DNA of 64,000 bases from Pontiella sp. (GTDB taxonomy: Bacteria > Verrucomicrobiota > Kiritimatiellia > Kiritimatiellales > Pontiellaceae). The notes beneath the pieces were generated by a model. The model had not been told where the DNA came from. It did no database searches and was given only the letters and a program-made list of their open reading frames with translations. Position 1 is the first letter of the stretch. Each line of letters opens with the position of its first letter. A program made the translations under genes and the position numbers. The stretch spans positions 642,713 through 706,712 of the forward strand of contig JBNKHE010000001.1 of assembly GCA_050290185.1 (NCBI GenBank), in the 5' to 3' direction. Shown here one piece after another: positions 1-64,000 of this stretch.

Positions 1-717
1 CCGGTAGAGATTATCGATATGAACCGTATCGGTTAGATGCTGCGTAAAGGCAAAAGCCTCCAGATTTACCGGATCGGTAATCCGCCCAAACTGGACGTTG
101 GCAAGACCGAGCGTGCTATTGGTGGTACCGGTGGACCAATAGACATCGAATGTCTTCGCACTATTATCAACGACAAGCCAGATGTTGTACCATTGGCCGG
201 TGCTGATCGAGGTGATGGAGGTATCCCCAATATTATCGCCGTACGCTTTCAACTGCCCACCGGCGATGTAGGGCATGACCGAGTAATCCTGCCAGGAGTT
301 GTTTTCATCCACCGTAGCCGTATTCTCCGCTAATCCGAACATGCAATCGAAGCTGCTGTCTTCGACCATAAACTGGAAGAAATAGGTGGCCGTGTCCCCA
401 TCGGCAAGACTGTAATCGTTCGTGAAATTATTTTTGAGATCGGTTTCGGCCCCACGCCATGCGCCGCCACCGTATGCGGCAATCGACTGATCCCCGAACG
501 CATCATCGTCATAGATGTGCGCCCGGCTGGTTCCGTCTACGATGCCCACCCAAACATCCTGGCCCACCGCTGCATCATAGGTGATCCCATCACCGATCAG
601 GGTACTTGAGCTGTTATCGTAGGCATCATAATTATCGACGAGCGCCCACTGCGCCTGCGCGGCGGCCCCAAGCCCCAGCACCGCCGCACCAACCAATCTC
701 ATTTTCATTCCACTCAT
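1..717 (-). CDS. Secreted beta-sandwich-type surface protein, runs off the left edge of the window
   Basis: Manual translation MSGMKMRLVGAAVLGLGAAAQAQWALVDNYD...GQWYNIWLVVDNSAKTFDVY... is open to position 1; signal peptide with AQA cleavage; alternative in-frame ATGs at 708 and 702; absent from the ORF track. Confidence 0.8.
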   Translation of the reverse strand, partial: MSGMKMRLVGAAVLGLGAAAQAQWALVDNYDAYDNSSSTLIGDGITYDAAVGQDVWVGIVDGTSRAHIYDDDAFGDQSIAAYGGGAWRGAETDLKNNFTNDYSLADGDTATYFFQFMVEDSSFDCMFGLAENTATVDENNSWQDYSVMPYIAGGQLKAYGDNIGDTSITSISTGQWYNIWLVVDNSAKTFDVYWSTGTTNSTLGLANVQFGRITDPVNLEAFAFTQHLTDTVHIDNLYR

Positions 718-799
718 TTCTTTTGATATTGCGCAGGCCGCATGCCAGCTGATTTATAATAAAAATATAGCCCATTCCCCTTAAGGTAATGGGCCATTG

Positions 800-825
800 A
801 AAAAATCGGCGGCGCGGACGCCGCC
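800..825 (-). terminator. Intrinsic terminator after the PEP-CTERM gene
   Basis: GGCGGCG/CGCCGCC stem followed by a T-tract on the minus strand. Confidence 0.65.
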
Positions 826-849
826 AATATTTATGAACCACAAACACTA

Positions 850-1716
850 TTAGATCATGAAGCGGCGACGGGCAAACAACAGGCCTGCGCCAGCAATACC
901 GATCAGGCCAAGCGTGGCCGGTTCCGGAATGTTGGTGATAACCACGTTATCGACATAACCGTCCACCCGGTCTCCATGTCCGTCGCCGTACATGCCGCGG
1001 CCAACCGTCCAGCCATATTTCGGGCCGCTGGCACCTTCCACTTCACCGGTCTGCAAAGCAACTAGGGAGGAATCCGTGGCACCGCTTATATCCAAGGTGT
1101 TTTCCAAGGCACCGTTTACATAGAGGCGCAGAGTAGCTCCATCGCTGGTAGCTTTCACGTTGTACCATGAAGATGCGGATGCCAAGGTCGAGCCGTCCAG
1201 AATAAAACGGTCTCCGGACGCCGTCGCAAAGTTAATTCGGAAGGCGCCGGTATCGACCTTCTGCAGGTAGAGCGCCGCGGCATTTGCGTCACCGCCTAGA
1301 TTGATCCCATCCTTGCCGACGAGAGTCTGATAGCCACCAGTGCCATTGAAGTACACGTCCGCCTCGATCGACCACATGGCCAAGGCTCCGACAGCACTTC
1401 CGCCCAGCTGCAAGTCGCCGTCAGTCTGGGTTCCACCGAAGGATCCGGTTCTGTATCCAGCCAGCGTGGTGTTTCCGCCAATGTTCTGCGCCACGCCATA
1501 ACCACCATTGAAATAGTTGTAAAGGTGGTTTCCATTGCCCGAGGTGTCATCAATATAATCACCGTCATTGATTGTGACGAGATCGTTGGCGGTCAGGGTT
1601 TGACCATCCGTGGCGGCAACGCCATTGATGCTTTCATAATCCCAGCTCGCGATCACTGCCGCATGGGAAGCCGCAGCGAAAACAAGCATCCCTCCTAATA
1701 TTACTAATTTTCTCAT
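850..1716 (-). CDS. LamG-like jellyroll protein with PEP-CTERM sorting signal
   Basis: Start MRKLVILGG after AAGGAG SD; signal peptide ASHA; C-terminus IPEPATLGLIGIAGAGLLFARRR. Confidence 0.9.
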   Translation of the reverse strand: MRKLVILGGMLVFAAASHAAVIASWDYESINGVAATDGQTLTANDLVTINDGDYIDDTSGNGNHLYNYFNGGYGVAQNIGGNTTLAGYRTGSFGGTQTDGDLQLGGSAVGALAMWSIEADVYFNGTGGYQTLVGKDGINLGGDANAAALYLQKVDTGAFRINFATASGDRFILDGSTLASASSWYNVKATSDGATLRLYVNGALENTLDISGATDSSLVALQTGEVEGASGPKYGWTVGRGMYGDGHGDRVDGYVDNVVITNIPEPATLGLIGIAGAGLLFARRRFMI

Positions 1717-1737
1717 TTTTTCTCTCCTTTTGTTGAA

Positions 1738-1772
1738 TTGCCCCGCCGCCGGACCATCCGGTGGCGGGGCAA
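1738..1772. other. GC-rich intergenic hairpin, likely mRNA stabiliser or processing site
   Basis: TTGCCCCGCCGCCGGA...TCCGGTGGCGGGGCAA; no U-tract in the transcribed (minus) direction. Confidence 0.6.
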
Positions 1773-1790
1773 AAGTTCGGTGGGCTGTGG

Positions 1791-3770
1791 TTATTCCCCA
1801 TAGACACGGAAGAATTCCGCGGGGTCTCCGCTGACCGAGAAGCTGGTATTGTTTCCGGCTCCACCACTCAAGCCGGTTGCACCCGCCACGGGGTTCCAAG
1901 TGGGCGAAGTCAGGCTCGTTTTCCTTTCGATCCGGTAGGTGCCGATGACATCGGAATTCCAATTGATCGTTACGCTGCCACCTGCAATCGAGATCGAGTT
2001 GATCGTCGGGGCAAAGGCTGGGCCTCCGGGTGTCTCAACGAGCTGAATCGCATTGAAGCCACCATCGCCGCTCTGGGCACGGATAGCGATCACTCCTGCG
2101 GCACTGGCCGTGACGTTGGAGAAGACCACATAGTTGCCCGATGTATTCGTCGGCGTGGCCTGCACAAAGTCCTCGTAGGCACTTGCTGTGCTGGGCTGAC
2201 GAACGAGTTCCAGGGAGTTGGCCGCCGAACTCGTTCCATTCGTTAGCGTATAGGTAACTGCAGCCGAGGTGTTCCACGTCCATGTGAAATACACGTAGAC
2301 ATCGTAGGTGGAATTGGTATTGAGGCCCGATAGCAATACACTGCCGTCAAAGTTTGCAACTCCCCAATATCCTTGGTTCAACGCTGTGACGGGCGAACCG
2401 GCATTGGCGGAGCTCCAATCACGATTACTACCCGACCACGTAAAGTTTATACTGCTACTACCGTCGGTCGCATTGGTAGCCACGAGGGTGGCAGGTTCAT
2501 TCGTTGTGGTCGCAGAGGTCGAATCCTCGACATAGTTATTCCAATAGTTGGCTCCGGTTGAATCCCCGACAGCAGGAATGATTGTCCCGTTCGGCACCTC
2601 AACATTGGCGTTCGCCCGACCTGCAATGTTGATGTTGTACAAAATGCTGCCCGAAGGAATGGTTTTCGCTATAGTGAAAAACCAATCGTTGGTGGCTGCA
2701 TTGGATGCGTTGTCGACGTAAACCACCCTGCCGGTATATGATCCTTCGGCAAGATTGCCGGCCGAATAACTGATGGTATGGGATGAACCGCTAGTGGAAA
2801 AGCTGTCTTTAACCAGCACTCCATCCAGATAAAGACCTGCCGATGAAAGGGTTGCCGTCCCCCAATCAGAAATTTCGGCAGCCAGAACAACCGGATTGAC
2901 GGTAGGGCCTTCCGGAGACACGGAGTTAAGAACCAGCTCATTTTTGGAGAGGACAAAGGTGCTTAAATCCAATGCGGTATCCGAAATCGCCACCGCATCA
3001 ATTTTCCCGTTGAACCAATCGCCCCGGTTTCCCCCATACAGTCCGCGGCCCACCGACCACCCGCCGGCATGCCATTCGCTTCCGCTGGTTGTACCGATCG
3101 CCAGTCCACCCATGGCGGTGGCCGACGATGCAACCACGGCACCATCTAGATAGAGGGAAACCGTTGAGCCATCGCTCGTTCCCGCAAGATGATGCCATTT
3201 TTCGGGGTCGGCCAGGACGGTAACCGAGCTGATCAGCCGAACCCTATTGCCACTAACATCGGTAAACTCGAAAATAACATGATTGGCGTTATCAAGGCCG
3301 AAGTAGAGCGCGGCATTGGCGGCAGCACCTGACAAGTTCTGTCCGTCGCGGCCAACGAGGGTACGGAATGACCCATCACCGCCATCAACCGTGAAAAGGG
3401 CTTCAACCGTAAGATTCGTCGGGGTTGCCGTTTCGACATCGACTCCACTGGGGCCGCTCTGGGTGGACCAAGTGAAGGCCGACGGAGTGGTGCCGGATGG
3501 AGTAATGGCAAAATCTCCGGCATAACTGTTGTTCGTCCAAGTGTAGCCACCGTTGGACGAATCCCATACCGTCAAATGGTTTCCGTTTCCGGATTTATCT
3601 GTCGCCGCTTCGTTCCATACCGTATAGGCAGTCGAATCCGGCAATGCCACACCATCCGCGGCACCCAGCAAAGGGTCGTTGAAATCCCAATGTGCCAAGA
3701 TTGAGGCTTGCGAGACCGAAGCCGCCAACAGCGCCCCCGCAACTAGCATTGCATATCTACTTCTTTTCAT
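1791..3770 (-). CDS. Secreted LamG-domain multidomain protein with FFRV-type C-terminal domain
   Basis: GAGGAG SD; signal peptide SQA; LamG motif WHHLAGTSDGSTVSLYLDG; C-terminus INWNSDVIGTYRIERKTSLTSPTW...EFFRV. Confidence 0.85.
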   Translation of the reverse strand: MKRSRYAMLVAGALLAASVSQASILAHWDFNDPLLGAADGVALPDSTAYTVWNEAATDKSGNGNHLTVWDSSNGGYTWTNNSYAGDFAITPSGTTPSAFTWSTQSGPSGVDVETATPTNLTVEALFTVDGGDGSFRTLVGRDGQNLSGAAANAALYFGLDNANHVIFEFTDVSGNRVRLISSVTVLADPEKWHHLAGTSDGSTVSLYLDGAVVASSATAMGGLAIGTTSGSEWHAGGWSVGRGLYGGNRGDWFNGKIDAVAISDTALDLSTFVLSKNELVLNSVSPEGPTVNPVVLAAEISDWGTATLSSAGLYLDGVLVKDSFSTSGSSHTISYSAGNLAEGSYTGRVVYVDNASNAATNDWFFTIAKTIPSGSILYNINIAGRANANVEVPNGTIIPAVGDSTGANYWNNYVEDSTSATTTNEPATLVATNATDGSSSINFTWSGSNRDWSSANAGSPVTALNQGYWGVANFDGSVLLSGLNTNSTYDVYVYFTWTWNTSAAVTYTLTNGTSSAANSLELVRQPSTASAYEDFVQATPTNTSGNYVVFSNVTASAAGVIAIRAQSGDGGFNAIQLVETPGGPAFAPTINSISIAGGSVTINWNSDVIGTYRIERKTSLTSPTWNPVAGATGLSGGAGNNTSFSVSGDPAEFFRVYGE

Positions 3771-4192
3771 GTTCATCTCCTCTTGTTTTATACCCATAGC
3801 TCTAAATCAAAGAAATAGAGCCCGATCATCCATTTCGACGAACTGGAATCACACTTTGTTCATATATATAAACGGAAAAAACACGTGGATCCCCTCAGCA
3901 TATTTATACAAAGTTTGTTACACAGACAGCATCACCGGTAGGCCACATCGCACCCCGGCCACTAAACAAACCACAAAACCCTCTCTACAGGAAACTTACG
4001 ACTATTTCCACGAATCCTTACAGTCGACCAACAGGCCCGAAAGACGTTCAAAAACCTCCGCCTGACCGTGTAGAAACCGAGGTTTTCCAAACTGCCACGG
4101 CCGAGGGATGAAATCATGCAAGACTTGCACGCAATCATGATGAAAGCTTTTCGCATTGCACCGATCTATGAAGACTCGCATACTGGTTAATC

Positions 4193-4750
4193 ATGAATGA
4201 TTTCACCAGAGCTCTCCACTCGGTTGCCCAGGGGGATAACCATTCCTCCGATGCGCTACTGCCGCTGGTCTACGACGAACTCCGCAGACTGGCCTATGCA
4301 CATATGGCCCAGCAGTCGCCCAACCATACCCTACAACCGACCGCACTGGTCCACGAAGCATGGTTACGGATGGTCGGCAATGAAGATCGCACCTGGCAGA
4401 ATCGCACCCATTTCTTTGCCACGGCAGCGACGGCCATGCGGAATATACTCATCGATCACGCCAGAAAGAAATCGCGGATAAAGCGGGGCGGAGACCAGAT
4501 ACGGGTGGACATGGAGCATCTGGATTCCGTCGTTCCCGAGCTGGATGAGTTTATCTTGATGGTGGAGGAGGCGCTCCAGCGCCTGGAACAGGTGAATCCA
4601 AAATGGGCGCGCATTGTCGTCATGAAATACTATGGAGGAATGACCAACAAGGAAGTCGCCGGCGCTCTGGAAATAAGCGAAAGCTCGGTTGAGCGCTATT
4701 GGGCGGGAGCCAAAGCCTGGCTGCTGAACGAGATCCGTTCCCGGCCATGA
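4193..4750 (+). CDS. ECF sigma factor, TIGR02999-like (kinase-associated)
   Basis: LLPLVYDELRRLA, HTLQPTALVHEAWLR, AMRNILIDHAR; region 4 HTH. Confidence 0.92.
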   Translation: MNDFTRALHSVAQGDNHSSDALLPLVYDELRRLAYAHMAQQSPNHTLQPTALVHEAWLRMVGNEDRTWQNRTHFFATAATAMRNILIDHARKKSRIKRGGDQIRVDMEHLDSVVPELDEFILMVEEALQRLEQVNPKWARIVVMKYYGGMTNKEVAGALEISESSVERYWAGAKAWLLNEIRSRP

Positions 4751-4794
4751 CTGAAAACCAACGAAGGTCACGGACCTTCCAGAATGCGACCTGA

Positions 4795-7023
4795 ATGAAA
4801 AGCGATCCACAACCGAGCGAGAACATAGAGATCACACAGGCGGAACAGATTTATTTTGCAGCCGTTGATATCGAGGATACCGTTGAGCGAAGCGCATTCA
4901 TCGAGACCTCCTGTTCCGGCAATGAGGCCATCCGGTTAAAAGTGGATGCGCTTTTTAAACTGCAGGACCAAGCCACGAAAATCTTCGAAGCACGCAATCC
5001 TACCCGGATATCGGCGGTCGACATCGCCAATACCCTGACCGAAATCCCGGAATTCCATGCCCGCATAGGCTCGGTCCTGCCCGACGACACGGAAGTGGGC
5101 AAACGGATCGGCAACTACAAATTGCTACAGAGGATTGGCGAAGGAGGGGTCGGTAATGTCTATCTGGCCCAGCAGGAAAAACCGGTACGGCGGCAGGTGG
5201 CGCTTAAAATCATCAAGGCGGGCATGGATACCAAGAATGTCATAGCCCGTTTCGAGGCCGAGCGCCAAGCGCTGGCCATGATGGATCACCCGAATATCGC
5301 CCATGTACTGAACGCGGGCGAAACGGAAGCCGGTCGGCCGTACTTTATAATGGAACTGGTTCCCGGGGAGCGCATCACCACCTATTGCGACAACAACCAG
5401 ATTGGAATCAATCAGCGTCTGGAGCTGTTCATCCAGACCTGCCATGCCATCCAGCATGCCCATCAGAAGGGGATCATCCACCGCGACATCAAACCCTCCA
5501 ACGTACTGATTACACTTCACGATGGAGTCGCGAGCCCCGTTGTGATCGACTTTGGCATCGCCAAGGCCACCTCCGGCGATCTTCTTACCGATAAAACGGT
5601 CAACACCTCAATAGGCCCCTTGATCGGCACACCGGCCTACATGAGCCCGGAACAGACGAATCTGGCCCAAATGGACGTTGATACACGCAGCGATATCTAC
5701 AGCCTCGGCGTGCTACTTTATGAATTGCTCATTGGCATCCCTCCTTTCGATCAAAAGACCCTGCTCAAGACGAGCATCGACGAGATGAGCCGAATTATCC
5801 GGGAAATCGACCCGCCCCGCCCTTCGGTCAAGTTCAAGAACATGGACGACGAAGAGCGGGAGAATACCGCAAACAACCGTGGTATGGATGCCCGGAAGCT
5901 CTGCGCCATATTGGCGGGTGACCTGGACTGGATCGCCATGATGGCGCTGGAGAAGGATCGTGAGAACCGCTACGAAACCGCCAATGCCCTGGCCGTGGAC
6001 ATCGAACACTTCCTGCACAAAGAACCGGTTACGGCGCGCCCGCCGAGCCGGCGCTATCGTTTCCGGAAACTGGTGCGCCGCAACAAACGGATTTTCGCGA
6101 CGGCAACCTCGATCGGGCTCGCTCTGGTTGTAGGATTTGGCATGTCCAGCTGGTTCCTCGTCAAGGAACGCCAGAGCCGCAAACGGGCCGTTCAGGCGGA
6201 ACAGCAGCAGGCTCGCTTGCGCCTGAAAGCCGAGGACCGGGAACGCATTGCGCACGCCGCATTCCTCATCGGCCAGGAAAAGATGGAAGAGGCCGATCAA
6301 ATGGTGGCTCGTATCACGACGGAACTGACACCTTCATTGGAGACAGAATCCGTTCTGAAAAAACTCGGGGAATGGCACGCCCTGAGAGGTGAATGGGAGC
6401 AGGCCGCGAACCACTTCAATGTGTTGCTGAAGGTGGATATCATGGATGACTCCTGGGCGATCACTGACGACTTGTTGATGGCTGGCCCCCTGCTGATCGA
6501 GCGCGGGGATCTGCAAGGATATGAGCGGTTCCGAAAAGCCGCGATTGCCCGGTACCAAGAAACCACGGATCCGATTTTTGGAGAACGCACCCTCAAGATT
6601 AGCCTGTTGCTACCCGCAGATGCCCAAATGATGAAACAGCTGCAACCTTTAGCCGATGTCGCCTCGGACGCCACGCAGGGATCGATAGACACCATCATGA
6701 CGTCCTGGCGCTGTGTTTCCCTAGCCCTTATGGCCTATCGGCAGGAGTACTACCCCACCGCCATCGCGTGGTGTGAGCGTTCGCGTTCCTTCGGACAGAA
6801 TAATCAGGCGCGGATTGCGACAACCCGCATCATTCAAGCCATGGCCCATTACCGGCTGGAAGAAATTGAACCAGCACATTCAGACCTGGCGATTGGCCGC
6901 CAGATGACTGATGCGGCTTTTACCGAGGGACTGAGTATGGGAGATGGCATTAAAGGTTTTTGGTTTGACTGGCTCTTTGCCAACATTCTCCTTCGCGAGG
7001 CGGAAGCACTGATCATTCAATAG
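4795..7023 (+). CDS. Hanks-type Ser/Thr protein kinase with TM helix and TPR-like extracytoplasmic domain
   Basis: IGEGGVGNVY, VALK, HRDIKPSN, DFG, GTPAYMSPEQ, SDIYSLG; hydrophobic segment IGLALVVGFGMSSWFLV. Confidence 0.95.
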   Translation: MKSDPQPSENIEITQAEQIYFAAVDIEDTVERSAFIETSCSGNEAIRLKVDALFKLQDQATKIFEARNPTRISAVDIANTLTEIPEFHARIGSVLPDDTEVGKRIGNYKLLQRIGEGGVGNVYLAQQEKPVRRQVALKIIKAGMDTKNVIARFEAERQALAMMDHPNIAHVLNAGETEAGRPYFIMELVPGERITTYCDNNQIGINQRLELFIQTCHAIQHAHQKGIIHRDIKPSNVLITLHDGVASPVVIDFGIAKATSGDLLTDKTVNTSIGPLIGTPAYMSPEQTNLAQMDVDTRSDIYSLGVLLYELLIGIPPFDQKTLLKTSIDEMSRIIREIDPPRPSVKFKNMDDEERENTANNRGMDARKLCAILAGDLDWIAMMALEKDRENRYETANALAVDIEHFLHKEPVTARPPSRRYRFRKLVRRNKRIFATATSIGLALVVGFGMSSWFLVKERQSRKRAVQAEQQQARLRLKAEDRERIAHAAFLIGQEKMEEADQMVARITTELTPSLETESVLKKLGEWHALRGEWEQAANHFNVLLKVDIMDDSWAITDDLLMAGPLLIERGDLQGYERFRKAAIARYQETTDPIFGERTLKISLLLPADAQMMKQLQPLADVASDATQGSIDTIMTSWRCVSLALMAYRQEYYPTAIAWCERSRSFGQNNQARIATTRIIQAMAHYRLEEIEPAHSDLAIGRQMTDAAFTEGLSMGDGIKGFWFDWLFANILLREAEALIIQ

Positions 7024-7116
7024 AAAATGCAACCGTTGTCCGGGAAGCTCCCATAAGCGGCAGAAAACAGCGAATCACGGCTCAATCATCGTTCCGCACG
7101 TTTCGGTCTCCTCCAA

Positions 7117-7145
7117 TTGACACGGATTGCGTATCCCCCTATATT
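7117..7145 (+). promoter_or_regulatory. sigma70 promoter of thrS-infC
   Basis: TTGACA-N17-TATATT. Confidence 0.7.
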
Positions 7146-7179
7146 CACGCTCTTTTTACAGGAGATTTTTGAGCCTATT

Positions 7180-8931
7180 ATGAAAACGGAAATGACTGAT
7201 CTGGAAAAAATGCGCCATAGCTCGGCGCATGTGATGGCGGCGGCGGTGTGCCGTGTGTTCGATAATGTGCAACTGGATATCGGCCCATCGACCGACGACG
7301 GCTTCTACTATGACTTCGACCTGAAGGACCGCATCACGCCGGACGACTTCGAGCGCATCGAAGCCGAAATGCAGAAGATTATCGATGAAAACCATCCCTT
7401 CGAGGTCATCGAGGTTTCGCGCGACGAAGCGAAGGAAATCCTGAAGGGACAGACCTACAAGCTCGAACGCCTTGCCGAGATTCCCGAGGGCGAACAAATC
7501 ACCTTCTATAGCTGCGGCGAGTTCAAGGATCTCTGCCGCGGCCCGCACGTGGAGAGCACCGGCAAGATCAAGGCGTTTAAACTGATGAACGTGGCGGGCT
7601 CCTACTTCCACGGCATCGAAACCAATCCGATGCTCCAGCGCCTCTACGGCACGGCCTTCCCGAATCCCAAGGCATTGCGGATGTATCTCCAGCAGATCGA
7701 GGAGGCCAAGAAGCGCGACCACCGCCGCCTGGCCAAAGAGCTCGACCTCTTTTCCATTTCTGAAAACGTCGGTCCCGGACTGGTGCACTGGCACCCGAAG
7801 GGCGGTCGCATCCGTTCGATCATCGAGGATTTCTGGAAGCGCGAACACTTCAAGAACGGCTACGACATTGTCTACACCCCCCACGTCGGCAAGGCCAACC
7901 TGTGGGAAACCTCCGGCCACCTCGACTTCTACCGCGACGGCATGTATGCCGCGATGGACATCGACGGGCAGGAATATTTCATCAAGCCGATGAACTGCCC
8001 CTTCCACGTCGAAATCTACAAGTCCGGCCTCCGCTCCTACCGCGAACTGCCCTTGCGCTGGGCCGAGCTCGGAACGGTTTACCGCTATGAAAAGGCCGGC
8101 ACCCTGCACGGTCTCTTCCGCGTCCGCGGATTTACGCAGGACGATGCACATATCTTCTGCTCGGTCGAACAGATCGAGGACGAGGTGAAGGAAGTCATCC
8201 GCTTCTGCAACTTTATCTGGAAAACCTTCGGATTCACCGAAGTGAAAGCCTACCTTTCCACCCGCCCCGAAAAGGCGGTCGGCGAGGAAGCCCGTTGGGA
8301 CCAGGCCACGAAATCACTCGAAGCGGCGATCCAGGCCGAAGGCCTTCCCTACGAAATCGACGAAGGCGGCGGCGCGTTCTACGGCCCGAAGATCGACCTT
8401 AAGGTGAAGGATGCGATCGGCCGTGAATGGCAGACGAGCACCATACAGTTCGACTTCAACCTGCCGGAACGATTCGACCTGAAATACATTGGCGATGACG
8501 GTGAGGCACACCGGCCCTACATGGTACACCGTGCACTATTCGGTAGCATCGAACGCTTCTTTGGCATCCTCACCGAGCACTATGCCGGTGGATTCCCCGT
8601 CTGGTTGGCCCCGGAACAGGTGCGCATACTGCCGCTTTCCGACGACCAACTGGAATACGCCGAAACGGTGCTCGCCCAGTTGCGCGAGGTGGAAATCCGC
8701 GCCACGATCGACAAAAAGCAGGGCAAGCTGAACGGAAAAGTGAAGAACGCACAGCTGGACAAAGTGCCTTATATGCTTATTATCGGCGGCAAGGAACAGG
8801 AAAACGGCCAGGTGGCCGTTCGGCACCGGCTTGCTGGCATGAAAGGTGCATGCTCGCTGGAAGACTTTATAGCCCGGCTCAAAAGGGAAGAGCTGGAAAA
8901 GAGAACAGTAGACATGGAGGTCTCAGATTAG
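7180..8931 (+). CDS. thrS: Threonyl-tRNA synthetase (short form without N-terminal TGS domain)
   Basis: RHSSAHV, DLCRGPH, KPMNCP, FTQDDAH, GAFYGPKID, HRALFGSIERF. Confidence 0.97.
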   Translation: MKTEMTDLEKMRHSSAHVMAAAVCRVFDNVQLDIGPSTDDGFYYDFDLKDRITPDDFERIEAEMQKIIDENHPFEVIEVSRDEAKEILKGQTYKLERLAEIPEGEQITFYSCGEFKDLCRGPHVESTGKIKAFKLMNVAGSYFHGIETNPMLQRLYGTAFPNPKALRMYLQQIEEAKKRDHRRLAKELDLFSISENVGPGLVHWHPKGGRIRSIIEDFWKREHFKNGYDIVYTPHVGKANLWETSGHLDFYRDGMYAAMDIDGQEYFIKPMNCPFHVEIYKSGLRSYRELPLRWAELGTVYRYEKAGTLHGLFRVRGFTQDDAHIFCSVEQIEDEVKEVIRFCNFIWKTFGFTEVKAYLSTRPEKAVGEEARWDQATKSLEAAIQAEGLPYEIDEGGGAFYGPKIDLKVKDAIGREWQTSTIQFDFNLPERFDLKYIGDDGEAHRPYMVHRALFGSIERFFGILTEHYAGGFPVWLAPEQVRILPLSDDQLEYAETVLAQLREVEIRATIDKKQGKLNGKVKNAQLDKVPYMLIIGGKEQENGQVAVRHRLAGMKGACSLEDFIARLKREELEKRTVDMEVSD

Positions 8932-9478
8932 AAAATCAAACTTCAGAGATAGACAATCGCGCGAACCGCAGACCCGGATCAATCACCGCATCCGGATTCC
9001 GGAAATTCGCGTCATAGATTACAACGGCGACCAGCTGGGCATCATGAAAACCGGCGAAGCTCTCCGCCGCGCGCAGGAGTATGGACTGGATCTGGTGGAG
9101 GTTTCCCCCACGGCGAAACCGCCGGTTTGCCGGATTATGGACTACGGCAAGTACAAGTACGACGCCGAAAAACGCCAGAAGGAAGCCAAGAAAAACCAGG
9201 TGCAGACCAAACTCAAGGAAGTCAAGTTCCACGTCAACGTCGGCGACCACGACTACGAGACCAAGATGCGCAACCTGCGGAAGTTCATCGAGCATGGCGA
9301 CCGCGTAAAGGTATCGCTGATGTTCCGCGGCCGTGAAAACGCCCACCGCGAACTCGGGTTTGAAGTGATCCAGCGCGTCATCAAGGACACCGTGGAAATC
9401 ACCTCGGTCGATCAGGCTCCGCGCCTGCAGGGCCGTTTTGTGCACGCCATTCTCGTGCCGAAAAAAACCAAGGCCTGA
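8927..9478 (+). CDS. infC: Translation initiation factor IF-3 with ATT start
   Basis: In-frame extension upstream of 9044 gives RINHRIRIPEIRVID; ATT at 8927 preceded by GGAGG at 8916-8920; LDLVEVSPTAKPPVCRIMDYGKYKY. Confidence 0.92.
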   Translation: MRKSNFRDRQSREPQTRINHRIRIPEIRVIDYNGDQLGIMKTGEALRRAQEYGLDLVEVSPTAKPPVCRIMDYGKYKYDAEKRQKEAKKNQVQTKLKEVKFHVNVGDHDYETKMRNLRKFIEHGDRVKVSLMFRGRENAHRELGFEVIQRVIKDTVEITSVDQAPRLQGRFVHAILVPKKTKA

Positions 9479-9520
9479 TTTCATCCTCGACCCCGAATCC
9501 ACGACCCGGAAGCCGTTGCC

Positions 9521-12055
9521 ATGTTTAAAACCAACCTGAAACCGCAACACAAGGTCGGGGAAATTAAAAAGGCGATGCGCTTCGGGGCGCTCGCCTTTTT
9601 TTTATCCTTCGCCACCGTTTCAACACAGGCCCAGTCCAATGTGGTAGCCGGAGCCGCCTACGGCACCAATGACCTGTCGGACGCAACCGCCATCACATCG
9701 GTCGCGGATGGGGTCGGCACGCTCAGCGTAGGGTATGCCGGCACGACCAACGTCGCTCTCGACCACGACATCATCGGCTTTATCGTGATCACCAATCACG
9801 CACCCGACTTTACCATCGCATCCACCCCTAATGCCGCGATTAAAAGTTCGGACGGCCCAGCCCTTGCCGTGATCAATGCAACCAACCTTACCGTTTCAGG
9901 CGGACGTTTTCTCGGCACAGCCGATACGGGCGGAGGGAAATACCCCCCGATTCCCGGCGCTGACGAAACAGCACTTGGCGGCTTGCTTCAGAACAGCACG
10001 GCAACCATCGACGGCAGCGAGTTTGCAGGCTCTGCAGGAAATGCAGCCCTGGTCGTGCAGTCATCCGATCTGACCATCAATGATGGTATCTTCCGCGGCG
10101 GAGCAGGTGCGACAGGTGGCTCGGGGCTGGTAGCCGTCAGCAATTCATTGATCACCATCAATAGCGGCAGCTTTACCGGACAGGTCGGCAGCACGGCATT
10201 CTACCTGCAAAACAGCGATGCAACGGTTTACAGCGGCAATTTTGTCGGAAACCTTTACGGACGTTCCCGGATTGCTGGAGACGGTCTGTTCAGTCAGCAG
10301 ACCACAGCGGCCACCAACTCCGTTGCGCTGTATGGAGGCTCATTCAGCACGCTGGCCTTCTATGGCGTCGACGGATCGGTACAGAATTTCCTGGCAGGCA
10401 CCAACCTGGTTGTCCAGTACGGCATCATCCAAAACAACGGCACCGTGGTTGTCGAAAACCTAAGCGACAGTGCATTGCAGGACATCACCATTCTGGACGG
10501 CATCATGGAGATGCAGAACGCTTTTACCCTCTCCTCCAACGGCGTCTTCTCCTTGCTGACTGCAGACAGCCGCGCCAACTTTGCCGCCGATCTAATGCTT
10601 GAGACGGGATCCGCCTTGTCCAATGGGTTGGGCCACGTCGATGTAGCGGGTAGTTTTACGCAGTCATCCGACAGCGATCTTTTTTTCATCATCGGTGCCG
10701 AAACCAACGGCATGCTCTCTGCCAACAACGCATCGTTCGAAACCAATGCAAACCTCCAGATTGATGCCACGCAGGCCTCATTTTATACCGGATCAACCCA
10801 GGTGGTCCTGATCGTCACGTCAGCGGGCATCACAGGCACCAACAACCTCATCGTCGATGCCTCGACCTTTGGTCGCATTATTTACAACGGGCTAACCTTG
10901 ATCGGCGGGAACAATCTGGCAGCCGGCTTCTCTGCAGCAGCCCTGAAGGATTACTGGAATGCAACCGGACAACTGGGAATGCTTGCCGAAGAGCTCGATG
11001 CAAACGGCAACGCCTCCCTGCTTAACAACATCGATGCATACAACGATCCCGATCGTTCCAGTGCAGCGATCGAACAAACCTACTTTACGACCTTCAATAA
11101 TTTCCAGACCGCACTGCAAGGCATGCGCGCATCCGTCGGGGAATCGATCTCGCGCAGCTCGGACTTCCGCGAGGCGCTAAAGCTGATGCCGCCCGGAGCC
11201 AAGGGGCCCGAGCGCAACAATCAACTACGGGGATGGGCCAAGTATTACGGACACTTTTTCACCCACGATGAGGACCAGCTCAATCCCAGCTACGACACCG
11301 TTTTGCAAGGCGGAGTTGCAGGCATCGACACCAGCATCGGCAACCTGCTCGTCGGCATCAGCGGAGGAAGCGGGCATTACCGGACTTCCTATGATGTAAA
11401 AGCCAAGGCCGACACCGTAGCCTACCACGGCTCTCTGTACGGCACCTACGGTACAGACCGCGGCTACATCGATGCCGCCATTGCCTATGGCCAAAACCAG
11501 GTTGACACCCGCACCGCAGACCCGTTCCGCCTTGAAGGCAGTTTTAACGCCGACCTGATCAGTGCCTATCTGGGTGGTGGATACGATCTGGTCGACCTCC
11601 AGGGAAAAACCATCTTCACGCCCGAGGCAATGATCCAATACACCACGTACAAGCAGGATGCCTACACTGAAGAAGGTACAGCCGCCGTACCGCGTGTGAT
11701 TGATGCGTTTGACAGTGATTCCATGCTGGGCGGCCTGGGCATGAACGTATCCATGCTAAACAAACAGGAGTTTGATACCTTCGCATACAAAGCAGACCTC
11801 CGAATGCACTGGATGCACGAATTCAACCCCGATCCCTCCAATATGAACTTCTCGCTCCAGGGCGGCACCGAGTCGTATCAGATCGCGCTCCCCTCCCTCG
11901 ACGAGGACCTCTTCCGCATCGGCATTGGCGCCACATTCTTCAATACCCTGCAGAATCAACCTAAAAACGTGTTGCTCCGTATCGACTTCGATGAACTGTT
12001 TGGCGACGGCTTCAACTCGCACAACCTTTCCGCCAAAGTGGTCTATGCTTTTTAG
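9521..12055 (+). CDS. Autotransporter (type Va) beta-barrel protein 1
   Basis: Signal peptide TQA; G/S/T/N-rich passenger; barrel with WMHEF motif ending in F; start could be 9575. Confidence 0.85.
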   Translation: MFKTNLKPQHKVGEIKKAMRFGALAFFLSFATVSTQAQSNVVAGAAYGTNDLSDATAITSVADGVGTLSVGYAGTTNVALDHDIIGFIVITNHAPDFTIASTPNAAIKSSDGPALAVINATNLTVSGGRFLGTADTGGGKYPPIPGADETALGGLLQNSTATIDGSEFAGSAGNAALVVQSSDLTINDGIFRGGAGATGGSGLVAVSNSLITINSGSFTGQVGSTAFYLQNSDATVYSGNFVGNLYGRSRIAGDGLFSQQTTAATNSVALYGGSFSTLAFYGVDGSVQNFLAGTNLVVQYGIIQNNGTVVVENLSDSALQDITILDGIMEMQNAFTLSSNGVFSLLTADSRANFAADLMLETGSALSNGLGHVDVAGSFTQSSDSDLFFIIGAETNGMLSANNASFETNANLQIDATQASFYTGSTQVVLIVTSAGITGTNNLIVDASTFGRIIYNGLTLIGGNNLAAGFSAAALKDYWNATGQLGMLAEELDANGNASLLNNIDAYNDPDRSSAAIEQTYFTTFNNFQTALQGMRASVGESISRSSDFREALKLMPPGAKGPERNNQLRGWAKYYGHFFTHDEDQLNPSYDTVLQGGVAGIDTSIGNLLVGISGGSGHYRTSYDVKAKADTVAYHGSLYGTYGTDRGYIDAAIAYGQNQVDTRTADPFRLEGSFNADLISAYLGGGYDLVDLQGKTIFTPEAMIQYTTYKQDAYTEEGTAAVPRVIDAFDSDSMLGGLGMNVSMLNKQEFDTFAYKADLRMHWMHEFNPDPSNMNFSLQGGTESYQIALPSLDEDLFRIGIGATFFNTLQNQPKNVLLRIDFDELFGDGFNSHNLSAKVVYAF
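9566..9603 (+). terminator. Terminator-like hairpin overlapping the autotransporter 1 signal-peptide codons
   Basis: AAAAAGGCGA(T)GCGC-loop-GCGCTCGCC followed by T8. Confidence 0.6.
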
Positions 12056-12218
12056 GCCGGCAGACAAGATGGGTTCCCATACCGATTCCTGAACCACTCG
12101 GACCCGCTATGTTTTCTGCATTATTCCTATTATTTTCCCGTCCAAACCACTAAGATTTCCGAAGATTGGAACGACATCTGCTATTGCAGGTGTTTATGTT
12201 TAAAGCTAAGGGGAAATC

Positions 12219-15200
12219 ATGAATAAACGAACTATCGCAGTCGGTCTATTGTGCAGCGCCAGCCTCATTGCATTCACGGCAACCCTCCAAGCCCAAGACC
12301 ACCTCATCGAAAACCAACGCTATATTGTAGGAATCGATGACTTCTCCTGGGGCAATACCTATGTCGGAAAATATACCTCCGACAATGGCTTGGTCATTAC
12401 CAACTGGGTTGATGGAACAACAACCAACAAGATTGTGCTTTCCGTTCAATCGCTTCAGATCGGATCAGCGAGCAACGCCAACAACATTGTTTACATCGGT
12501 GAAGGTGGCAGGCTGAACGTTGCAGGGAACTTTACAGTGCTGGGCTCAACCAACGGAAACGCTCTCCTGCTCGACAATCAGGGAACACTGTTCATCCAGA
12601 GTGATTTTAACGCTGCCATGGACGGCGTCTACTACGCCTCAGGGGCCAACCTGAAGGTGGGCGGCGAAGTATCAAACCTCGACAACGTCGAAGGGGGCCT
12701 TAACTTTACGCTCACAGGAGAGGATGCTACATGGGCCTTTGGTACGAATGTGCTGACGATCGGGAACTTGACCGACTCCAACAGCGTTACGCTTGCCAAT
12801 CAAGCCACGCTGGATATCGACAACATCGCCCTCGGCGCTGTGGCTACCACCAGCAACAGGTTGGTCGTAACGGATCAAGCCAAAATGACAGTACGAGATA
12901 GTATTGATATATTTGGAACGGGTAATGGAGTGGAAATCAATAGCAATGGTGTGCTTGCCGTTTACTTTGATTTTGCACCAATCGCCAATCTCGACATCAG
13001 CGATGGCGGTATTCTTGAGGCCCACAACAATCTGGACTACACGGGCGGAATAACCAATAGCGGCGGGATTATCATGACCGGCACAAGCGCCAGCTGGACA
13101 AACCATAGCGGATCATTGTTGCAAGTAGGTACCGATTCGAATGACAGCTTTCTCTACATCACCAACGGCGCAACAGTCAGGGCAGGAGCCATTGAAGTCG
13201 GAAGTGCAACGAATATCGACAACGAGGTTGTCGTGACCGCGGGCGGAAATCTTATTATCGAAAATATGGGATCCATCGTCCATGGCACCAATGCTCTCGA
13301 AATAACGGAGGGAGGAAAACTAACCCTGCTGTCCGATTATGATTATGATCTCAACAAAGATTTTTCCCTGCAATGGTACAATGGCGGCATTATCGAGGCC
13401 TATGGCGAAGCTCCCATATTTACGAGATATAAAGTCAACGACGAGTATATTGAACGTGGCGGTCTCTTCCTGAACGATGGGCAGATTCTGATTCTGAACG
13501 GCCCCTCCGCTCGTTGGTCTGGCTCACTGTACGACCTCCATATCGGCGACCTGAGCGCGAATAATATGCTGATCCTGACCAACGGAGCGCAAGGATATGC
13601 AGACAGTCTTTCCATCGGTGATTTCAAAGATATTACTGATAGTGGCGAAGGAGGAAACAACAACTCCGTCGTGATCACAGGAACCAACTCGATGCTGGAT
13701 ATCAACACGTATGTCGCGATCGGTGGAACAATCGATAACGGAAACTGGTATGAGGGCGGCATCAGGAACAGCATTACGGTTGGCGAAGGAGGACAGCTGC
13801 TGATCGGTTCCACCCTGCACAACCGGAACACAACGGGAACAAGCGGATTGAACATCAAGCCGGGCGGATTGGTCGAGGCCGCCGACTACCACCAGGCCGC
13901 TGGTGCATACCTGATGGTTTACACGGACTCGTCCGGAACCAACCCGGGTTTGCTACGTGTCGCAAACACCGCAGAATTCGATGAAGGTGCACGCGTCGGC
14001 TTTGACGCTGTAGCGGCATTGGCCATTGGTCAGACCTATACCAACATGATTGTGGAATCCGGTACGCTCATCGTCGGCGGCATTACCAATGCCGCAACCG
14101 GAGACCTGGATGCCCTTGAAAACGCTGGGGGATCGCTGGTCAACTATGATCTCTGGGAAACCAATCAGAACATCTATGCCACATTCACCCGCCGTGCAAT
14201 TGCTGATGGAGGAGGGATCACAGACGACCTGCTGAGCCGGATAAGTGATGAAGTGGACCGGCTTGCCGGCCTGGGTAACCCTGCGGCGTCCAATCAGGTT
14301 GCCACACTATCCGGCCTTTCCAGCGAGCAGATTAATGCGCAAATGTCGCAGACGTACTTATACCAACTCCCGACCTATATGCATAACCAGGCCGTGTTCG
14401 GAGCAATCGACCAGGTCAAGGCGCGCGGATCATCCATCCATGGTGAAACCACGCCAGCGGGAGCCTGGGGACCGGGTCCCCACGACGCAAACCAGGGACT
14501 GCAGGGCTGGATCAAGATCTACGGCAGCTACGGCAACCGCGATGAAGGCAAAACATTCAACGATGGCTATGGTGCGCAAACATACGGCACAATCATTGGG
14601 ATGGATCATGCCTTCAACGACTGGCTGTTCGGCGTAGCCGGCGGCTATGCGGGTTCCACACTGGACGGCGACAATGGCGATCAGAGCGATGCTTCCACCA
14701 AGTACGGCATGCTCTACGCATCCTATGGTTCCAAGGATTGGTTCGGCGATCTGGTTATCAGCTACGGATCGTCCGATATCAGCAATGACTCTGGCGGGGC
14801 CTTTGACATCAAATCCGACACGGATGCATCCCAGTCAGCGTTCTATATCGGCGGCGGCAAGGAATTCAAGGATCCCGAAGGGTCTGCTGCCCTGCTCCGC
14901 CCGTTGGTCGCTCTCCAGATCAGCCAGTACGATCAGGCTGGTTACACGGAAAAATCATCCAATGCCGTTGCCAAGGATGTGGCAGGCTTCGATCGCTGGA
15001 GCTACCAGTCCATCCTGGGTGCTGAATTGATTGTTCCGGCGGAGGATAGTGAAATGAATCTGGAAGCGGAGTTCCGTGCCTATTGGCTCCACGAGTTCAA
15101 CGATGACGAAGTAAACGTGGACTATTCGCTTATTGGAAGCAGCCAGACCGGCCGATTCACCATGCGATCACCTGAAAGCGATTCAGGTCAGCTAGGTGTA

Positions 15201-15314
15201 GGTGTCGTAGCTAAAACTCAAGATGCGATTCAGTTGCGTGTAGACCTCGACTGCATGGTCAGTCCCGAATACGTGTCCACAACATTGAGCGGATCAATCC
15301 TCTACGAGTTCTAG
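12219..15314 (+). CDS. Autotransporter beta-barrel protein 2 with beta-helical repeat passenger
   Basis: Signal peptide LQA; repeats resembling G-x4-N-x-L-x-I-x2-GG; WLHEF; ends LYEF. Confidence 0.88.
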   Translation: MNKRTIAVGLLCSASLIAFTATLQAQDHLIENQRYIVGIDDFSWGNTYVGKYTSDNGLVITNWVDGTTTNKIVLSVQSLQIGSASNANNIVYIGEGGRLNVAGNFTVLGSTNGNALLLDNQGTLFIQSDFNAAMDGVYYASGANLKVGGEVSNLDNVEGGLNFTLTGEDATWAFGTNVLTIGNLTDSNSVTLANQATLDIDNIALGAVATTSNRLVVTDQAKMTVRDSIDIFGTGNGVEINSNGVLAVYFDFAPIANLDISDGGILEAHNNLDYTGGITNSGGIIMTGTSASWTNHSGSLLQVGTDSNDSFLYITNGATVRAGAIEVGSATNIDNEVVVTAGGNLIIENMGSIVHGTNALEITEGGKLTLLSDYDYDLNKDFSLQWYNGGIIEAYGEAPIFTRYKVNDEYIERGGLFLNDGQILILNGPSARWSGSLYDLHIGDLSANNMLILTNGAQGYADSLSIGDFKDITDSGEGGNNNSVVITGTNSMLDINTYVAIGGTIDNGNWYEGGIRNSITVGEGGQLLIGSTLHNRNTTGTSGLNIKPGGLVEAADYHQAAGAYLMVYTDSSGTNPGLLRVANTAEFDEGARVGFDAVAALAIGQTYTNMIVESGTLIVGGITNAATGDLDALENAGGSLVNYDLWETNQNIYATFTRRAIADGGGITDDLLSRISDEVDRLAGLGNPAASNQVATLSGLSSEQINAQMSQTYLYQLPTYMHNQAVFGAIDQVKARGSSIHGETTPAGAWGPGPHDANQGLQGWIKIYGSYGNRDEGKTFNDGYGAQTYGTIIGMDHAFNDWLFGVAGGYAGSTLDGDNGDQSDASTKYGMLYASYGSKDWFGDLVISYGSSDISNDSGGAFDIKSDTDASQSAFYIGGGKEFKDPEGSAALLRPLVALQISQYDQAGYTEKSSNAVAKDVAGFDRWSYQSILGAELIVPAEDSEMNLEAEFRAYWLHEFNDDEVNVDYSLIGSSQTGRFTMRSPESDSGQLGVGVVAKTQDAIQLRVDLDCMVSPEYVSTTLSGSILYEF

Positions 15315-15322
15315 AAAACAAC

Positions 15323-15380
15323 TCCCCCTGCAAAAGAAAAAACCCGTCGTATCAGACGGGTTTTTTCTTTTGCAGGGGGA
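15323..15380. terminator. Bidirectional terminator, perfect 26-bp inverted repeat
   Basis: TCCCCCTGCAAAAGAAAAAACCCGTC-GTATCA-GACGGGTTTTTTCTTTTGCAGGGGGA between convergent genes. Confidence 0.9.
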
Positions 15381-15384
15381 TGGC

Positions 15385-16998
<1,614 letters not shown>

Positions 16999-17235
16999 TT
17001 ATTCCCATAATTGTTGGAGTGCCGGAGTTCACCGGAAACATGGGACGGGATGCTATCGCCTTCCCCCAACCCGTCCCAAGCCTAAAATCCAACTATTGAA
17101 AAAAATCGCGATTAACAGGCTTATCCCCCTTTAAAACTCCGTGAACATGGTTGTTTTTTAAAGATTCGATCTATAGATTGAGCAGGAATTTTTTGGACCG
17201 CCAAGCCCCGAAACCGTAATTGGGAGAAAACCACA

Positions 17236-20200
17236 ATGAAACACACCGGAAAACTTTTTACCGCCGTACTCTGGATCTGCACAATCCTGACAGGATTGTC
17301 CGCCTCGGCCTTTGACGGGGTCACCAACACCATTCCCAACGGAGCGTCGTACAGCGGCCTGAAAATCGGGCAAAACCTCCCCAACACCTATATTGACATC
17401 GAGTCCAACAGCACCGTCACTGTCACCAACTATGTCCAACTGGGAGAAAACAGCGATTCTACGAATAACACATTGCGGGTAAAGGACGGCGCAACCGTAC
17501 GGATTGGCACGCTGACCACAACACCGACCAATAACGGCATTTTCATCGGCAAGGCAGATAACGCACTAATTATAAGAAACGCCTCGACGGTAGAGAGCAG
17601 CGCCCTGGCCATGGGAGCATCGGAAAACGAAGAATCCCAAATAAACGTAAAAGGAGAAAACTCCCGGCTCAAGATCACCCACGATGCCTTCATTGGAACA
17701 GGGGCGGACAACAATCAGGTGAATATAGGAAACGGCGCAACTTTCGAAGTCCTCGGGCTACTCACCGTTGGCGCGACTAACACGCAAAATAACGCCATCG
17801 CTGTCGACGGAGAAAGTACGCTGAAAGTCAGCTCCCTAACCAACATCAACATTGCCGGCGACAACCAGATTATCATCAACGGAACCTTGCAAGCCGACGG
17901 AACTGTTACCACCAGCTTGGTTGGCGACAAGAATATCACCATGAATTCTGGATCCAAGATTCTGGTTGACAACACTTTGCTCGGAAATATTGATGGCGGC
18001 TATTCCGTTGTTTTAAACGAATCCGCAGCATGGACCCCACTCCAGGACGAAGATGCACAGATTGGATTCAGCTCATCGGGCAACTCGCTTTCGTTTAATA
18101 ACAGCACCGACTTCACCATGACCGACCATGCCTTGATAGTCGGGGCTGAATTCAATCAAAACACGCTCAACATACTGGATGATGCAAAACTGACGGCCAC
18201 CGAAATCAACGTCGGAAAAAACGGCAGCTCAAACATCTTGAATATTGAGAACAACGCCGAACTCAGCATGACCAATGGCACGCTCATTGCCGGCAAAAAT
18301 AATCTGGCAAACTCAAACCAAATCAACCTGAAGGACGAAGGCATTCTTACAGTCGCCAACCTGACCGTTGGATCTGCTGGAAAAAACAACCGTTACATAC
18401 AATCAGGCGGCACAGCCACCGTCTTGGGCGATTTGACACTCGGAGAAAAAAGTTCTTCCGAGGGCAACAGAATCAGCGTGTCCGGAAGCGATGCAATACT
18501 GGCCATAAACAAGCAGCTTTTTGTTGGCTCGAGCACCAGTTCCAACAACACGGTTACGATCTTTAATGGCGGCACGCTTTTCGCCAGCGCCCAAACCAAC
18601 ATCGTCATGGGAACGGCCAAAAACAACACCTTGACCGTTGCCAATGGCGGCATCCTGAAAACCTACGACTGGGATTTCGACCAGATGACCGAAAGCGCAA
18701 CCAATATCGCGTTTGCATCTGGATCAACCCTGCACCTGCTGGGCGTGTTGTCCGGCACAAACATGGTCGAAGGCGGGATGAATTTCGTTCTGGACGGATC
18801 GATCAACGGTACCAATGCCACCTGGAATACCGGAACCAATGCACTGTACGTTGGCTCGACCTCTGCCAACAACAGCCTAACCCTTACCAATGGCGCATCG
18901 GCCTCAACCTTAAAGGACTTGTACATTGGTACACTGAAAAACGAATATAAGCCCAACTCCCTCAACGTGATGGGAGGAAGCTTCCTGAAAGTCGGGGGTG
19001 ATGCCTATGTAGGACACGCCAACACCCTGAAAATCGACTCGACATCGCGCGTGTATGTCAACGGGAACTATGAACAGGGCGATTATGCCATACTGGAAAT
19101 CGGCATCAGCAGCAATCAGGTGCAACCCAACCTGCTCGTGGAAAAGAATGCCGAGTTCAGCGGCATGCTGAACACCAACTACCCGATCTTCAAGATCTTC
19201 AACGAAGGAGTTGGAGCATCAAACATCATAACCATCGTCAAGGCCGGGAGCATTACCGTTGACGGGCAAACCGCTACATCCAGAGACATCAAGGCGAACA
19301 TTGACACCAACCTGCTCTTTGGATTCAACGTCACGGTATCCAACGACCTCGATTACTCCTACATCGTACTGGACGACTTTATCATCCACAGCTGGAAGGA
19401 ATATCTTAGTGGGCAATCACTCGACGTCATTACTGAAATAGACTCCCTCTCCAACTCAACCGCCATTGCCATGGTGAATATCCTCACTGGCATGGACCCC
19501 AAAACCGCATCCAAAACGGCGGACAGCTACTACGGCGAAAAAATGAGTTCCACACCGGCCCACAACACCATCAATCTGGGCCTCCAGTCCGTGGCCGAAC
19601 AGCTGACCAAGCGGGTGGACAACACACGCGCCCGCATGAGTGCGGCGCATGCCGGAATGAACGCTCCCACAGGCGCAGCCGGCCCGCATAAGAAGGGACA
19701 GGAACTGCAGGGCTGGATGACCGGGTTCAAGTCCCGATCCGGAAAATCGGCCGACAGTGGATTCGACGGGTATGATGGAGATATGGGCGGCTTCCTCATT
19801 GGTATCGACTTTTCCGTGGCAGATGGAATCCTGGTTGGTGTGGCAGGCGGGCGCGGCACGTCTTCAATCGACAAGGACAATGGCGCTTCAAGTGATACCA
19901 GCACATCATTTGGCTCACTCTATGCCTCGGCCGGAGCCTCGGACTGGTTTGCCGATGCCAGCTTCATCTATGGCGGCAGCTCGGTTGATACGAAACTGGG
20001 CTCAACCTTCAATACCACGGCGAACTATGATGCCCGAAACATTGCGCTCTATTTTGGCGGAGGCAAGGAAATCATCGGGAAGTACCTGATCTTCACCCCT
20101 CAGGCTTCGCTGCTGGGCAACCTGTACTCGCAGGATGCTTATCAAGAAACCAGCACTGAAGCCCTTCCGCGCAAAGTCGACAGCTTCGACACGTTCTACC

Positions 20201-20511
20201 TGCAAAGCGCCGTCGGATGCAACGTCGGGTTCTATTCAACGGTCGGCGAACTGACCGTTAAACCCGAATTCCGCGCATTCTGGCTGCACGAGTTCAACGC
20301 GAAGGAAGAAGATCTCGCCTACTCGCTTGTGGGAGTAACCGGATCCTACAACATGCAGCTGCAGTCCCCGGAATCCGACATCCTCAAGCTCGGAGGAGGC
20401 GTATCGGCCAAGCTGGGCGAATATCTCGAACTCCGCGCCGATCTCGACGCCCGGCTGGCCAGCGGATATTCCGACTGCACCTTGCTCGGATCGATCCGCT
20501 ACCAGTTCTAG
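17236..20511 (+). CDS. Autotransporter beta-barrel protein 3
   Basis: Signal peptide ASA; Asn/Gly-rich beta-helix repeats; WLHEF; ends RYQF. Confidence 0.88.
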   Translation: MKHTGKLFTAVLWICTILTGLSASAFDGVTNTIPNGASYSGLKIGQNLPNTYIDIESNSTVTVTNYVQLGENSDSTNNTLRVKDGATVRIGTLTTTPTNNGIFIGKADNALIIRNASTVESSALAMGASENEESQINVKGENSRLKITHDAFIGTGADNNQVNIGNGATFEVLGLLTVGATNTQNNAIAVDGESTLKVSSLTNINIAGDNQIIINGTLQADGTVTTSLVGDKNITMNSGSKILVDNTLLGNIDGGYSVVLNESAAWTPLQDEDAQIGFSSSGNSLSFNNSTDFTMTDHALIVGAEFNQNTLNILDDAKLTATEINVGKNGSSNILNIENNAELSMTNGTLIAGKNNLANSNQINLKDEGILTVANLTVGSAGKNNRYIQSGGTATVLGDLTLGEKSSSEGNRISVSGSDAILAINKQLFVGSSTSSNNTVTIFNGGTLFASAQTNIVMGTAKNNTLTVANGGILKTYDWDFDQMTESATNIAFASGSTLHLLGVLSGTNMVEGGMNFVLDGSINGTNATWNTGTNALYVGSTSANNSLTLTNGASASTLKDLYIGTLKNEYKPNSLNVMGGSFLKVGGDAYVGHANTLKIDSTSRVYVNGNYEQGDYAILEIGISSNQVQPNLLVEKNAEFSGMLNTNYPIFKIFNEGVGASNIITIVKAGSITVDGQTATSRDIKANIDTNLLFGFNVTVSNDLDYSYIVLDDFIIHSWKEYLSGQSLDVITEIDSLSNSTAIAMVNILTGMDPKTASKTADSYYGEKMSSTPAHNTINLGLQSVAEQLTKRVDNTRARMSAAHAGMNAPTGAAGPHKKGQELQGWMTGFKSRSGKSADSGFDGYDGDMGGFLIGIDFSVADGILVGVAGGRGTSSIDKDNGASSDTSTSFGSLYASAGASDWFADASFIYGGSSVDTKLGSTFNTTANYDARNIALYFGGGKEIIGKYLIFTPQASLLGNLYSQDAYQETSTEALPRKVDSFDTFYLQSAVGCNVGFYSTVGELTVKPEFRAFWLHEFNAKEEDLAYSLVGVTGSYNMQLQSPESDILKLGGGVSAKLGEYLELRADLDARLASGYSDCTLLGSIRYQF

Positions 20512-20528
20512 CCCATCTCCTATTGGAA

Positions 20529-20564
20529 ATGAAAAAGGGATCGCTGAGGCGATCCCTTTTTCAT
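20529..20564. terminator. Bidirectional terminator
   Basis: 16-bp perfect IR ATGAAAAAGGGATCGC-TGAG-GCGATCCCTTTTTCAT. Confidence 0.85.
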
Positions 20565-20590
20565 GCCAACCAACGGGGCGTATCTCACGA

Positions 20591-21079
20591 CTACCCATTA
20601 TGGTTGCGCATCGCGCGCTGAGTGTCGCGATCGGATTCGCGCTTCTTGATGGTCTCGCGCTTGTCTACCACGTTTTTTCCGCGTGCCAGACCAATCTTGA
20701 CCTTTACCTTGCCGCGAACGAGATAGATTTTCAACGGAACAAGGGTCAGCCCCTTCTCACGGATCTTTCCATACAACCGTTCGATCTCCTTGTGGTGCAT
20801 GAGCAGTTTCCGCTCGCGGGTCTGATTATGGTTGAAGATATTCCCCTGCTCATAAGGCTGAATCGTGCATCCTACCAGCCAGGACTCCAGGCGATCGTCG
20901 ATGTGCACATAACCTTCCTGGATGCTGACATGCCCCAGCTTGACCGACTTTACCTCGGTACCGGTCAGGATGATTCCGGCCTCCAACTGCTCCAGAATCT
21001 GGTAGTCGCGCTGGGCCTTGCGGTTGGTGGCCAGCACCCCCGATCCGGGATCATTCTTCTTTTTGTTTTTTCCTGCCAT
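20591..21079 (-). CDS. smpB: SsrA-binding protein
   Basis: NRKA, EAGIILTGTEVKS, RERKLLMH, GLTLVPL, DKRETIK. Confidence 0.97.
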   Translation of the reverse strand: MAGKNKKKNDPGSGVLATNRKAQRDYQILEQLEAGIILTGTEVKSVKLGHVSIQEGYVHIDDRLESWLVGCTIQPYEQGNIFNHNQTRERKLLMHHKEIERLYGKIREKGLTLVPLKIYLVRGKVKVKIGLARGKNVVDKRETIKKRESDRDTQRAMRNHNG

Positions 21080-21215
21080 AACGTAATCTATTCAGCGGTT
21101 TCTCCCCCGGTCGCATTGCTCCCATTGGAACACCGGGGGATGCAAGGAAACATACCTCCGGGACCTCTGTATTCTCAAGCGTAGCGGGGGTTAAATAAGT
21201 CCATCCCGGAAAACA

Positions 21216-21249
21216 CAAAACCCAAACCCCCGAAGGGCTTTGGGTTTTG
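21216..21249 (-). terminator. Terminator after rpoZ
   Basis: CAAAACCCAAA..CCC-CGAA-GGG..TTTGGGTTTTG hairpin. Confidence 0.7.
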
Positions 21250-21271
21250 CTAAAACAGATTATCCCTTGTA

Positions 21272-21526
21272 CTACAGAAGAATCGTTGTATCGAAATCCA
21301 GCCCAGGCGCTTCCGCTTCTTCCTGCGAAAATGCCATCTCAGCCGTCAGCAGGCCTTCGGCAATTTCCTTCAGCACGATATCGTGGTTATCCTGCTCCGG
21401 ATGATCCGGTTTAACCATGGGACGCGCACCGGCATTGAGCTGGCGGGTACGATAGGAAATCAGATTCACCAGCATCGGGATGTTGGGCATCTTCTCTTCC
21501 GCAATGTTCAGATAGTTCAAGTTCAT
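21272..21526 (-). CDS. rpoZ: RNA polymerase omega subunit
   Basis: LVNLISYRTRQLNAGARPMV...IVLKEIAEG; GGAG SD before MNLNYL. Confidence 0.85.
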   Translation of the reverse strand: MNLNYLNIAEEKMPNIPMLVNLISYRTRQLNAGARPMVKPDHPEQDNHDIVLKEIAEGLLTAEMAFSQEEAEAPGLDFDTTILL

Positions 21527-21615
21527 AGTGTTGCTCCGTAAATGATCAACCGGCGTTTTGGCCCGCAAACAAAATATTCACAAGTCCCTAGTATTTAGAT
21601 AAAAAAGCGGCGCGT

Positions 21616-21643
21616 AGTATAGCACTCCGACCTTTACCGTCAA
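21616..21643 (-). promoter_or_regulatory. sigma70 promoter of rpoZ
   Basis: TTGACG-N16-TATACT with an extended -10 TG. Confidence 0.6.
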
Positions 21644-21656
21644 ACGCCATTTACGA

Positions 21657-21684
21657 CAAAATCCGCCCCCGGAAAGGGGCGGAT
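21657..21684 (-). terminator. Terminator of the dnaK-groES-groEL operon
   Basis: ATCCGCCCC/GGGGCGGAT stem with TTTT on the minus strand. Confidence 0.75.
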
Positions 21685-21779
21685 CGGTTGGGCTGGAGAG
21701 CGGTATAAACCAGCGGACGAGCCCGCCATGGCCGGCGATCGGCATACCGAACCGCCGGCCTGCGCACTCCAGGGCATGA

Positions 21780-23420
<1,641 letters not shown>

Positions 23421-23440
23421 TTATCCTTTCAAAATTCCGA

Positions 23441-23728
23441 TTAGCCAATAATCGCGAGGATATCCTCTTCGCGCATGATCTGGTATTCCTTGCCGTCAAC
23501 CTTGACTTCGGTGCCGCCATACTTCGGCATCAGCACGGTGTCGCCTTTCTTGACGTTGAACGGAATGACTTTGCCGTTTTCGTCCAGCTTGCCGGTTCCC
23601 ACTGCAATAACCTTGCCTTCCTGAGGCTTTTCCTTAGCCGAGTCGGGGATGATGATTCCGCCCTTAACGGCCTGCTCTTCCTTGACCGGCTCAACCAATA
23701 CGCGTTCGCCCAATGGTTTAATCTTCAT
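23441..23728 (-). CDS. groES: Co-chaperonin GroES
   Basis: [30 protein letters not shown]. Confidence 0.98.
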
Positions 23729-23758
23729 GGATACTTCTCTCCTTGTTGGTTATTTATA

Positions 23759-23904
23759 ATTTTGATTTCTGAATTTTGATTTCCGATTTGCGGCTCCCCG
23801 ACGGACCTTTTCAACCATAAGCCCAGCGGCGGCTATTTGTCCGCCGGAGCCATGCAAAGGCGGAGGTTCCACAAATCAAAAACCGCCTATCAAAAATCGA
23901 AAAT
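23759..23904 (-). repeat. Composite intergenic element: inverted heptamer-repeat arms enclosing a TCCGCC..GGCGGAC hairpin
   Basis: Minus strand: TTTTCGATTTTTGAT..TTTTTGATTTG pairs with CAAATCGGAAATCAAAATTCAGAAATCAAAA. Confidence 0.7.
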
Positions 23905-23906
23905 GC

Positions 23907-25835
<1,929 letters not shown>

Positions 25836-25885
25836 AATTGTCTCCTATGGTTTTAAATTGGTGTCACTTTCGACGACTCCCCTAT

Positions 25886-25901
25886 ATCACGAACCGTGCC
25901 A
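25886..25901 (-). promoter_or_regulatory. Putative sigma54 -24/-12 promoter of dnaK
   Basis: TGGCACG-GTTC-GTGAT: perfect -24, variant -12. Confidence 0.5.
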
Positions 25902-26178
25902 CCAGATGCAAGGCGAAAGGATCAAGTCGCAACTCGTTGTATATATGACACTTAACACCTAACCCCCTAAAGCCTGACCCTGCGCACATGCTGGCGCATG
26001 TGCGCCAGATGTCCCACATCCGCCCCACCCTCTGTCCCACCTGCGCCATCGTGTCACACCTCGTTGCCGTGTTTATCCTCCTTCACCGAGGTTTCGGAGC
26101 GACAAGTCTGCGAGATATGCGGGCCAACAAACCTCCGTGTCCTCTGTGGTACATGCTTACCGTCATTGGGAGATGGAC

Positions 26179-26208
26179 AAAAAAAAGCCCCCGGAAATTA
26201 TTCCGGGG
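26179..26208 (-). terminator. Terminator after the HPF-like gene
   Basis: CCCCGGAA/TTCCGGGG stem with a T-tract on the minus strand. Confidence 0.7.
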
Positions 26209-26243
26209 ACCTAAGCGCCTATCCATCGGTGGGGGCCGATGAA

Positions 26244-26657
26244 TCAGGCAGCTTCTTCTGCTCTGTGCATGCGGCGGCTGGCTCGGCGGCCGTGCCTTTT
26301 GATCAGTTGTTTTTCTACGCTGTCGAAGACATCTGCAAGTGCACTGAAAACGCCGTCGTGCATGCCGGTTCTTTCGGTGCTGTGCGCCACGTAGAGCCGC
26401 TCGCCGGGAACGGAGAGTTTAATCTTTACCTGAAAGACCCCTGTCTTTTCCCGGTGATGCGTCTCGTCGATCACCACATACGCCTTGGCACCGGGCAACG
26501 GATATTTATCGAACCGCTCCATCATCTGATCCACCAACCATTGAACCCGCTTCGACTCGCGCATATGTCGAAATTGAACCTCGACCGGAATATATGCACC
26601 GGCTCCCTGTGCCTCAAAGTAAGAAGATGCGGATTTAAACTGCGATGATGTATACAT
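26244..26657 (-). CDS. HPF/RaiA-family ribosome-associated protein
   Basis: VQFRHM..., FQVKIKLSVPGERLYV, SALADVFDSVEKQL pattern. Confidence 0.65.
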   Translation of the reverse strand: MYTSSQFKSASSYFEAQGAGAYIPVEVQFRHMRESKRVQWLVDQMMERFDKYPLPGAKAYVVIDETHHREKTGVFQVKIKLSVPGERLYVAHSTERTGMHDGVFSALADVFDSVEKQLIKRHGRRASRRMHRAEEAA

Positions 26658-26889
26658 TACATCGGCTCCTTTCTTGTTGGTTTACCTATTCAGATGTCGG
26701 ACCTTCGAGTTCGCCTCAATACGCCCGCGTTACGTCTTAGAGACTACCCCTCTATCGGTCCGGTTCAAATATTTTTCTACTCCAACAAGCACTCCTTATT
26801 GAGACACCAGCGTAAGTCCTTGCAGTAAAACAATGCGGGAGTTTTAGCAGCGGCCAAAAAAGTTCATGGCCCATATCCCCATGAAGCAA

Positions 26890-26985
26890 GGATCGCTCTC
26901 CGAGCGCGCCGCACGCACGCCATGCACTCGTAAAAACCACCATGCCCATCCTGCGGACAGACGGCTCGGAGAGGCATCCCCACCC
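26890..26985. repeat. REP-like palindromic element
   Basis: CTCTCCGAGC...GCTCGGAGAG inverted repeat ending CCCACC. Confidence 0.55.
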
Positions 26986-27104
26986 AGGTTGACAGGCGGA
27001 AGGATAAGGGTGCCCCCTCCCCGAAAGAGGAACCGGGGAGGAGGGCTGGGTGTGGGGGGAGGAGATGAAATCTATTGGGCCGGTGGTGCTTTTTTCTTTA
27101 CCAG

Positions 27105-27200
27105 CTCGTCGGCCGGTTGCGCAACCGGATCGACAAGCAGTTCGAAACCAAACTGATCCACACCGTGCGCGGAGTCGGTTATGTCCTCAAAACCGAATGA
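27105..27200 (+). pseudogene. C-terminal remnant of an OmpR/PhoB-family response regulator
   Basis: LVGRLRNRIDKQFETKLIHTVRGVGYVLKTE*; in-frame TGA at 27066; no receiver domain upstream. Confidence 0.85.
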
Positions 27201-28605
27201 GTCCGTCCATATTACGTTCGGCTTCCGGCTGGCGCTGCTTTATACCGTCATCCTGACCATCACGGTAGGCATCCTGTTTGCCGTCACCTACCAGCTTGTC
27301 CGCCGCATCGTCCAGGAACGCGACCATGCGGTGATCAAGGCCCAGACCACCCAGTTCAAGGCGCTCTTCGCCCAAGGCGGCCTGACGGCGATCAACAACT
27401 ATTTCAGCCAGCAGATCAACCCGACCGAACCGGTATTCGTCCGCATCATCGACGCCCATAACCATGTGCGCTTTATCACGGCATCGCATCCGCTCTGGTC
27501 GCTGCTCGATCAGCAAGTCCACGAGCAGCGCATCACCGACTCCAGCGAAGCCCGCTGGGATGAGCTCAACCGAGAGGAGGCGAACGGCAGCTGGATCGTG
27601 GGAACCACGGCACTGACGCCCGGTTATTTCCTGCAGGTGGGACGCAGCAATACGGAGAGCAAGCTCGTACTGGCCCACTTCCGGCGGATCGGTCTTCGCA
27701 TCCTGCTTCCAACCATTCTACTGAGCCTGCTCGGTGGCTGGCTGACGGCCCAAACCGCATTATCACCACTGCGCGCACTCGTGCAAACCATCCGAAACAT
27801 CCTCGATACGGGCGACCTGCGCCAACGCGCCCCCGCCCATGCCCAACGCGGCGAGCTCGGAGCACTCAGCACCATGTTCAACCGCATCCTCGACAAGAAC
27901 GAAAGGCTGGTCGAGGGTTCCAGGGAAACGCTCGACAACGTCGCCCACGACCTGCGTACCCCAATGACCCATCTGCGCAACTCGGCCGAGCGCGCCCTCC
28001 AGTTACCCGAAGCGGATCTGGCGATACAGCGCGAGGCGCTGGCCGACTGCATGGAAGAATCCGAACGCATCCTGCAGATGCTCAATGTATTGATGGATCT
28101 GGCCGAGGCGCGCGTAGGCGATATGACCCTGCGCCCCGAATCGTTCGCCCTGCGCGAACTCGCCGACGAGGTGATTGAACTCTACGACCTGGTGGCCGAA
28201 GACCGGGTTATCAACCTCAAGAACGAAGTTCCGCCCCACTGCACCGTCACCGCCGACCGTACGCGTCTACGCCAATGCGTAGCCAACCTCGTCGACAACG
28301 CACTCAAATACAGTCCGAAGGAGAGCGAAGTGGTGCTGTCCGGCCGCTCGGATGAATCGACTGTGAGCATCGCCGTCAGCGACCAGGGTTGCGGGATTGC
28401 TCCGGAGGATCTGTCGCGGATATGGGACCGCCTCTACCGCGGCGAACGCAGTCGTGCGACCCCCGGCCTCGGACTTGGGCTGAGCATGGTCCGGGCAATC
28501 GTCGAAGCCCATGACGGAACGGTGGATGTAGAGAGTAGAGCGGACGAAGGCGCCACCTTTACCCTCACCCTTCCACGCAAAATGAAAGGGGCTGATCAAG
28601 CATGA
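27181..28605 (+). CDS. Two-component sensor histidine kinase (HAMP-HisKA-HATPase)
   Basis: Two TM segments; AHDLRTP; NLVDNALKY; DQGCGI; GLGLGLS. Confidence 0.95.
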   Translation: MSSKPNESVHITFGFRLALLYTVILTITVGILFAVTYQLVRRIVQERDHAVIKAQTTQFKALFAQGGLTAINNYFSQQINPTEPVFVRIIDAHNHVRFITASHPLWSLLDQQVHEQRITDSSEARWDELNREEANGSWIVGTTALTPGYFLQVGRSNTESKLVLAHFRRIGLRILLPTILLSLLGGWLTAQTALSPLRALVQTIRNILDTGDLRQRAPAHAQRGELGALSTMFNRILDKNERLVEGSRETLDNVAHDLRTPMTHLRNSAERALQLPEADLAIQREALADCMEESERILQMLNVLMDLAEARVGDMTLRPESFALRELADEVIELYDLVAEDRVINLKNEVPPHCTVTADRTRLRQCVANLVDNALKYSPKESEVVLSGRSDESTVSIAVSDQGCGIAPEDLSRIWDRLYRGERSRATPGLGLGLSMVRAIVEAHDGTVDVESRADEGATFTLTLPRKMKGADQA

Positions 28606-28623
28606 CCAGCCCCGTCAGCATCA

Positions 28624-29106
28624 CTAGTCCGTCGAAACGGGGATGGATTTGCGGGCGGCCCTAGCCGATTCGGTTTTCGGCAGCGTCAGCGTCAGTACAC
28701 CGCGCTTGAATTTGGCCGTGGCCTTTTCGCGGTCGATCCGGGCGGGCAACGGAATGGAGCGATGATAGTTTCCATAGCTCATTTCGGAGACGTGGTAGTG
28801 CCGTTTCTTGCTTTCCTTCTGTTCCTTCCGTTCACCACGAATCACCAGCATATCCTCTTCGAGTTCCACCGCTATATCCTTTTCGTCCATCCCGGACAAC
28901 TCGGCCTTCACACGGATCTCATCATCGGTTTCCGACAGCTCGAATCCCGCGCCTCCGGCCATGCGGAGGCCGCGGTCGCCGAAGCCGCGATAGTAGCCAT
29001 TGAACAACTCATTGATTTCCCGGTGGAGCACATCGAATGGATCTTCGCTCCGCCATCGTTCCGGCAGCGCGTTGCGCTTTTTCCAGGGCATCAACTTGTC
29101 TTTCAT
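28624..29106 (-). CDS. Small heat shock protein (Hsp20)
   Basis: alpha-crystallin signature AKFKRGVLTLTLPK. Confidence 0.92.
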   Translation of the reverse strand: MKDKLMPWKKRNALPERWRSEDPFDVLHREINELFNGYYRGFGDRGLRMAGGAGFELSETDDEIRVKAELSGMDEKDIAVELEEDMLVIRGERKEQKESKKRHYHVSEMSYGNYHRSIPLPARIDREKATAKFKRGVLTLTLPKTESARAARKSIPVSTD

Positions 29107-29123
29107 CAGTCGTACACCTCCTT

Positions 29124-29255
29124 ATTCGATTTTGGATTTTTGAATTCCGATTTTTGATTTATTGAACTCGACCGGCGGTAGCCTAAGTGTCGCCGTGTCC
29201 ACCGAAGCCTTCGCGAAGGTGGAAGACCTGTACGTCGCCAATCGGAAATCAACAT
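29124..29255 (-). repeat. Composite heptamer-arm element with TCCACCTTCGCGAAGGCTTCGGTGGAC core
   Basis: GATTTCCGATT arm versus AAATCAAAAATCGGAATTCAAAAATCCAAAATC arm just upstream of the SD. Confidence 0.7.
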
Positions 29256-29272
29256 TTCGCGGCAAAACCACG

Positions 29273-29674
29273 CTACCCTCCTGTCGTGATTTCAATCTTG
29301 CGCGGCTTGGCCTGCTCGGCCTTGGGCAGTTCGATATCGAGCACACCGTTGTGCAGCCGGGCGAGGATCTTGTCGCGGTCGATCAACTGCGGGACGCTGA
29401 ACTTGCGCCGGAAGACTCCTGTGTCGTATTCGCCGACGAGTAGATCGTACCCTTCCGGCTTTTCTCCACGCTGTTTCCCGGTGATTTCCAGCTCGTAGTT
29501 GTCGAGATGGATATCGACCTGATCCTGCGTAACGCCGGGCATGTCGCATCTCACCAGAATCGCGTCTTCCTTTTCGTAGATGTCCGCGACCGGTACATAG
29601 GTTCGCTCATTGCGAGCGGGTTCCATGCCCTCGAGGTTCACTTTTTCCAGACTCTTATCCTGTTTGTCTTTCAT
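29273..29674 (-). CDS. Small heat shock protein (Hsp20)
   Basis: AGGAGG SD before MKDKQD; ARLHNGVLDIELPK. Confidence 0.92.
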   Translation of the reverse strand: MKDKQDKSLEKVNLEGMEPARNERTYVPVADIYEKEDAILVRCDMPGVTQDQVDIHLDNYELEITGKQRGEKPEGYDLLVGEYDTGVFRRKFSVPQLIDRDKILARLHNGVLDIELPKAEQAKPRKIEITTGG

Positions 29675-29693
29675 AACCGTTTCCTCCTTGTTA

Positions 29694-29798
29694 ATTGTCG
29701 ATTGCCGATTACTTGAACTCCATCTGTACTGGCCTCTTTTCAGATCAAGGCGTCGCAGACCCACAAATCGGAAATCATCAATCGGAAATCTAAAATTT
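29694..29798 (-). repeat. Inverted heptamer-repeat arms between Hsp20 genes
   Basis: GATTTCCGATTGATGATTTCCGATT versus AATCGGCAATCGACAATT upstream of the SD. Confidence 0.65.
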
Positions 29799-29812
29799 GC
29801 AGCATGGCTGCA

Positions 29813-30247
29813 TTAGTTGGTTTTGATTTCAATGCGTTTCGGTTTGGTGGCCTCGTGACGCGGCAGCGTGATGGTCAACACGCCGTTTTCGTATTTGGCC
29901 GTCACCTTGTCGTTCTCGATCGCATACGGAAGACGGACGGTCCGCACAAACTTGCCGGTTTCGCGTTCGGAACGATGGCACACGGCGTTCTCGGCCGGCT
30001 TTTCGGCTTTGCGCTCGCCCTTGATCGTGAGCTGGTTGTTAACCACATTGATATCGAGGTCATCAGCTTCCAGTCCGGGAAGCTCCGCCGTTACGATCAC
30101 GTTTTCCGAATTGCCCCACACATTAAGTGCCGGGAAGCGGGACATTGAAGTTCCGCCTTCGTAACCGTCGAACAGACGGTTCATTTCCCGCTGCAAAGAA
30201 CGCAGTTCCGCAAACGGGCTCCATGCTCTGTCATTGTTCCAATACAT
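29813..30247 (-). CDS. Small heat shock protein (Hsp20)
   Basis: AGGAG SD before MYWNND; AKYENGVLTITLP. Confidence 0.93.
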   Translation of the reverse strand: MYWNNDRAWSPFAELRSLQREMNRLFDGYEGGTSMSRFPALNVWGNSENVIVTAELPGLEADDLDINVVNNQLTIKGERKAEKPAENAVCHRSERETGKFVRTVRLPYAIENDKVTAKYENGVLTITLPRHEATKPKRIEIKTN

Positions 30248-30320
30248 GTTCTGCACTCCTTTCATTTCTGCTCCCGCACCCGTTGCGGAAGCGTGTAGAT
30301 CATGTTCACAACTGCCCATA

Positions 30321-30336
30321 TACAAAAAATGTGCCA
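30321..30336 (-). promoter_or_regulatory. Putative sigma54 promoter of the Hsp20 operon
   Basis: TGGCAC-ATTTT-TTGTA. Confidence 0.55.
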
Positions 30337-30586
30337 ACCGTAGCGGAGGGCATATTCCCTTTATTTTCCTAGGTTTCAGCGGGCTCAAGGTGTGGGAAAA
30401 TCGCGAAAAAACGACACACCCCAAGTCACATCTGTGCCAATTTTATCCAGACATGTTGCGCGTACTCAACGGGTACCGGGTCCAGCATCCCTCCAATTCA
30501 GCCCATCCTGTAATTCCTATTAAAAACACCTTCGTATTCTCTGCGCCCTCTGTGGTAAACAAGCCCGCATTAAACGGAGTTGCTTT

Positions 30587-30889
30587 ATGGAACGGGAAAA
30601 CAGAATTACGATTGAATACTGCTCAAAGTGCAAATTCATGATGCGCTCTGCGTGGATCGCGCAGGAACTGTTGCAAACCTTCGAAGGGGATGTCGACGAA
30701 GCCGTACTGAAGCCCAGCGAAGTGGCAGGCATCTGGCGCATCCATGCCAACGGTCAGCAGGTTTGGGACCGCAAAACCGAACGAGGCCTCCCTGAACTGA
30801 AGGACCTGAAACGCCGCGTGCGCGACATCATTGCCCCCGACAAGGATCTCGGCCACGCCGAAACCGTGGAGCCCAAGCCAGAGGCATAA
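30587..30889 (+). CDS. SelT/SelW/SelH (Rdx) family protein, Cys form
   Basis: ITIEYCSKC...AWIAQELL...VWDRK...LKRRVRD. Confidence 0.9.
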   Translation: MERENRITIEYCSKCKFMMRSAWIAQELLQTFEGDVDEAVLKPSEVAGIWRIHANGQQVWDRKTERGLPELKDLKRRVRDIIAPDKDLGHAETVEPKPEA

Positions 30890-30929
30890 AACCAAATCAT
30901 GCCCGAACAAAACACGGAGACGCAAAGCC

Positions 30930-31196
30930 ATGGATAAACAAACCCCGATATTGATCGTGCTGGCCGTTGCCCTGGCCGTTCACTACATCGGCCAGAAACA
31001 ATTGCTGGCTTCGGGCTGGAAGGCGGAAAACGCCAAGCCGCAGATCAAGCGTCTGCTGATCAACGGAACAACGCTGCTGGTTTTTTCCATCTTCGCGCTG
31101 GTTGCCGCAACGGCGCCGTATGGCCTTTTCGGCATCCTGCTTTTCATCGAGGCCGCCGTCTGCTTTGCCTTCGCCCGCAAGCTCTCCAGAAAGTAG
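30930..31196 (+). CDS. Small hypothetical membrane protein
   Basis: Three hydrophobic segments; GGAG upstream. Confidence 0.65.
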   Translation: MDKQTPILIVLAVALAVHYIGQKQLLASGWKAENAKPQIKRLLINGTTLLVFSIFALVAATAPYGLFGILLFIEAAVCFAFARKLSRK

Positions 31197-31197
31197 A

Positions 31198-31245
31198 TAA
31201 CCACGAAATCCAGAATGCCATTGGGTTTCATGTAGTTCGTGGTTA
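31198..31245. repeat. Palindromic AACCACG-type intergenic element, possibly a bidirectional terminator
   Basis: TAACCACGAA...TTCGTGGTTA 10-bp IR between convergent stops. Confidence 0.6.
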
Positions 31246-31977
31246 TAACATTTCGCTGACGGATTCCATGATAGCACAAAGATCGTCGTGGATGACGAGC
31301 TGCGCTTCGGAATCAAGCGGCGTGGGATCGTGATTGATGATGGCCATTCTGGCGTTCCACGGTCGATAACCGGGCAGGCCGGAGGCAGGATAAACGACCA
31401 GCGAAGAGCCAAGCACCAGCAGCAGATCGCAACGGCTGATGGCATCCACTGATGCATTCCAGTCATACTCCGGGAGCATTTCCCCGAAAAAAGTAATGTC
31501 CGGCTTGTAGACACCCCCGCATATGCAACGCGGAATTTCACCTTGATCGATCAACGGATAGAGCGTTGCGGTTTCTATCTGATCGCCGCATTTCAGACAG
31601 CTGCTATGGATATGGTTTCCGTGCACCGTATAAACCGGAGACGAGCCCGCCCGCTGATGATAGTCATCCACGTTCTGGGTCACTACGATGACATCCTTGC
31701 CGCGATGCTGCCATTCTGCCAGTGCACAATGCGCCGCATTAGGTTGGGCATCACGCACCTGCGGATAAAATTTGCGGGCGAAGGCATAGAAGATCGATGG
31801 ATTGCGGATGAAGGCATTCATATCGAAGACGTTCACGTTTTGGCTGTTTGAATAGATGCCGCTGGCCGAGCGAAAGTCGGGAATGCCCGACCCGGTCGAA
31901 ATCCCCGCACCCGTCAGCGCCACGATCCGATCCGCCGACTCCACCCATTCCGCAAGCTGATGTATCGAATGATTCAT
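31243..31977 (-). CDS. cobB: NAD-dependent protein deacylase (sirtuin)
   Basis: TGAGISTGSGIPDFR, TQNVD, HG, zinc Cys residues, GSSLVVYPA. Confidence 0.93.
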   Translation of the reverse strand: MNHSIHQLAEWVESADRIVALTGAGISTGSGIPDFRSASGIYSNSQNVNVFDMNAFIRNPSIFYAFARKFYPQVRDAQPNAAHCALAEWQHRGKDVIVVTQNVDDYHQRAGSSPVYTVHGNHIHSSCLKCGDQIETATLYPLIDQGEIPRCICGGVYKPDITFFGEMLPEYDWNASVDAISRCDLLLVLGSSLVVYPASGLPGYRPWNARMAIINHDPTPLDSEAQLVIHDDLCAIMESVSEML

Positions 31978-32051
31978 AACCACCAAGACACGAAGAGCAC
32001 GAAGCATTCCTTTCTTTGAGTCCTTCGTGACTTAGTGTTAAATATTCATTC

Positions 32052-32747
32052 ATGGATTCAGAGATAAAAATCAGGCCGATTGGAGTGATCCGGTCGTGCT
32101 ACGGTGAAAAGTTCGGCATTCCGCGCCAGCCGGGACTGGTAAAAAGCGCGACGGCAGCATTGGATCTTATCCCGCCGTTCAACACAGTCGAAGCGCTGCG
32201 CGGACTCGAGGCGTTTTCCCACGTCTGGATTCTGTTCGTGTTCCATCAGTCGATTCAGGATTCGTGGAAAGCGACCGTGCGGCCGCCGCGGCTGGGCGGA
32301 AATGAGCGGGTCGGCGTTTTTGCTTCACGCTCGAACTTTCGCCCCAATCCTATCGGGTTGTCGGTCGTGGAACTGCTGGATATCGATGGGACCACGCTGA
32401 AGCTCGGCGGCGGCGATTTTCTGGATGGCACACCGGTGCTGGACATCAAACCGTATATTCCCTACGTCGACAGCATGCCCGAGGCAAAGGGTGCGTTTGC
32501 TTCATCTGCACCAGAAGCGGTCAACGCGGTTGATTTCATGCCCGAAGCAGAATGCGCGGTGGAGAAACTCGAAAACAAAGACCGCCCTGCCCTGCGTCAA
32601 CTGATCTGCGACATGCTGGCCTATAATCCGCGTCCGGCCTATCAGAACGATGACCCGGATCGTATCTTCGGAACCCGCCTGTTTGACCTCGAAGTCCGAT
32701 GGAAACAGGCGGAGAACAAGATTACGGTAGTGGAGATTAAAAGGTAG
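32052..32747 (+). CDS. tsaA: tRNA m6t6A37 methyltransferase TrmO/TsaA
   Basis: KFGIPRQPGL, FSHVW, RPPRLGGN, RPNPIGLS, DGTPVLDIKPY. Confidence 0.95.
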   Translation: MDSEIKIRPIGVIRSCYGEKFGIPRQPGLVKSATAALDLIPPFNTVEALRGLEAFSHVWILFVFHQSIQDSWKATVRPPRLGGNERVGVFASRSNFRPNPIGLSVVELLDIDGTTLKLGGGDFLDGTPVLDIKPYIPYVDSMPEAKGAFASSAPEAVNAVDFMPEAECAVEKLENKDRPALRQLICDMLAYNPRPAYQNDDPDRIFGTRLFDLEVRWKQAENKITVVEIKR

Positions 32748-32798
32748 GGCGGAGCGGCCCCACTCTGCCGCGGACGACCGAGGTCAGTCCTTCCTACC
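32743..32798. repeat. GTAG-type REP-like element
   Basis: GGTAGGGCGG...GCGGACGAC...CCTACC; fills the gap between convergent stop codons. Confidence 0.65.
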
Positions 32799-34322
32799 CT
32801 ATTCCACTGGTTTTGTATCGTTGGCGTCAGCTTCCTTCGGCGCATTCATGAAGGTGGCCTTGTCGACATCGACCTGCTTGATCTGCTTGGTTTGCAGCGG
32901 CAGCCAGAGCGACGTGGCAGGGATATAGGTAATCACCATCAGCGAAGCGATCATGGCGCCGAAGAACGGCAACATGGTCTTCGTGACCTTCGCGATCGTT
33001 GTCTTTCCCACCCCGCACCCAATGAACAGACAGGTGCCAACCGGAGGCGTGCAAAGGCCGATGCAGAGATTGGTAATCATCATGATGCCGAAGTGCACTT
33101 CGTGCATGCCAAGTTCCTTGACGACCGGCAGAAAAATGGGCGTAAAAATCAGGACCGCAGGCGTCATGTCCATGAACGTCCCAACGAACAGCAGCAGCAC
33201 ATTGATGGTAAGCAGGATGACGATCGGATTATCGGAAAGACCGAGCAATGCATCACTCACGGTTTGCGGAATGTTGGCCATGGTCATGATCCAGCTCATG
33301 CCCGAGCTGGCGCCGATGAGCAGCATGACGATCGCGGTCGTAATCCCGGTCTGTAGCAACAGTTCCGGTATTTCCTTCAGCTTGATTTCGCGATAGACCA
33401 CCACCGAAAGGAAGAAGGCGTAAACCACCGCGATGGCGGCGGCTTCCGTTGCCGTGAACACCCCTTTCAGAATACCACCGATCACAATCAGGATCAGCAG
33501 CAGGGTCAGAAAGGCCCGGCGGAAGGTCGTGAAGCAGGCGCAACAGGTTATGGAGATTAAAGCAAACCAGATCAGCCCATTGCCGAGATGCATGGAGCCC
33601 ACATTGACGCCTATATCCGCTATTCCCTTTTTCGACAGAAGAATGGACAGGATGATGATTCCAACAATCCCCGTCGCCGCGACCGGCTTCCAATGCGGCA
33701 TTTCGATGACATCGCCGCGGTAGCCGGAAAAAACGGAAATGATACCGGCCACGAGCATGATGAACAGCCCCATGATGATCCCGGGGATAAAGCCTGCCAT
33801 GAACATGGCGGCGATCGACACCGATCCAGCGGCCACAGAGTAGACAATCATGATGTTGCTGGGTGGAATCAGCAAACCGGTCGTGGCAGCCGTAGTGGTA
33901 ACGGCGACGTTGAATTCGCGGCCATAGCCCTTGCGGTTCATTTCCGGAATCATAAAACCGCCGACCGAGGAAACTGCGGCCGCAGCCGAGCCGGAGATGG
34001 ATCCGAACAGCATGCAGGTGAGCGTATTGACATACCCGAGCCCCCCCGGAAGGCGGCCAACCAGCGTGGCGGCAAAATCAATCAAACGCCGGGCAAGACC
34101 GCCCCGTCCCATCAGATGGCCTGAGAGAATGAAGAACGGTATGGCCAGCAGCGCAAAGCTGTTAACCCCGTTCGCCATTTTACTGGCAATGACGATGGTG
34201 GGATCCGAGCCCGCAGCGACCACAGCAAAGAACGAGGCCAGGGCAATCGATACCGCGATCGGCACATTCATGACCAGCAGCAAAATGAAAACAGCAACGA
34301 GGATGATAGCGACCATACCCAT
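32799..34322 (-). CDS. dctM: TRAP transporter large permease
   Basis: LLAIPFFILSG, FGSISGSAAA, GLLIPPS, FTATEAA, TPPVG. Confidence 0.95.
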   Translation of the reverse strand: MGMVAIILVAVFILLLVMNVPIAVSIALASFFAVVAAGSDPTIVIASKMANGVNSFALLAIPFFILSGHLMGRGGLARRLIDFAATLVGRLPGGLGYVNTLTCMLFGSISGSAAAAVSSVGGFMIPEMNRKGYGREFNVAVTTTAATTGLLIPPSNIMIVYSVAAGSVSIAAMFMAGFIPGIIMGLFIMLVAGIISVFSGYRGDVIEMPHWKPVAATGIVGIIILSILLSKKGIADIGVNVGSMHLGNGLIWFALISITCCACFTTFRRAFLTLLLILIVIGGILKGVFTATEAAAIAVVYAFFLSVVVYREIKLKEIPELLLQTGITTAIVMLLIGASSGMSWIMTMANIPQTVSDALLGLSDNPIVILLTINVLLLFVGTFMDMTPAVLIFTPIFLPVVKELGMHEVHFGIMMITNLCIGLCTPPVGTCLFIGCGVGKTTIAKVTKTMLPFFGAMIASLMVITYIPATSLWLPLQTKQIKQVDVDKATFMNAPKEADANDTKPVE

Positions 34323-34849
34323 CAGTCCACCTCCGATGCTGACTCCGGCTCATGCAGTTCCGACGCGGGAGTAAGCAACGTTTCGATGAGATTCTCGAGG
34401 GTGTAGATCACCATGAAAACACCGGAAATCGGAAGCGCCATATAGACATAGCCCATCAGCCATGGCAGCGCCGAAGTCCTTTGCTCCATGGCAAGCGCAT
34501 CCGCTACCACCCGCCAGCCCCCGTAAACAAAGATCGACCCGGCAAAAAAGAGCACCACCAGATGGGCGAACACCGCCATGAGCTTGCGGGCGTCGGGATC
34601 AAACTTGCCGACAAAATAATCGACGCCCAAATGGCCTTTAGTGCCAAACGCCACCGCGCCGCCGAGCAGCGATACCCAGATCAGGAGAAAGCGCGCCAGC
34701 TCTTCGGTCCATTTCGCCTGCTCGCCCATGACGTAGCGCGTGAAGACCCCCCAGACCACATCAATGACCAGTGCGAATACCGCAATGATCAACCCCCAAT
34801 TGAGAACGGTGGTCATTCCCTTCCTGAATTTAACCAGAGCGGTCAGCAT
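34322..34849 (-). CDS. dctQ: TRAP transporter small permease
   Basis: WTEELARFLLIW, GHLGVD; four TM segments. Confidence 0.93.
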   Translation of the reverse strand: MLTALVKFRKGMTTVLNWGLIIAVFALVIDVVWGVFTRYVMGEQAKWTEELARFLLIWVSLLGGAVAFGTKGHLGVDYFVGKFDPDARKLMAVFAHLVVLFFAGSIFVYGGWRVVADALAMEQRTSALPWLMGYVYMALPISGVFMVIYTLENLIETLLTPASELHEPESASEVD

Positions 34850-35868
34850 TACTTCACCTCGGAAATCTGTTTGAGCAGTTCGCGGACTTCAGGATTCTCG
34901 ACATTCCGAAGCATGGGTTGAACCTTGGCCGCGAATGCCGCGGTATCGACCTTGTACACCGTAACGCCTTCCGCCTTGGCCTGTTCGAGTGCTTCAACGG
35001 TTTTTTCCTGCCATAGCTTGCGTTCATATTCCGATGATTCATCGGCCGCCTGCTGAACCCACGCCTTAACCTGAGGATCAAGCTTGTCCCATACCTTCGT
35101 ACTCATGATCAACATGTCCGGAATGCGGGTATGTCCATCGAGGGTGAAATGTTTGCAGACCTCGTAGTGCTTATTGGAAGTGAAGCTGGGCGGATTGTTT
35201 TCGGCACCATCAACCGCCCCCTGTGCCAGCGCGGAATAAAGCTCGCCCCACGCAATCGGCGTCGGGGCCCCGCCCATCGCCTTGACCATGTCGATGGCAG
35301 TTTTACTGTTCATGACGCGAATCTTGAGGCCCTTCAGATCATCCGGTGTGCGGATCGGTGTATCCTTGGTGTAGAAGTTCCGGCTTCCGGCATCGTAGTA
35401 GCAAAGCCCGTACAAAAACTTGGATTGCCCTTTTTCGAGCAACTGTTTTCCGATCGGGCCGTTGATGACCTTCCAGTAGTGGTCGTTATCACGAAAGATG
35501 TAGGGCAGTCCAAAAACAGCCATGGATGGAATAAAGTTTTCCATGGCAGCGGCCGAGGTCTTGGTCATTGCCAGCGTTCCGTTCTGCAACATTTCAATGC
35601 ATTGGGTTTCAGAACCCAGGACCGAACTCGGATAGATATTAATGGTCACGGTTCCCCCGGAAAGTTCCTCCAGCCGGGTTTTCATAAACTCCATGGCCTT
35701 GTGCACCGGATGCCCGGTGTCGAGACTGTGCGCCAGCTTGAGAACCAGTTGGTTTCCGCCTCCTTTACCACTATTGATCTGGGCCCGTTGGCTGAGCGAA
35801 AAACCGGCTGCGGCAAGAAAGGCACCTACGAGAACCCCCCCCACAAAAAACGACGCTGATTTAGTCAT
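34849..35868 (-). CDS. dctP: TRAP transporter substrate-binding protein
   Basis: LKGLKIRV, ELYSALAQGAVDGAENN. Confidence 0.95.
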   Translation of the reverse strand: MTKSASFFVGGVLVGAFLAAAGFSLSQRAQINSGKGGGNQLVLKLAHSLDTGHPVHKAMEFMKTRLEELSGGTVTINIYPSSVLGSETQCIEMLQNGTLAMTKTSAAAMENFIPSMAVFGLPYIFRDNDHYWKVINGPIGKQLLEKGQSKFLYGLCYYDAGSRNFYTKDTPIRTPDDLKGLKIRVMNSKTAIDMVKAMGGAPTPIAWGELYSALAQGAVDGAENNPPSFTSNKHYEVCKHFTLDGHTRIPDMLIMSTKVWDKLDPQVKAWVQQAADESSEYERKLWQEKTVEALEQAKAEGVTVYKVDTAAFAAKVQPMLRNVENPEVRELLKQISEVK

Positions 35869-35893
35869 AAGCTTCCCTTTCCCCTACATATGT

Positions 35894-37219
35894 TTACGGT
35901 TGCTCCAGCACAAGTCCCACGATGTCGCAATCGTATTTCTTGTATGTCTCATAATCCCCTCGCAACCAGACCAGCACCTGGTACCCATCGCCCGCCACGA
36001 TAATCGGACGAAGGTTGCGCTTATCCGAACCCGCTGTAATCGGCTTCCATCGAATCGAATGGATATTGTCATCGGCATCGACCTTCGCCACATAGATTTC
36101 GTGCTGCCCCCCCAGATCCTTTCCGGTTCCGGGATCAACATCGGTTGAAATGGCCACTTTGGTCGGATCGACAGGATCCAGCGCAATCAGACCGGTATAA
36201 CTGCTTTCCGCCGTATAGAGGCATTTCCCGCCATAGGCCACTTCGCGGTCGATCCAGCGCTTGCCATTCCATGATGCCATGCGGTAGCGGTGGTCATCGT
36301 TGCTCAGATACAGCGTATAGCCGAGGTGCGGATTCCCTGCCGCATCAGCGGCCATGGCACAGCACCAGGCACTATCGGGAACGCTTTCAAATCCCTCGGG
36401 CTTTTTCTTCGTTTCGCTCCCGCGATAGATGCACTCGGCTTCGGACGGCTTGAGCGGTCCATCTGCCAGATCCTTGATTTTTTTCCCGTTGGCTTGATAA
36501 AATGAGCCGCCCCGGAACTCGGCATAATACAGGTTGTTGCCATACTGCCGGGGGTGCGCATCCGTGAAGGAAACCCCAACGGTATTGGCATCGCGCTGCA
36601 GGTACCGGGCATAGGGACGCTGCCAACCCAGCTCATCGGTAATAAAGTGCGTGCGGTTGCCCCAGGTTTTGCCCTGGTCCGCAGAGGTTATGAACGACGG
36701 ATTGATGTTCATGCCATCCCGGAAAAAGTTATAGAGCACCCCCTCGTCTTCCATGTAGAAGAGGTTCATGTAGGTGACGCCCCAGCCCCCTTCATATTCA
36801 TGAACGAACTCCTGTTCCGCACTCCATTTGAGATAGTTGTCGGGATCGGAAATCCGATAGCGATGGATATGGTCGTTGGCATGCCTGGTATAGACCGCAA
36901 GGATGCTTCCATCGGGACGGGCATAAAGTGCCGGCGCATCGTGGTCGTCGGCCTCAAAGGCTCCGTGCAACACAACCGTGCCGAGGTTTTTTCCGTTTTC
37001 GAGATCATAGATGCCGACTTTGACATCACCGTTTTGGCCGTCGATTCCGCCCACAATCAGCTTTCCGTTTGCGATGATGGCACGCGGATCCTGGTACCAG
37101 CACCAGCCGGCATCCTTCATAAAGGTGATGGATTCTGTATCGAGATCTGCCGGGCTGGCCGCCAGGCAACCTGACAGTAACCCAAGCATAGCCACCAATA
37201 TTGATGTAACACACTTCAT
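35894..37219 (-). CDS. BNR_4-like beta-propeller lipoprotein, candidate polysaccharide lyase
   Basis: Lipobox LSGC; GWCWYQDPRA; DDHDAPAL...YTRH; Asp-box SADQGKTW. Confidence 0.75.
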   Translation of the reverse strand: MKCVTSILVAMLGLLSGCLAASPADLDTESITFMKDAGWCWYQDPRAIIANGKLIVGGIDGQNGDVKVGIYDLENGKNLGTVVLHGAFEADDHDAPALYARPDGSILAVYTRHANDHIHRYRISDPDNYLKWSAEQEFVHEYEGGWGVTYMNLFYMEDEGVLYNFFRDGMNINPSFITSADQGKTWGNRTHFITDELGWQRPYARYLQRDANTVGVSFTDAHPRQYGNNLYYAEFRGGSFYQANGKKIKDLADGPLKPSEAECIYRGSETKKKPEGFESVPDSAWCCAMAADAAGNPHLGYTLYLSNDDHRYRMASWNGKRWIDREVAYGGKCLYTAESSYTGLIALDPVDPTKVAISTDVDPGTGKDLGGQHEIYVAKVDADDNIHSIRWKPITAGSDKRNLRPIIVAGDGYQVLVWLRGDYETYKKYDCDIVGLVLEQP

Positions 37220-37328
37220 CAACACATCTCCCGCAAACATACTCAAACGATAAAGGAAAGAACAATGCACAATACACATGCCCAAACCCAAATCAATATT
37301 TTATCGAGTCTACCACAGAGGAGAAAAG

Positions 37329-37369
37329 GTGCAAAAAAACGGCGCCGGAAATTCCGGCGCCGTTTGCAC
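37329..37369 (-). terminator. Terminator after kduD
   Basis: AAACGGCGCCGGAA/TTCCGGCGCCGTTT stem with T7 on the minus strand. Confidence 0.8.
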
Positions 37370-37386
37370 TGACCGATCGAAGTGAT

Positions 37387-38184
37387 TTACACGTCGTTTT
37401 CGCCTTTTACGTAGCCAAAGTTGGCCAGAATACCGCCGTCCACATAGAGGATGTGGCCGTTGACGAAATCTGCCGCCTTGGAAGACAGAAAGAGTGCGGC
37501 ATTGCCGATATCTTCCGGCTCGCCCCAGCGGGCGGCAGGCGTACGCATCATCACCAAATCGTTGAACGGATGGCCGCCTTCGCGGATCGGAGCCGTCTGC
37601 GCCGTAGCGATGTAGCCCGGCCCGATGCCGTTGACCTGGATGTTGTGCTTGGCCCATTCGCAGCACATGTTGGCAGTCAGCAGCTTCAGCCCGCCTTTGG
37701 CAGAGGCGTAGGCGGAAACCGAGTTGCGGCCATACACGCTCATCATGGAGCACATGTTGATAATCTTGCCGCCGCCCTTCTTGATCATGTTTGGCGCAAC
37801 GCGCTTGCCGACGATGAACGGAGCGATGAGGTCGACGTCGATGACCATCTTGTAATCTTCAACCGGCATGTCGAGAATCGGCACGCGCTTGATGATGCCG
37901 GCATTGTTGACGAGGATATCGATCGTGCCGACATCCTGCTCAATCTTCGAAATGCCCGCATCCACTTCTGCTTCGTCGGTTACGTTAAATTTAACCGTGT
38001 AGGCATCGATGCCGTTAGCCGCGTATTCGACCTTGGCGGATTCCAGCTTGGAATCGTCGATGTCGTTTACGCAGATTTTTGCGCCGGCCTTGCCCAGTAC
38101 CGTTCCAACGGCCATGCCGATGCCGTGCGTTCCGCCGGTAACCAATACCACCTTGTCCTTAATATCAAACAGTTCCTGAATCAT
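37387..38184 (-). CDS. kduD: SDR, 2-deoxy-D-gluconate 3-dehydrogenase / gluconate 5-dehydrogenase type
   Basis: TGGTHGIG, NNAG, YASAKGG, NGIGPGY; adjacent to kduI. Confidence 0.85.
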   Translation of the reverse strand: MIQELFDIKDKVVLVTGGTHGIGMAVGTVLGKAGAKICVNDIDDSKLESAKVEYAANGIDAYTVKFNVTDEAEVDAGISKIEQDVGTIDILVNNAGIIKRVPILDMPVEDYKMVIDVDLIAPFIVGKRVAPNMIKKGGGKIINMCSMMSVYGRNSVSAYASAKGGLKLLTANMCCEWAKHNIQVNGIGPGYIATAQTAPIREGGHPFNDLVMMRTPAARWGEPEDIGNAALFLSSKAADFVNGHILYVDGGILANFGYVKGENDV

Positions 38185-38295
38185 GATTTTCTCCTTATTT
38201 TCCAGACATGGGAGGCAAGGCGCCAGGCACAAGTGAAATGCTTGATGCGGATACCCTGTCCTCCCCCCGGTTGCCTTATGCTTATTTACTAATGC

Positions 38296-39123
38296 CTATT
38301 TGAGATCAGCGACCTGGATATGATCCATATCGTCGAACCGCTGGTTTTCGCCGCCCATCGCCCAACAGAAGGTATAGGCGCGCGTTCCGCAACCCGAGTG
38401 GATCGACCACATCGGCGAAATAACCGCCTGTTCGTTGGCCACGGCAATGTGGCGGGTTTCTTCGCCCGGCCCCATGAAGTGGAATACCTTGGAGGTTTCT
38501 TCCAAGCCAAAATACATATAGACCTCGGTACGGCGCTCGTGGGTATGGCACGGCATGGTGTTCCAGACACTGCCCGGCTCCAACGCCGTGAAGCCCATCA
38601 CGAGCTGGCAGCTCTTGATGCCGTTTTCATGAATGTACTGGTAGATCGTGCGCTTGTTGGAATCTTCCAGCGAACCCAGGTTGATGGCATTGGCATCGGC
38701 CTTCTTGGCCTGCGTGGTCGGGTATTCGGTATGCGCCGGATAGCTGACCATGTGGAAACGGGCCGGATTGGCAGCATCCACGCTGGAGAAGGAAATTTCC
38801 TTGCTTCCGCGACCGATGTAGAGACCGTCAAGGTTGTCCATGCTGTATTCAGTGCCGTCGACCGTAACCGTTCCAGTTGCCCCAATGTTCAGCACGCCGA
38901 TTTCGCGGCGCTGGCAGAAATAATCCGCCGCCAGCTCCTTGCCGGCTTCAAGCTTCAGCGTACTACTGGTTGGAACGGCCGCCCCGACAATCGAGCGCTC
39001 CACTTCGGTATAGAGCAGATTGAGCTTTCCTTCTTCGAACAGGCTGACCAGAAATGCGTCGCGCAGTTCCTGCGTGCTCATGCCTTTGTATTCGTTTTTT
39101 CCTACCGTGTATCTTACGTCCAT
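38296..39123 (-). CDS. kduI: 5-dehydro-4-deoxy-D-glucuronate isomerase
   Basis: RREIGVLNIG, SCQLVMG, WNTMPCHTHERRTE, WSIHSG, WAMGGENQ. Confidence 0.97.
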   Translation of the reverse strand: MDVRYTVGKNEYKGMSTQELRDAFLVSLFEEGKLNLLYTEVERSIVGAAVPTSSTLKLEAGKELAADYFCQRREIGVLNIGATGTVTVDGTEYSMDNLDGLYIGRGSKEISFSSVDAANPARFHMVSYPAHTEYPTTQAKKADANAINLGSLEDSNKRTIYQYIHENGIKSCQLVMGFTALEPGSVWNTMPCHTHERRTEVYMYFGLEETSKVFHFMGPGEETRHIAVANEQAVISPMWSIHSGCGTRAYTFCWAMGGENQRFDDMDHIQVADLK

Positions 39124-39147
39124 TTTTTCTCCTTTGTATTCAAATCA

Positions 39148-40032
39148 CTACAGCTGCCTTGCAAACGTGTTCAGGTATTCCATCCAGTCCTTGTCGGTCT
39201 TGATTTCGCCGGCGCGCTCCCAGCCATAGCCCGACCACCAAGTGACCTGCCCCCTTTTGTCGGCCCTGGAAATAAAGAGCACATGGCTTGAATCCGGCTC
39301 ATCCGCTTCGTTCCGCTTGAATTTTTCAATGGAGCGGGGATCCATCACGACCCCGGTTCCAAGACCCGAGCCATCAATCGTTTCCCAGCATGCGAGCCAT
39401 CCTTTACGCATTTGGTGGTCGACCTCGGCCTTGCCATCGTGAGTACTCAAACCGATGGCAACCGGCAGGTTTTTCGCCAGCTCGCCATCCTTCCAGAACG
39501 TTGCTTCCGTCTTGAAGAGCCTGTCGCCCAATTTAATGGTCATGCGTTTGGTGAGCTTGTACTCGTTGCCGCCGTGCTCCCAGGCATAGTTCAGTTCGAA
39601 GATGGATTCCGCCGGCTCGCACTGTATCACCTTGTAGTCGGTGAAGGTTTCGGTCGTAACCAGCTCGCCGTCGATCCACAGGCCGATCCCCCCGCAACCA
39701 AGCGTACTGCCGACATGGTAGGGATCGTACCCTTCCCCATGGTCGGTATGGTAGGGCTTGCCGTCCTTGTCCTGCTTGTACCATTTGTCAATGATCGGAT
39801 AGTCCACGCGCTTAAGCCAGCAGTCGACTCCGCCGTTTTCATTCCCTTTACGCAGGGCCGGCCCGTAGGCGCGAAAGGCAACCTTGTCGTTTTCCCAGGC
39901 AAAGTCGTCCGAACGCTCGGGAACAAAACGACAGAAGGTGCGGGGCGATGTCTCTTCTGCACAGGCACTCGCCAGGGCCATCAGCCCGAAAGCCGCCACG
40001 GCGGCCATACAGTTTGCAGGTTTCTTTTTCAT
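39148..40032 (-). CDS. DUF4861-like exported protein
   Basis: RFVPERSDDFAWENDKVAFRAYGP, GVDCWLK, YHTDHGEGYD; signal peptide. Confidence 0.8.
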   Translation of the reverse strand: MKKKPANCMAAVAAFGLMALASACAEETSPRTFCRFVPERSDDFAWENDKVAFRAYGPALRKGNENGGVDCWLKRVDYPIIDKWYKQDKDGKPYHTDHGEGYDPYHVGSTLGCGGIGLWIDGELVTTETFTDYKVIQCEPAESIFELNYAWEHGGNEYKLTKRMTIKLGDRLFKTEATFWKDGELAKNLPVAIGLSTHDGKAEVDHQMRKGWLACWETIDGSGLGTGVVMDPRSIEKFKRNEADEPDSSHVLFISRADKRGQVTWWSGYGWERAGEIKTDKDWMEYLNTFARQL

Positions 40033-40094
40033 AGTCCCCCAATCTAATCCTCTCCACCGCCGGAGCAATTTGGATGTTCATTTATTTTTACTTT

Positions 40095-40110
40095 TGTTCA
40101 AATATGAACA
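40095..40110. promoter_or_regulatory. Putative IclR operator
   Basis: TGTTCA-AATA-TGAACA palindrome in the divergent promoter, with extra half-sites at 40075-40080 and 40122-40127. Confidence 0.6.
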
Positions 40111-40120
40111 TCATATCCAT

Positions 40121-40882
40121 ATGAACAAATACCACATCCCCAATCTCGACAAGGCCTGCCAGGTGATCGAGCTCGTGGCCAGCACTCAGGGCGGATGCCC
40201 GCTGAAAGAGCTTTCCGCCCAACTTGATATTCCGCGCACAACCGCCCTGCGTATCGTGCAAACCTTGCAGGAACGAAATTTCCTGGCGCAAACCGGGGAT
40301 AAGTATTTTACGCCGGGAACGGCCTTGGTCCACCTGGGCGTGATGGCACTCGACAGCCTTGATATCCGCGGCTTTGCCCGTCCGGTTCTAAAGAAGCTAT
40401 CCCAAGAAACGGGGGAATCTTCCCATATCGCGATGTTGAATGGCGACAAATCGCTGCTTGTCGAGGTGTGCGACAGCCCCCACCCCATCCGGATCGCCTC
40501 CCGCCCCGGCACACTGGTGGACCTGCACTGTTCATCAACGGGAAAGGTATTCCTCGCCTTCAACATTCCCGAACCCTCGAAATTCTGCAGGACGCTGAAC
40601 CTGGTCGAACACACGGAAAACACCAGCACGACCATTGAAGAGGTTTTGGCCGACATTGAGCAAACCCGGAAACAAGGCTATGGCATCGATGAAGAGGAAT
40701 ATCTACCTGGCGCCCGCTGCATTGCCGCCCCCATCATGAACGCCTTCGGAAAAACCATTGCTGCCATCGGCATCACAGCTTCCACCAGCACTTTTACTAA
40801 AACCAAAATACCCACGATGAGCGCCCGTCTCAAAAAAGCCGCTGCAGAGATCTCCACCAGCATGGGCTTCAGCCACCAATAA
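40121..40882 (+). CDS. IclR/KdgR-family transcriptional regulator
   Basis: HTH LKELSAQLDIPRTTALRIV; LHCSSTGKVFLA; GYGIDEEE...RCIAAPI. Confidence 0.93.
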   Translation: MNKYHIPNLDKACQVIELVASTQGGCPLKELSAQLDIPRTTALRIVQTLQERNFLAQTGDKYFTPGTALVHLGVMALDSLDIRGFARPVLKKLSQETGESSHIAMLNGDKSLLVEVCDSPHPIRIASRPGTLVDLHCSSTGKVFLAFNIPEPSKFCRTLNLVEHTENTSTTIEEVLADIEQTRKQGYGIDEEEYLPGARCIAAPIMNAFGKTIAAIGITASTSTFTKTKIPTMSARLKKAAAEISTSMGFSHQ

Positions 40883-40952
40883 ACATCACCCCACAGCAAA
40901 CAAAAAGGCCGCTCCAACGAGCGGCCGGCATCTGTCGAAATGCAGAAGCTCT

Positions 40953-41411
40953 CTATTTGGAATCCCCGATCAGCTTTTTGATGTGCTCGACATACGCTTC
41001 CGCCCCGCCGGCCTGATAACCGGTTTTGGCGATAATATTTCCTTCAGGACTGATAATGAACATCGTTGGGAAACCGCGCACATTGAAACAGCGCGCCAGT
41101 TTTTCCTTTTGCTGAGAGGTTTCATCATTGGCGTTCAGTTCCTGAGAAAAATCCACAACCAGTACTATCAGGTTCTTTTCCACGTAATCCTGAAAAACCG
41201 AACTGGACGATACTTCCCTGTTGAATTTGATGCACCAGTCACACCAATCCGATCCGGTAAACTCCAAGAACAGGTATTTATCTTCCGCTTTCGACATTGC
41301 CAACGCGGCGCTGTAATCCGCATTATTAATTTTGCATACATCGCGATCTCGAAATAACACCGCAACCGCAACCAACCCCATCAATAACCCAACCAGCAGG
41401 ATCCGATTCAT
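40953..41411 (-). CDS. Exported thioredoxin-fold protein, DsbH-like
   Basis: N-terminal hydrophobic anchor; FTGSDWCDWC; GFPT. Confidence 0.88.
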   Translation of the reverse strand: MNRILLVGLLMGLVAVAVLFRDRDVCKINNADYSAALAMSKAEDKYLFLEFTGSDWCDWCIKFNREVSSSSVFQDYVEKNLIVLVVDFSQELNANDETSQQKEKLARCFNVRGFPTMFIISPEGNIIAKTGYQAGGAEAYVEHIKKLIGDSK

Positions 41412-41864
41412 CTAGCCCGCTTTCTTAGATGCTTCAGTCTCATTTTTCTTCACCTGATCGATAATCTCCTGCAACTCCTTTTGCTTATGCAATCCAGATA
41501 CACCCTTCTTGAGCTCTCCATCCTTGAATACCAACAGCGTCGGAAACTGATATACACCTAAAGCCCTGACCAAATTTTCGTTTTCATCAACATTAACCTT
41601 GGCCACTACTACATTCTTGCCAACGGTCTTGGCAAATTCCTCCAGAATAGGTCCCTGGACCTGGCAAGGCGGGCACCACGTCGCCCAGAAGTCCACCAGC
41701 ACGATCTCATGGGCCTTGATGGTCTGATAGAAATTGTCCTGCGTAAGAACAAGTACTGCAGACTTCTCCTCAGATACATCAGGCTTAGTTTGCTCTGTTT
41801 CAGCGGCAAAGGCCGTGTGCAGGGAAACACCTGCCACAACCAAAAACGATAACATTTTACTCAT
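41412..41864 (-). CDS. Exported thioredoxin
   Basis: Signal peptide AFA; DFWATWCPPC; FPTL. Confidence 0.9.
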   Translation of the reverse strand: MSKMLSFLVVAGVSLHTAFAAETEQTKPDVSEEKSAVLVLTQDNFYQTIKAHEIVLVDFWATWCPPCQVQGPILEEFAKTVGKNVVVAKVNVDENENLVRALGVYQFPTLLVFKDGELKKGVSGLHKQKELQEIIDQVKKNETEASKKAG

Positions 41865-42065
41865 ACATCTCCTATACAGGGTTAATTTAATTTGACTGAT
41901 TTAACAATGTTATTGTTTATGACACCTATTGGGGTGATCCGTTCACTACCGGATATTGAAGAAGTGCATGCAGAGCGCCTCAATGAGAGTCTTTCCCGTT
42001 CACTATCCTTGTATTCTCCCATCTATTTATGCCTTTATTCAAAATCACAAAAAAAGAGGTGACTT

Positions 42066-43391
42066 ATGCGCAAAGCATCACACTTGATTAAACACGCCGC
42101 CGGACTGAAACTACTTCCCGCTCTGACTGTACTGGGTATGACCCTATTCAGCGCCCAAACTGCCGAGGCCGTAGAACTACGCACCCCTACCCTGTGGGAC
42201 CTGTTTAAGCCCAGCCAGCCCCAGGTCAGTCCCAACACCCTAGAGGAGCTGATCGATCATATCCGGCACGGAAATGAATCCGCTACTTCGCTTAAGGAAC
42301 GATTCGGCGACCGCATTGCCGAATCCGCTAAAGCACTACGATACCTCGCGGACCGGTTCGCCAGCGAAGGAACCCCGAAACAGGCAAAGGAGATGTATGA
42401 AGCATCCATCGCGCTTAAACCCAACACAGAAAACCTGACGGCGATGGCGCGGTTCCTCCTTTCACAGGGCGATGAAGAGGGCTGGCTCAAAACCATGGAG
42501 CGGCGCCTCGACCTACCGTTCGACCTGTGGAACGACACAATCACCAACTTCGAGATCGCCTACCACTTTATCGATCAGGGCGAATGGGAAAAGGCCCTGC
42601 CCTATGCCGAAGCCGCCGCCATGCGTGGAGACAACGCGGCCTACAACCTGGCCGCATGGCTCAACGGCGCATTGGGTAATACCCAGCAAGGGCTTGCCCT
42701 ATCGGAACAGAATGCATTGCACAACTTAAGTGATTGCATCGCTACCTACGTCCTAGCCTTCGGTGCCACCCCTTCCGACTGGACCAATCAACTGCTCGAC
42801 TACTACTATGAAGCGCATTCACATGGTACCCCCATTGAGCGAGCACGATGTGTGAGCATTGCCTTGCTCCAGGAAAAATATGATGAAGCCGTGTCACTGA
42901 TGGAATGGTCACTGCAACAATCCAATGATCCCTGGTACGGTTTGCACGCCGCATTCATCTGCGAGGAGCAGGGCTGGATAGAGCGTAGGGACCAAATTCT
43001 TCAGGAGGCCGTAAAGCGCTGGCCGCGTTTCCCCAATCCCAACCGGAACCGAAAAAACACAAAAGCCTGCATCGATCTCTACATCCAAGCCAACCAGACA
43101 CAGGAACTGTCTGATGAACTTAAGGCGAAACTACAACATCTCTTCGATTCCTGCGGCCGGGGAAAATCGGCCTTTAACGGAGCGTACGCTGGAGAACTGT
43201 GCCGCCTGAGAGGCGAGCCGGAGATGGCTAAAGAGATGTACTGTGAAATCATCTCTGTAAAGCGCCTCAACAACGTCAGCGATTATGTTGCCTTCCGCGG
43301 GCTTCGGCTGCTCGGCGAAGATCCCGTCAAGATTTTGCAGACACAAAGAAACGTAATCCAACTGCACACGGAAATGCAGCCATCAGAATAG
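42066..43391 (+). CDS. Exported TPR-like protein A1
   Basis: Signal peptide AEA; helical repeats (GEWEKALPYAEAAA); paralog of 46017-47357. Confidence 0.8.
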   Translation: MRKASHLIKHAAGLKLLPALTVLGMTLFSAQTAEAVELRTPTLWDLFKPSQPQVSPNTLEELIDHIRHGNESATSLKERFGDRIAESAKALRYLADRFASEGTPKQAKEMYEASIALKPNTENLTAMARFLLSQGDEEGWLKTMERRLDLPFDLWNDTITNFEIAYHFIDQGEWEKALPYAEAAAMRGDNAAYNLAAWLNGALGNTQQGLALSEQNALHNLSDCIATYVLAFGATPSDWTNQLLDYYYEAHSHGTPIERARCVSIALLQEKYDEAVSLMEWSLQQSNDPWYGLHAAFICEEQGWIERRDQILQEAVKRWPRFPNPNRNRKNTKACIDLYIQANQTQELSDELKAKLQHLFDSCGRGKSAFNGAYAGELCRLRGEPEMAKEMYCEIISVKRLNNVSDYVAFRGLRLLGEDPVKILQTQRNVIQLHTEMQPSE

Positions 43392-43402
43392 GGAGGCCCA
43401 TC

Positions 43403-45790
43403 ATGAATATCATCCATTCCATCTTAAAATCGCCCTCCCGTTGTCTCCTTGCATTGGCATGCCTCCTTCTCCTATTGCCGGCCAGCCGTGCTGAACGATG
43501 GGATTGGAAATCCATGAACAACGACGAACAAGCCTTCTGCGACCAGCATATGCCTCGCATTCTGGAAATCCATAAAACCCAGGGCACCGAGGCGGCACTG
43601 GCCGCAATCGAAAAAACATACCAGTTGGCGGAGAGAACATTCCGCAACCCCTACTTTTTCAACCGGGCTGTCTGGTACGAGGCGCAGGTGAAAGGAGGCA
43701 AGGAAGACGAAGAATGGGGATTGGCCGCTTTTCAATATCTATGGGACCGAGATTTAAAAACACATCCCGAATACGCAATCCGCCTACCAAGCAACCAGTA
43801 TTGTTTGCTTGATAACATCATTGAAAAGAATGCGGAACTTGGAAGGATGGCACAGGCTCGCGCCGTTCGATTGCAGTCCGAAAACTACCTCACCACTCAA
43901 AAAGGACTGGACACCAGCGGAACGTCCTACACGGATATGGGACCGATCTATTCGTTCCTGCCTGAAGCCCGCAAACGCGACTTCCCGATCTATGAACACG
44001 AACTGCCCATGCGCTACCGGGATCCGACCACAGAAACCAAGAAGGACTTTATCGAATACCCCAACATCTATGTGCTTGGTGGGATTGCCGATATGGCACA
44101 AAACTCCGGCGACTGGATCAAAGCCGCTGAATTGAGCATCTGGTGTGCCCGATATGCAGATAAGTACGTTCCAGGCAAAAACCACATGCACAGCGAAGTC
44201 GACAGAATTCTCGCCTTTGGATCCGCCGCACGCCTGGCCGACATTGCCCTGTTGCACGGATATCCCCAGGAGGCACGGCATTTTCTCGAAGAATACGTAG
44301 AGAATTCGGCCGGAAAATACAACTCATGGAAATGTATCTTATATAGGGCTAAACTGGAGCTTGCGGTCACAAAAATCAAGACAGGAGGCTTGGTCGAGGA
44401 AGACATGGTCATGGCCGACGAAGCGGTAGAACTAATCATAGAAGATCCCTACTACGGTCGATCAACCAACATCGGCAGTATCCTGAACAAAGCCCGCATC
44501 TACCATGCATTGGGGCACAAGCAGGAAGCGTGGAGCATGGTCGACAACCTGATGGCCGAAGCGGAAACCGACGTCAACCCCTACCATTGGGTCAGGATGC
44601 TCACCACCGCCATCGACTTGGCACTCGATGACGGAGCCATCCGGCCAGAGCTGGAGAAGTGGTTGGTATTGGCGCTGGATAATGCGCGACAAGCCGGCAA
44701 CAAATTTGAAGAGCTCCCTCTTTACGAAAAATATGCCCACTTCCTCATGATGAAGGGGCGCTATGCCGAAGCCGTCCAGATCCAACAGGAAGCCGTCCGC
44801 CTCGCCAAAGCCATGAGCCTGCCCAAACGCCTGCAGGAGAACCTCGACAAGCTCGCCGACATGCAGCGGCAGATCAGCGATAGACAACTTGCCATGGATT
44901 CCAAGCCGCAGCAGGAAGAAAATCAACCGCAAACCGCCCCTGCTGAAAACTCTCCGGCGGAAGATCGCTCAACACCCCGCCATGGAGGGCTTTCAGCATC
45001 TACCCCTTCCGTGGACATCCAGCCGCGCTCCAGCCTGTCGGCGGCGTTGCCGGGACGACCCGCATACGGTCGTTTCTACCTCCACAACCCGGCCGCCGTT
45101 TCCCAGCAAGGCACGCTTCAGCTGACCGGAGCCATCGATCAACCCGAATGGCGCAACCAACAATGGTTCACCGTCAGCGCCAGCCCAATGTTTGAATCGG
45201 TTCAGCTCGAGAAGACCTTAAACCTGGAGCCGGGAGCATCCTGCATCATCGACATCCTGGGGCTTCCGCTGGAAAACGGCGATGATGCCGAAGTGTCCTG
45301 CCAATGGGTTCCAACCGGGCAGGAACAAGCCGGCGCTACCGGCACATGGAAATATGAATCCGCCGACAACGGCAAACGCACCGCCGTCATCGATGCCCAC
45401 GAGCTGCTGGATAACCCGTTCTACCTTATCCCGATCCACCACATGCTCCAGCGGATCGATTCCGATACGGAGGAGACGATCGACTTCACGGTGGAAGCCT
45501 CCGCCCCCATGCGGATCGAAGCCTACGATGCGCTATCGGGCGAGCTGCTGGCCATCGATGCCAACGGGGACGGCGATTTCATGGACCGGGGCGACCAGAT
45601 TGTCGGCGACGGCAACCGCAACAGCTGGCCCGACCTCGTGTTTGGCAAAAGCCAGCAACTCGCCTCGCTGGTGATGTACGTCAAGCCCACCCAGGCCATG
45701 ACGAACGATGTGGAACTGACAGTCAGCATTCGCGTCAATGACGAGTGGCAGGTCGACTCCATCGACGTCATAAAGCCAGCGGCCCCATAG
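43403..45790 (+). CDS. Exported TPR-like protein B1 with C-terminal beta domain and DxNxDG loop
   Basis: GGAGG SD; signal peptide SRA; GRYAEAVQIQQEAVRL; DANGDGD; paralog of 47354-49720. Confidence 0.8.
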   Translation: MNIIHSILKSPSRCLLALACLLLLLPASRAERWDWKSMNNDEQAFCDQHMPRILEIHKTQGTEAALAAIEKTYQLAERTFRNPYFFNRAVWYEAQVKGGKEDEEWGLAAFQYLWDRDLKTHPEYAIRLPSNQYCLLDNIIEKNAELGRMAQARAVRLQSENYLTTQKGLDTSGTSYTDMGPIYSFLPEARKRDFPIYEHELPMRYRDPTTETKKDFIEYPNIYVLGGIADMAQNSGDWIKAAELSIWCARYADKYVPGKNHMHSEVDRILAFGSAARLADIALLHGYPQEARHFLEEYVENSAGKYNSWKCILYRAKLELAVTKIKTGGLVEEDMVMADEAVELIIEDPYYGRSTNIGSILNKARIYHALGHKQEAWSMVDNLMAEAETDVNPYHWVRMLTTAIDLALDDGAIRPELEKWLVLALDNARQAGNKFEELPLYEKYAHFLMMKGRYAEAVQIQQEAVRLAKAMSLPKRLQENLDKLADMQRQISDRQLAMDSKPQQEENQPQTAPAENSPAEDRSTPRHGGLSASTPSVDIQPRSSLSAALPGRPAYGRFYLHNPAAVSQQGTLQLTGAIDQPEWRNQQWFTVSASPMFESVQLEKTLNLEPGASCIIDILGLPLENGDDAEVSCQWVPTGQEQAGATGTWKYESADNGKRTAVIDAHELLDNPFYLIPIHHMLQRIDSDTEETIDFTVEASAPMRIEAYDALSGELLAIDANGDGDFMDRGDQIVGDGNRNSWPDLVFGKSQQLASLVMYVKPTQAMTNDVELTVSIRVNDEWQVDSIDVIKPAAP

Positions 45791-45799
45791 GCAAAGGTG

Positions 45800-45829
45800 A
45801 AAAAAGCCGCCCCGCAAGGGACGGCTTTT
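45800..45829 (+). terminator. Terminator of cassette copy 1
   Basis: AAAAGCCGCCCC-GCAA-GGGACGGCTTTT. Confidence 0.8.
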
Positions 45830-45854
45830 ACAACTCCATCGCGGGATGGACTAG

Positions 45855-45882
45855 TTGACACCAACAATATACACGTTATGAT
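45855..45882 (+). promoter_or_regulatory. sigma70-like promoter upstream of cassette copy 2
   Basis: TTGACA-N16-TATGAT. Confidence 0.55.
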
Positions 45883-46016
45883 AGCGGTTCACCCAAATTG
45901 CTCACCACGAATCAGCACCTCACCAATTCGATGGACAGCGCTTTTCCCGAAGCGCATTCTTGCATAAGTCCTTTAAAATATGCCTTTAATCGAAATAAAT
46001 CCCTAAAGGGAAAAGC

Positions 46017-47357
46017 ATGAATAAACCATCGCACGCACTCTATCGTTTTCTTGGCGCAAGCTTGTTTGCAGGCATCACCGTTATCGGCGCACTTGTCCTG
46101 CTACCCCAAACCGGCGACGCAGTACAGCTTCGTACGCCCAGCATCTGGGACCTGCTCGTGCCGACGCAACCGCAGTCCCATCCTGAAACCATGGAGGAAC
46201 TGGTCGACCACATCCGCTATGGAAACGAATCGGCGAAAAAACTGCAGGAACGTTTTGCTGATCGTATCGCCGAGTCCGCCGAGGCCACGCGCTATCTCGG
46301 CGAACGCTTCGCACACGAAGGCAATCCGGAACAGGCCATTAAAACATACGAACAATCCATTGAGCTCAAACCCGGCAAGGAAAACCTGACGGCGTTGGCC
46401 AACCTGCTCCTTTCGCAGGGCGACGAGGACAGCTGGCTGGCGACCATGAAAAAACGGCTCGATCTGCCGTTCGACCGATGGAACGATGCAGAGACGAATC
46501 ATGGGATTGCAGCTCATTTTATCGAAACCGGAAAATGGGAACAGGCCCTCCCCTATGCAGAAGCCGCCGCCATGCGTGGCTACTGGTGGGATTACCGCCA
46601 AGCAGCATGGCTCAATGCCGCCTTGGACAACATCCAGCACGGTCTGGAGTGGATGGAGCAGGAACAGGCCAGATGGGGGGATTCCGGCCTATACACCTAT
46701 GTTGCCGCGTTCGACCCAAGACCAACAGATTGGACCAACGAACTGCTCGATAACTACTGTTCGAGATTTTCGCAAGGCAATGCCATTGTACGGGCTCAAT
46801 GCATGAGTATTGCCGTCTTTCGGGAAGATTATGACACCGCAGCTTCACTCATGGAATGGGGACTACTCCATACAAACGATCCATGGTACGGTTTGCACGC
46901 TGCTCTAATTTGCGAGGAACAGGGCTGGATCGAGCGCCGGGACCGAATACTCACGGAGGCGGTCGAACGCTGGGAGGCTTTCCCCAATCAAGACCGATGC
47001 CGCAGGAACATGAAAACATTCATCGACCTGTATATTCAAGCCAACAATCACACGACACTCACCCCGAAACTCAAACGGCAATTACAGACGCTCTTTGATT
47101 CCTGCGGCCGGCGAAAGGCGGATTTCAACGGAGCCTATGTCGGGGAATTATGCCGCCTGAAAGGTGAACCGGAAATGGCTAGGAAGATGTACTCGGAAAT
47201 GGTTTCCGTGCTTCCCCTTGCCAACATCAGCGACTATGTCGCCTTCCGCGGCCTTCGGCTTATCGGCGAAGATCCCGTCAAGATCATGCAAGCACATAGG
47301 GAAAAGCTTCTTGAACAGAACAAGAAGAAATCAGCGGATCCAGGAGTAACATTATGA
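46017..47357 (+). CDS. Exported TPR-like protein A2
   Basis: Shares AVxLRTPxxWDL, NDPWYGLHAA, LFDSCGR and SDYVAFRGLRL with A1. Confidence 0.8.
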   Translation: MNKPSHALYRFLGASLFAGITVIGALVLLPQTGDAVQLRTPSIWDLLVPTQPQSHPETMEELVDHIRYGNESAKKLQERFADRIAESAEATRYLGERFAHEGNPEQAIKTYEQSIELKPGKENLTALANLLLSQGDEDSWLATMKKRLDLPFDRWNDAETNHGIAAHFIETGKWEQALPYAEAAAMRGYWWDYRQAAWLNAALDNIQHGLEWMEQEQARWGDSGLYTYVAAFDPRPTDWTNELLDNYCSRFSQGNAIVRAQCMSIAVFREDYDTAASLMEWGLLHTNDPWYGLHAALICEEQGWIERRDRILTEAVERWEAFPNQDRCRRNMKTFIDLYIQANNHTTLTPKLKRQLQTLFDSCGRRKADFNGAYVGELCRLKGEPEMARKMYSEMVSVLPLANISDYVAFRGLRLIGEDPVKIMQAHREKLLEQNKKKSADPGVTL

Positions 47358-49720
47358 AATTTATGCACAACAAAATCGCTCTGTTCATCCTGATAACAGC
47401 ATTCTCCCTGCTCCATTCTGCCAGCGCTGGTCGTTGGAATTGGGAATCATTTGGTCCAGACAAGGACGCTTTCTGCGAAGAACACATGCCGCGCATTCTC
47501 GAAATCCGCAGCACACAAGGAACCGAAGCCGCGCTTGCTGCCATTGAAAAAACCTTCAGGTTGGCCGAAAAACAGTTTTCAGATCCCTACTTTTTCCATA
47601 GCGCGATCTGGCACGAAGCCCAGGTCATGACAGGGAACGAAGACGAAGCATGGGGGTTGGCGGTGTACGAATACCTTTGGGATCGGGACATGCGCAAGCA
47701 TCCTGAATACGCACTCCGACTTCCGGGCAGCGAATACCTGTTGCTAGACTGCATCAGCAGCAGTAATTGGCAACTCGGCAGGGCAGCGCAGGCCCGAGCA
47801 CTTCTTTTTCAGGAGGAAGACTATCTGACCACCCAAAAGGGATTGGATACTGACTGCACGACCTACCTCGATAATGGCCCGATTTTTTCATTCCTCCCGG
47901 CCGCTCGCAAACGGATATTCCCAATCCGCGAGCAAGACCTTCCCATGCGTTATCGGGGACCGACAGAAATGACGAAAGAGGACTTCATCTACTATCCCTA
48001 CATCTACACACTGACTTTTATTGCAGGTTCCGCGCAAGCTTCCGGCGACTGGATCAAGGCCGCCGAACTTAGCGCATGGGGCATCCGCTATGCCGACGCC
48101 TACATGGAGGCAGAAGATTTTTTTCAGGGAGAAATCGGAAGAGTGGTGGGATATGGCTCGCACAAGCGACTTGCTGATCTGGCCCTATTGCATGGATATC
48201 CGGAAGAGGCCGCTGGCTTTCTCCGCACTTTTATTGAAAAAGCAGAGAGCTACTATGAAACCGGCGAATGGGATATTCTCCTTGCGAAGCTTGCCTTGGC
48301 CGTTATCCGAATCCAGCTCGGAGAACTGACCGAGGATGATTTGGACCTGGCCGATAAAGCACAGAAAGAGATTGCGGGAAACCAATGGAACAGCCGCTCG
48401 ACCGTATTGAGTGGATCATTAAACAAGGCACGCGTCTACTATGCACTTGGCCATAAGCAGAAAGCATGGGAGATGGTCGAAACCTTATTCGAAAAAACCG
48501 CCTCGGATGTAAATCCCTACCACTGGGTTTGCATACTGGGCACGGCCATCGACCTTGCGTTGGAGGATGGCGCCGCACGCCCCGAGCTGGAAGAATGGCT
48601 CGTGCTGGCACTGGAGAATGCGCGCCGAACCGGCAATAAATTCGAGGAGCTTCCGCTCTATGAAAAATATGCACGGTTTCTCATGATCAAAGGGCGTTAT
48701 GCCGAAGCTGTTCAAATCCAACAGGAGGCCATCCGGCTCGCCAAAGCCATGAGCCTGCCCAAACGGTTGCAGGACAACCTCGATGTACTGGCAGACATGC
48801 AGCAACGGATCGCGAATGAAGCCGTGGCCGATGTTCCGGATTCGCAAAGCATCGATCCAACACCGGAAATCGTAGAAACCGAGCCGCCGACAAAAACCAT
48901 CCGACCGATTACAGGTGGCGCGACTCAAACTATTCCAGCCATTGATATCCAGCCGCGCTCCAGCCTGTCTGCGGCGTTACCGGGACAACCCGCGTACGGC
49001 CGCTTCTACCTCCACAACCCGGCCGCCGTTGCCCAACAAGGAACGTTTCAACTGACCGGCGCCATCGATCAACCCGAATGGCAAAACAAACAATGGTTCA
49101 CCATCAGCGCCAGTCCGGCATTTGCAACGGTCCAGCTTGAGAACACCTTAAACCTGGAGCCGGGAGCATCCTGCATCATCGACATTCTGGGATCGCCGTT
49201 GGAAAACGGCGAAGGCGCGGGCGTTTCCTGCCAATGGGTTCCAACCGGGCAGGAACAAACCGGCATTACCGGAACCTGGGAATATGAGTCGGCCGACAAC
49301 AGCAAACGCACCGCCGTCATCGATGCGCACGAGTTGCAGGAGAACCCGTTCTACCTTATCCCGATCCACCATATGCTCCAGCGCACTGATACGGAAGGAA
49401 GCGCAATTGTCGATTACACCATCGAAGCCTCCTCCCCCATGCGGATCGAATCCTACGACGCGTTTACGGGCGAGCTGCTGGCCGTGGACGCAAACGGTGA
49501 TGGCGATTTTCTGGATGAGGGCGACCAGATCGTCGGCGACGACAACCGCAACAGCTGGCCCGACCTCGTGTTTGATGAAAACCAGCATCTCGCCTCGCTG
49601 GTGATGTATGTCAAGCCCACCCAAGCCATGACGACCGATACGGAGCTGACGGTCAGCATTCGCGTCAACGACGCGTGGCAGGTCGACTCCATCGACGTCA
49701 TAAAGCCATCGACACCATAA
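47354..49720 (+). CDS. Exported TPR-like protein B2
   Basis: ATGA overlap with A2; shares HMPRILEI, GNKFEELPLYEKYA and WQVDSIDVIKP with B1. Confidence 0.8.
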   Translation: MKFMHNKIALFILITAFSLLHSASAGRWNWESFGPDKDAFCEEHMPRILEIRSTQGTEAALAAIEKTFRLAEKQFSDPYFFHSAIWHEAQVMTGNEDEAWGLAVYEYLWDRDMRKHPEYALRLPGSEYLLLDCISSSNWQLGRAAQARALLFQEEDYLTTQKGLDTDCTTYLDNGPIFSFLPAARKRIFPIREQDLPMRYRGPTEMTKEDFIYYPYIYTLTFIAGSAQASGDWIKAAELSAWGIRYADAYMEAEDFFQGEIGRVVGYGSHKRLADLALLHGYPEEAAGFLRTFIEKAESYYETGEWDILLAKLALAVIRIQLGELTEDDLDLADKAQKEIAGNQWNSRSTVLSGSLNKARVYYALGHKQKAWEMVETLFEKTASDVNPYHWVCILGTAIDLALEDGAARPELEEWLVLALENARRTGNKFEELPLYEKYARFLMIKGRYAEAVQIQQEAIRLAKAMSLPKRLQDNLDVLADMQQRIANEAVADVPDSQSIDPTPEIVETEPPTKTIRPITGGATQTIPAIDIQPRSSLSAALPGQPAYGRFYLHNPAAVAQQGTFQLTGAIDQPEWQNKQWFTISASPAFATVQLENTLNLEPGASCIIDILGSPLENGEGAGVSCQWVPTGQEQTGITGTWEYESADNSKRTAVIDAHELQENPFYLIPIHHMLQRTDTEGSAIVDYTIEASSPMRIESYDAFTGELLAVDANGDGDFLDEGDQIVGDDNRNSWPDLVFDENQHLASLVMYVKPTQAMTTDTELTVSIRVNDAWQVDSIDVIKPSTP

Positions 49721-49729
49721 GCGAAGACG

Positions 49730-49757
49730 AAAAAAGCCGCCCCGAGGGACGGCTTTA
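49730..49757. terminator. Terminator of cassette copy 2, shared with fbaA
   Basis: AAAAAAGCCGCCCC-GA-GGGACGGCTTT, homologous to 45800-45829. Confidence 0.75.
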
Positions 49758-49778
49758 TCGAACCAATCGAAAGATTGG

Positions 49779-50849
49779 TTAGTTGACGCCGATGGCGTTG
49801 AGGTCTTCGAAAGCCTGCTTAATGCGAGCTGTCATGCTTTCCTGACCCTTGCGGAGCCATATGCGCGGATCGTAGAACTTCTTGTTGGGCTTGTCTTCGC
49901 CTTCCGGGTTGCCGAGCTGGCCCTGCAGGTAGGCTTCGTTGGCCTTGTAGAAGTTCAGCACCCCTTCCCAGGTGGCCCACTGCGTGTCGGTGTCGATGTT
50001 CATCTTGATGACACCGTAACCGATAGCCTCCTCGATCTGCTCCGGAGCGGAACCGGAACCGCCGTGGAACACGAAGTTGAGCGGCTTTTCGGCGAGACCA
50101 AACTTTTCAGCCACATAGGTCTGCGAATCACGCAGGATGGTAGGCGTCAGCTTGACGTTGCCGGGCTTGTATACGCCGTGCACGTTGCCGAAGGAGGCGG
50201 CGATGGTGAAGTTCGGGCTGATGGCAACCATTTTTTCATAGGCATAGGCCACGTCTTCGGGCTGGGTGTACAGCTTGGATTCATCCATGTCGGTATTGTC
50301 GACGCCGTCTTCCTCGCCACCGGTGCAGCCCAGTTCGATTTCCAGCGTCATGCCGATCTTGCTCATGCGCTCAAGATACTTGCAGGAGATTTCAATGTTT
50401 TCCTCGAGGGTTTCCTCGGAGAGATCGATCATGTGCGAGCTGAAGAGCGGACGGCCCTTCTCTTCAAACCACTTTTCACCTTCGTCGAGCAGGGCATCGA
50501 TCCAGGGCAGCAACTTCTTTGCGGCATGGTCGGTGTGGAGAATGACCGGAACGCCATAGGCTTCGGCCATCATGTGCACATGCTGGGCACCGGAGATGGC
50601 ACCGATAACCGGGCCGTTTGCAGGGCAGCCCTTGCCGGCGGTGAACGCCGCGCCGCCATTCGAGAACTGGATGATAACGGGTGAGTTTACCGCTGCGGCG
50701 GCTTCGAGCACCCCATTGATGGAGTCGCTACCGACCACGTTTACAGCGGGCAGTGCGAATTTGTTTTCCTTGGCAAGCTGGAAAACCTTGGCAACGTCGT
50801 CGCCAAAAAGTACGCCTGGTTTTACAACGTCTAGAACCTTAGCTGACAT
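49779..50849 (-). CDS. fbaA: Fructose-bisphosphate aldolase class II
   Basis: LHTDH, FSSHMIDLSEE, GGEEDG, SFGNVHG, FHGGSGS. Confidence 0.97.
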   Translation of the reverse strand: MSAKVLDVVKPGVLFGDDVAKVFQLAKENKFALPAVNVVGSDSINGVLEAAAAVNSPVIIQFSNGGAAFTAGKGCPANGPVIGAISGAQHVHMMAEAYGVPVILHTDHAAKKLLPWIDALLDEGEKWFEEKGRPLFSSHMIDLSEETLEENIEISCKYLERMSKIGMTLEIELGCTGGEEDGVDNTDMDESKLYTQPEDVAYAYEKMVAISPNFTIAASFGNVHGVYKPGNVKLTPTILRDSQTYVAEKFGLAEKPLNFVFHGGSGSAPEQIEEAIGYGVIKMNIDTDTQWATWEGVLNFYKANEAYLQGQLGNPEGEDKPNKKFYDPRIWLRKGQESMTARIKQAFEDLNAIGVN

Positions 50850-51053
50850 GATATGTTCCTTCCTTTTGAGTGAAGCTGGATTACTATTTAATAGCCAATG
50901 AATTTGGCAAAAATTCGCGGGAACTATATCAGGATCCGCCGGACGGTCAATCCCGCTCCGGCGGTTAAATAAGCGGGTGACGCGATGACGGGGAGAACGG
51001 GAGGGTACGCCGCCCTGCTTCGATTCCCCCACTCCGGGAAGGGCGCGCAGACG

Positions 51054-51326
51054 CTAGCGGGGAGGAAAGTCGAAGTGCGTTTCAAAGAGGTCGACAAGCT
51101 TATGAGCCATTTCTTCTTCGTTCGGGCCACTGACCTGGATCTGAACTTCAGCCCCCTTCTCCAGCCCAAGCATGATCATCTCCAATGCCGAAGTGAGCGT
51201 GCATGTCCCCGATTCAGCGGTAATCAGGATCTCGCCTTCATAAGCACATCCCTCCTTGACCAGAATGGCAGAAGGCCGGCAGTGAATGCCGGCCTCGTTT
51301 TGTACAACAGCCTTCACCTCAACCAT
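51054..51326 (-). CDS. ptsH: HPr-family phosphocarrier
   Basis: NEAGIHCRPSA (His15); SALEMIMLG (Ser46); GPNEEE. Confidence 0.88.
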   Translation of the reverse strand: MVEVKAVVQNEAGIHCRPSAILVKEGCAYEGEILITAESGTCTLTSALEMIMLGLEKGAEVQIQVSGPNEEEMAHKLVDLFETHFDFPPR

Positions 51327-51673
51327 TATTTTTCGGCCTTGGTGATGGCATCCTCGTAGACCACTTTGCCATTGACGGCATAGACATGAGCGTCAGAGAT
51401 AACTCCGTATTCTTTACGGTTTGCATTACACTCGGCAACAGCTACCTGATACGCTTCCTTCTTGGTCTCTTTTCCTGCGTCGTAGCCAACGGCAAAATCA
51501 CCATTAGGATCGATCGCAACCACAAACACCTTATTGTCCGGCAGAGACTGGTAGTCCATGAACATAGCCTGAGCATGAGTGGGAAGAGTTGGAACATACG
51601 GACCATTGCTGGCACACCCAGCGACCAACGCCGTAAACATTCCGACACATAGGATTCTAGTTAACACCTTCAT
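51326..51673 (-). CDS. Small hypothetical lipoprotein
   Basis: GGAGG SD; lipobox VAGC. Confidence 0.75.
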   Translation of the reverse strand: MKVLTRILCVGMFTALVAGCASNGPYVPTLPTHAQAMFMDYQSLPDNKVFVVAIDPNGDFAVGYDAGKETKKEAYQVAVAECNANRKEYGVISDAHVYAVNGKVVYEDAITKAEK

Positions 51674-51731
51674 AGCACCTCCAATTATCGATGGTATGGG
51701 GAATATCGGGGAAAATCCGGGCATAGTCAAT

Positions 51732-52574
51732 CTAGCAAAGCAATGAAAACGCAATTTCTGAAAAATGCTTTGCAATCCTGTCGCATACCAGCGGCTCTCC
51801 CTTTACATCGATCACCACATCTTTGACAACCTCAAAGTACGAATCCCCGATATCCAGCGTAAAACGCGGGGTGGCGTCAAACTTCCATTCCCGGCTGTGT
51901 TGACGGTTGATGAGCACGTCGAGAGAAGCCATCTCCAGATCGGCCTCTCCCCAATGCGTCACATCGCCGCCAGAATAGTGCGCAACGAAGCTTTCCCGTA
52001 AAGCCGAGGCCAAGCCCTCTTGATCCAATTCCAGGTTCATTACCGGTGCCGGAACAGATGCAATAGCATGGGTTTCAATGCCGTCGAACATGGAACCGAG
52101 GTAGCGGTTGAGCCGCTCAAGATCAGTGTGGAGCAATAAGGTTCCATGATGCATCGCACGCCCCTTGCGGAAGCAGAAGGCATTGCCGGAAAACTTGAAT
52201 CCGTTTACACTAAGGTTGCTCTTGCCGGTTTTCTCTCCCTTGATGCCAAACGAATCCAATGCCGAAAGCACCATATCGTAGGCCTGCTGTTCACGGTATT
52301 CGCGCCGGTCGGAGATCACACAATAGTTGAGGTTCCCCACATCATGATAGACTGCCCCTCCCCCCGATATGCGCCGGGCCAGCGGCACACCATCGTCCCG
52401 CATCAGGTCGAGTCGACACTCTTTCCACGGATTCTGGTTCTTGCCCATTACCACCGCGCAATCACTCTGCCACAGAAACAGGACGGGGCCATGATCCACC
52501 GCATGCTCCATCAGGTATTCCTCAATAGCGAGGTTGCGGTAGACATCCATACTCTGGGATTCAACGATCAACAC
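51732..52574 (-). CDS. lplA: Lipoate-protein ligase A
   Basis: NLAIEEYL, GKNQNPWKE, RRISGGGAVYHD, KFSGNA, HHGTLL. Confidence 0.9.
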   Translation of the reverse strand: MLIVESQSMDVYRNLAIEEYLMEHAVDHGPVLFLWQSDCAVVMGKNQNPWKECRLDLMRDDGVPLARRISGGGAVYHDVGNLNYCVISDRREYREQQAYDMVLSALDSFGIKGEKTGKSNLSVNGFKFSGNAFCFRKGRAMHHGTLLLHTDLERLNRYLGSMFDGIETHAIASVPAPVMNLELDQEGLASALRESFVAHYSGGDVTHWGEADLEMASLDVLINRQHSREWKFDATPRFTLDIGDSYFEVVKDVVIDVKGEPLVCDRIAKHFSEIAFSLLC

Positions 52575-52704
52575 GTTTATCTTCCTCGTCCTTCCTCCTC
52601 GACCATCGTACTCGGTTTTCGACGACGAGAACGAGTTCGATGACGATCATGATTATTCATTTTATGTGGAACGAACCGCCCGTAGCGATTAAGTTGTGCC
52701 TACC

Positions 52705-53907
52705 ATGTCAAAGATCACCGAGCAATTCATCCAGAAAATACCCAAGACCGACCTGCATGTGCATCTCGACGGTTCACTGCGCCTCCCGACCCTCATCGAA
52801 ATGGCCAAAGCGGCAAAGGTAGAACTTCCCTCCTACGAAGAAGCCGGACTCAACGAGTTGGTCTTCAAGAAGCGCTACTCCAACCTGGGAGAATACCTGA
52901 CCGGCTTTGCCTTCACCGTCGCGGCCCTGCAAAACCCTGAACACCTTGAACGGGCCGCCTATGAACTGGCCCAGGACTCCTACACCGAAGGCGTCCGCTA
53001 CATCGAAGTCCGTTTTGCCCCGCAGCTGCACGTCACCCACATGACGGAAGTTTCCGCCATCGTGAAAGCCGTCCATCGCGGACTCGAACGGGCCAAAAAG
53101 CAGCTTAACTCCTCGGCACCTGAACAAGATCTACCCTTCGAATATGGGATCATACTCTGCGCCATGCGCCGCTTTAACCGCGCCATGTCCCCCTACTACG
53201 ATCGGCTCATCACCCGCGCCGGCACCACCAACATCCGCTACACCTACGCCCGTGCCTCGCTCACCCTCGTAAAAGAAGCCATCAAGCTGCGCGACGAAGG
53301 GGTGCCCATCGTCGGTTTCGATCTCGCCGGCGAGGAGGCCGGCTATCCCGCTATCCACCACAAGTCCGCCTTCCAGCTCGCCCACAGCAATTTCCTGCGC
53401 AAGACCGTCCATGCCGGCGAAGCCTACGGCCCCGAATCCATTTTCCAGGCCATCGCCGAATGCTACGCCAACCGCATCGGCCACGGCACTTTTCTCTTTT
53501 CCGAAGAGGCGATAAAACTAAAATCCATTAAGGATAAAGCCCGTTACATTGCGCAGCTCACCGAATATATTGCCAACCAGCGCATCACCATCGAAGTCTG
53601 CCCCACCAGCAACCTGCAAACCATCCCCGAACTGGACACCCTTGAAAACCACCCTGTCCAGCAGATGATCGACAACGGCCTCTCCGTCAGCATCAGCACC
53701 GACAACCGCCTCGTATCGCATACCACCGTCTGCCGCGAACTCAAGCTCTGCGCCGACCACCTCACCCTCACCGACAGCCAATTCCGCGATCTCGTCCTCG
53801 CCGGCTTCAAGCGCTCCTTCTTCCCTGGCTCCTACGCCGAAAAACGAACCTATGTCCGCCGCGCCATCGGCCTCTACGACCGCCTCGCCAAGCAGTATTT
53901 AGCTTAA
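52705..53907 (+). CDS. add: Adenosine deaminase family protein
   Basis: DLHVHLDGS, HAGE, RIGHG, CPTSN, STDN. Confidence 0.9.
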   Translation: MSKITEQFIQKIPKTDLHVHLDGSLRLPTLIEMAKAAKVELPSYEEAGLNELVFKKRYSNLGEYLTGFAFTVAALQNPEHLERAAYELAQDSYTEGVRYIEVRFAPQLHVTHMTEVSAIVKAVHRGLERAKKQLNSSAPEQDLPFEYGIILCAMRRFNRAMSPYYDRLITRAGTTNIRYTYARASLTLVKEAIKLRDEGVPIVGFDLAGEEAGYPAIHHKSAFQLAHSNFLRKTVHAGEAYGPESIFQAIAECYANRIGHGTFLFSEEAIKLKSIKDKARYIAQLTEYIANQRITIEVCPTSNLQTIPELDTLENHPVQQMIDNGLSVSISTDNRLVSHTTVCRELKLCADHLTLTDSQFRDLVLAGFKRSFFPGSYAEKRTYVRRAIGLYDRLAKQYLA

Positions 53908-54151
53908 GATCGGCATGTGTAGCGCAGACGGTTGATAAATCTAAACATGGGTGCAGGACGCGCTTTTCCGGAACATAGTTGATCGTGAATAACGTATAAT
54001 CTGGCTCGTAAAACCTCCGTGCCCCGTCGGTGCCCTCTGTGGTGAAAATCCATGTTTCGATCTTTTTCCATCTAATTTCTGTTGGAGCGATTTTGGCGAA
54101 CTGATAGTTTTCCGTCTTTCAACCATTCCCAACCGAAAGGCACCAATTAAA

Positions 54152-55225
54152 ATGAGAGCATACAATTTCTCCGCTGGCCCGGCGATTCTGCCGGAAGAAG
54201 TACTGAAGCAGGCACAGGCCGAACTGGTCGACTACCAGGGAACCGGCATGTCCATCATGGAAATGAGCCATCGCGGCAAGGAATATTCCGCTGTCCATGA
54301 CGAATGCATTGCCAACATCAAGGAACTGCTCAACATTCCTGAAGGCTACAGCGTCCTCTTCCTGACCGGCGGCGCCTCCACCCAATTCGCCATGATCCCC
54401 ATGAACCTGCTCGGTTCCGGCCAGACCGCCGACTACACCAACTCCGGCGCCTGGGCCGCCAAGGCCATCAAGGAAGCCAAGATGCTTGGTAACGTCAACA
54501 TCGCGGCCGACTGCGGCAAGGACATCCCCACCCGCGTTCCGACTGTTGACGAACTGCAACTGACTGACGGCGCTGCCTACCTGCACATTACCTCCAACGA
54601 AACCATTTCCGGCGCACAGTGGAAGGAGTTCCCCGAACACGACTGCCTGATCGCCGACATGTCTTCCGACATTCTGTCCAAGCCGATCGACGTTTCCAAA
54701 TTCGGCCTGATCTACGCCGGATCGCAGAAAAACCTGGCACCGGCCGGCATCACCCTCGTCATCATCAAGGACGAACTCGCCGAGCGCTGCCCGGAAACCG
54801 TTCCGACAATTATGCGCTACAAAACGCATATCGAAAATAATTCGCTCTACAACACCGTGCCGACCTTCCCCGTTTATATGCTCTGTCTCGTCACCCGCTG
54901 GCTCAAAGCCAACGGCGGACTTGAAGGCATGCAGAAGATCAACGAGGAAAAGGCCGGCAAGCTGTACGATACGATCGATGCCTCCGACTTCTACACCGGC
55001 ACCGCCGTCAAGGAGTTCCGTTCCGACATGAACGTGACATGGCGCCTGCCGACCGAAGAACTGGAAGCCCAGTTCATCGCCGAAGCCGCTAAGCAGAATC
55101 TCAAAACGCTCAAGGGCCACCGCTCCGTCGGTGGGATCCGCGCCTCCATCTACAACGCCTTCCCGACCGAAGGCGTGGACGCGCTGATTTCGTTCATGAA
55201 GGAATTTGAAGCAAAAAACGGATAA
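54152..55225 (+). CDS. serC: Phosphoserine aminotransferase
   Basis: NFSAGPA, EMSHR, DMSS, AGSQKN, GHRSVGGIRASIYNA. Confidence 0.97.
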   Translation: MRAYNFSAGPAILPEEVLKQAQAELVDYQGTGMSIMEMSHRGKEYSAVHDECIANIKELLNIPEGYSVLFLTGGASTQFAMIPMNLLGSGQTADYTNSGAWAAKAIKEAKMLGNVNIAADCGKDIPTRVPTVDELQLTDGAAYLHITSNETISGAQWKEFPEHDCLIADMSSDILSKPIDVSKFGLIYAGSQKNLAPAGITLVIIKDELAERCPETVPTIMRYKTHIENNSLYNTVPTFPVYMLCLVTRWLKANGGLEGMQKINEEKAGKLYDTIDASDFYTGTAVKEFRSDMNVTWRLPTEELEAQFIAEAAKQNLKTLKGHRSVGGIRASIYNAFPTEGVDALISFMKEFEAKNG

Positions 55226-55240
55226 ACGGCAGTTGCGTAT

Positions 55241-55308
55241 TGTAGGGCGGGAATGGTTGAAAACCTTCCCGCCGCAGCAGGATGGTCGATGGTCATTCTG
55301 GACCTACA
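55241..55308. repeat. GTAG-type REP-like element
   Basis: TGTAGG...CCTACA ends; internal hairpin homologous to 61918-61948. Confidence 0.6.
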
Positions 55309-55372
55309 GCACCTTGGGCTTTGTTTTTTATTGCGGCCTCGCCGTATTCCCCCTATAAATCCGGCCTTTCGT

Positions 55373-55447
55373 GCGCCCATAGTTCAATGGATAGAATAGT
55401 GGCCTCCGAAGCCATAGATACAGGTTCGACTCCTGTTGGGCGCACCA
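55373..55447 (+). tRNA. tRNA-Arg (CCG)
   Basis: Cloverleaf GCGCCCA/TGGGCGC; anticodon loop CT-CCG-AA; GTTCGA; encoded CCA. Confidence 0.95.
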
Positions 55448-55526
55448 TTTTAAAATCGTGACGAGTGACGCTTGATTCGTGATTCACGGCTCACGCCTTA
55501 CTTTTCACCTACCGAAGGTAAAACCC

Positions 55527-55895
55527 ATGACCGAAAACTCACTCGAAAACATCCAGATCGACGCCGACAACCTCTGGAAAGAGGAAAACTTTACCGACCT
55601 GAAGGTGGGCTCTATTCGCAAAATGACTCCCATCAAAGCCGATGGCACTGAAGACGAGTCCCGCACGGCCACCTTTTCCGCCACCACCAACATCATGACC
55701 CCCGGCGGCGCGTTGCCGGTCTCCGGCGAAATCGAAGCCGGCACTCTGGCAGAAGCGATTGAAAAGTTTCCGGATGCCATCAACGCCGCTATCAAGCAAC
55801 TGCAGGACGACATGATCAAATACCAGCAGGAACAGGCATCAAAAATCGTCACCCCCGATGAACTGCGCGGCGGCAAGAACGACATTATTATCTAG
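55527..55895 (+). CDS. Hypothetical cytoplasmic protein
   Basis: Intact ORF with typical codon usage; NLWKEENFTDLKVGSIR motif. Confidence 0.75.
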   Translation: MTENSLENIQIDADNLWKEENFTDLKVGSIRKMTPIKADGTEDESRTATFSATTNIMTPGGALPVSGEIEAGTLAEAIEKFPDAINAAIKQLQDDMIKYQQEQASKIVTPDELRGGKNDIII

Positions 55896-55919
55896 CAGGC
55901 CGACTAAAGGTGATAACAA

Positions 55920-55943
55920 AAAGGACCGGCATTCTCCGGTCCT
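55920..55943. terminator. Hairpin between convergent genes
   Basis: AAGGACCGG/CCGGTCCTT. Confidence 0.65.
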
Positions 55944-55952
55944 TCTTCATTT

Positions 55953-56768
55953 CTACATAGCGGTACTGGTCATCCATGCTTTGTAGGCATCCCACCATTC
56001 GGAACCGCCCAGCATCCAGATGAGGGCGGCGAGGGCGATGTAGGGCCCGAACGGGATCTTGCTCTGCCACTCCTTCTGCCCCATGGCGATCAGCGACACG
56101 CCGATGATCGAGCCAAGCAACGAGGATACGAAGACAATAAAGACGATCGACTCAAAGCCAAGAAACGCGCCCAGCGCCCCCATCAGCTTGACGTCGCCAA
56201 ACCCCATGGCCTCTTTCTTGAAAGCCAGTTTTCCAAAGAAGCCGACCGACCATAGCAAGCCAAAGCCAAAGGCGAGGCCAAACAAGGAACGGATTAAGGC
56301 AGCCCAGTGCACATCGGTTCCGTGCATCGCGGGAATCAGAAAACTAAAGATGGGTCCGATGATCATTCCGCCGATCGTGCAGCGGTCCGGCAACCACATT
56401 TCGTCAATGTCCACCATGCTCCCAAGAATCAGGCCGAACACCAGCACCCAGTACGGCCCGACCAGCGGCTGATAGGGAAAACGCAGCCAGACCAGCGCGA
56501 AAAGAATGGCGGTAATCAGTTCAATAATTGGATAACGCGGCGAAATGGGAGCTTTGCAATAGCGGCATTTTCCGCCAAGCACCAGCCAGCCAAAAATGGG
56601 AATATTATCGCGCCAGGAAAGATCAGTCATGCACTTCGGACAGCGTGATCGTGGCTTGACCACCGACAGCTCGGCAGGGATCCGATAAATGCAGACATTC
56701 AGGAAACTGCCCCAGCAGGCCCCGAAAAGAAAAACCACAAACGCAAAATACCAATCGATAAAATCCAT
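55953..56768 (-). CDS. pilD: Prepilin peptidase/N-methyltransferase (A24)
   Basis: GSFLNVCIYRIP, SRCPKC, GKCRYC, MGFGDVKL, IPFGPY. Confidence 0.93.
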   Translation of the reverse strand: MDFIDWYFAFVVFLFGACWGSFLNVCIYRIPAELSVVKPRSRCPKCMTDLSWRDNIPIFGWLVLGGKCRYCKAPISPRYPIIELITAILFALVWLRFPYQPLVGPYWVLVFGLILGSMVDIDEMWLPDRCTIGGMIIGPIFSFLIPAMHGTDVHWAALIRSLFGLAFGFGLLWSVGFFGKLAFKKEAMGFGDVKLMGALGAFLGFESIVFIVFVSSLLGSIIGVSLIAMGQKEWQSKIPFGPYIALAALIWMLGGSEWWDAYKAWMTSTAM

Positions 56769-56850
56769 GCCAACCCGTCCTTCTTCTCGTGAAGAGTGAA
56801 ACATGAGCCGTGATTCTATTGCCAGGCAATCACGTCTCAATTGTCATGCA

Positions 56851-57711
56851 TCACTCGCCGTAAACCGCCTCTTCCAGCGCATTGCGCATCGCCGGAACCG
56901 ACGGCTTTACGCCGGTCCATATTTCGAAGGCGCGCGCGCCTTGATGCAAAAGCATGCCTAAACCATTAGCAATCTGTGCGCCAGCTTCACGCGCGGTGGT
57001 CAGGAACTTGGTTTCGGGATACATGTAGATCAGATCGAAAACCCGCTGCCCTTCAGAGAATGCACGATGCGGAAATAATGAAGGATCTTTCTTATCCATG
57101 CCCACGGGAGAAGCCTGAACAACTAAGTCAGAAGCACTAGACCATTCAAATAGTTGGTCAGCATCCATAGTCCAATCGACTTTGACACCAAGATTGAGCG
57201 CCTCTATCTCTTTCTTTAATGCGATGGTCCGAGCATCCATAGTGTCAGTTAGCACCAATCTTTTGACGCCACTCGTTGCCGCCTGCAATGCAATAGCCCT
57301 TCCCGCCCCACCACAACCAAGGATTAGAACGGAATCGCCCTCGACTGTTTTACCGAACGCCTCTTCCAGTGCCTTCAGAAATCCATAACCATCAGTATTG
57401 TGCCCGACCAAGCCATCATCGGTGAACTGCACTGTGTTGGCTGCGCCGAACAGTTTGGCGCTCTCGTCCAGCTTGTCCAGCCCGCGAAAAGCGATCTCCT
57501 TGTGCGGCACGGTCAGGTTGACTCCGGCAAACCCCATCTTGGCCATCGACGGAAGGATCTCCATCAGCTCGTCGGGATGCACATCCAGCGCCAGATAGAT
57601 GCCGTCAAAGCCCAGTTCCTCCATCGAGGCATTGTGCATCACCGGCGAAAGTGTATGTCCGATCGGATGCCCTAGCACGGCAAACGGTTTGGTATGTCCA
57701 CTCAGCTTCAT
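56851..57711 (-). CDS. aroE: Shikimate dehydrogenase
   Basis: GHTLSPVMHN, NLTVPHK, AANT, NTDGYG, GCGGAG, GLGMLLHQG. Confidence 0.95.
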   Translation of the reverse strand: MKLSGHTKPFAVLGHPIGHTLSPVMHNASMEELGFDGIYLALDVHPDELMEILPSMAKMGFAGVNLTVPHKEIAFRGLDKLDESAKLFGAANTVQFTDDGLVGHNTDGYGFLKALEEAFGKTVEGDSVLILGCGGAGRAIALQAATSGVKRLVLTDTMDARTIALKKEIEALNLGVKVDWTMDADQLFEWSSASDLVVQASPVGMDKKDPSLFPHRAFSEGQRVFDLIYMYPETKFLTTAREAGAQIANGLGMLLHQGARAFEIWTGVKPSVPAMRNALEEAVYGE

Positions 57712-57720
57712 AAACTTTCC

Positions 57721-59397
57721 TTACTTTTTCGCAATGCGGTTGAGGCCGGCCACGATGGCACGGACCGCGGCTTGGTCGATGTTCGAGTCAGCACCAACGC
57801 CGAAGATGACGCCGTCACCGGCAAGCTTGAGCGGGACGTAGGCCAAGGCCTGCGCATCCGCGCCCTTGCCAATCGCCTGTTCGTGGTAGTCATCCACGCT
57901 GAAGTCGACCTCGACGATCTGATTGATGGCTTTAACGAATGCGGAGATCGGGCCATTACCGTCGGCGACGACCTTCTTCTCCTCGCCATTGACCTTCACC
58001 TGGACTTCACCGTGAATAAACGTCGGATCGTTATCATCCGGTCGAGGCCAGTAACCAACCAATTCATACGGTCCTTCTGGCGCCACAAACTCGTTCTGGA
58101 AAACCGTATGCACCTCTTCGCTGCTGATTTCCCGTCCCACTGATTCGCTATAAGCCTGAACATATTTACTGAGCTCCGGCTGCATCGCCTTCGGCACCTC
58201 GATATCGAAATCCTGCTCAAGCACCCACGCGATTCCACCCTTGCCGGATTGCGAATTGATGCGGATGAGCCGTTCGAAACGCCGGCCGAGATCGGCCGGA
58301 TCGACATGAAGATATGGCACCTTCCAGGCCATCCCGAAACGTTCCGGCGCTTCGGGCAACTTGTGCATGCCCTTGTTGATGGCATCCTGATGCGATCCGG
58401 AAAACGCGGTGAACGCATATTCACCCGCATACGGCTGGCGGTAGTAGATCGGCATTCCGGTCAACCGTTCGACCGTTTCAGCAACGTCAGCCAGATCGGA
58501 AAAATCGATGCCGGTATCGATACCGCGCGAATAGAGGTTATTGATGCACGTCACCAAATCGACGTTGCCCGTACGCTCACCGTGACCGAAGAGTGTGCCT
58601 TCCACGCGGTCGGCTCCGGCCATGAGCGAAAGTTCGGTGGCCGCCACAGCCATGCCCTGGTCGTTGTGCGAATGGAGCGATACCAAGATGCTGTCACGCT
58701 TCGAAAAGTTACGGCAGAAATATTCGATCATGTCCGCATAGTGGTTCGGCGGGCGGCGCTCGACGGTGGCCGGCAGATTCATGATCACCGGCTTTTCGGG
58801 CGTTCCCTTGCCCCACGCTTCGAATACGGCTTCGCAAAGCTCGATCGAAAAATCGACGTCCGTATCAGTGTATTCCTCCGGCGAAAACTCGTAGCGGATG
58901 TCCGATTCCGGCATCGTATCGGCCAACTCGCGGATCTGCTTTGTGGCCGCCACGGCGGTTTCGATCAACTGCGGACGCTCCATGCCGAACACCTGTTTCA
59001 TGTGGAGATCGGACGGCGCGATATACGCGTGCACGATACCGCGCTTGCAACCCTTGAACGCCTCAAGAGTGCGCTCGATCAAGTGCGGGCGCGACTGCGT
59101 AAGCCCCATGATGAACACGTCCTCAGGAATAAGATCTTCCTCAATCAAACGGCGGAAAAAATCAAACTCGTCCTGGCTGGCCGATGGGAACCCGACTTCG
59201 ATATGCTTGAAGCCGGCCTTGCAGAGCATCTGAAAATATTCAAGTTTCTGGTCCGGATCCATCGGATCGGGAAGCGCCTGGTTGCCGTCGCGCAAATCGA
59301 CGGAACACCAGATCGGTGATTTTGTGATGCTCTTCGACGGCCATTGGCGGTCAGGGAGATCGATCATCTCCGGAATCTTGTACTTGGGCACACTCAT
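57721..59397 (-). CDS. leuA: 2-isopropylmalate synthase (LeuA type 2)
   Basis: WCSVDLRDGNQAL, SLHSHND, GERTGN, AFSGSHQDAI, IRINSQSGKGG, GNGPI. Confidence 0.97.
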   Translation of the reverse strand: MSVPKYKIPEMIDLPDRQWPSKSITKSPIWCSVDLRDGNQALPDPMDPDQKLEYFQMLCKAGFKHIEVGFPSASQDEFDFFRRLIEEDLIPEDVFIMGLTQSRPHLIERTLEAFKGCKRGIVHAYIAPSDLHMKQVFGMERPQLIETAVAATKQIRELADTMPESDIRYEFSPEEYTDTDVDFSIELCEAVFEAWGKGTPEKPVIMNLPATVERRPPNHYADMIEYFCRNFSKRDSILVSLHSHNDQGMAVAATELSLMAGADRVEGTLFGHGERTGNVDLVTCINNLYSRGIDTGIDFSDLADVAETVERLTGMPIYYRQPYAGEYAFTAFSGSHQDAINKGMHKLPEAPERFGMAWKVPYLHVDPADLGRRFERLIRINSQSGKGGIAWVLEQDFDIEVPKAMQPELSKYVQAYSESVGREISSEEVHTVFQNEFVAPEGPYELVGYWPRPDDNDPTFIHGEVQVKVNGEEKKVVADGNGPISAFVKAINQIVEVDFSVDDYHEQAIGKGADAQALAYVPLKLAGDGVIFGVGADSNIDQAAVRAIVAGLNRIAKK

Positions 59398-59470
59398 TGT
59401 TTCTCTCCTAAAATGGGTCGTAATCTAAACAACCCAGCTATTGTTATCCATTTCATTTCCATATTTTCTA

Positions 59471-59532
59471 GCCACGGATAAAACCCGATTTACACGGATT
59501 CCCATCTGCGTTCTTCCGTGTTTATCCGTGGC
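59471..59532. repeat. CACGGAT-repeat palindrome
   Basis: GCCACGGATAAA...TTTATCCGTGGC 12-bp IR with internal near-repeats. Confidence 0.65.
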
Positions 59533-59540
59533 CCAAACAC

Positions 59541-59574
59541 AAAAAAAACCTCCCCAGTTTCCTGCGGAGGTTTT
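59541..59574 (-). terminator. leuA attenuator terminator
   Basis: Minus strand AAAACCTCCGCAG-GAAA-CTGGGGAGG followed by T8. Confidence 0.85.
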
Positions 59575-59599
59575 AAAATCGGTCGAATTAACGAACAAC

Positions 59600-59680
59600 C
59601 TATAGGCGTAGCGCCTCCACAGGATCATTCCCATTGAGTAGTAGCAGGCCTAGTAGCAGATTGTTGAATTCGTTTCTCAT
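59600..59680 (-). CDS. leuA attenuation leader peptide (26 aa)
   Basis: MRNEFNNLLLGLLLLNGNDPVEALRL*; 9 Leu codons, 6 of them CTA. Confidence 0.85.
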   Translation of the reverse strand: MRNEFNNLLLGLLLLNGNDPVEALRL

Positions 59681-59690
59681 ATCGGCCGGG

Positions 59691-59720
59691 AACATAGCCC
59701 CAACCTTTGGAAAGTGTCAA
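59691..59720 (-). promoter_or_regulatory. sigma70 promoter of the leader-leuA transcript
   Basis: TTGACA-N18-TATGTT. Confidence 0.65.
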
Positions 59721-60151
59721 TTCATAAAAAAAGCGTAGACCTCGCCGCTTTCCGGTCTTGTCCGACGTGGCCCTGGCGAAGACGCTTGGCGCAGGCGGAA
59801 AGAACAAATGACAGCATCAACTTTCAAGCCGTTCAATCCAGCAGGCCGGGTACCATCAGCGGCATGGTGCATACTCGAGTGGATCACCCGGCCGCATACG
59901 CAATACGAAGTTTGGTTTACCGCCGCATTGAGCAATAGCTGGTCACTCACCGAAACCATACCGACATCCACGGAGCCCACCCTCATGCGCGAATACCTTC
60001 CCGACCCGGAAAGCCCCGCCAGCCTCATCGTGGTCTTCGACAATACCATCGCTCCCGTGAACGATTGACGCGGGCACATCGCTTGCATTCCCCGATTGGC
60101 ACCGCTAACTTAGATTTCCGAAAACCGATCGTGACGAACAGGGAAGCCGCC

Positions 60152-60481
60152 ATGAAGAAATGTCCATTCTGCGCCGAAGAAATTCAGGACGAAGCCATCA
60201 AGTGCAAACACTGCGGCGAATTCCTCGACGGATCAACACGCAAGCCGGCGACAAAGGAAAAGGTTCCGTGGCTCTACCGCACATCGACGATTGTCATCGC
60301 CGTCTGCTGCGTCGGGCCCCTGGCCCTGCCGTTGCTATGGTTGCGTCCAAACACATCGTTAGCCCTGAAAATCGTCTGGTCCATCGTGATTCTGGCGGTT
60401 TCCTACATCATGATCGCCGTCACCATTCGCTCCATCGGCAACATCCGCGAACTCTACGAAATGCTCGACACGCTGTATTAG
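60152..60481 (+). CDS. Zinc-ribbon membrane protein
   Basis: [25 protein letters not shown] followed by two TM segments. Confidence 0.85.
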
Positions 60482-60527
60482 CCAGTAGTAATTGGTTATC
60501 AGCTTCTCCCCCCCCCCCACCCAATGC

Positions 60528-60579
60528 TGTAGGCGGGTGCCCTCACCTGGCGCGGATGACTCGACGATCCGTCCCTACC
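60528..60579. repeat. GTAG-type REP-like element
   Basis: TGTAGGCGG...GCGGATGAC...CCCTACC. Confidence 0.55.
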
Positions 60580-60644
60580 TTTTTAAGGTTCAATTCCAAA
60601 TCCAGGCCTGCTAGCCTCATGCTCAACTTTTTGGAAGGAAAAAC

Positions 60645-61541
60645 ATGAAACCAGCTCTGATCATCATGGCCGCTGGCATGGGCAGTCGCTACGGCGGACT
60701 CAAGCAAATGGACCCCGTGGGCCCCAATGGAGAATGCCTGCTGGAATATTCGATCTACGACGCCATCCGCGCCGGTTTCGGCAAAATCGTTTTCGTTATC
60801 CGGCACGACTTTGAAACTGAATTCAAGGAACAGGTCGGGCGGCGCTTTGAAGACAAGATCGTTGTTGAATATGCCTTCCAAACCCTCGAAAACCTACCCA
60901 AGGGATTTGCTGTTCCCGAAGGGCGAACGAAGCCATGGGGCACCGGTCAGGCTGTGCTCGCCTGCAGGGATCTGATTCACGAACCCTTTGTCGTACAAAA
61001 CGCCGACGACTTCTACGGCGCCGAAGCCTATCAGGTGATTGCCAACGCGTTTGGTTCACTGGCGAAAGATGAAAGCGCCATGGTTGGCTATCGACTGCGC
61101 AACACCCTGTCCCCCCATGGCTCGGTTTCGCGCGGTGTTTGCGAAACGGTCGACGGCTATCTTTCCACAGTGACCGAGCGGGTTAGTATAGCCACCAACG
61201 AGGCCGGCACCATCCAGTATGTCGAAGACGGAAAATCCATCGACATGACCGGCGACGAAATCTGCTCGATGAATTTCTGGGGATTCCAGCCCTGCCTGTT
61301 CGATACGCTGGAGAAAAAGTTTATCGCCTTTCTTGAAGCAAAGGGCCAGGAACTGAAGTCTGAGTGGTATATCCCGAACATTATCCAGGATGCGATCGAC
61401 CACGGTGAAACGCGCGTCAAGATCCTCAGCTCCGACAGCCAATGGTTCGGCGTCACCTACCCCGAAGACCGCCCCTCCGTCGTCGCCAGTCTGAAATCGA
61501 TGCACGATGCCGGGAAATATCCGCCGAAGCTGTGGGAATAG
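60645..61541 (+). CDS. Sugar-phosphate nucleotidyltransferase family protein
   Basis: MAAGMGSRYGGLKQ, KPWGTGQA, NADDFYG, WFGVTY. Confidence 0.9.
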   Translation: MKPALIIMAAGMGSRYGGLKQMDPVGPNGECLLEYSIYDAIRAGFGKIVFVIRHDFETEFKEQVGRRFEDKIVVEYAFQTLENLPKGFAVPEGRTKPWGTGQAVLACRDLIHEPFVVQNADDFYGAEAYQVIANAFGSLAKDESAMVGYRLRNTLSPHGSVSRGVCETVDGYLSTVTERVSIATNEAGTIQYVEDGKSIDMTGDEICSMNFWGFQPCLFDTLEKKFIAFLEAKGQELKSEWYIPNIIQDAIDHGETRVKILSSDSQWFGVTYPEDRPSVVASLKSMHDAGKYPPKLWE

Positions 61542-61622
61542 CCCATTTGTCCCACAACCTGCCAGCGGTGGAGGGCTGCACGAACGGCGGACGACGGGGA
61601 CAGTCGTTCCCACCCGAAAGGC

Positions 61623-61648
61623 AAAAAAAAGCGTTCCTTGCGGAACGC
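61623..61648 (-). terminator. tRNA terminator
   Basis: GCGTTCC/GGAACGC stem with T8 on the minus strand. Confidence 0.75.
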
Positions 61649-61659
61649 GGGGAAATAAG

Positions 61660-61736
61660 TGGCGCAGCCATCAGGAGTCGAACCTGAAACCTCCTGATTC
61701 GTAGTCAGGTGCTCTATCCAATTGAGCTATGGCTGC
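61660..61736 (-). tRNA. tRNA-Arg (ACG)
   Basis: Cloverleaf GCAGCCA/TGGCTGC; anticodon loop CT-ACG-AA; TTCGA; encoded CCA. Confidence 0.96.
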
Positions 61737-61797
61737 ACGGTAAAAGCTTTTCAGCGTTCCTCCTTCCACTTGATAAAATCTTCCCGCTGCCGCGGAA

Positions 61798-61824
61798 TGC
61801 TCTATCCAATGGAGCTATGGATGC
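61798..61824 (-). pseudogene. 5' tRNA remnant (acceptor 5' strand plus D arm)
   Basis: GCATCCATAGCTCCATTGGATAGAGCA, 25/27 identical to the 5' end of tRNA-Arg(ACG); no T arm or CCA follows. Confidence 0.7.
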
Positions 61825-62054
61825 GCTTAAGAGGTGGGGAATTTATAGAGAACCCCCTTTCCGGTCAACGGGAAAAAGCGAGAAAAGTAAAAAGTAAAAT
61901 CGTGGGTAGTGATTGCAGGGCAGGAACAGTCGAAGACCTTCCTGCCGCCGCCTGTTCAACCGCTCATTTACCCGCTATGCGGCGCAAAGGTCTCCGCCCA
62001 TTAGCGCCCTACAATGCACATAACATCCGACGAGTGAAGAAATTCGCCAGTCAT

Positions 62055-63014
62055 TCATGATTGGTGCAGGGCGTCCAGCTCAGGTTTGCATAGCTCGTAG
62101 AAATTGCATTGGCTGCAGTTGGCGGAATCAAGGGTCAGCTCCCATTCCTCCTTGGGCAAGGGTTCGTTTTTCTCGCGGTCGCAATCGATGAGATATTCGG
62201 TCATTTCGCCGACGGAATCGCTCATCAAGACCTTGGTTTCCTCCATATCAGCTTCGGTCAGCTGAAAGGGCAGCACCTGTCCCTCGTTGAGGTATTCGAC
62301 GTAGAGAAAAATATTCTCGAGCTTCGCCCCATGTTTGACGATGGCCCAAAGCGCGTAGAGCGAGAGCTGGAGCCGATGCTGCTCGGCTTTGATTTTTCCG
62401 GCTTTCCAATCGTGGATGTGCACTTCGTCGCTGACTTTGTAGGCATAGTCGGGAATGGAGTAGATCTTCACCCCCTCGTAGACGAAGTGTTCCACATCGC
62501 CGCCCTGCTCGGGCGTGGCAATCTGGAATTCCTGGGCGGGGGAAATGCTTCCCACACGGGGAAGTACCTTGTCGATAAAGTTTGCGATGCAATTCTGCAC
62601 CTGGGAAGCGACCTGCCGCTTGGCCTCGTTTTCGTCTTCCATGGTTTTATAATAGTGCTCGCGTAGACAGCAAAACTGCTTGGGAGAATTACGCCAGTTT
62701 CCTTCGGCCGACTCCTTCCACTTCCGGGTCAGGAACGGACGGGCAACCTGGTCCCAGCCAGCCTTGGCATCAACCGGGATTCCCTGTTGGTGCTGCTTAA
62801 GCACCCACATGATGGCGTTTTCCGCCGCCTGCCCCATCAGGCCCCAGCGATTGTCCATCTTGTTCAGGCGATAGGCCGCCTTCTGTTCGGGCGATGCGTT
62901 GCGCGCCCAGCCCCCCCACATGCCGTACTTGCTCCAGTAACGCCGCCGCCGGCACGCCTCGAAATCCGCCGACGCGCTGAACGACCATGAAAACGTATTC
63001 TTTAGCTCTGCCAC
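62055..63014 (-). CDS. PD-(D/E)XK nuclease family protein with 4-Cys (AddB/Cas4-like) pattern
   Basis: WSFS..C-x4-Y at the N-terminus; PD...DWKAG; QLSLY; CSQCNFYELC. Confidence 0.85.
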   Translation of the reverse strand: MAELKNTFSWSFSASADFEACRRRRYWSKYGMWGGWARNASPEQKAAYRLNKMDNRWGLMGQAAENAIMWVLKQHQQGIPVDAKAGWDQVARPFLTRKWKESAEGNWRNSPKQFCCLREHYYKTMEDENEAKRQVASQVQNCIANFIDKVLPRVGSISPAQEFQIATPEQGGDVEHFVYEGVKIYSIPDYAYKVSDEVHIHDWKAGKIKAEQHRLQLSLYALWAIVKHGAKLENIFLYVEYLNEGQVLPFQLTEADMEETKVLMSDSVGEMTEYLIDCDREKNEPLPKEEWELTLDSANCSQCNFYELCKPELDALHQS

Positions 63015-63700
63015 TTCAATCCTCCAAAATCATAGCAAGGCATACTGCCCAGTGGTTTGTCCGTCACAACTGCGGCGGCATATTTTGATCCAGACTCAAG
63101 ATAATGATATATCCATCCATCCTTCTCGACGTTGTCTTCCAAAGGGACAGATACCCGCTTCAGCTCGGTAAACAATGTTGATCCGCAAGCCTTCACATAG
63201 GCCTCCTTGCGCGCCCACAGTTTAAAAAATACCGCGTGCGGGTCGTGGGACTTTTTAACCCATTCCACTTCCTGCGGTGAATAATAGCGTTCAGCGATTG
63301 CGGTCACATCCATTTCCCGCTTGATCTGTTCGATGTCGACGCCAATAGAGCGATCCCGTCCAAAAGCCAGGACCACCCATGCTCCGGAATGAGAGACATT
63401 GAAATCCACCTCCGAACCGGCTACGTGCGGTTTCCCGTTTTCGGAATAATCGAACTTGATTTCGGACGCGGCCATCCCGGCATAGCCGGCAAGCAGTACA
63501 CGCAGTGCTCCGCGGGCGACGATGGAGGATTGGCGGTCGGCGTCCCGCTGGAAACGATCGGCTTTTTCGCATTCACGGTCAGAAAGCAAGCCCTGAAGAG
63601 TCTCCATCTGACTCAGCATATCCGGCACATGCACGCCCCAGATATGAATGGAATCGGTAGCCAGCGGGAGCAAACTGTGAATGTTTTTTATGACTTCCAT
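63002..63700 (-). CDS. 4'-phosphopantetheinyl transferase (Sfp-type)
   Basis: NGKP, FNVSHS, IGVDIE, WARKEAYVKA; start uncertain (63700 or 63712). Confidence 0.9.
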   Translation of the reverse strand: MEVIKNIHSLLPLATDSIHIWGVHVPDMLSQMETLQGLLSDRECEKADRFQRDADRQSSIVARGALRVLLAGYAGMAASEIKFDYSENGKPHVAGSEVDFNVSHSGAWVVLAFGRDRSIGVDIEQIKREMDVTAIAERYYSPQEVEWVKKSHDPHAVFFKLWARKEAYVKACGSTLFTELKRVSVPLEDNVEKDGWIYHYLESGSKYAAAVVTDKPLGSMPCYDFGGLKWQS

Positions 63701-63819
63701 GAGTGCGTTCATTGTTAACGAGGCCCTGGGCGCATTCAACATTGCATTCGCCCTTTCTGCACATTGACGCATATAGACCCGTGCTGGTACTCTTTCGATA
63801 ATTAAATGGAGATTTCTAC

Positions 63820-64000
63820 ATGAGCCAGACGGAACGAAAAACCGCCGGTGTGCCGACCATTAAACGATTGCCGCTTTATCTCCGCCTGTTGCGAAAAATG
63901 AAGGCGGATGGAGAGGAATATGCATCGGGCACGGTAGTGGCGCGCGAACTGGGACTCGATCCGATTGTCGTACGGAAGGATTTAGCGATCACCGGGGCCG
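63820..64000 (+). CDS. rex: Redox-sensing repressor Rex, N-terminal part (truncated by the window edge)
   Basis: Manual translation PTIKRLPLYLRLL...ARELGLDPIVVRKDLAITG; GGAG SD. Confidence 0.85.
   Translation, partial: MSQTERKTAGVPTIKRLPLYLRLLRKMKADGEEYASGTVVARELGLDPIVVRKDLAITGA

What the first reader, a model, noticed from the sequence alone, without database searches (positions are those of the whole stretch)
40953..49757. Tandemly duplicated exported two-gene cassette divergent from two exported thioredoxins
Seen: an A1-B1-terminator-A2-B2-terminator arrangement in which the upstream region (TTTCCCG..CTTG.AT..TATGCCTTTA.TC.AAAT) and the terminator are duplicated too. All four proteins have signal peptides and TPR-like helices. 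A1 and A2 share four Cys (ARC/AQC, ICEEQ, SCGR, ELCRL). B1 and B2 share Cys (AFC, ASCII, VSCQW) and a DANGDGD..D..D..NRNSWPD Ca-binding-like segment. A and B are tightly spaced (11-nt gap or ATGA overlap). A WCPPC thioredoxin and a DsbH-like WCDWC protein share the divergent promoter region. I recognise no family or catalytic motif. Inference: an undescribed envelope A:B complex in two specificity variants with dedicated thiol-redox partners. This is the best novel-system candidate in the window.
Basis: partly seen in the sequence, partly recalled or inferred. Interest (0 to 1): 0.75.

Follow-up and report, generated by a model that had tools for sequence, protein, structure and literature searches.

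The report
Repeat-protein pair clasped by a loop
Two neighbouring genes, present twice in a row, encode likely exported repeat proteins that are predicted to clasp each other through a short loop kept only in relatives that have the partner gene; they likely form a non-enzymatic binding scaffold in the cell envelope, and the thioredoxin genes next door are probably mostly bystanders.

Summary
The anatomy is real: A1-B1 and A2-B2 (60% and 66% identical) lie between a resident dsbH-like gene and fba in a Pontiellaceae-like genome. B belongs to an unmodelled Verrucomicrobiota family (419 clusters): TPR solenoid, flexible linker, two Ig-like domains with a Dx[DN]xDG loop. It usually stands alone (A directly upstream in 2 of 46 other loci). 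A is the C-terminal TPR part of larger proteins. The A:B complex is supported: the prediction scored 0.65 against 0.00 for the best control (one of three runs failed), with B residues 198-215 in A's groove. Independently, that loop is 61% identical among A-linked B proteins and 19% among equally diverged others. Dedicated thioredoxins are not supported: dsbH-like genes are in 73 of 89 genomes of the order, usually next to fba without A or B; the WCPPC thioredoxin has no close counterpart in the relatives searched. A weak association of A-like genes with dsbH/dsbD remains. Specificity variants are untested, and the conserved loop argues against them. The duplication is old, with later homogenisation of the Ig region. 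The ligand is unknown. New variant of a known kind; interest 0.4.

The parts
40907..40926 (-). Terminator-like hairpin after the dsbH-like gene
40953..41411 (-). DsbH-like thioredoxin-fold protein, 152 aa, WCDWC; in the position of the resident fba-adjacent gene of the genus but unusually diverged (47.6% mean identity to the others against 73-75% among them)
41412..41864 (-). Thioredoxin with N-terminal signal-like extension, 150 aa, WCPPC; no close counterpart in 88 other genomes of the order (best 44% identity, in G107, where neither A nor B was found)
41992..42045 (+). Upstream motif, copy 1 (promoter-like, function not shown)
42066..43391 (+). A1, 441 aa, likely Sec-exported TPR protein; homologous to the C-terminal half of 940-1170 aa proteins
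42519..42815 (+). A1 residues 152-250: predicted groove that holds B's loop (contacts 152-157, 186-188, 211-221, 239-250)
43403..45790 (+). B1, 795 aa: signal-like N-terminus, TPR-like solenoid (about 40-499), low-confidence linker (501-532), two beta-sandwich domains (about 538-791)
43766..43783 (+). B1 residues 122-127: second predicted contact patch
43994..44047 (+). B1 residues 198-215: predicted docking loop (LPMRY motif), conserved only in A-linked B proteins
45008..45787 (+). B1 tandem Ig-like module that defines the wider family (419 clusters); Dx[DN]xDG loop and second acidic loop at 45557-45634
45800..45829 (.). Hairpin copy 1 (T-runs on both strands)
45851..45862 (-). Remnant of fba's last codons (GVN-stop): right end of the duplicated unit
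45943..45996 (+). Upstream motif, copy 2
46017..47357 (+). A2, 446 aa, paralogue of A1 (60% identity, dS about 1.8, dN 0.27)
47354..49720 (+). B2, 788 aa, paralogue of B1 (66%); docking-loop equivalent at 47930-47983; Ig module 48938-49717 much closer to B1 (dS 0.39) than the rest
49730..49756 (.). Hairpin copy 2, scored as the terminator of the convergent fba gene

Best explanation
A and B are co-encoded TPR proteins, likely exported through the inner membrane, that are predicted to form a heterodimer in which A's groove clamps a loop of B, and the pair likely works as a non-enzymatic protein- or ligand-binding scaffold in the cell envelope. Shown in sequence or by search: operon-like spacing, the duplication, B's family and architecture, A's homology to the C-terminal half of larger proteins, and the loop's conservation pattern. 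Predicted: the folds, and the interface between B 122-127/198-215 and A 152-250. Inferred: B is the older, self-sufficient unit; one Pontiellaceae lineage placed a shortened A in front of it, after which a previously free loop came under constraint as A's docking site. Also inferred: the Ig pair, stiffened by Ca2+, would act as stalk or anchor on a flexible linker, and the most variable solenoid stretch of B (261-390, outside the predicted interface) would face the unknown ligand. The two cassettes are old paralogues (synonymous sites near saturation) whose 3' ends were later homogenised. The dsbH-like gene is the resident neighbour of the insertion site and at most a general reductase for these proteins.
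For: Complex prediction B1 32-499 with A1 37-430: score 0.65 (runs 0.65, 0.00, 0.71), best of 3 controls 0.00; the mark was reached by 116 of 157 solved and 2 of 215 mismatched pairs (roughly only, as own alignments were used); runs agree in at least 0% of contacts; partner pLDDT at least 83. No solved sequence relative beyond generic TPRs was found for A or for B's Ig module. Independent check: the two best non-overlapping windows out of 679 sliding 15-residue windows, ranked by conservation in 6 A-linked against 16 unlinked B proteins, start at 196 and 114, i.e. they cover the two predicted contact segments (about 1 in 1000 by a rough count of 46 non-overlapping windows). At matched overall identity the loop is 61% identical in 15 linked pairs (overall 59%) and 19% in 103 other pairs (overall 54%). 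The G364 protein, sister to the linked clade in the tree and without A upstream, is 59-65% identical overall to five of the six linked proteins but 13-27% in the loop. Eight A contact positions, picked by me from the 18 listed, are 79% identical among 8 short A proteins (56% overall) and 16% against 3 stand-alone A-like proteins (32% overall); all 18 give 54% and 13%. B model: pLDDT 84, helical solenoid plus beta sandwiches; best matches MalT domain III (Z 15.4, rmsd 4.6, 342 aligned) and generic Ig folds (Z 9.0 or less). No enzyme or defence family matched. 84 of 109 full-length family members keep a D[ASDG]xG[DN]G loop.
Against: One of three prediction runs gave 0.00, and B's Ig module was left out for size. 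Five of the six linked B proteins form one clade, so loop conservation is partly shared descent. B works without an adjacent A in 44 of 46 loci, and genome-level co-occurrence of the broad families is weak (3 both, 5 A only, 9 B only, 72 neither; p 0.07, kin not independent). The scaffold role rests on fold and on the absence of a catalytic motif; no ligand was identified. Export was not tested with a predictor.
Confidence: 0.55

Rival explanations
1. A binds B but as a dedicated chaperone, escort or cap that protects or silences B during export, not as a lasting subunit of a binding scaffold.
For: Same interface evidence; A is encoded first; the contact is small (33-36 residue pairs) and made by a loop of low confidence in the B monomer (pLDDT 59 at 201-210).
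Against: Most B proteins have no A beside them, so B's fold does not need it; the loop sits away from B's most conserved motifs.
Confidence: 0.17
2. B is a periplasmic sensor module and A tunes it; the pair would signal through a separate membrane protein to an ECF sigma factor or kinase.
For: 2 of the 26 longer family members scanned (P0074, P0129) are ECF sigma factors joined to the TPR-Ig module, with a hydrophobic stretch in between read from the sequence. B-like genes lie beside an ECF sigma and zf-HC2 anti-sigma pair in G215.
Against: Neither B1 nor B2 has a sigma domain or an internal membrane-length hydrophobic stretch above 2.0; no ECF gene lies next to the cassettes; other members carry Sel1 or FG-GAP N-termini instead, so the module is used promiscuously.
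Confidence: 0.1
3. A and B are merely co-inserted and co-transcribed; the predicted contact is a modelling artefact and the loop is conserved by recent common descent.
For: One run of three failed; linked B proteins are mostly one clade; both families turn up singly between unrelated housekeeping genes.
Against: Matched-identity control 61% against 19%; loop decay in the G364 protein and retention (47%) in the more distant P0015; the windows found by conservation coincide with the predicted contacts.
Confidence: 0.12
4. One reading: an A:B complex in two insulated specificity variants served by dedicated thioredoxins.
For: All three genomes with a verified A-B cassette have a thioredoxin-fold gene within about 2 kb (dsbH-like in G000 and G290; dsbD and a dsbD 3' remnant in G199:C55). 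Long A-like genes sit beside dsbH in G301 and G399. Beyond the discovery site that is 2 of 10 sites against a 1-2% baseline (p 0.009-0.035, post hoc), 2 of 12 after two more loci. C262 and C299 are kept in 8 of 8 short A proteins. The window's DsbH is unusually diverged and the region is low in GC (0.459), so trx-dsbH may have arrived with a cassette.
Against: dsbH-like in 73 of 89 genomes, fba-adjacent in 25 of 29 loci with A in 1; the G399 neighbour is the resident exonuclease-dsbH-fusA site, seen without A in 10 of the 15 other loci of that family fetched. Trx is absent from the G290 cassette locus and has no close counterpart elsewhere. B's C614 and C633 are lost independently and are absent in the 11 distant members of alignment A5. 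Among the 59 B loci without an adjacent A, 2 have a thioredoxin hit by the local profile (p 0.29), 3 with a TlpA-type gene found by Pfam. Variable segments of A and B are not congruent.
Confidence: 0.06

Closest known systems
TPR-groove peptide clamps (RRNPP receptors such as Rap, PlcR, AimR; kinesin light chain, LGN)
   Same: Alpha-solenoid fold (B solenoid matches Rap phi105 Z 14.8, PlcR Z 12.7); A is predicted to hold an extended stretch in its groove. That TPR grooves bind linear peptides is recalled knowledge.
   Different: The bound stretch is an internal loop of a 790-aa co-encoded protein, not a secreted pheromone or a terminal tail; both partners have signal-like N-termini; no HTH or phosphatase family matched.
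MalT domain III (1hz4) and PF17874 TPR_MalT
   Same: Best structural match of B's solenoid (Z 15.4, rmsd 4.6, 342 aligned, 12% identity); sub-threshold PF17874 hits in several distant B relatives.
   Different: No STAND ATPase or LuxR domain; likely exported; Z is only slightly above other helical repeats, so it shows a common arrangement, not kinship.
Uncharacterised TPR plus DUF11/CARDB Ig-like proteins (ESM Atlas clusters, Acidobacteriota and others)
   Same: Same broad architecture and length (788-884 aa), feature scores 0.80-0.81; CARDB/DUF11-type clusters at 0.84-0.85 for the Ig module.
   Different: All scores are under 0.9 (leads only); no DUF11 or CARDB hit in any of 22 members scanned.
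Chlamydial DsbH (NF043050) and the DsbD pathway
   Same: The 152-aa protein scores 114.6 bits on NF043050. DsbH is described as a reducing periplasmic oxidoreductase (PMC5193440, passages read). dsbH lies beside dsbD in 3 of 18 loci fetched.
   Different: Below the 190-bit cut-off; near-universal in the order and not tied to A or B.
GEVED domain (PF20009) and Dx[DN]xDG calcium loops
   Same: B's DANGDG fits the Dx[DN]xDG motif, which is biased to exported proteins (PMC3123361, passages read); the resemblance to GEVED's D.N.DGDF.D.GE stretch is recalled from memory.
   Different: PF20009 matched 1 of 22 members at E 0.043 and not B1.

Membership tests
TPR repeat proteins (Pfam TPR clan) | Repeats that reach a Pfam TPR gathering score | tested here: met
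   A1 TPR_14 28.2 > 23.5; A2 TPR_2 32.4 > 27. B1 and B2 give sub-threshold hits only.
TPR repeat proteins (Pfam TPR clan) | Alpha-alpha solenoid fold | tested here: met
   B1 model has 20 helices in 40-499 and matches TPR solenoids at Z 10-15; A folded at pLDDT 83-88 in the complex and its profile matches consensus TPR structures.
RRNPP peptide receptors | Cytoplasmic receptor with N-terminal HTH or phosphatase bundle | tested here: not met
   N-termini are hydrophobic signal-like stretches; no such family matched.
RRNPP peptide receptors | Short pheromone precursor gene downstream | tested here: not met
   The gene downstream of A is the 788-795 aa B.
MalT-like STAND regulators | NTPase domain and LuxR-type HTH | tested here: not met
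   No such Pfam or NCBIfam hit up to E 1.
Dx[DN]xDG calcium-binding loop | Motif D-x-[DN]-x-D-G | tested here: met
   D719-A-N-G-D-G in B1 and the same in B2; D719, G722, G724, G730, D731 invariant in 22 of 22 aligned members.
Dx[DN]xDG calcium-binding loop | Ca2+ actually bound | not testable with these tools
   Needs ITC or a structure.
GEVED domain PF20009 | Match to the profile | tested here: not met
   1 of 22 members, E 0.043; none for B1.
CARDB / DUF11 Ig-like domains | Match to profile or distinct structural match | tested here: inconclusive
   No Pfam hit in 22 members; CARDB 3idu Z 8.0 among many Ig folds at Z 7.3-9.0; Atlas scores under 0.9.
DsbH (NF043050) | Score above the curated cut-off | tested here: not met
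   114.6 bits against 190.
DsbH (NF043050) | Thioredoxin fold with WCxWC and N-terminal export signal | tested here: met
   PF13098 44.2 > 27, WCDWC, hydrophobic N-terminus.
DsbH (NF043050) | Reducing redox potential, recycling by DsbD | not testable with these tools
   Needs biochemistry.
Thioredoxin (TIGR01068) | Score above cut-off, CxxC | tested here: met
   101.1 > 96.8 bits, WCPPC; has an extra signal-like N-terminus.
ECF sigma factors with fused extracytoplasmic module | Sigma70 r2/r4 plus membrane helix in the same chain | tested here: not met
   Absent from B1 and B2; sigma domains present in relatives P0074 and P0129.
Anti-phage defence systems (PADLOC) | Match to a defence protein model | tested here: not met
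   0 families up to E 0.1 for all four proteins.

The most novel reading that the evidence does not exclude
B is a Verrucomicrobiota-wide envelope sensor module (the one fused to ECF sigma factors in relatives), and A is a newly born clamp subunit cut from a larger lipoprotein that captured one of B's free loops. The two cassettes are insulated A1:B1 and A2:B2 receptors for different ligands, kept reduced by the co-located DsbH and thioredoxin. This would be a new two-subunit periplasmic receptor and a datable case of a protein interface being born.
Probability: 0.1. Interest if true: 0.7.

Novelty: new variant of a known kind. Interest (0 to 1): 0.4.

Why it matters
It defines an unmodelled, phylum-wide domain family (the TPR plus tandem-Ig B proteins, 419 clusters at 50% identity) and a specific, testable interaction: an 18-residue loop and a named set of groove residues. 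It also offers a natural before-and-after series for the gain of a partner subunit, since the loop is constrained only where A is encoded upstream and has decayed in a close relative without it. It does not overturn a known mechanism: TPR-loop clamps and calcium-stabilised Ig domains are familiar parts, the pair is confined to a few Pontiellaceae-like genomes among those searched, and its ligand is unknown.

Tried and rejected
Family scans (Pfam, NCBIfam, PADLOC) gave only generic TPR and thioredoxin hits. Fold searches of the whole B model and of the Ig module alone gave no match standing clear of generic solenoids or Ig folds; this neither excludes a family nor shows a new fold. PDB sequence search with the Ig profile: best E 0.0065, no passing stretch. 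ESM Atlas: nothing at 0.9 or above. A-B fusion protein: none among the proteins held (A profile against all of them); a search for longer A relatives returned 1 protein, which is weak evidence. Upstream motif as a genome-wide promoter: not enriched. Structural disulfide C614-C633 in B: rejected, the two are lost independently. Recent tandem duplication: rejected, dS about 1.8 for A and 1.5 to saturated for B's solenoid; the B1-B2 sister grouping in the tree (support 97, quick search only) may come from the homogenised 3' region. Co-variation of A's and B's variable segments: not seen in 6 pairs. Charge complementarity at A154/B210 and A219/B207, read by eye, was not consistent across pairs. 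Expression: no RNA holder listed. Literature: four searches found no paper on these families; I saw listings only, except passages of PMC7826278, which did not mention this module. Earlier scan findings: three look-ups returned nothing. Non-cognate pairs and a possible contact with B's Ig module were not modelled (one job, 1000-residue limit).
Full report
Observation. The six ORFs, their spacing, the shared cysteines, the acidic segment, the duplicated upstream motif and the two hairpins are all in the sequence. A1/A2 are 60% and B1/B2 66% identical. Three details change the picture. The hairpin after B2 scores as a minus-strand terminator, that of the convergent fba gene. Its copy after B1 is followed by fba's last codons, so the duplicated unit runs from the region upstream of A into the 3' end of fba. 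The upstream motif is not a genome-wide pattern. Signal peptides rest on hydrophobic N-termini alone. Contigs from three DNA runs of one study cover the B1-A2-B2 junction without differences, so the tandem is not an artefact of one assembly, though the runs are not independent studies. Named homologues are Pontiellaceae and Kiritimatiellales, which places the genome by inference.

What B is. The model of B1 (pLDDT 84, 33-row alignment) has a helical solenoid at about 40-499, a low-confidence linker at 501-532 and two beta sandwiches. The solenoid matches TPR-like proteins, best MalT domain III at Z 15.4, rmsd 4.6, 342 aligned, with many others close behind. The C-terminal module folded alone (pLDDT 87) matches generic Ig-like domains at Z 9.0 or less. 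No Pfam model covers it. A profile of it finds 419 clusters at E up to 0.001, and in the 150 listed it lies at the C-terminus, mostly of 700-1300 aa proteins. Of 109 full-length members, 84 keep a D[ASDG]xG[DN]G loop and 99 match the solenoid profile as well. N-termini vary: Sel1 repeats, FG-GAP propellers and, in 2 of 26 long members scanned, ECF sigma domains. B matched 20 of 401 genomes of the class and 12 of 89 of the order. The DANGDG stretch fits the Dx[DN]xDG calcium motif, which is biased to exported proteins (PMC3123361, passages); binding is inferred.

What A is. A has bona fide TPR hits. The short form has 8 members in the protein search. It is homologous to the C-terminal half of 940-1170 aa proteins and of a 526-aa protein with a lipobox-like N-terminus elsewhere in this genome; none of those has B directly downstream. 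The broad family matched 11 of 401 genomes of the class.

Linkage. From B's side the pair is the exception: A lies directly upstream in 2 (G199:C55, G290:C28) of 46 other loci that have at least 500 nt upstream, counted by hand from the 61 loci; 15 were dropped as too short, and some of the 46 are close kin. From A's side, every short A whose context I could read precedes B (two here, G290, G199:C55), two more share a contig length with a B, and two (P0043, P0045) are on contigs too short to tell. At genome level the broad families overlap little (3 both, 5 A only, 9 B only of 89; p 0.07). So B is self-sufficient and short A is an add-on in one lineage.

The complex. B1 32-499 with A1 37-430 scored 0.65 (runs 0.65, 0.00, 0.71) against 0.00 for the best of 3 controls. 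The mark was reached by 116 of 157 solved and 2 of 215 mismatched pairs, counts that hold only roughly with my own alignments; the runs agree in at least 0% of contacts and the partner's pLDDT is at least 83. The interface puts B 198-215 and 122-127 against A 152-157, 186-188, 211-221 and 239-250. I then ranked 679 sliding windows of B by conservation in 6 A-linked against 16 unlinked proteins; the best two non-overlapping windows start at 196 and 114. At matched overall identity, the loop is 61% identical in 15 linked pairs and 19% in 103 other pairs. The LP[MS][RH][YL] motif occurs in exactly the six linked proteins among the stored proteins over 500 aa. The G364 protein, sister to the linked clade and without A upstream, has lost the motif. 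Against this: one run failed, the linked set is mostly one clade, two members are linked by inference, and the Ig module was not in the job. The model supports binding; it does not show it.

The duplication. Synonymous divergence is about 1.8 between A1 and A2 and 1.5 to saturated in B's solenoid, as high as against G290 and G199, but 0.39 in the Ig module; nucleotide identity rises to 75-90% from about 45007 onwards. The simplest reading is an old duplication, or capture of a relative's cassette at the same site, followed by gene conversion of the 3' end. The most variable stretches are A 201-260 (45% between copies) and B 261-390 (43-45%). They are mosaic across relatives and not congruent: A1 is closest to the G199 A in 201-260 (65%) while B1 is farthest from the G199 B in 261-330 (36%). 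The docking loop is 73% identical between B1 and B2. Insulated specificity is therefore doubtful, although A's variable stretch borders the interface. It was not tested.

The thioredoxins. DsbH-like genes occur in 73 of 89 genomes of the order. In the 29 best other loci fba is adjacent in 25 and A in 1, so the cassettes were inserted between fba and a resident gene. G290 has the same insertion in one copy, with dsbH but without the WCPPC thioredoxin, and that thioredoxin has no close counterpart in the other 88 genomes. B's C614 and C633 are lost independently. C262 and C299 are kept in all 8 short A proteins, and the window's DsbH is oddly diverged (47.6% against 73-75%; WCDWC where 27 of 31 have WCGWC). 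DsbH is described as a reducing periplasmic enzyme (PMC5193440, passages; the primary paper was not read). A loose benefit from a general reductase is possible; dedicated partners are not supported.

Mechanism and verdict. Most likely A and B are exported, A clamps B's loop, and the pair is a non-enzymatic binding scaffold whose Ig module is a calcium-stiffened stalk or anchor and whose variable solenoid surface meets an unknown ligand (0.55; about 0.8 for binding alone). Rivals: A as chaperone or cap (0.17), no complex (0.12), sensor module (0.10), the full dedicated-redox, two-variant model (0.06). Four paper searches found no description; subscription journals and supplements were not covered, and supplementary proteomics tables of Pontiella studies could list these genes. 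The parts are of known kinds (TPR clamp, Ig domains, Dx[DN]xDG loop), while the families and their pairing are undescribed in what I could search: new variant of a known kind, interest 0.4.

Noticed in passing
L001:8051-9631 (G000:C1:12050-13630): Third A-family gene in this genome, 526 aa, lipobox-like N-terminus and an extra domain of about 110 aa with no Pfam hit; it recalls polyglycine-hydrolase-like repeats (from memory, untested). A close copy is in G321 (L083). No B beside it.
   Followed up: partly
L087:6778-9779 (G301): A long A-like gene sits at the same fba-dsbH site as the cassettes and is split into two reading frames; only 21-24% identical to A1/A2. The site may be an insertion hotspot.
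   Followed up: partly
L085:8090-8839 (G254) and L036:8980-11364 (G117): At one syntenic site (queG to metalloenzyme gene) one genome has a truncated A-like gene and another has B; L146 has a long A two genes from B. This may be a trace of older A-B linkage or of shared hotspots.
   Followed up: partly
L033:2990-3277 and 4342-4710 (G199:C55): A 73%-identical remnant of dsbD's 3' end lies next to B, echoing the duplicated fba 3' end in the window; insertions here seem to duplicate the end of the resident gene.
   Followed up: partly
P0074, P0129: ECF sigma factors fused through a hydrophobic stretch to the B-type TPR-Ig module.
   Followed up: partly
L038, L039, L124, L128, L139, L141, L146: A subgroup of stand-alone B genes recurs just after a hisI-like gene, often convergent with a hisF-like gene (names read from the N-terminal sequences, recalled, not scanned).
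   Followed up: no
L040:9904-14557, L041 (G331, G351): B followed by a short secretin (PF00263 plus PF03958) and what look like efflux adaptor and ABC genes.
   Followed up: no
L002:6847-7284 (G000:C1:226846-227283): Second DsbH-like gene (WCGWC), 55.6% mean identity to the genus copies, i.e. closer to them than the window's copy is.
   Followed up: partly
window 32799-40882: Uronate-type catabolic cluster next to the finding (TRAP-type transporter, kduD-like and kduI-like genes, IclR regulator 40121-40882); names recalled from the sequences, not scanned. The IclR gene is next to dsbH in 10 of 29 related loci, so it is not specific to A-B.
   Followed up: no
window 4193-7023: ECF-type sigma factor followed by a 742-aa protein that starts like the ECF-associated Ser/Thr kinases of PVC bacteria (recalled, not scanned).
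   Followed up: no
window 9521-15314 and 17236-20511: Three large proteins (844, 1031, 1091 aa) with signal-like N-termini, not examined.
   Followed up: no
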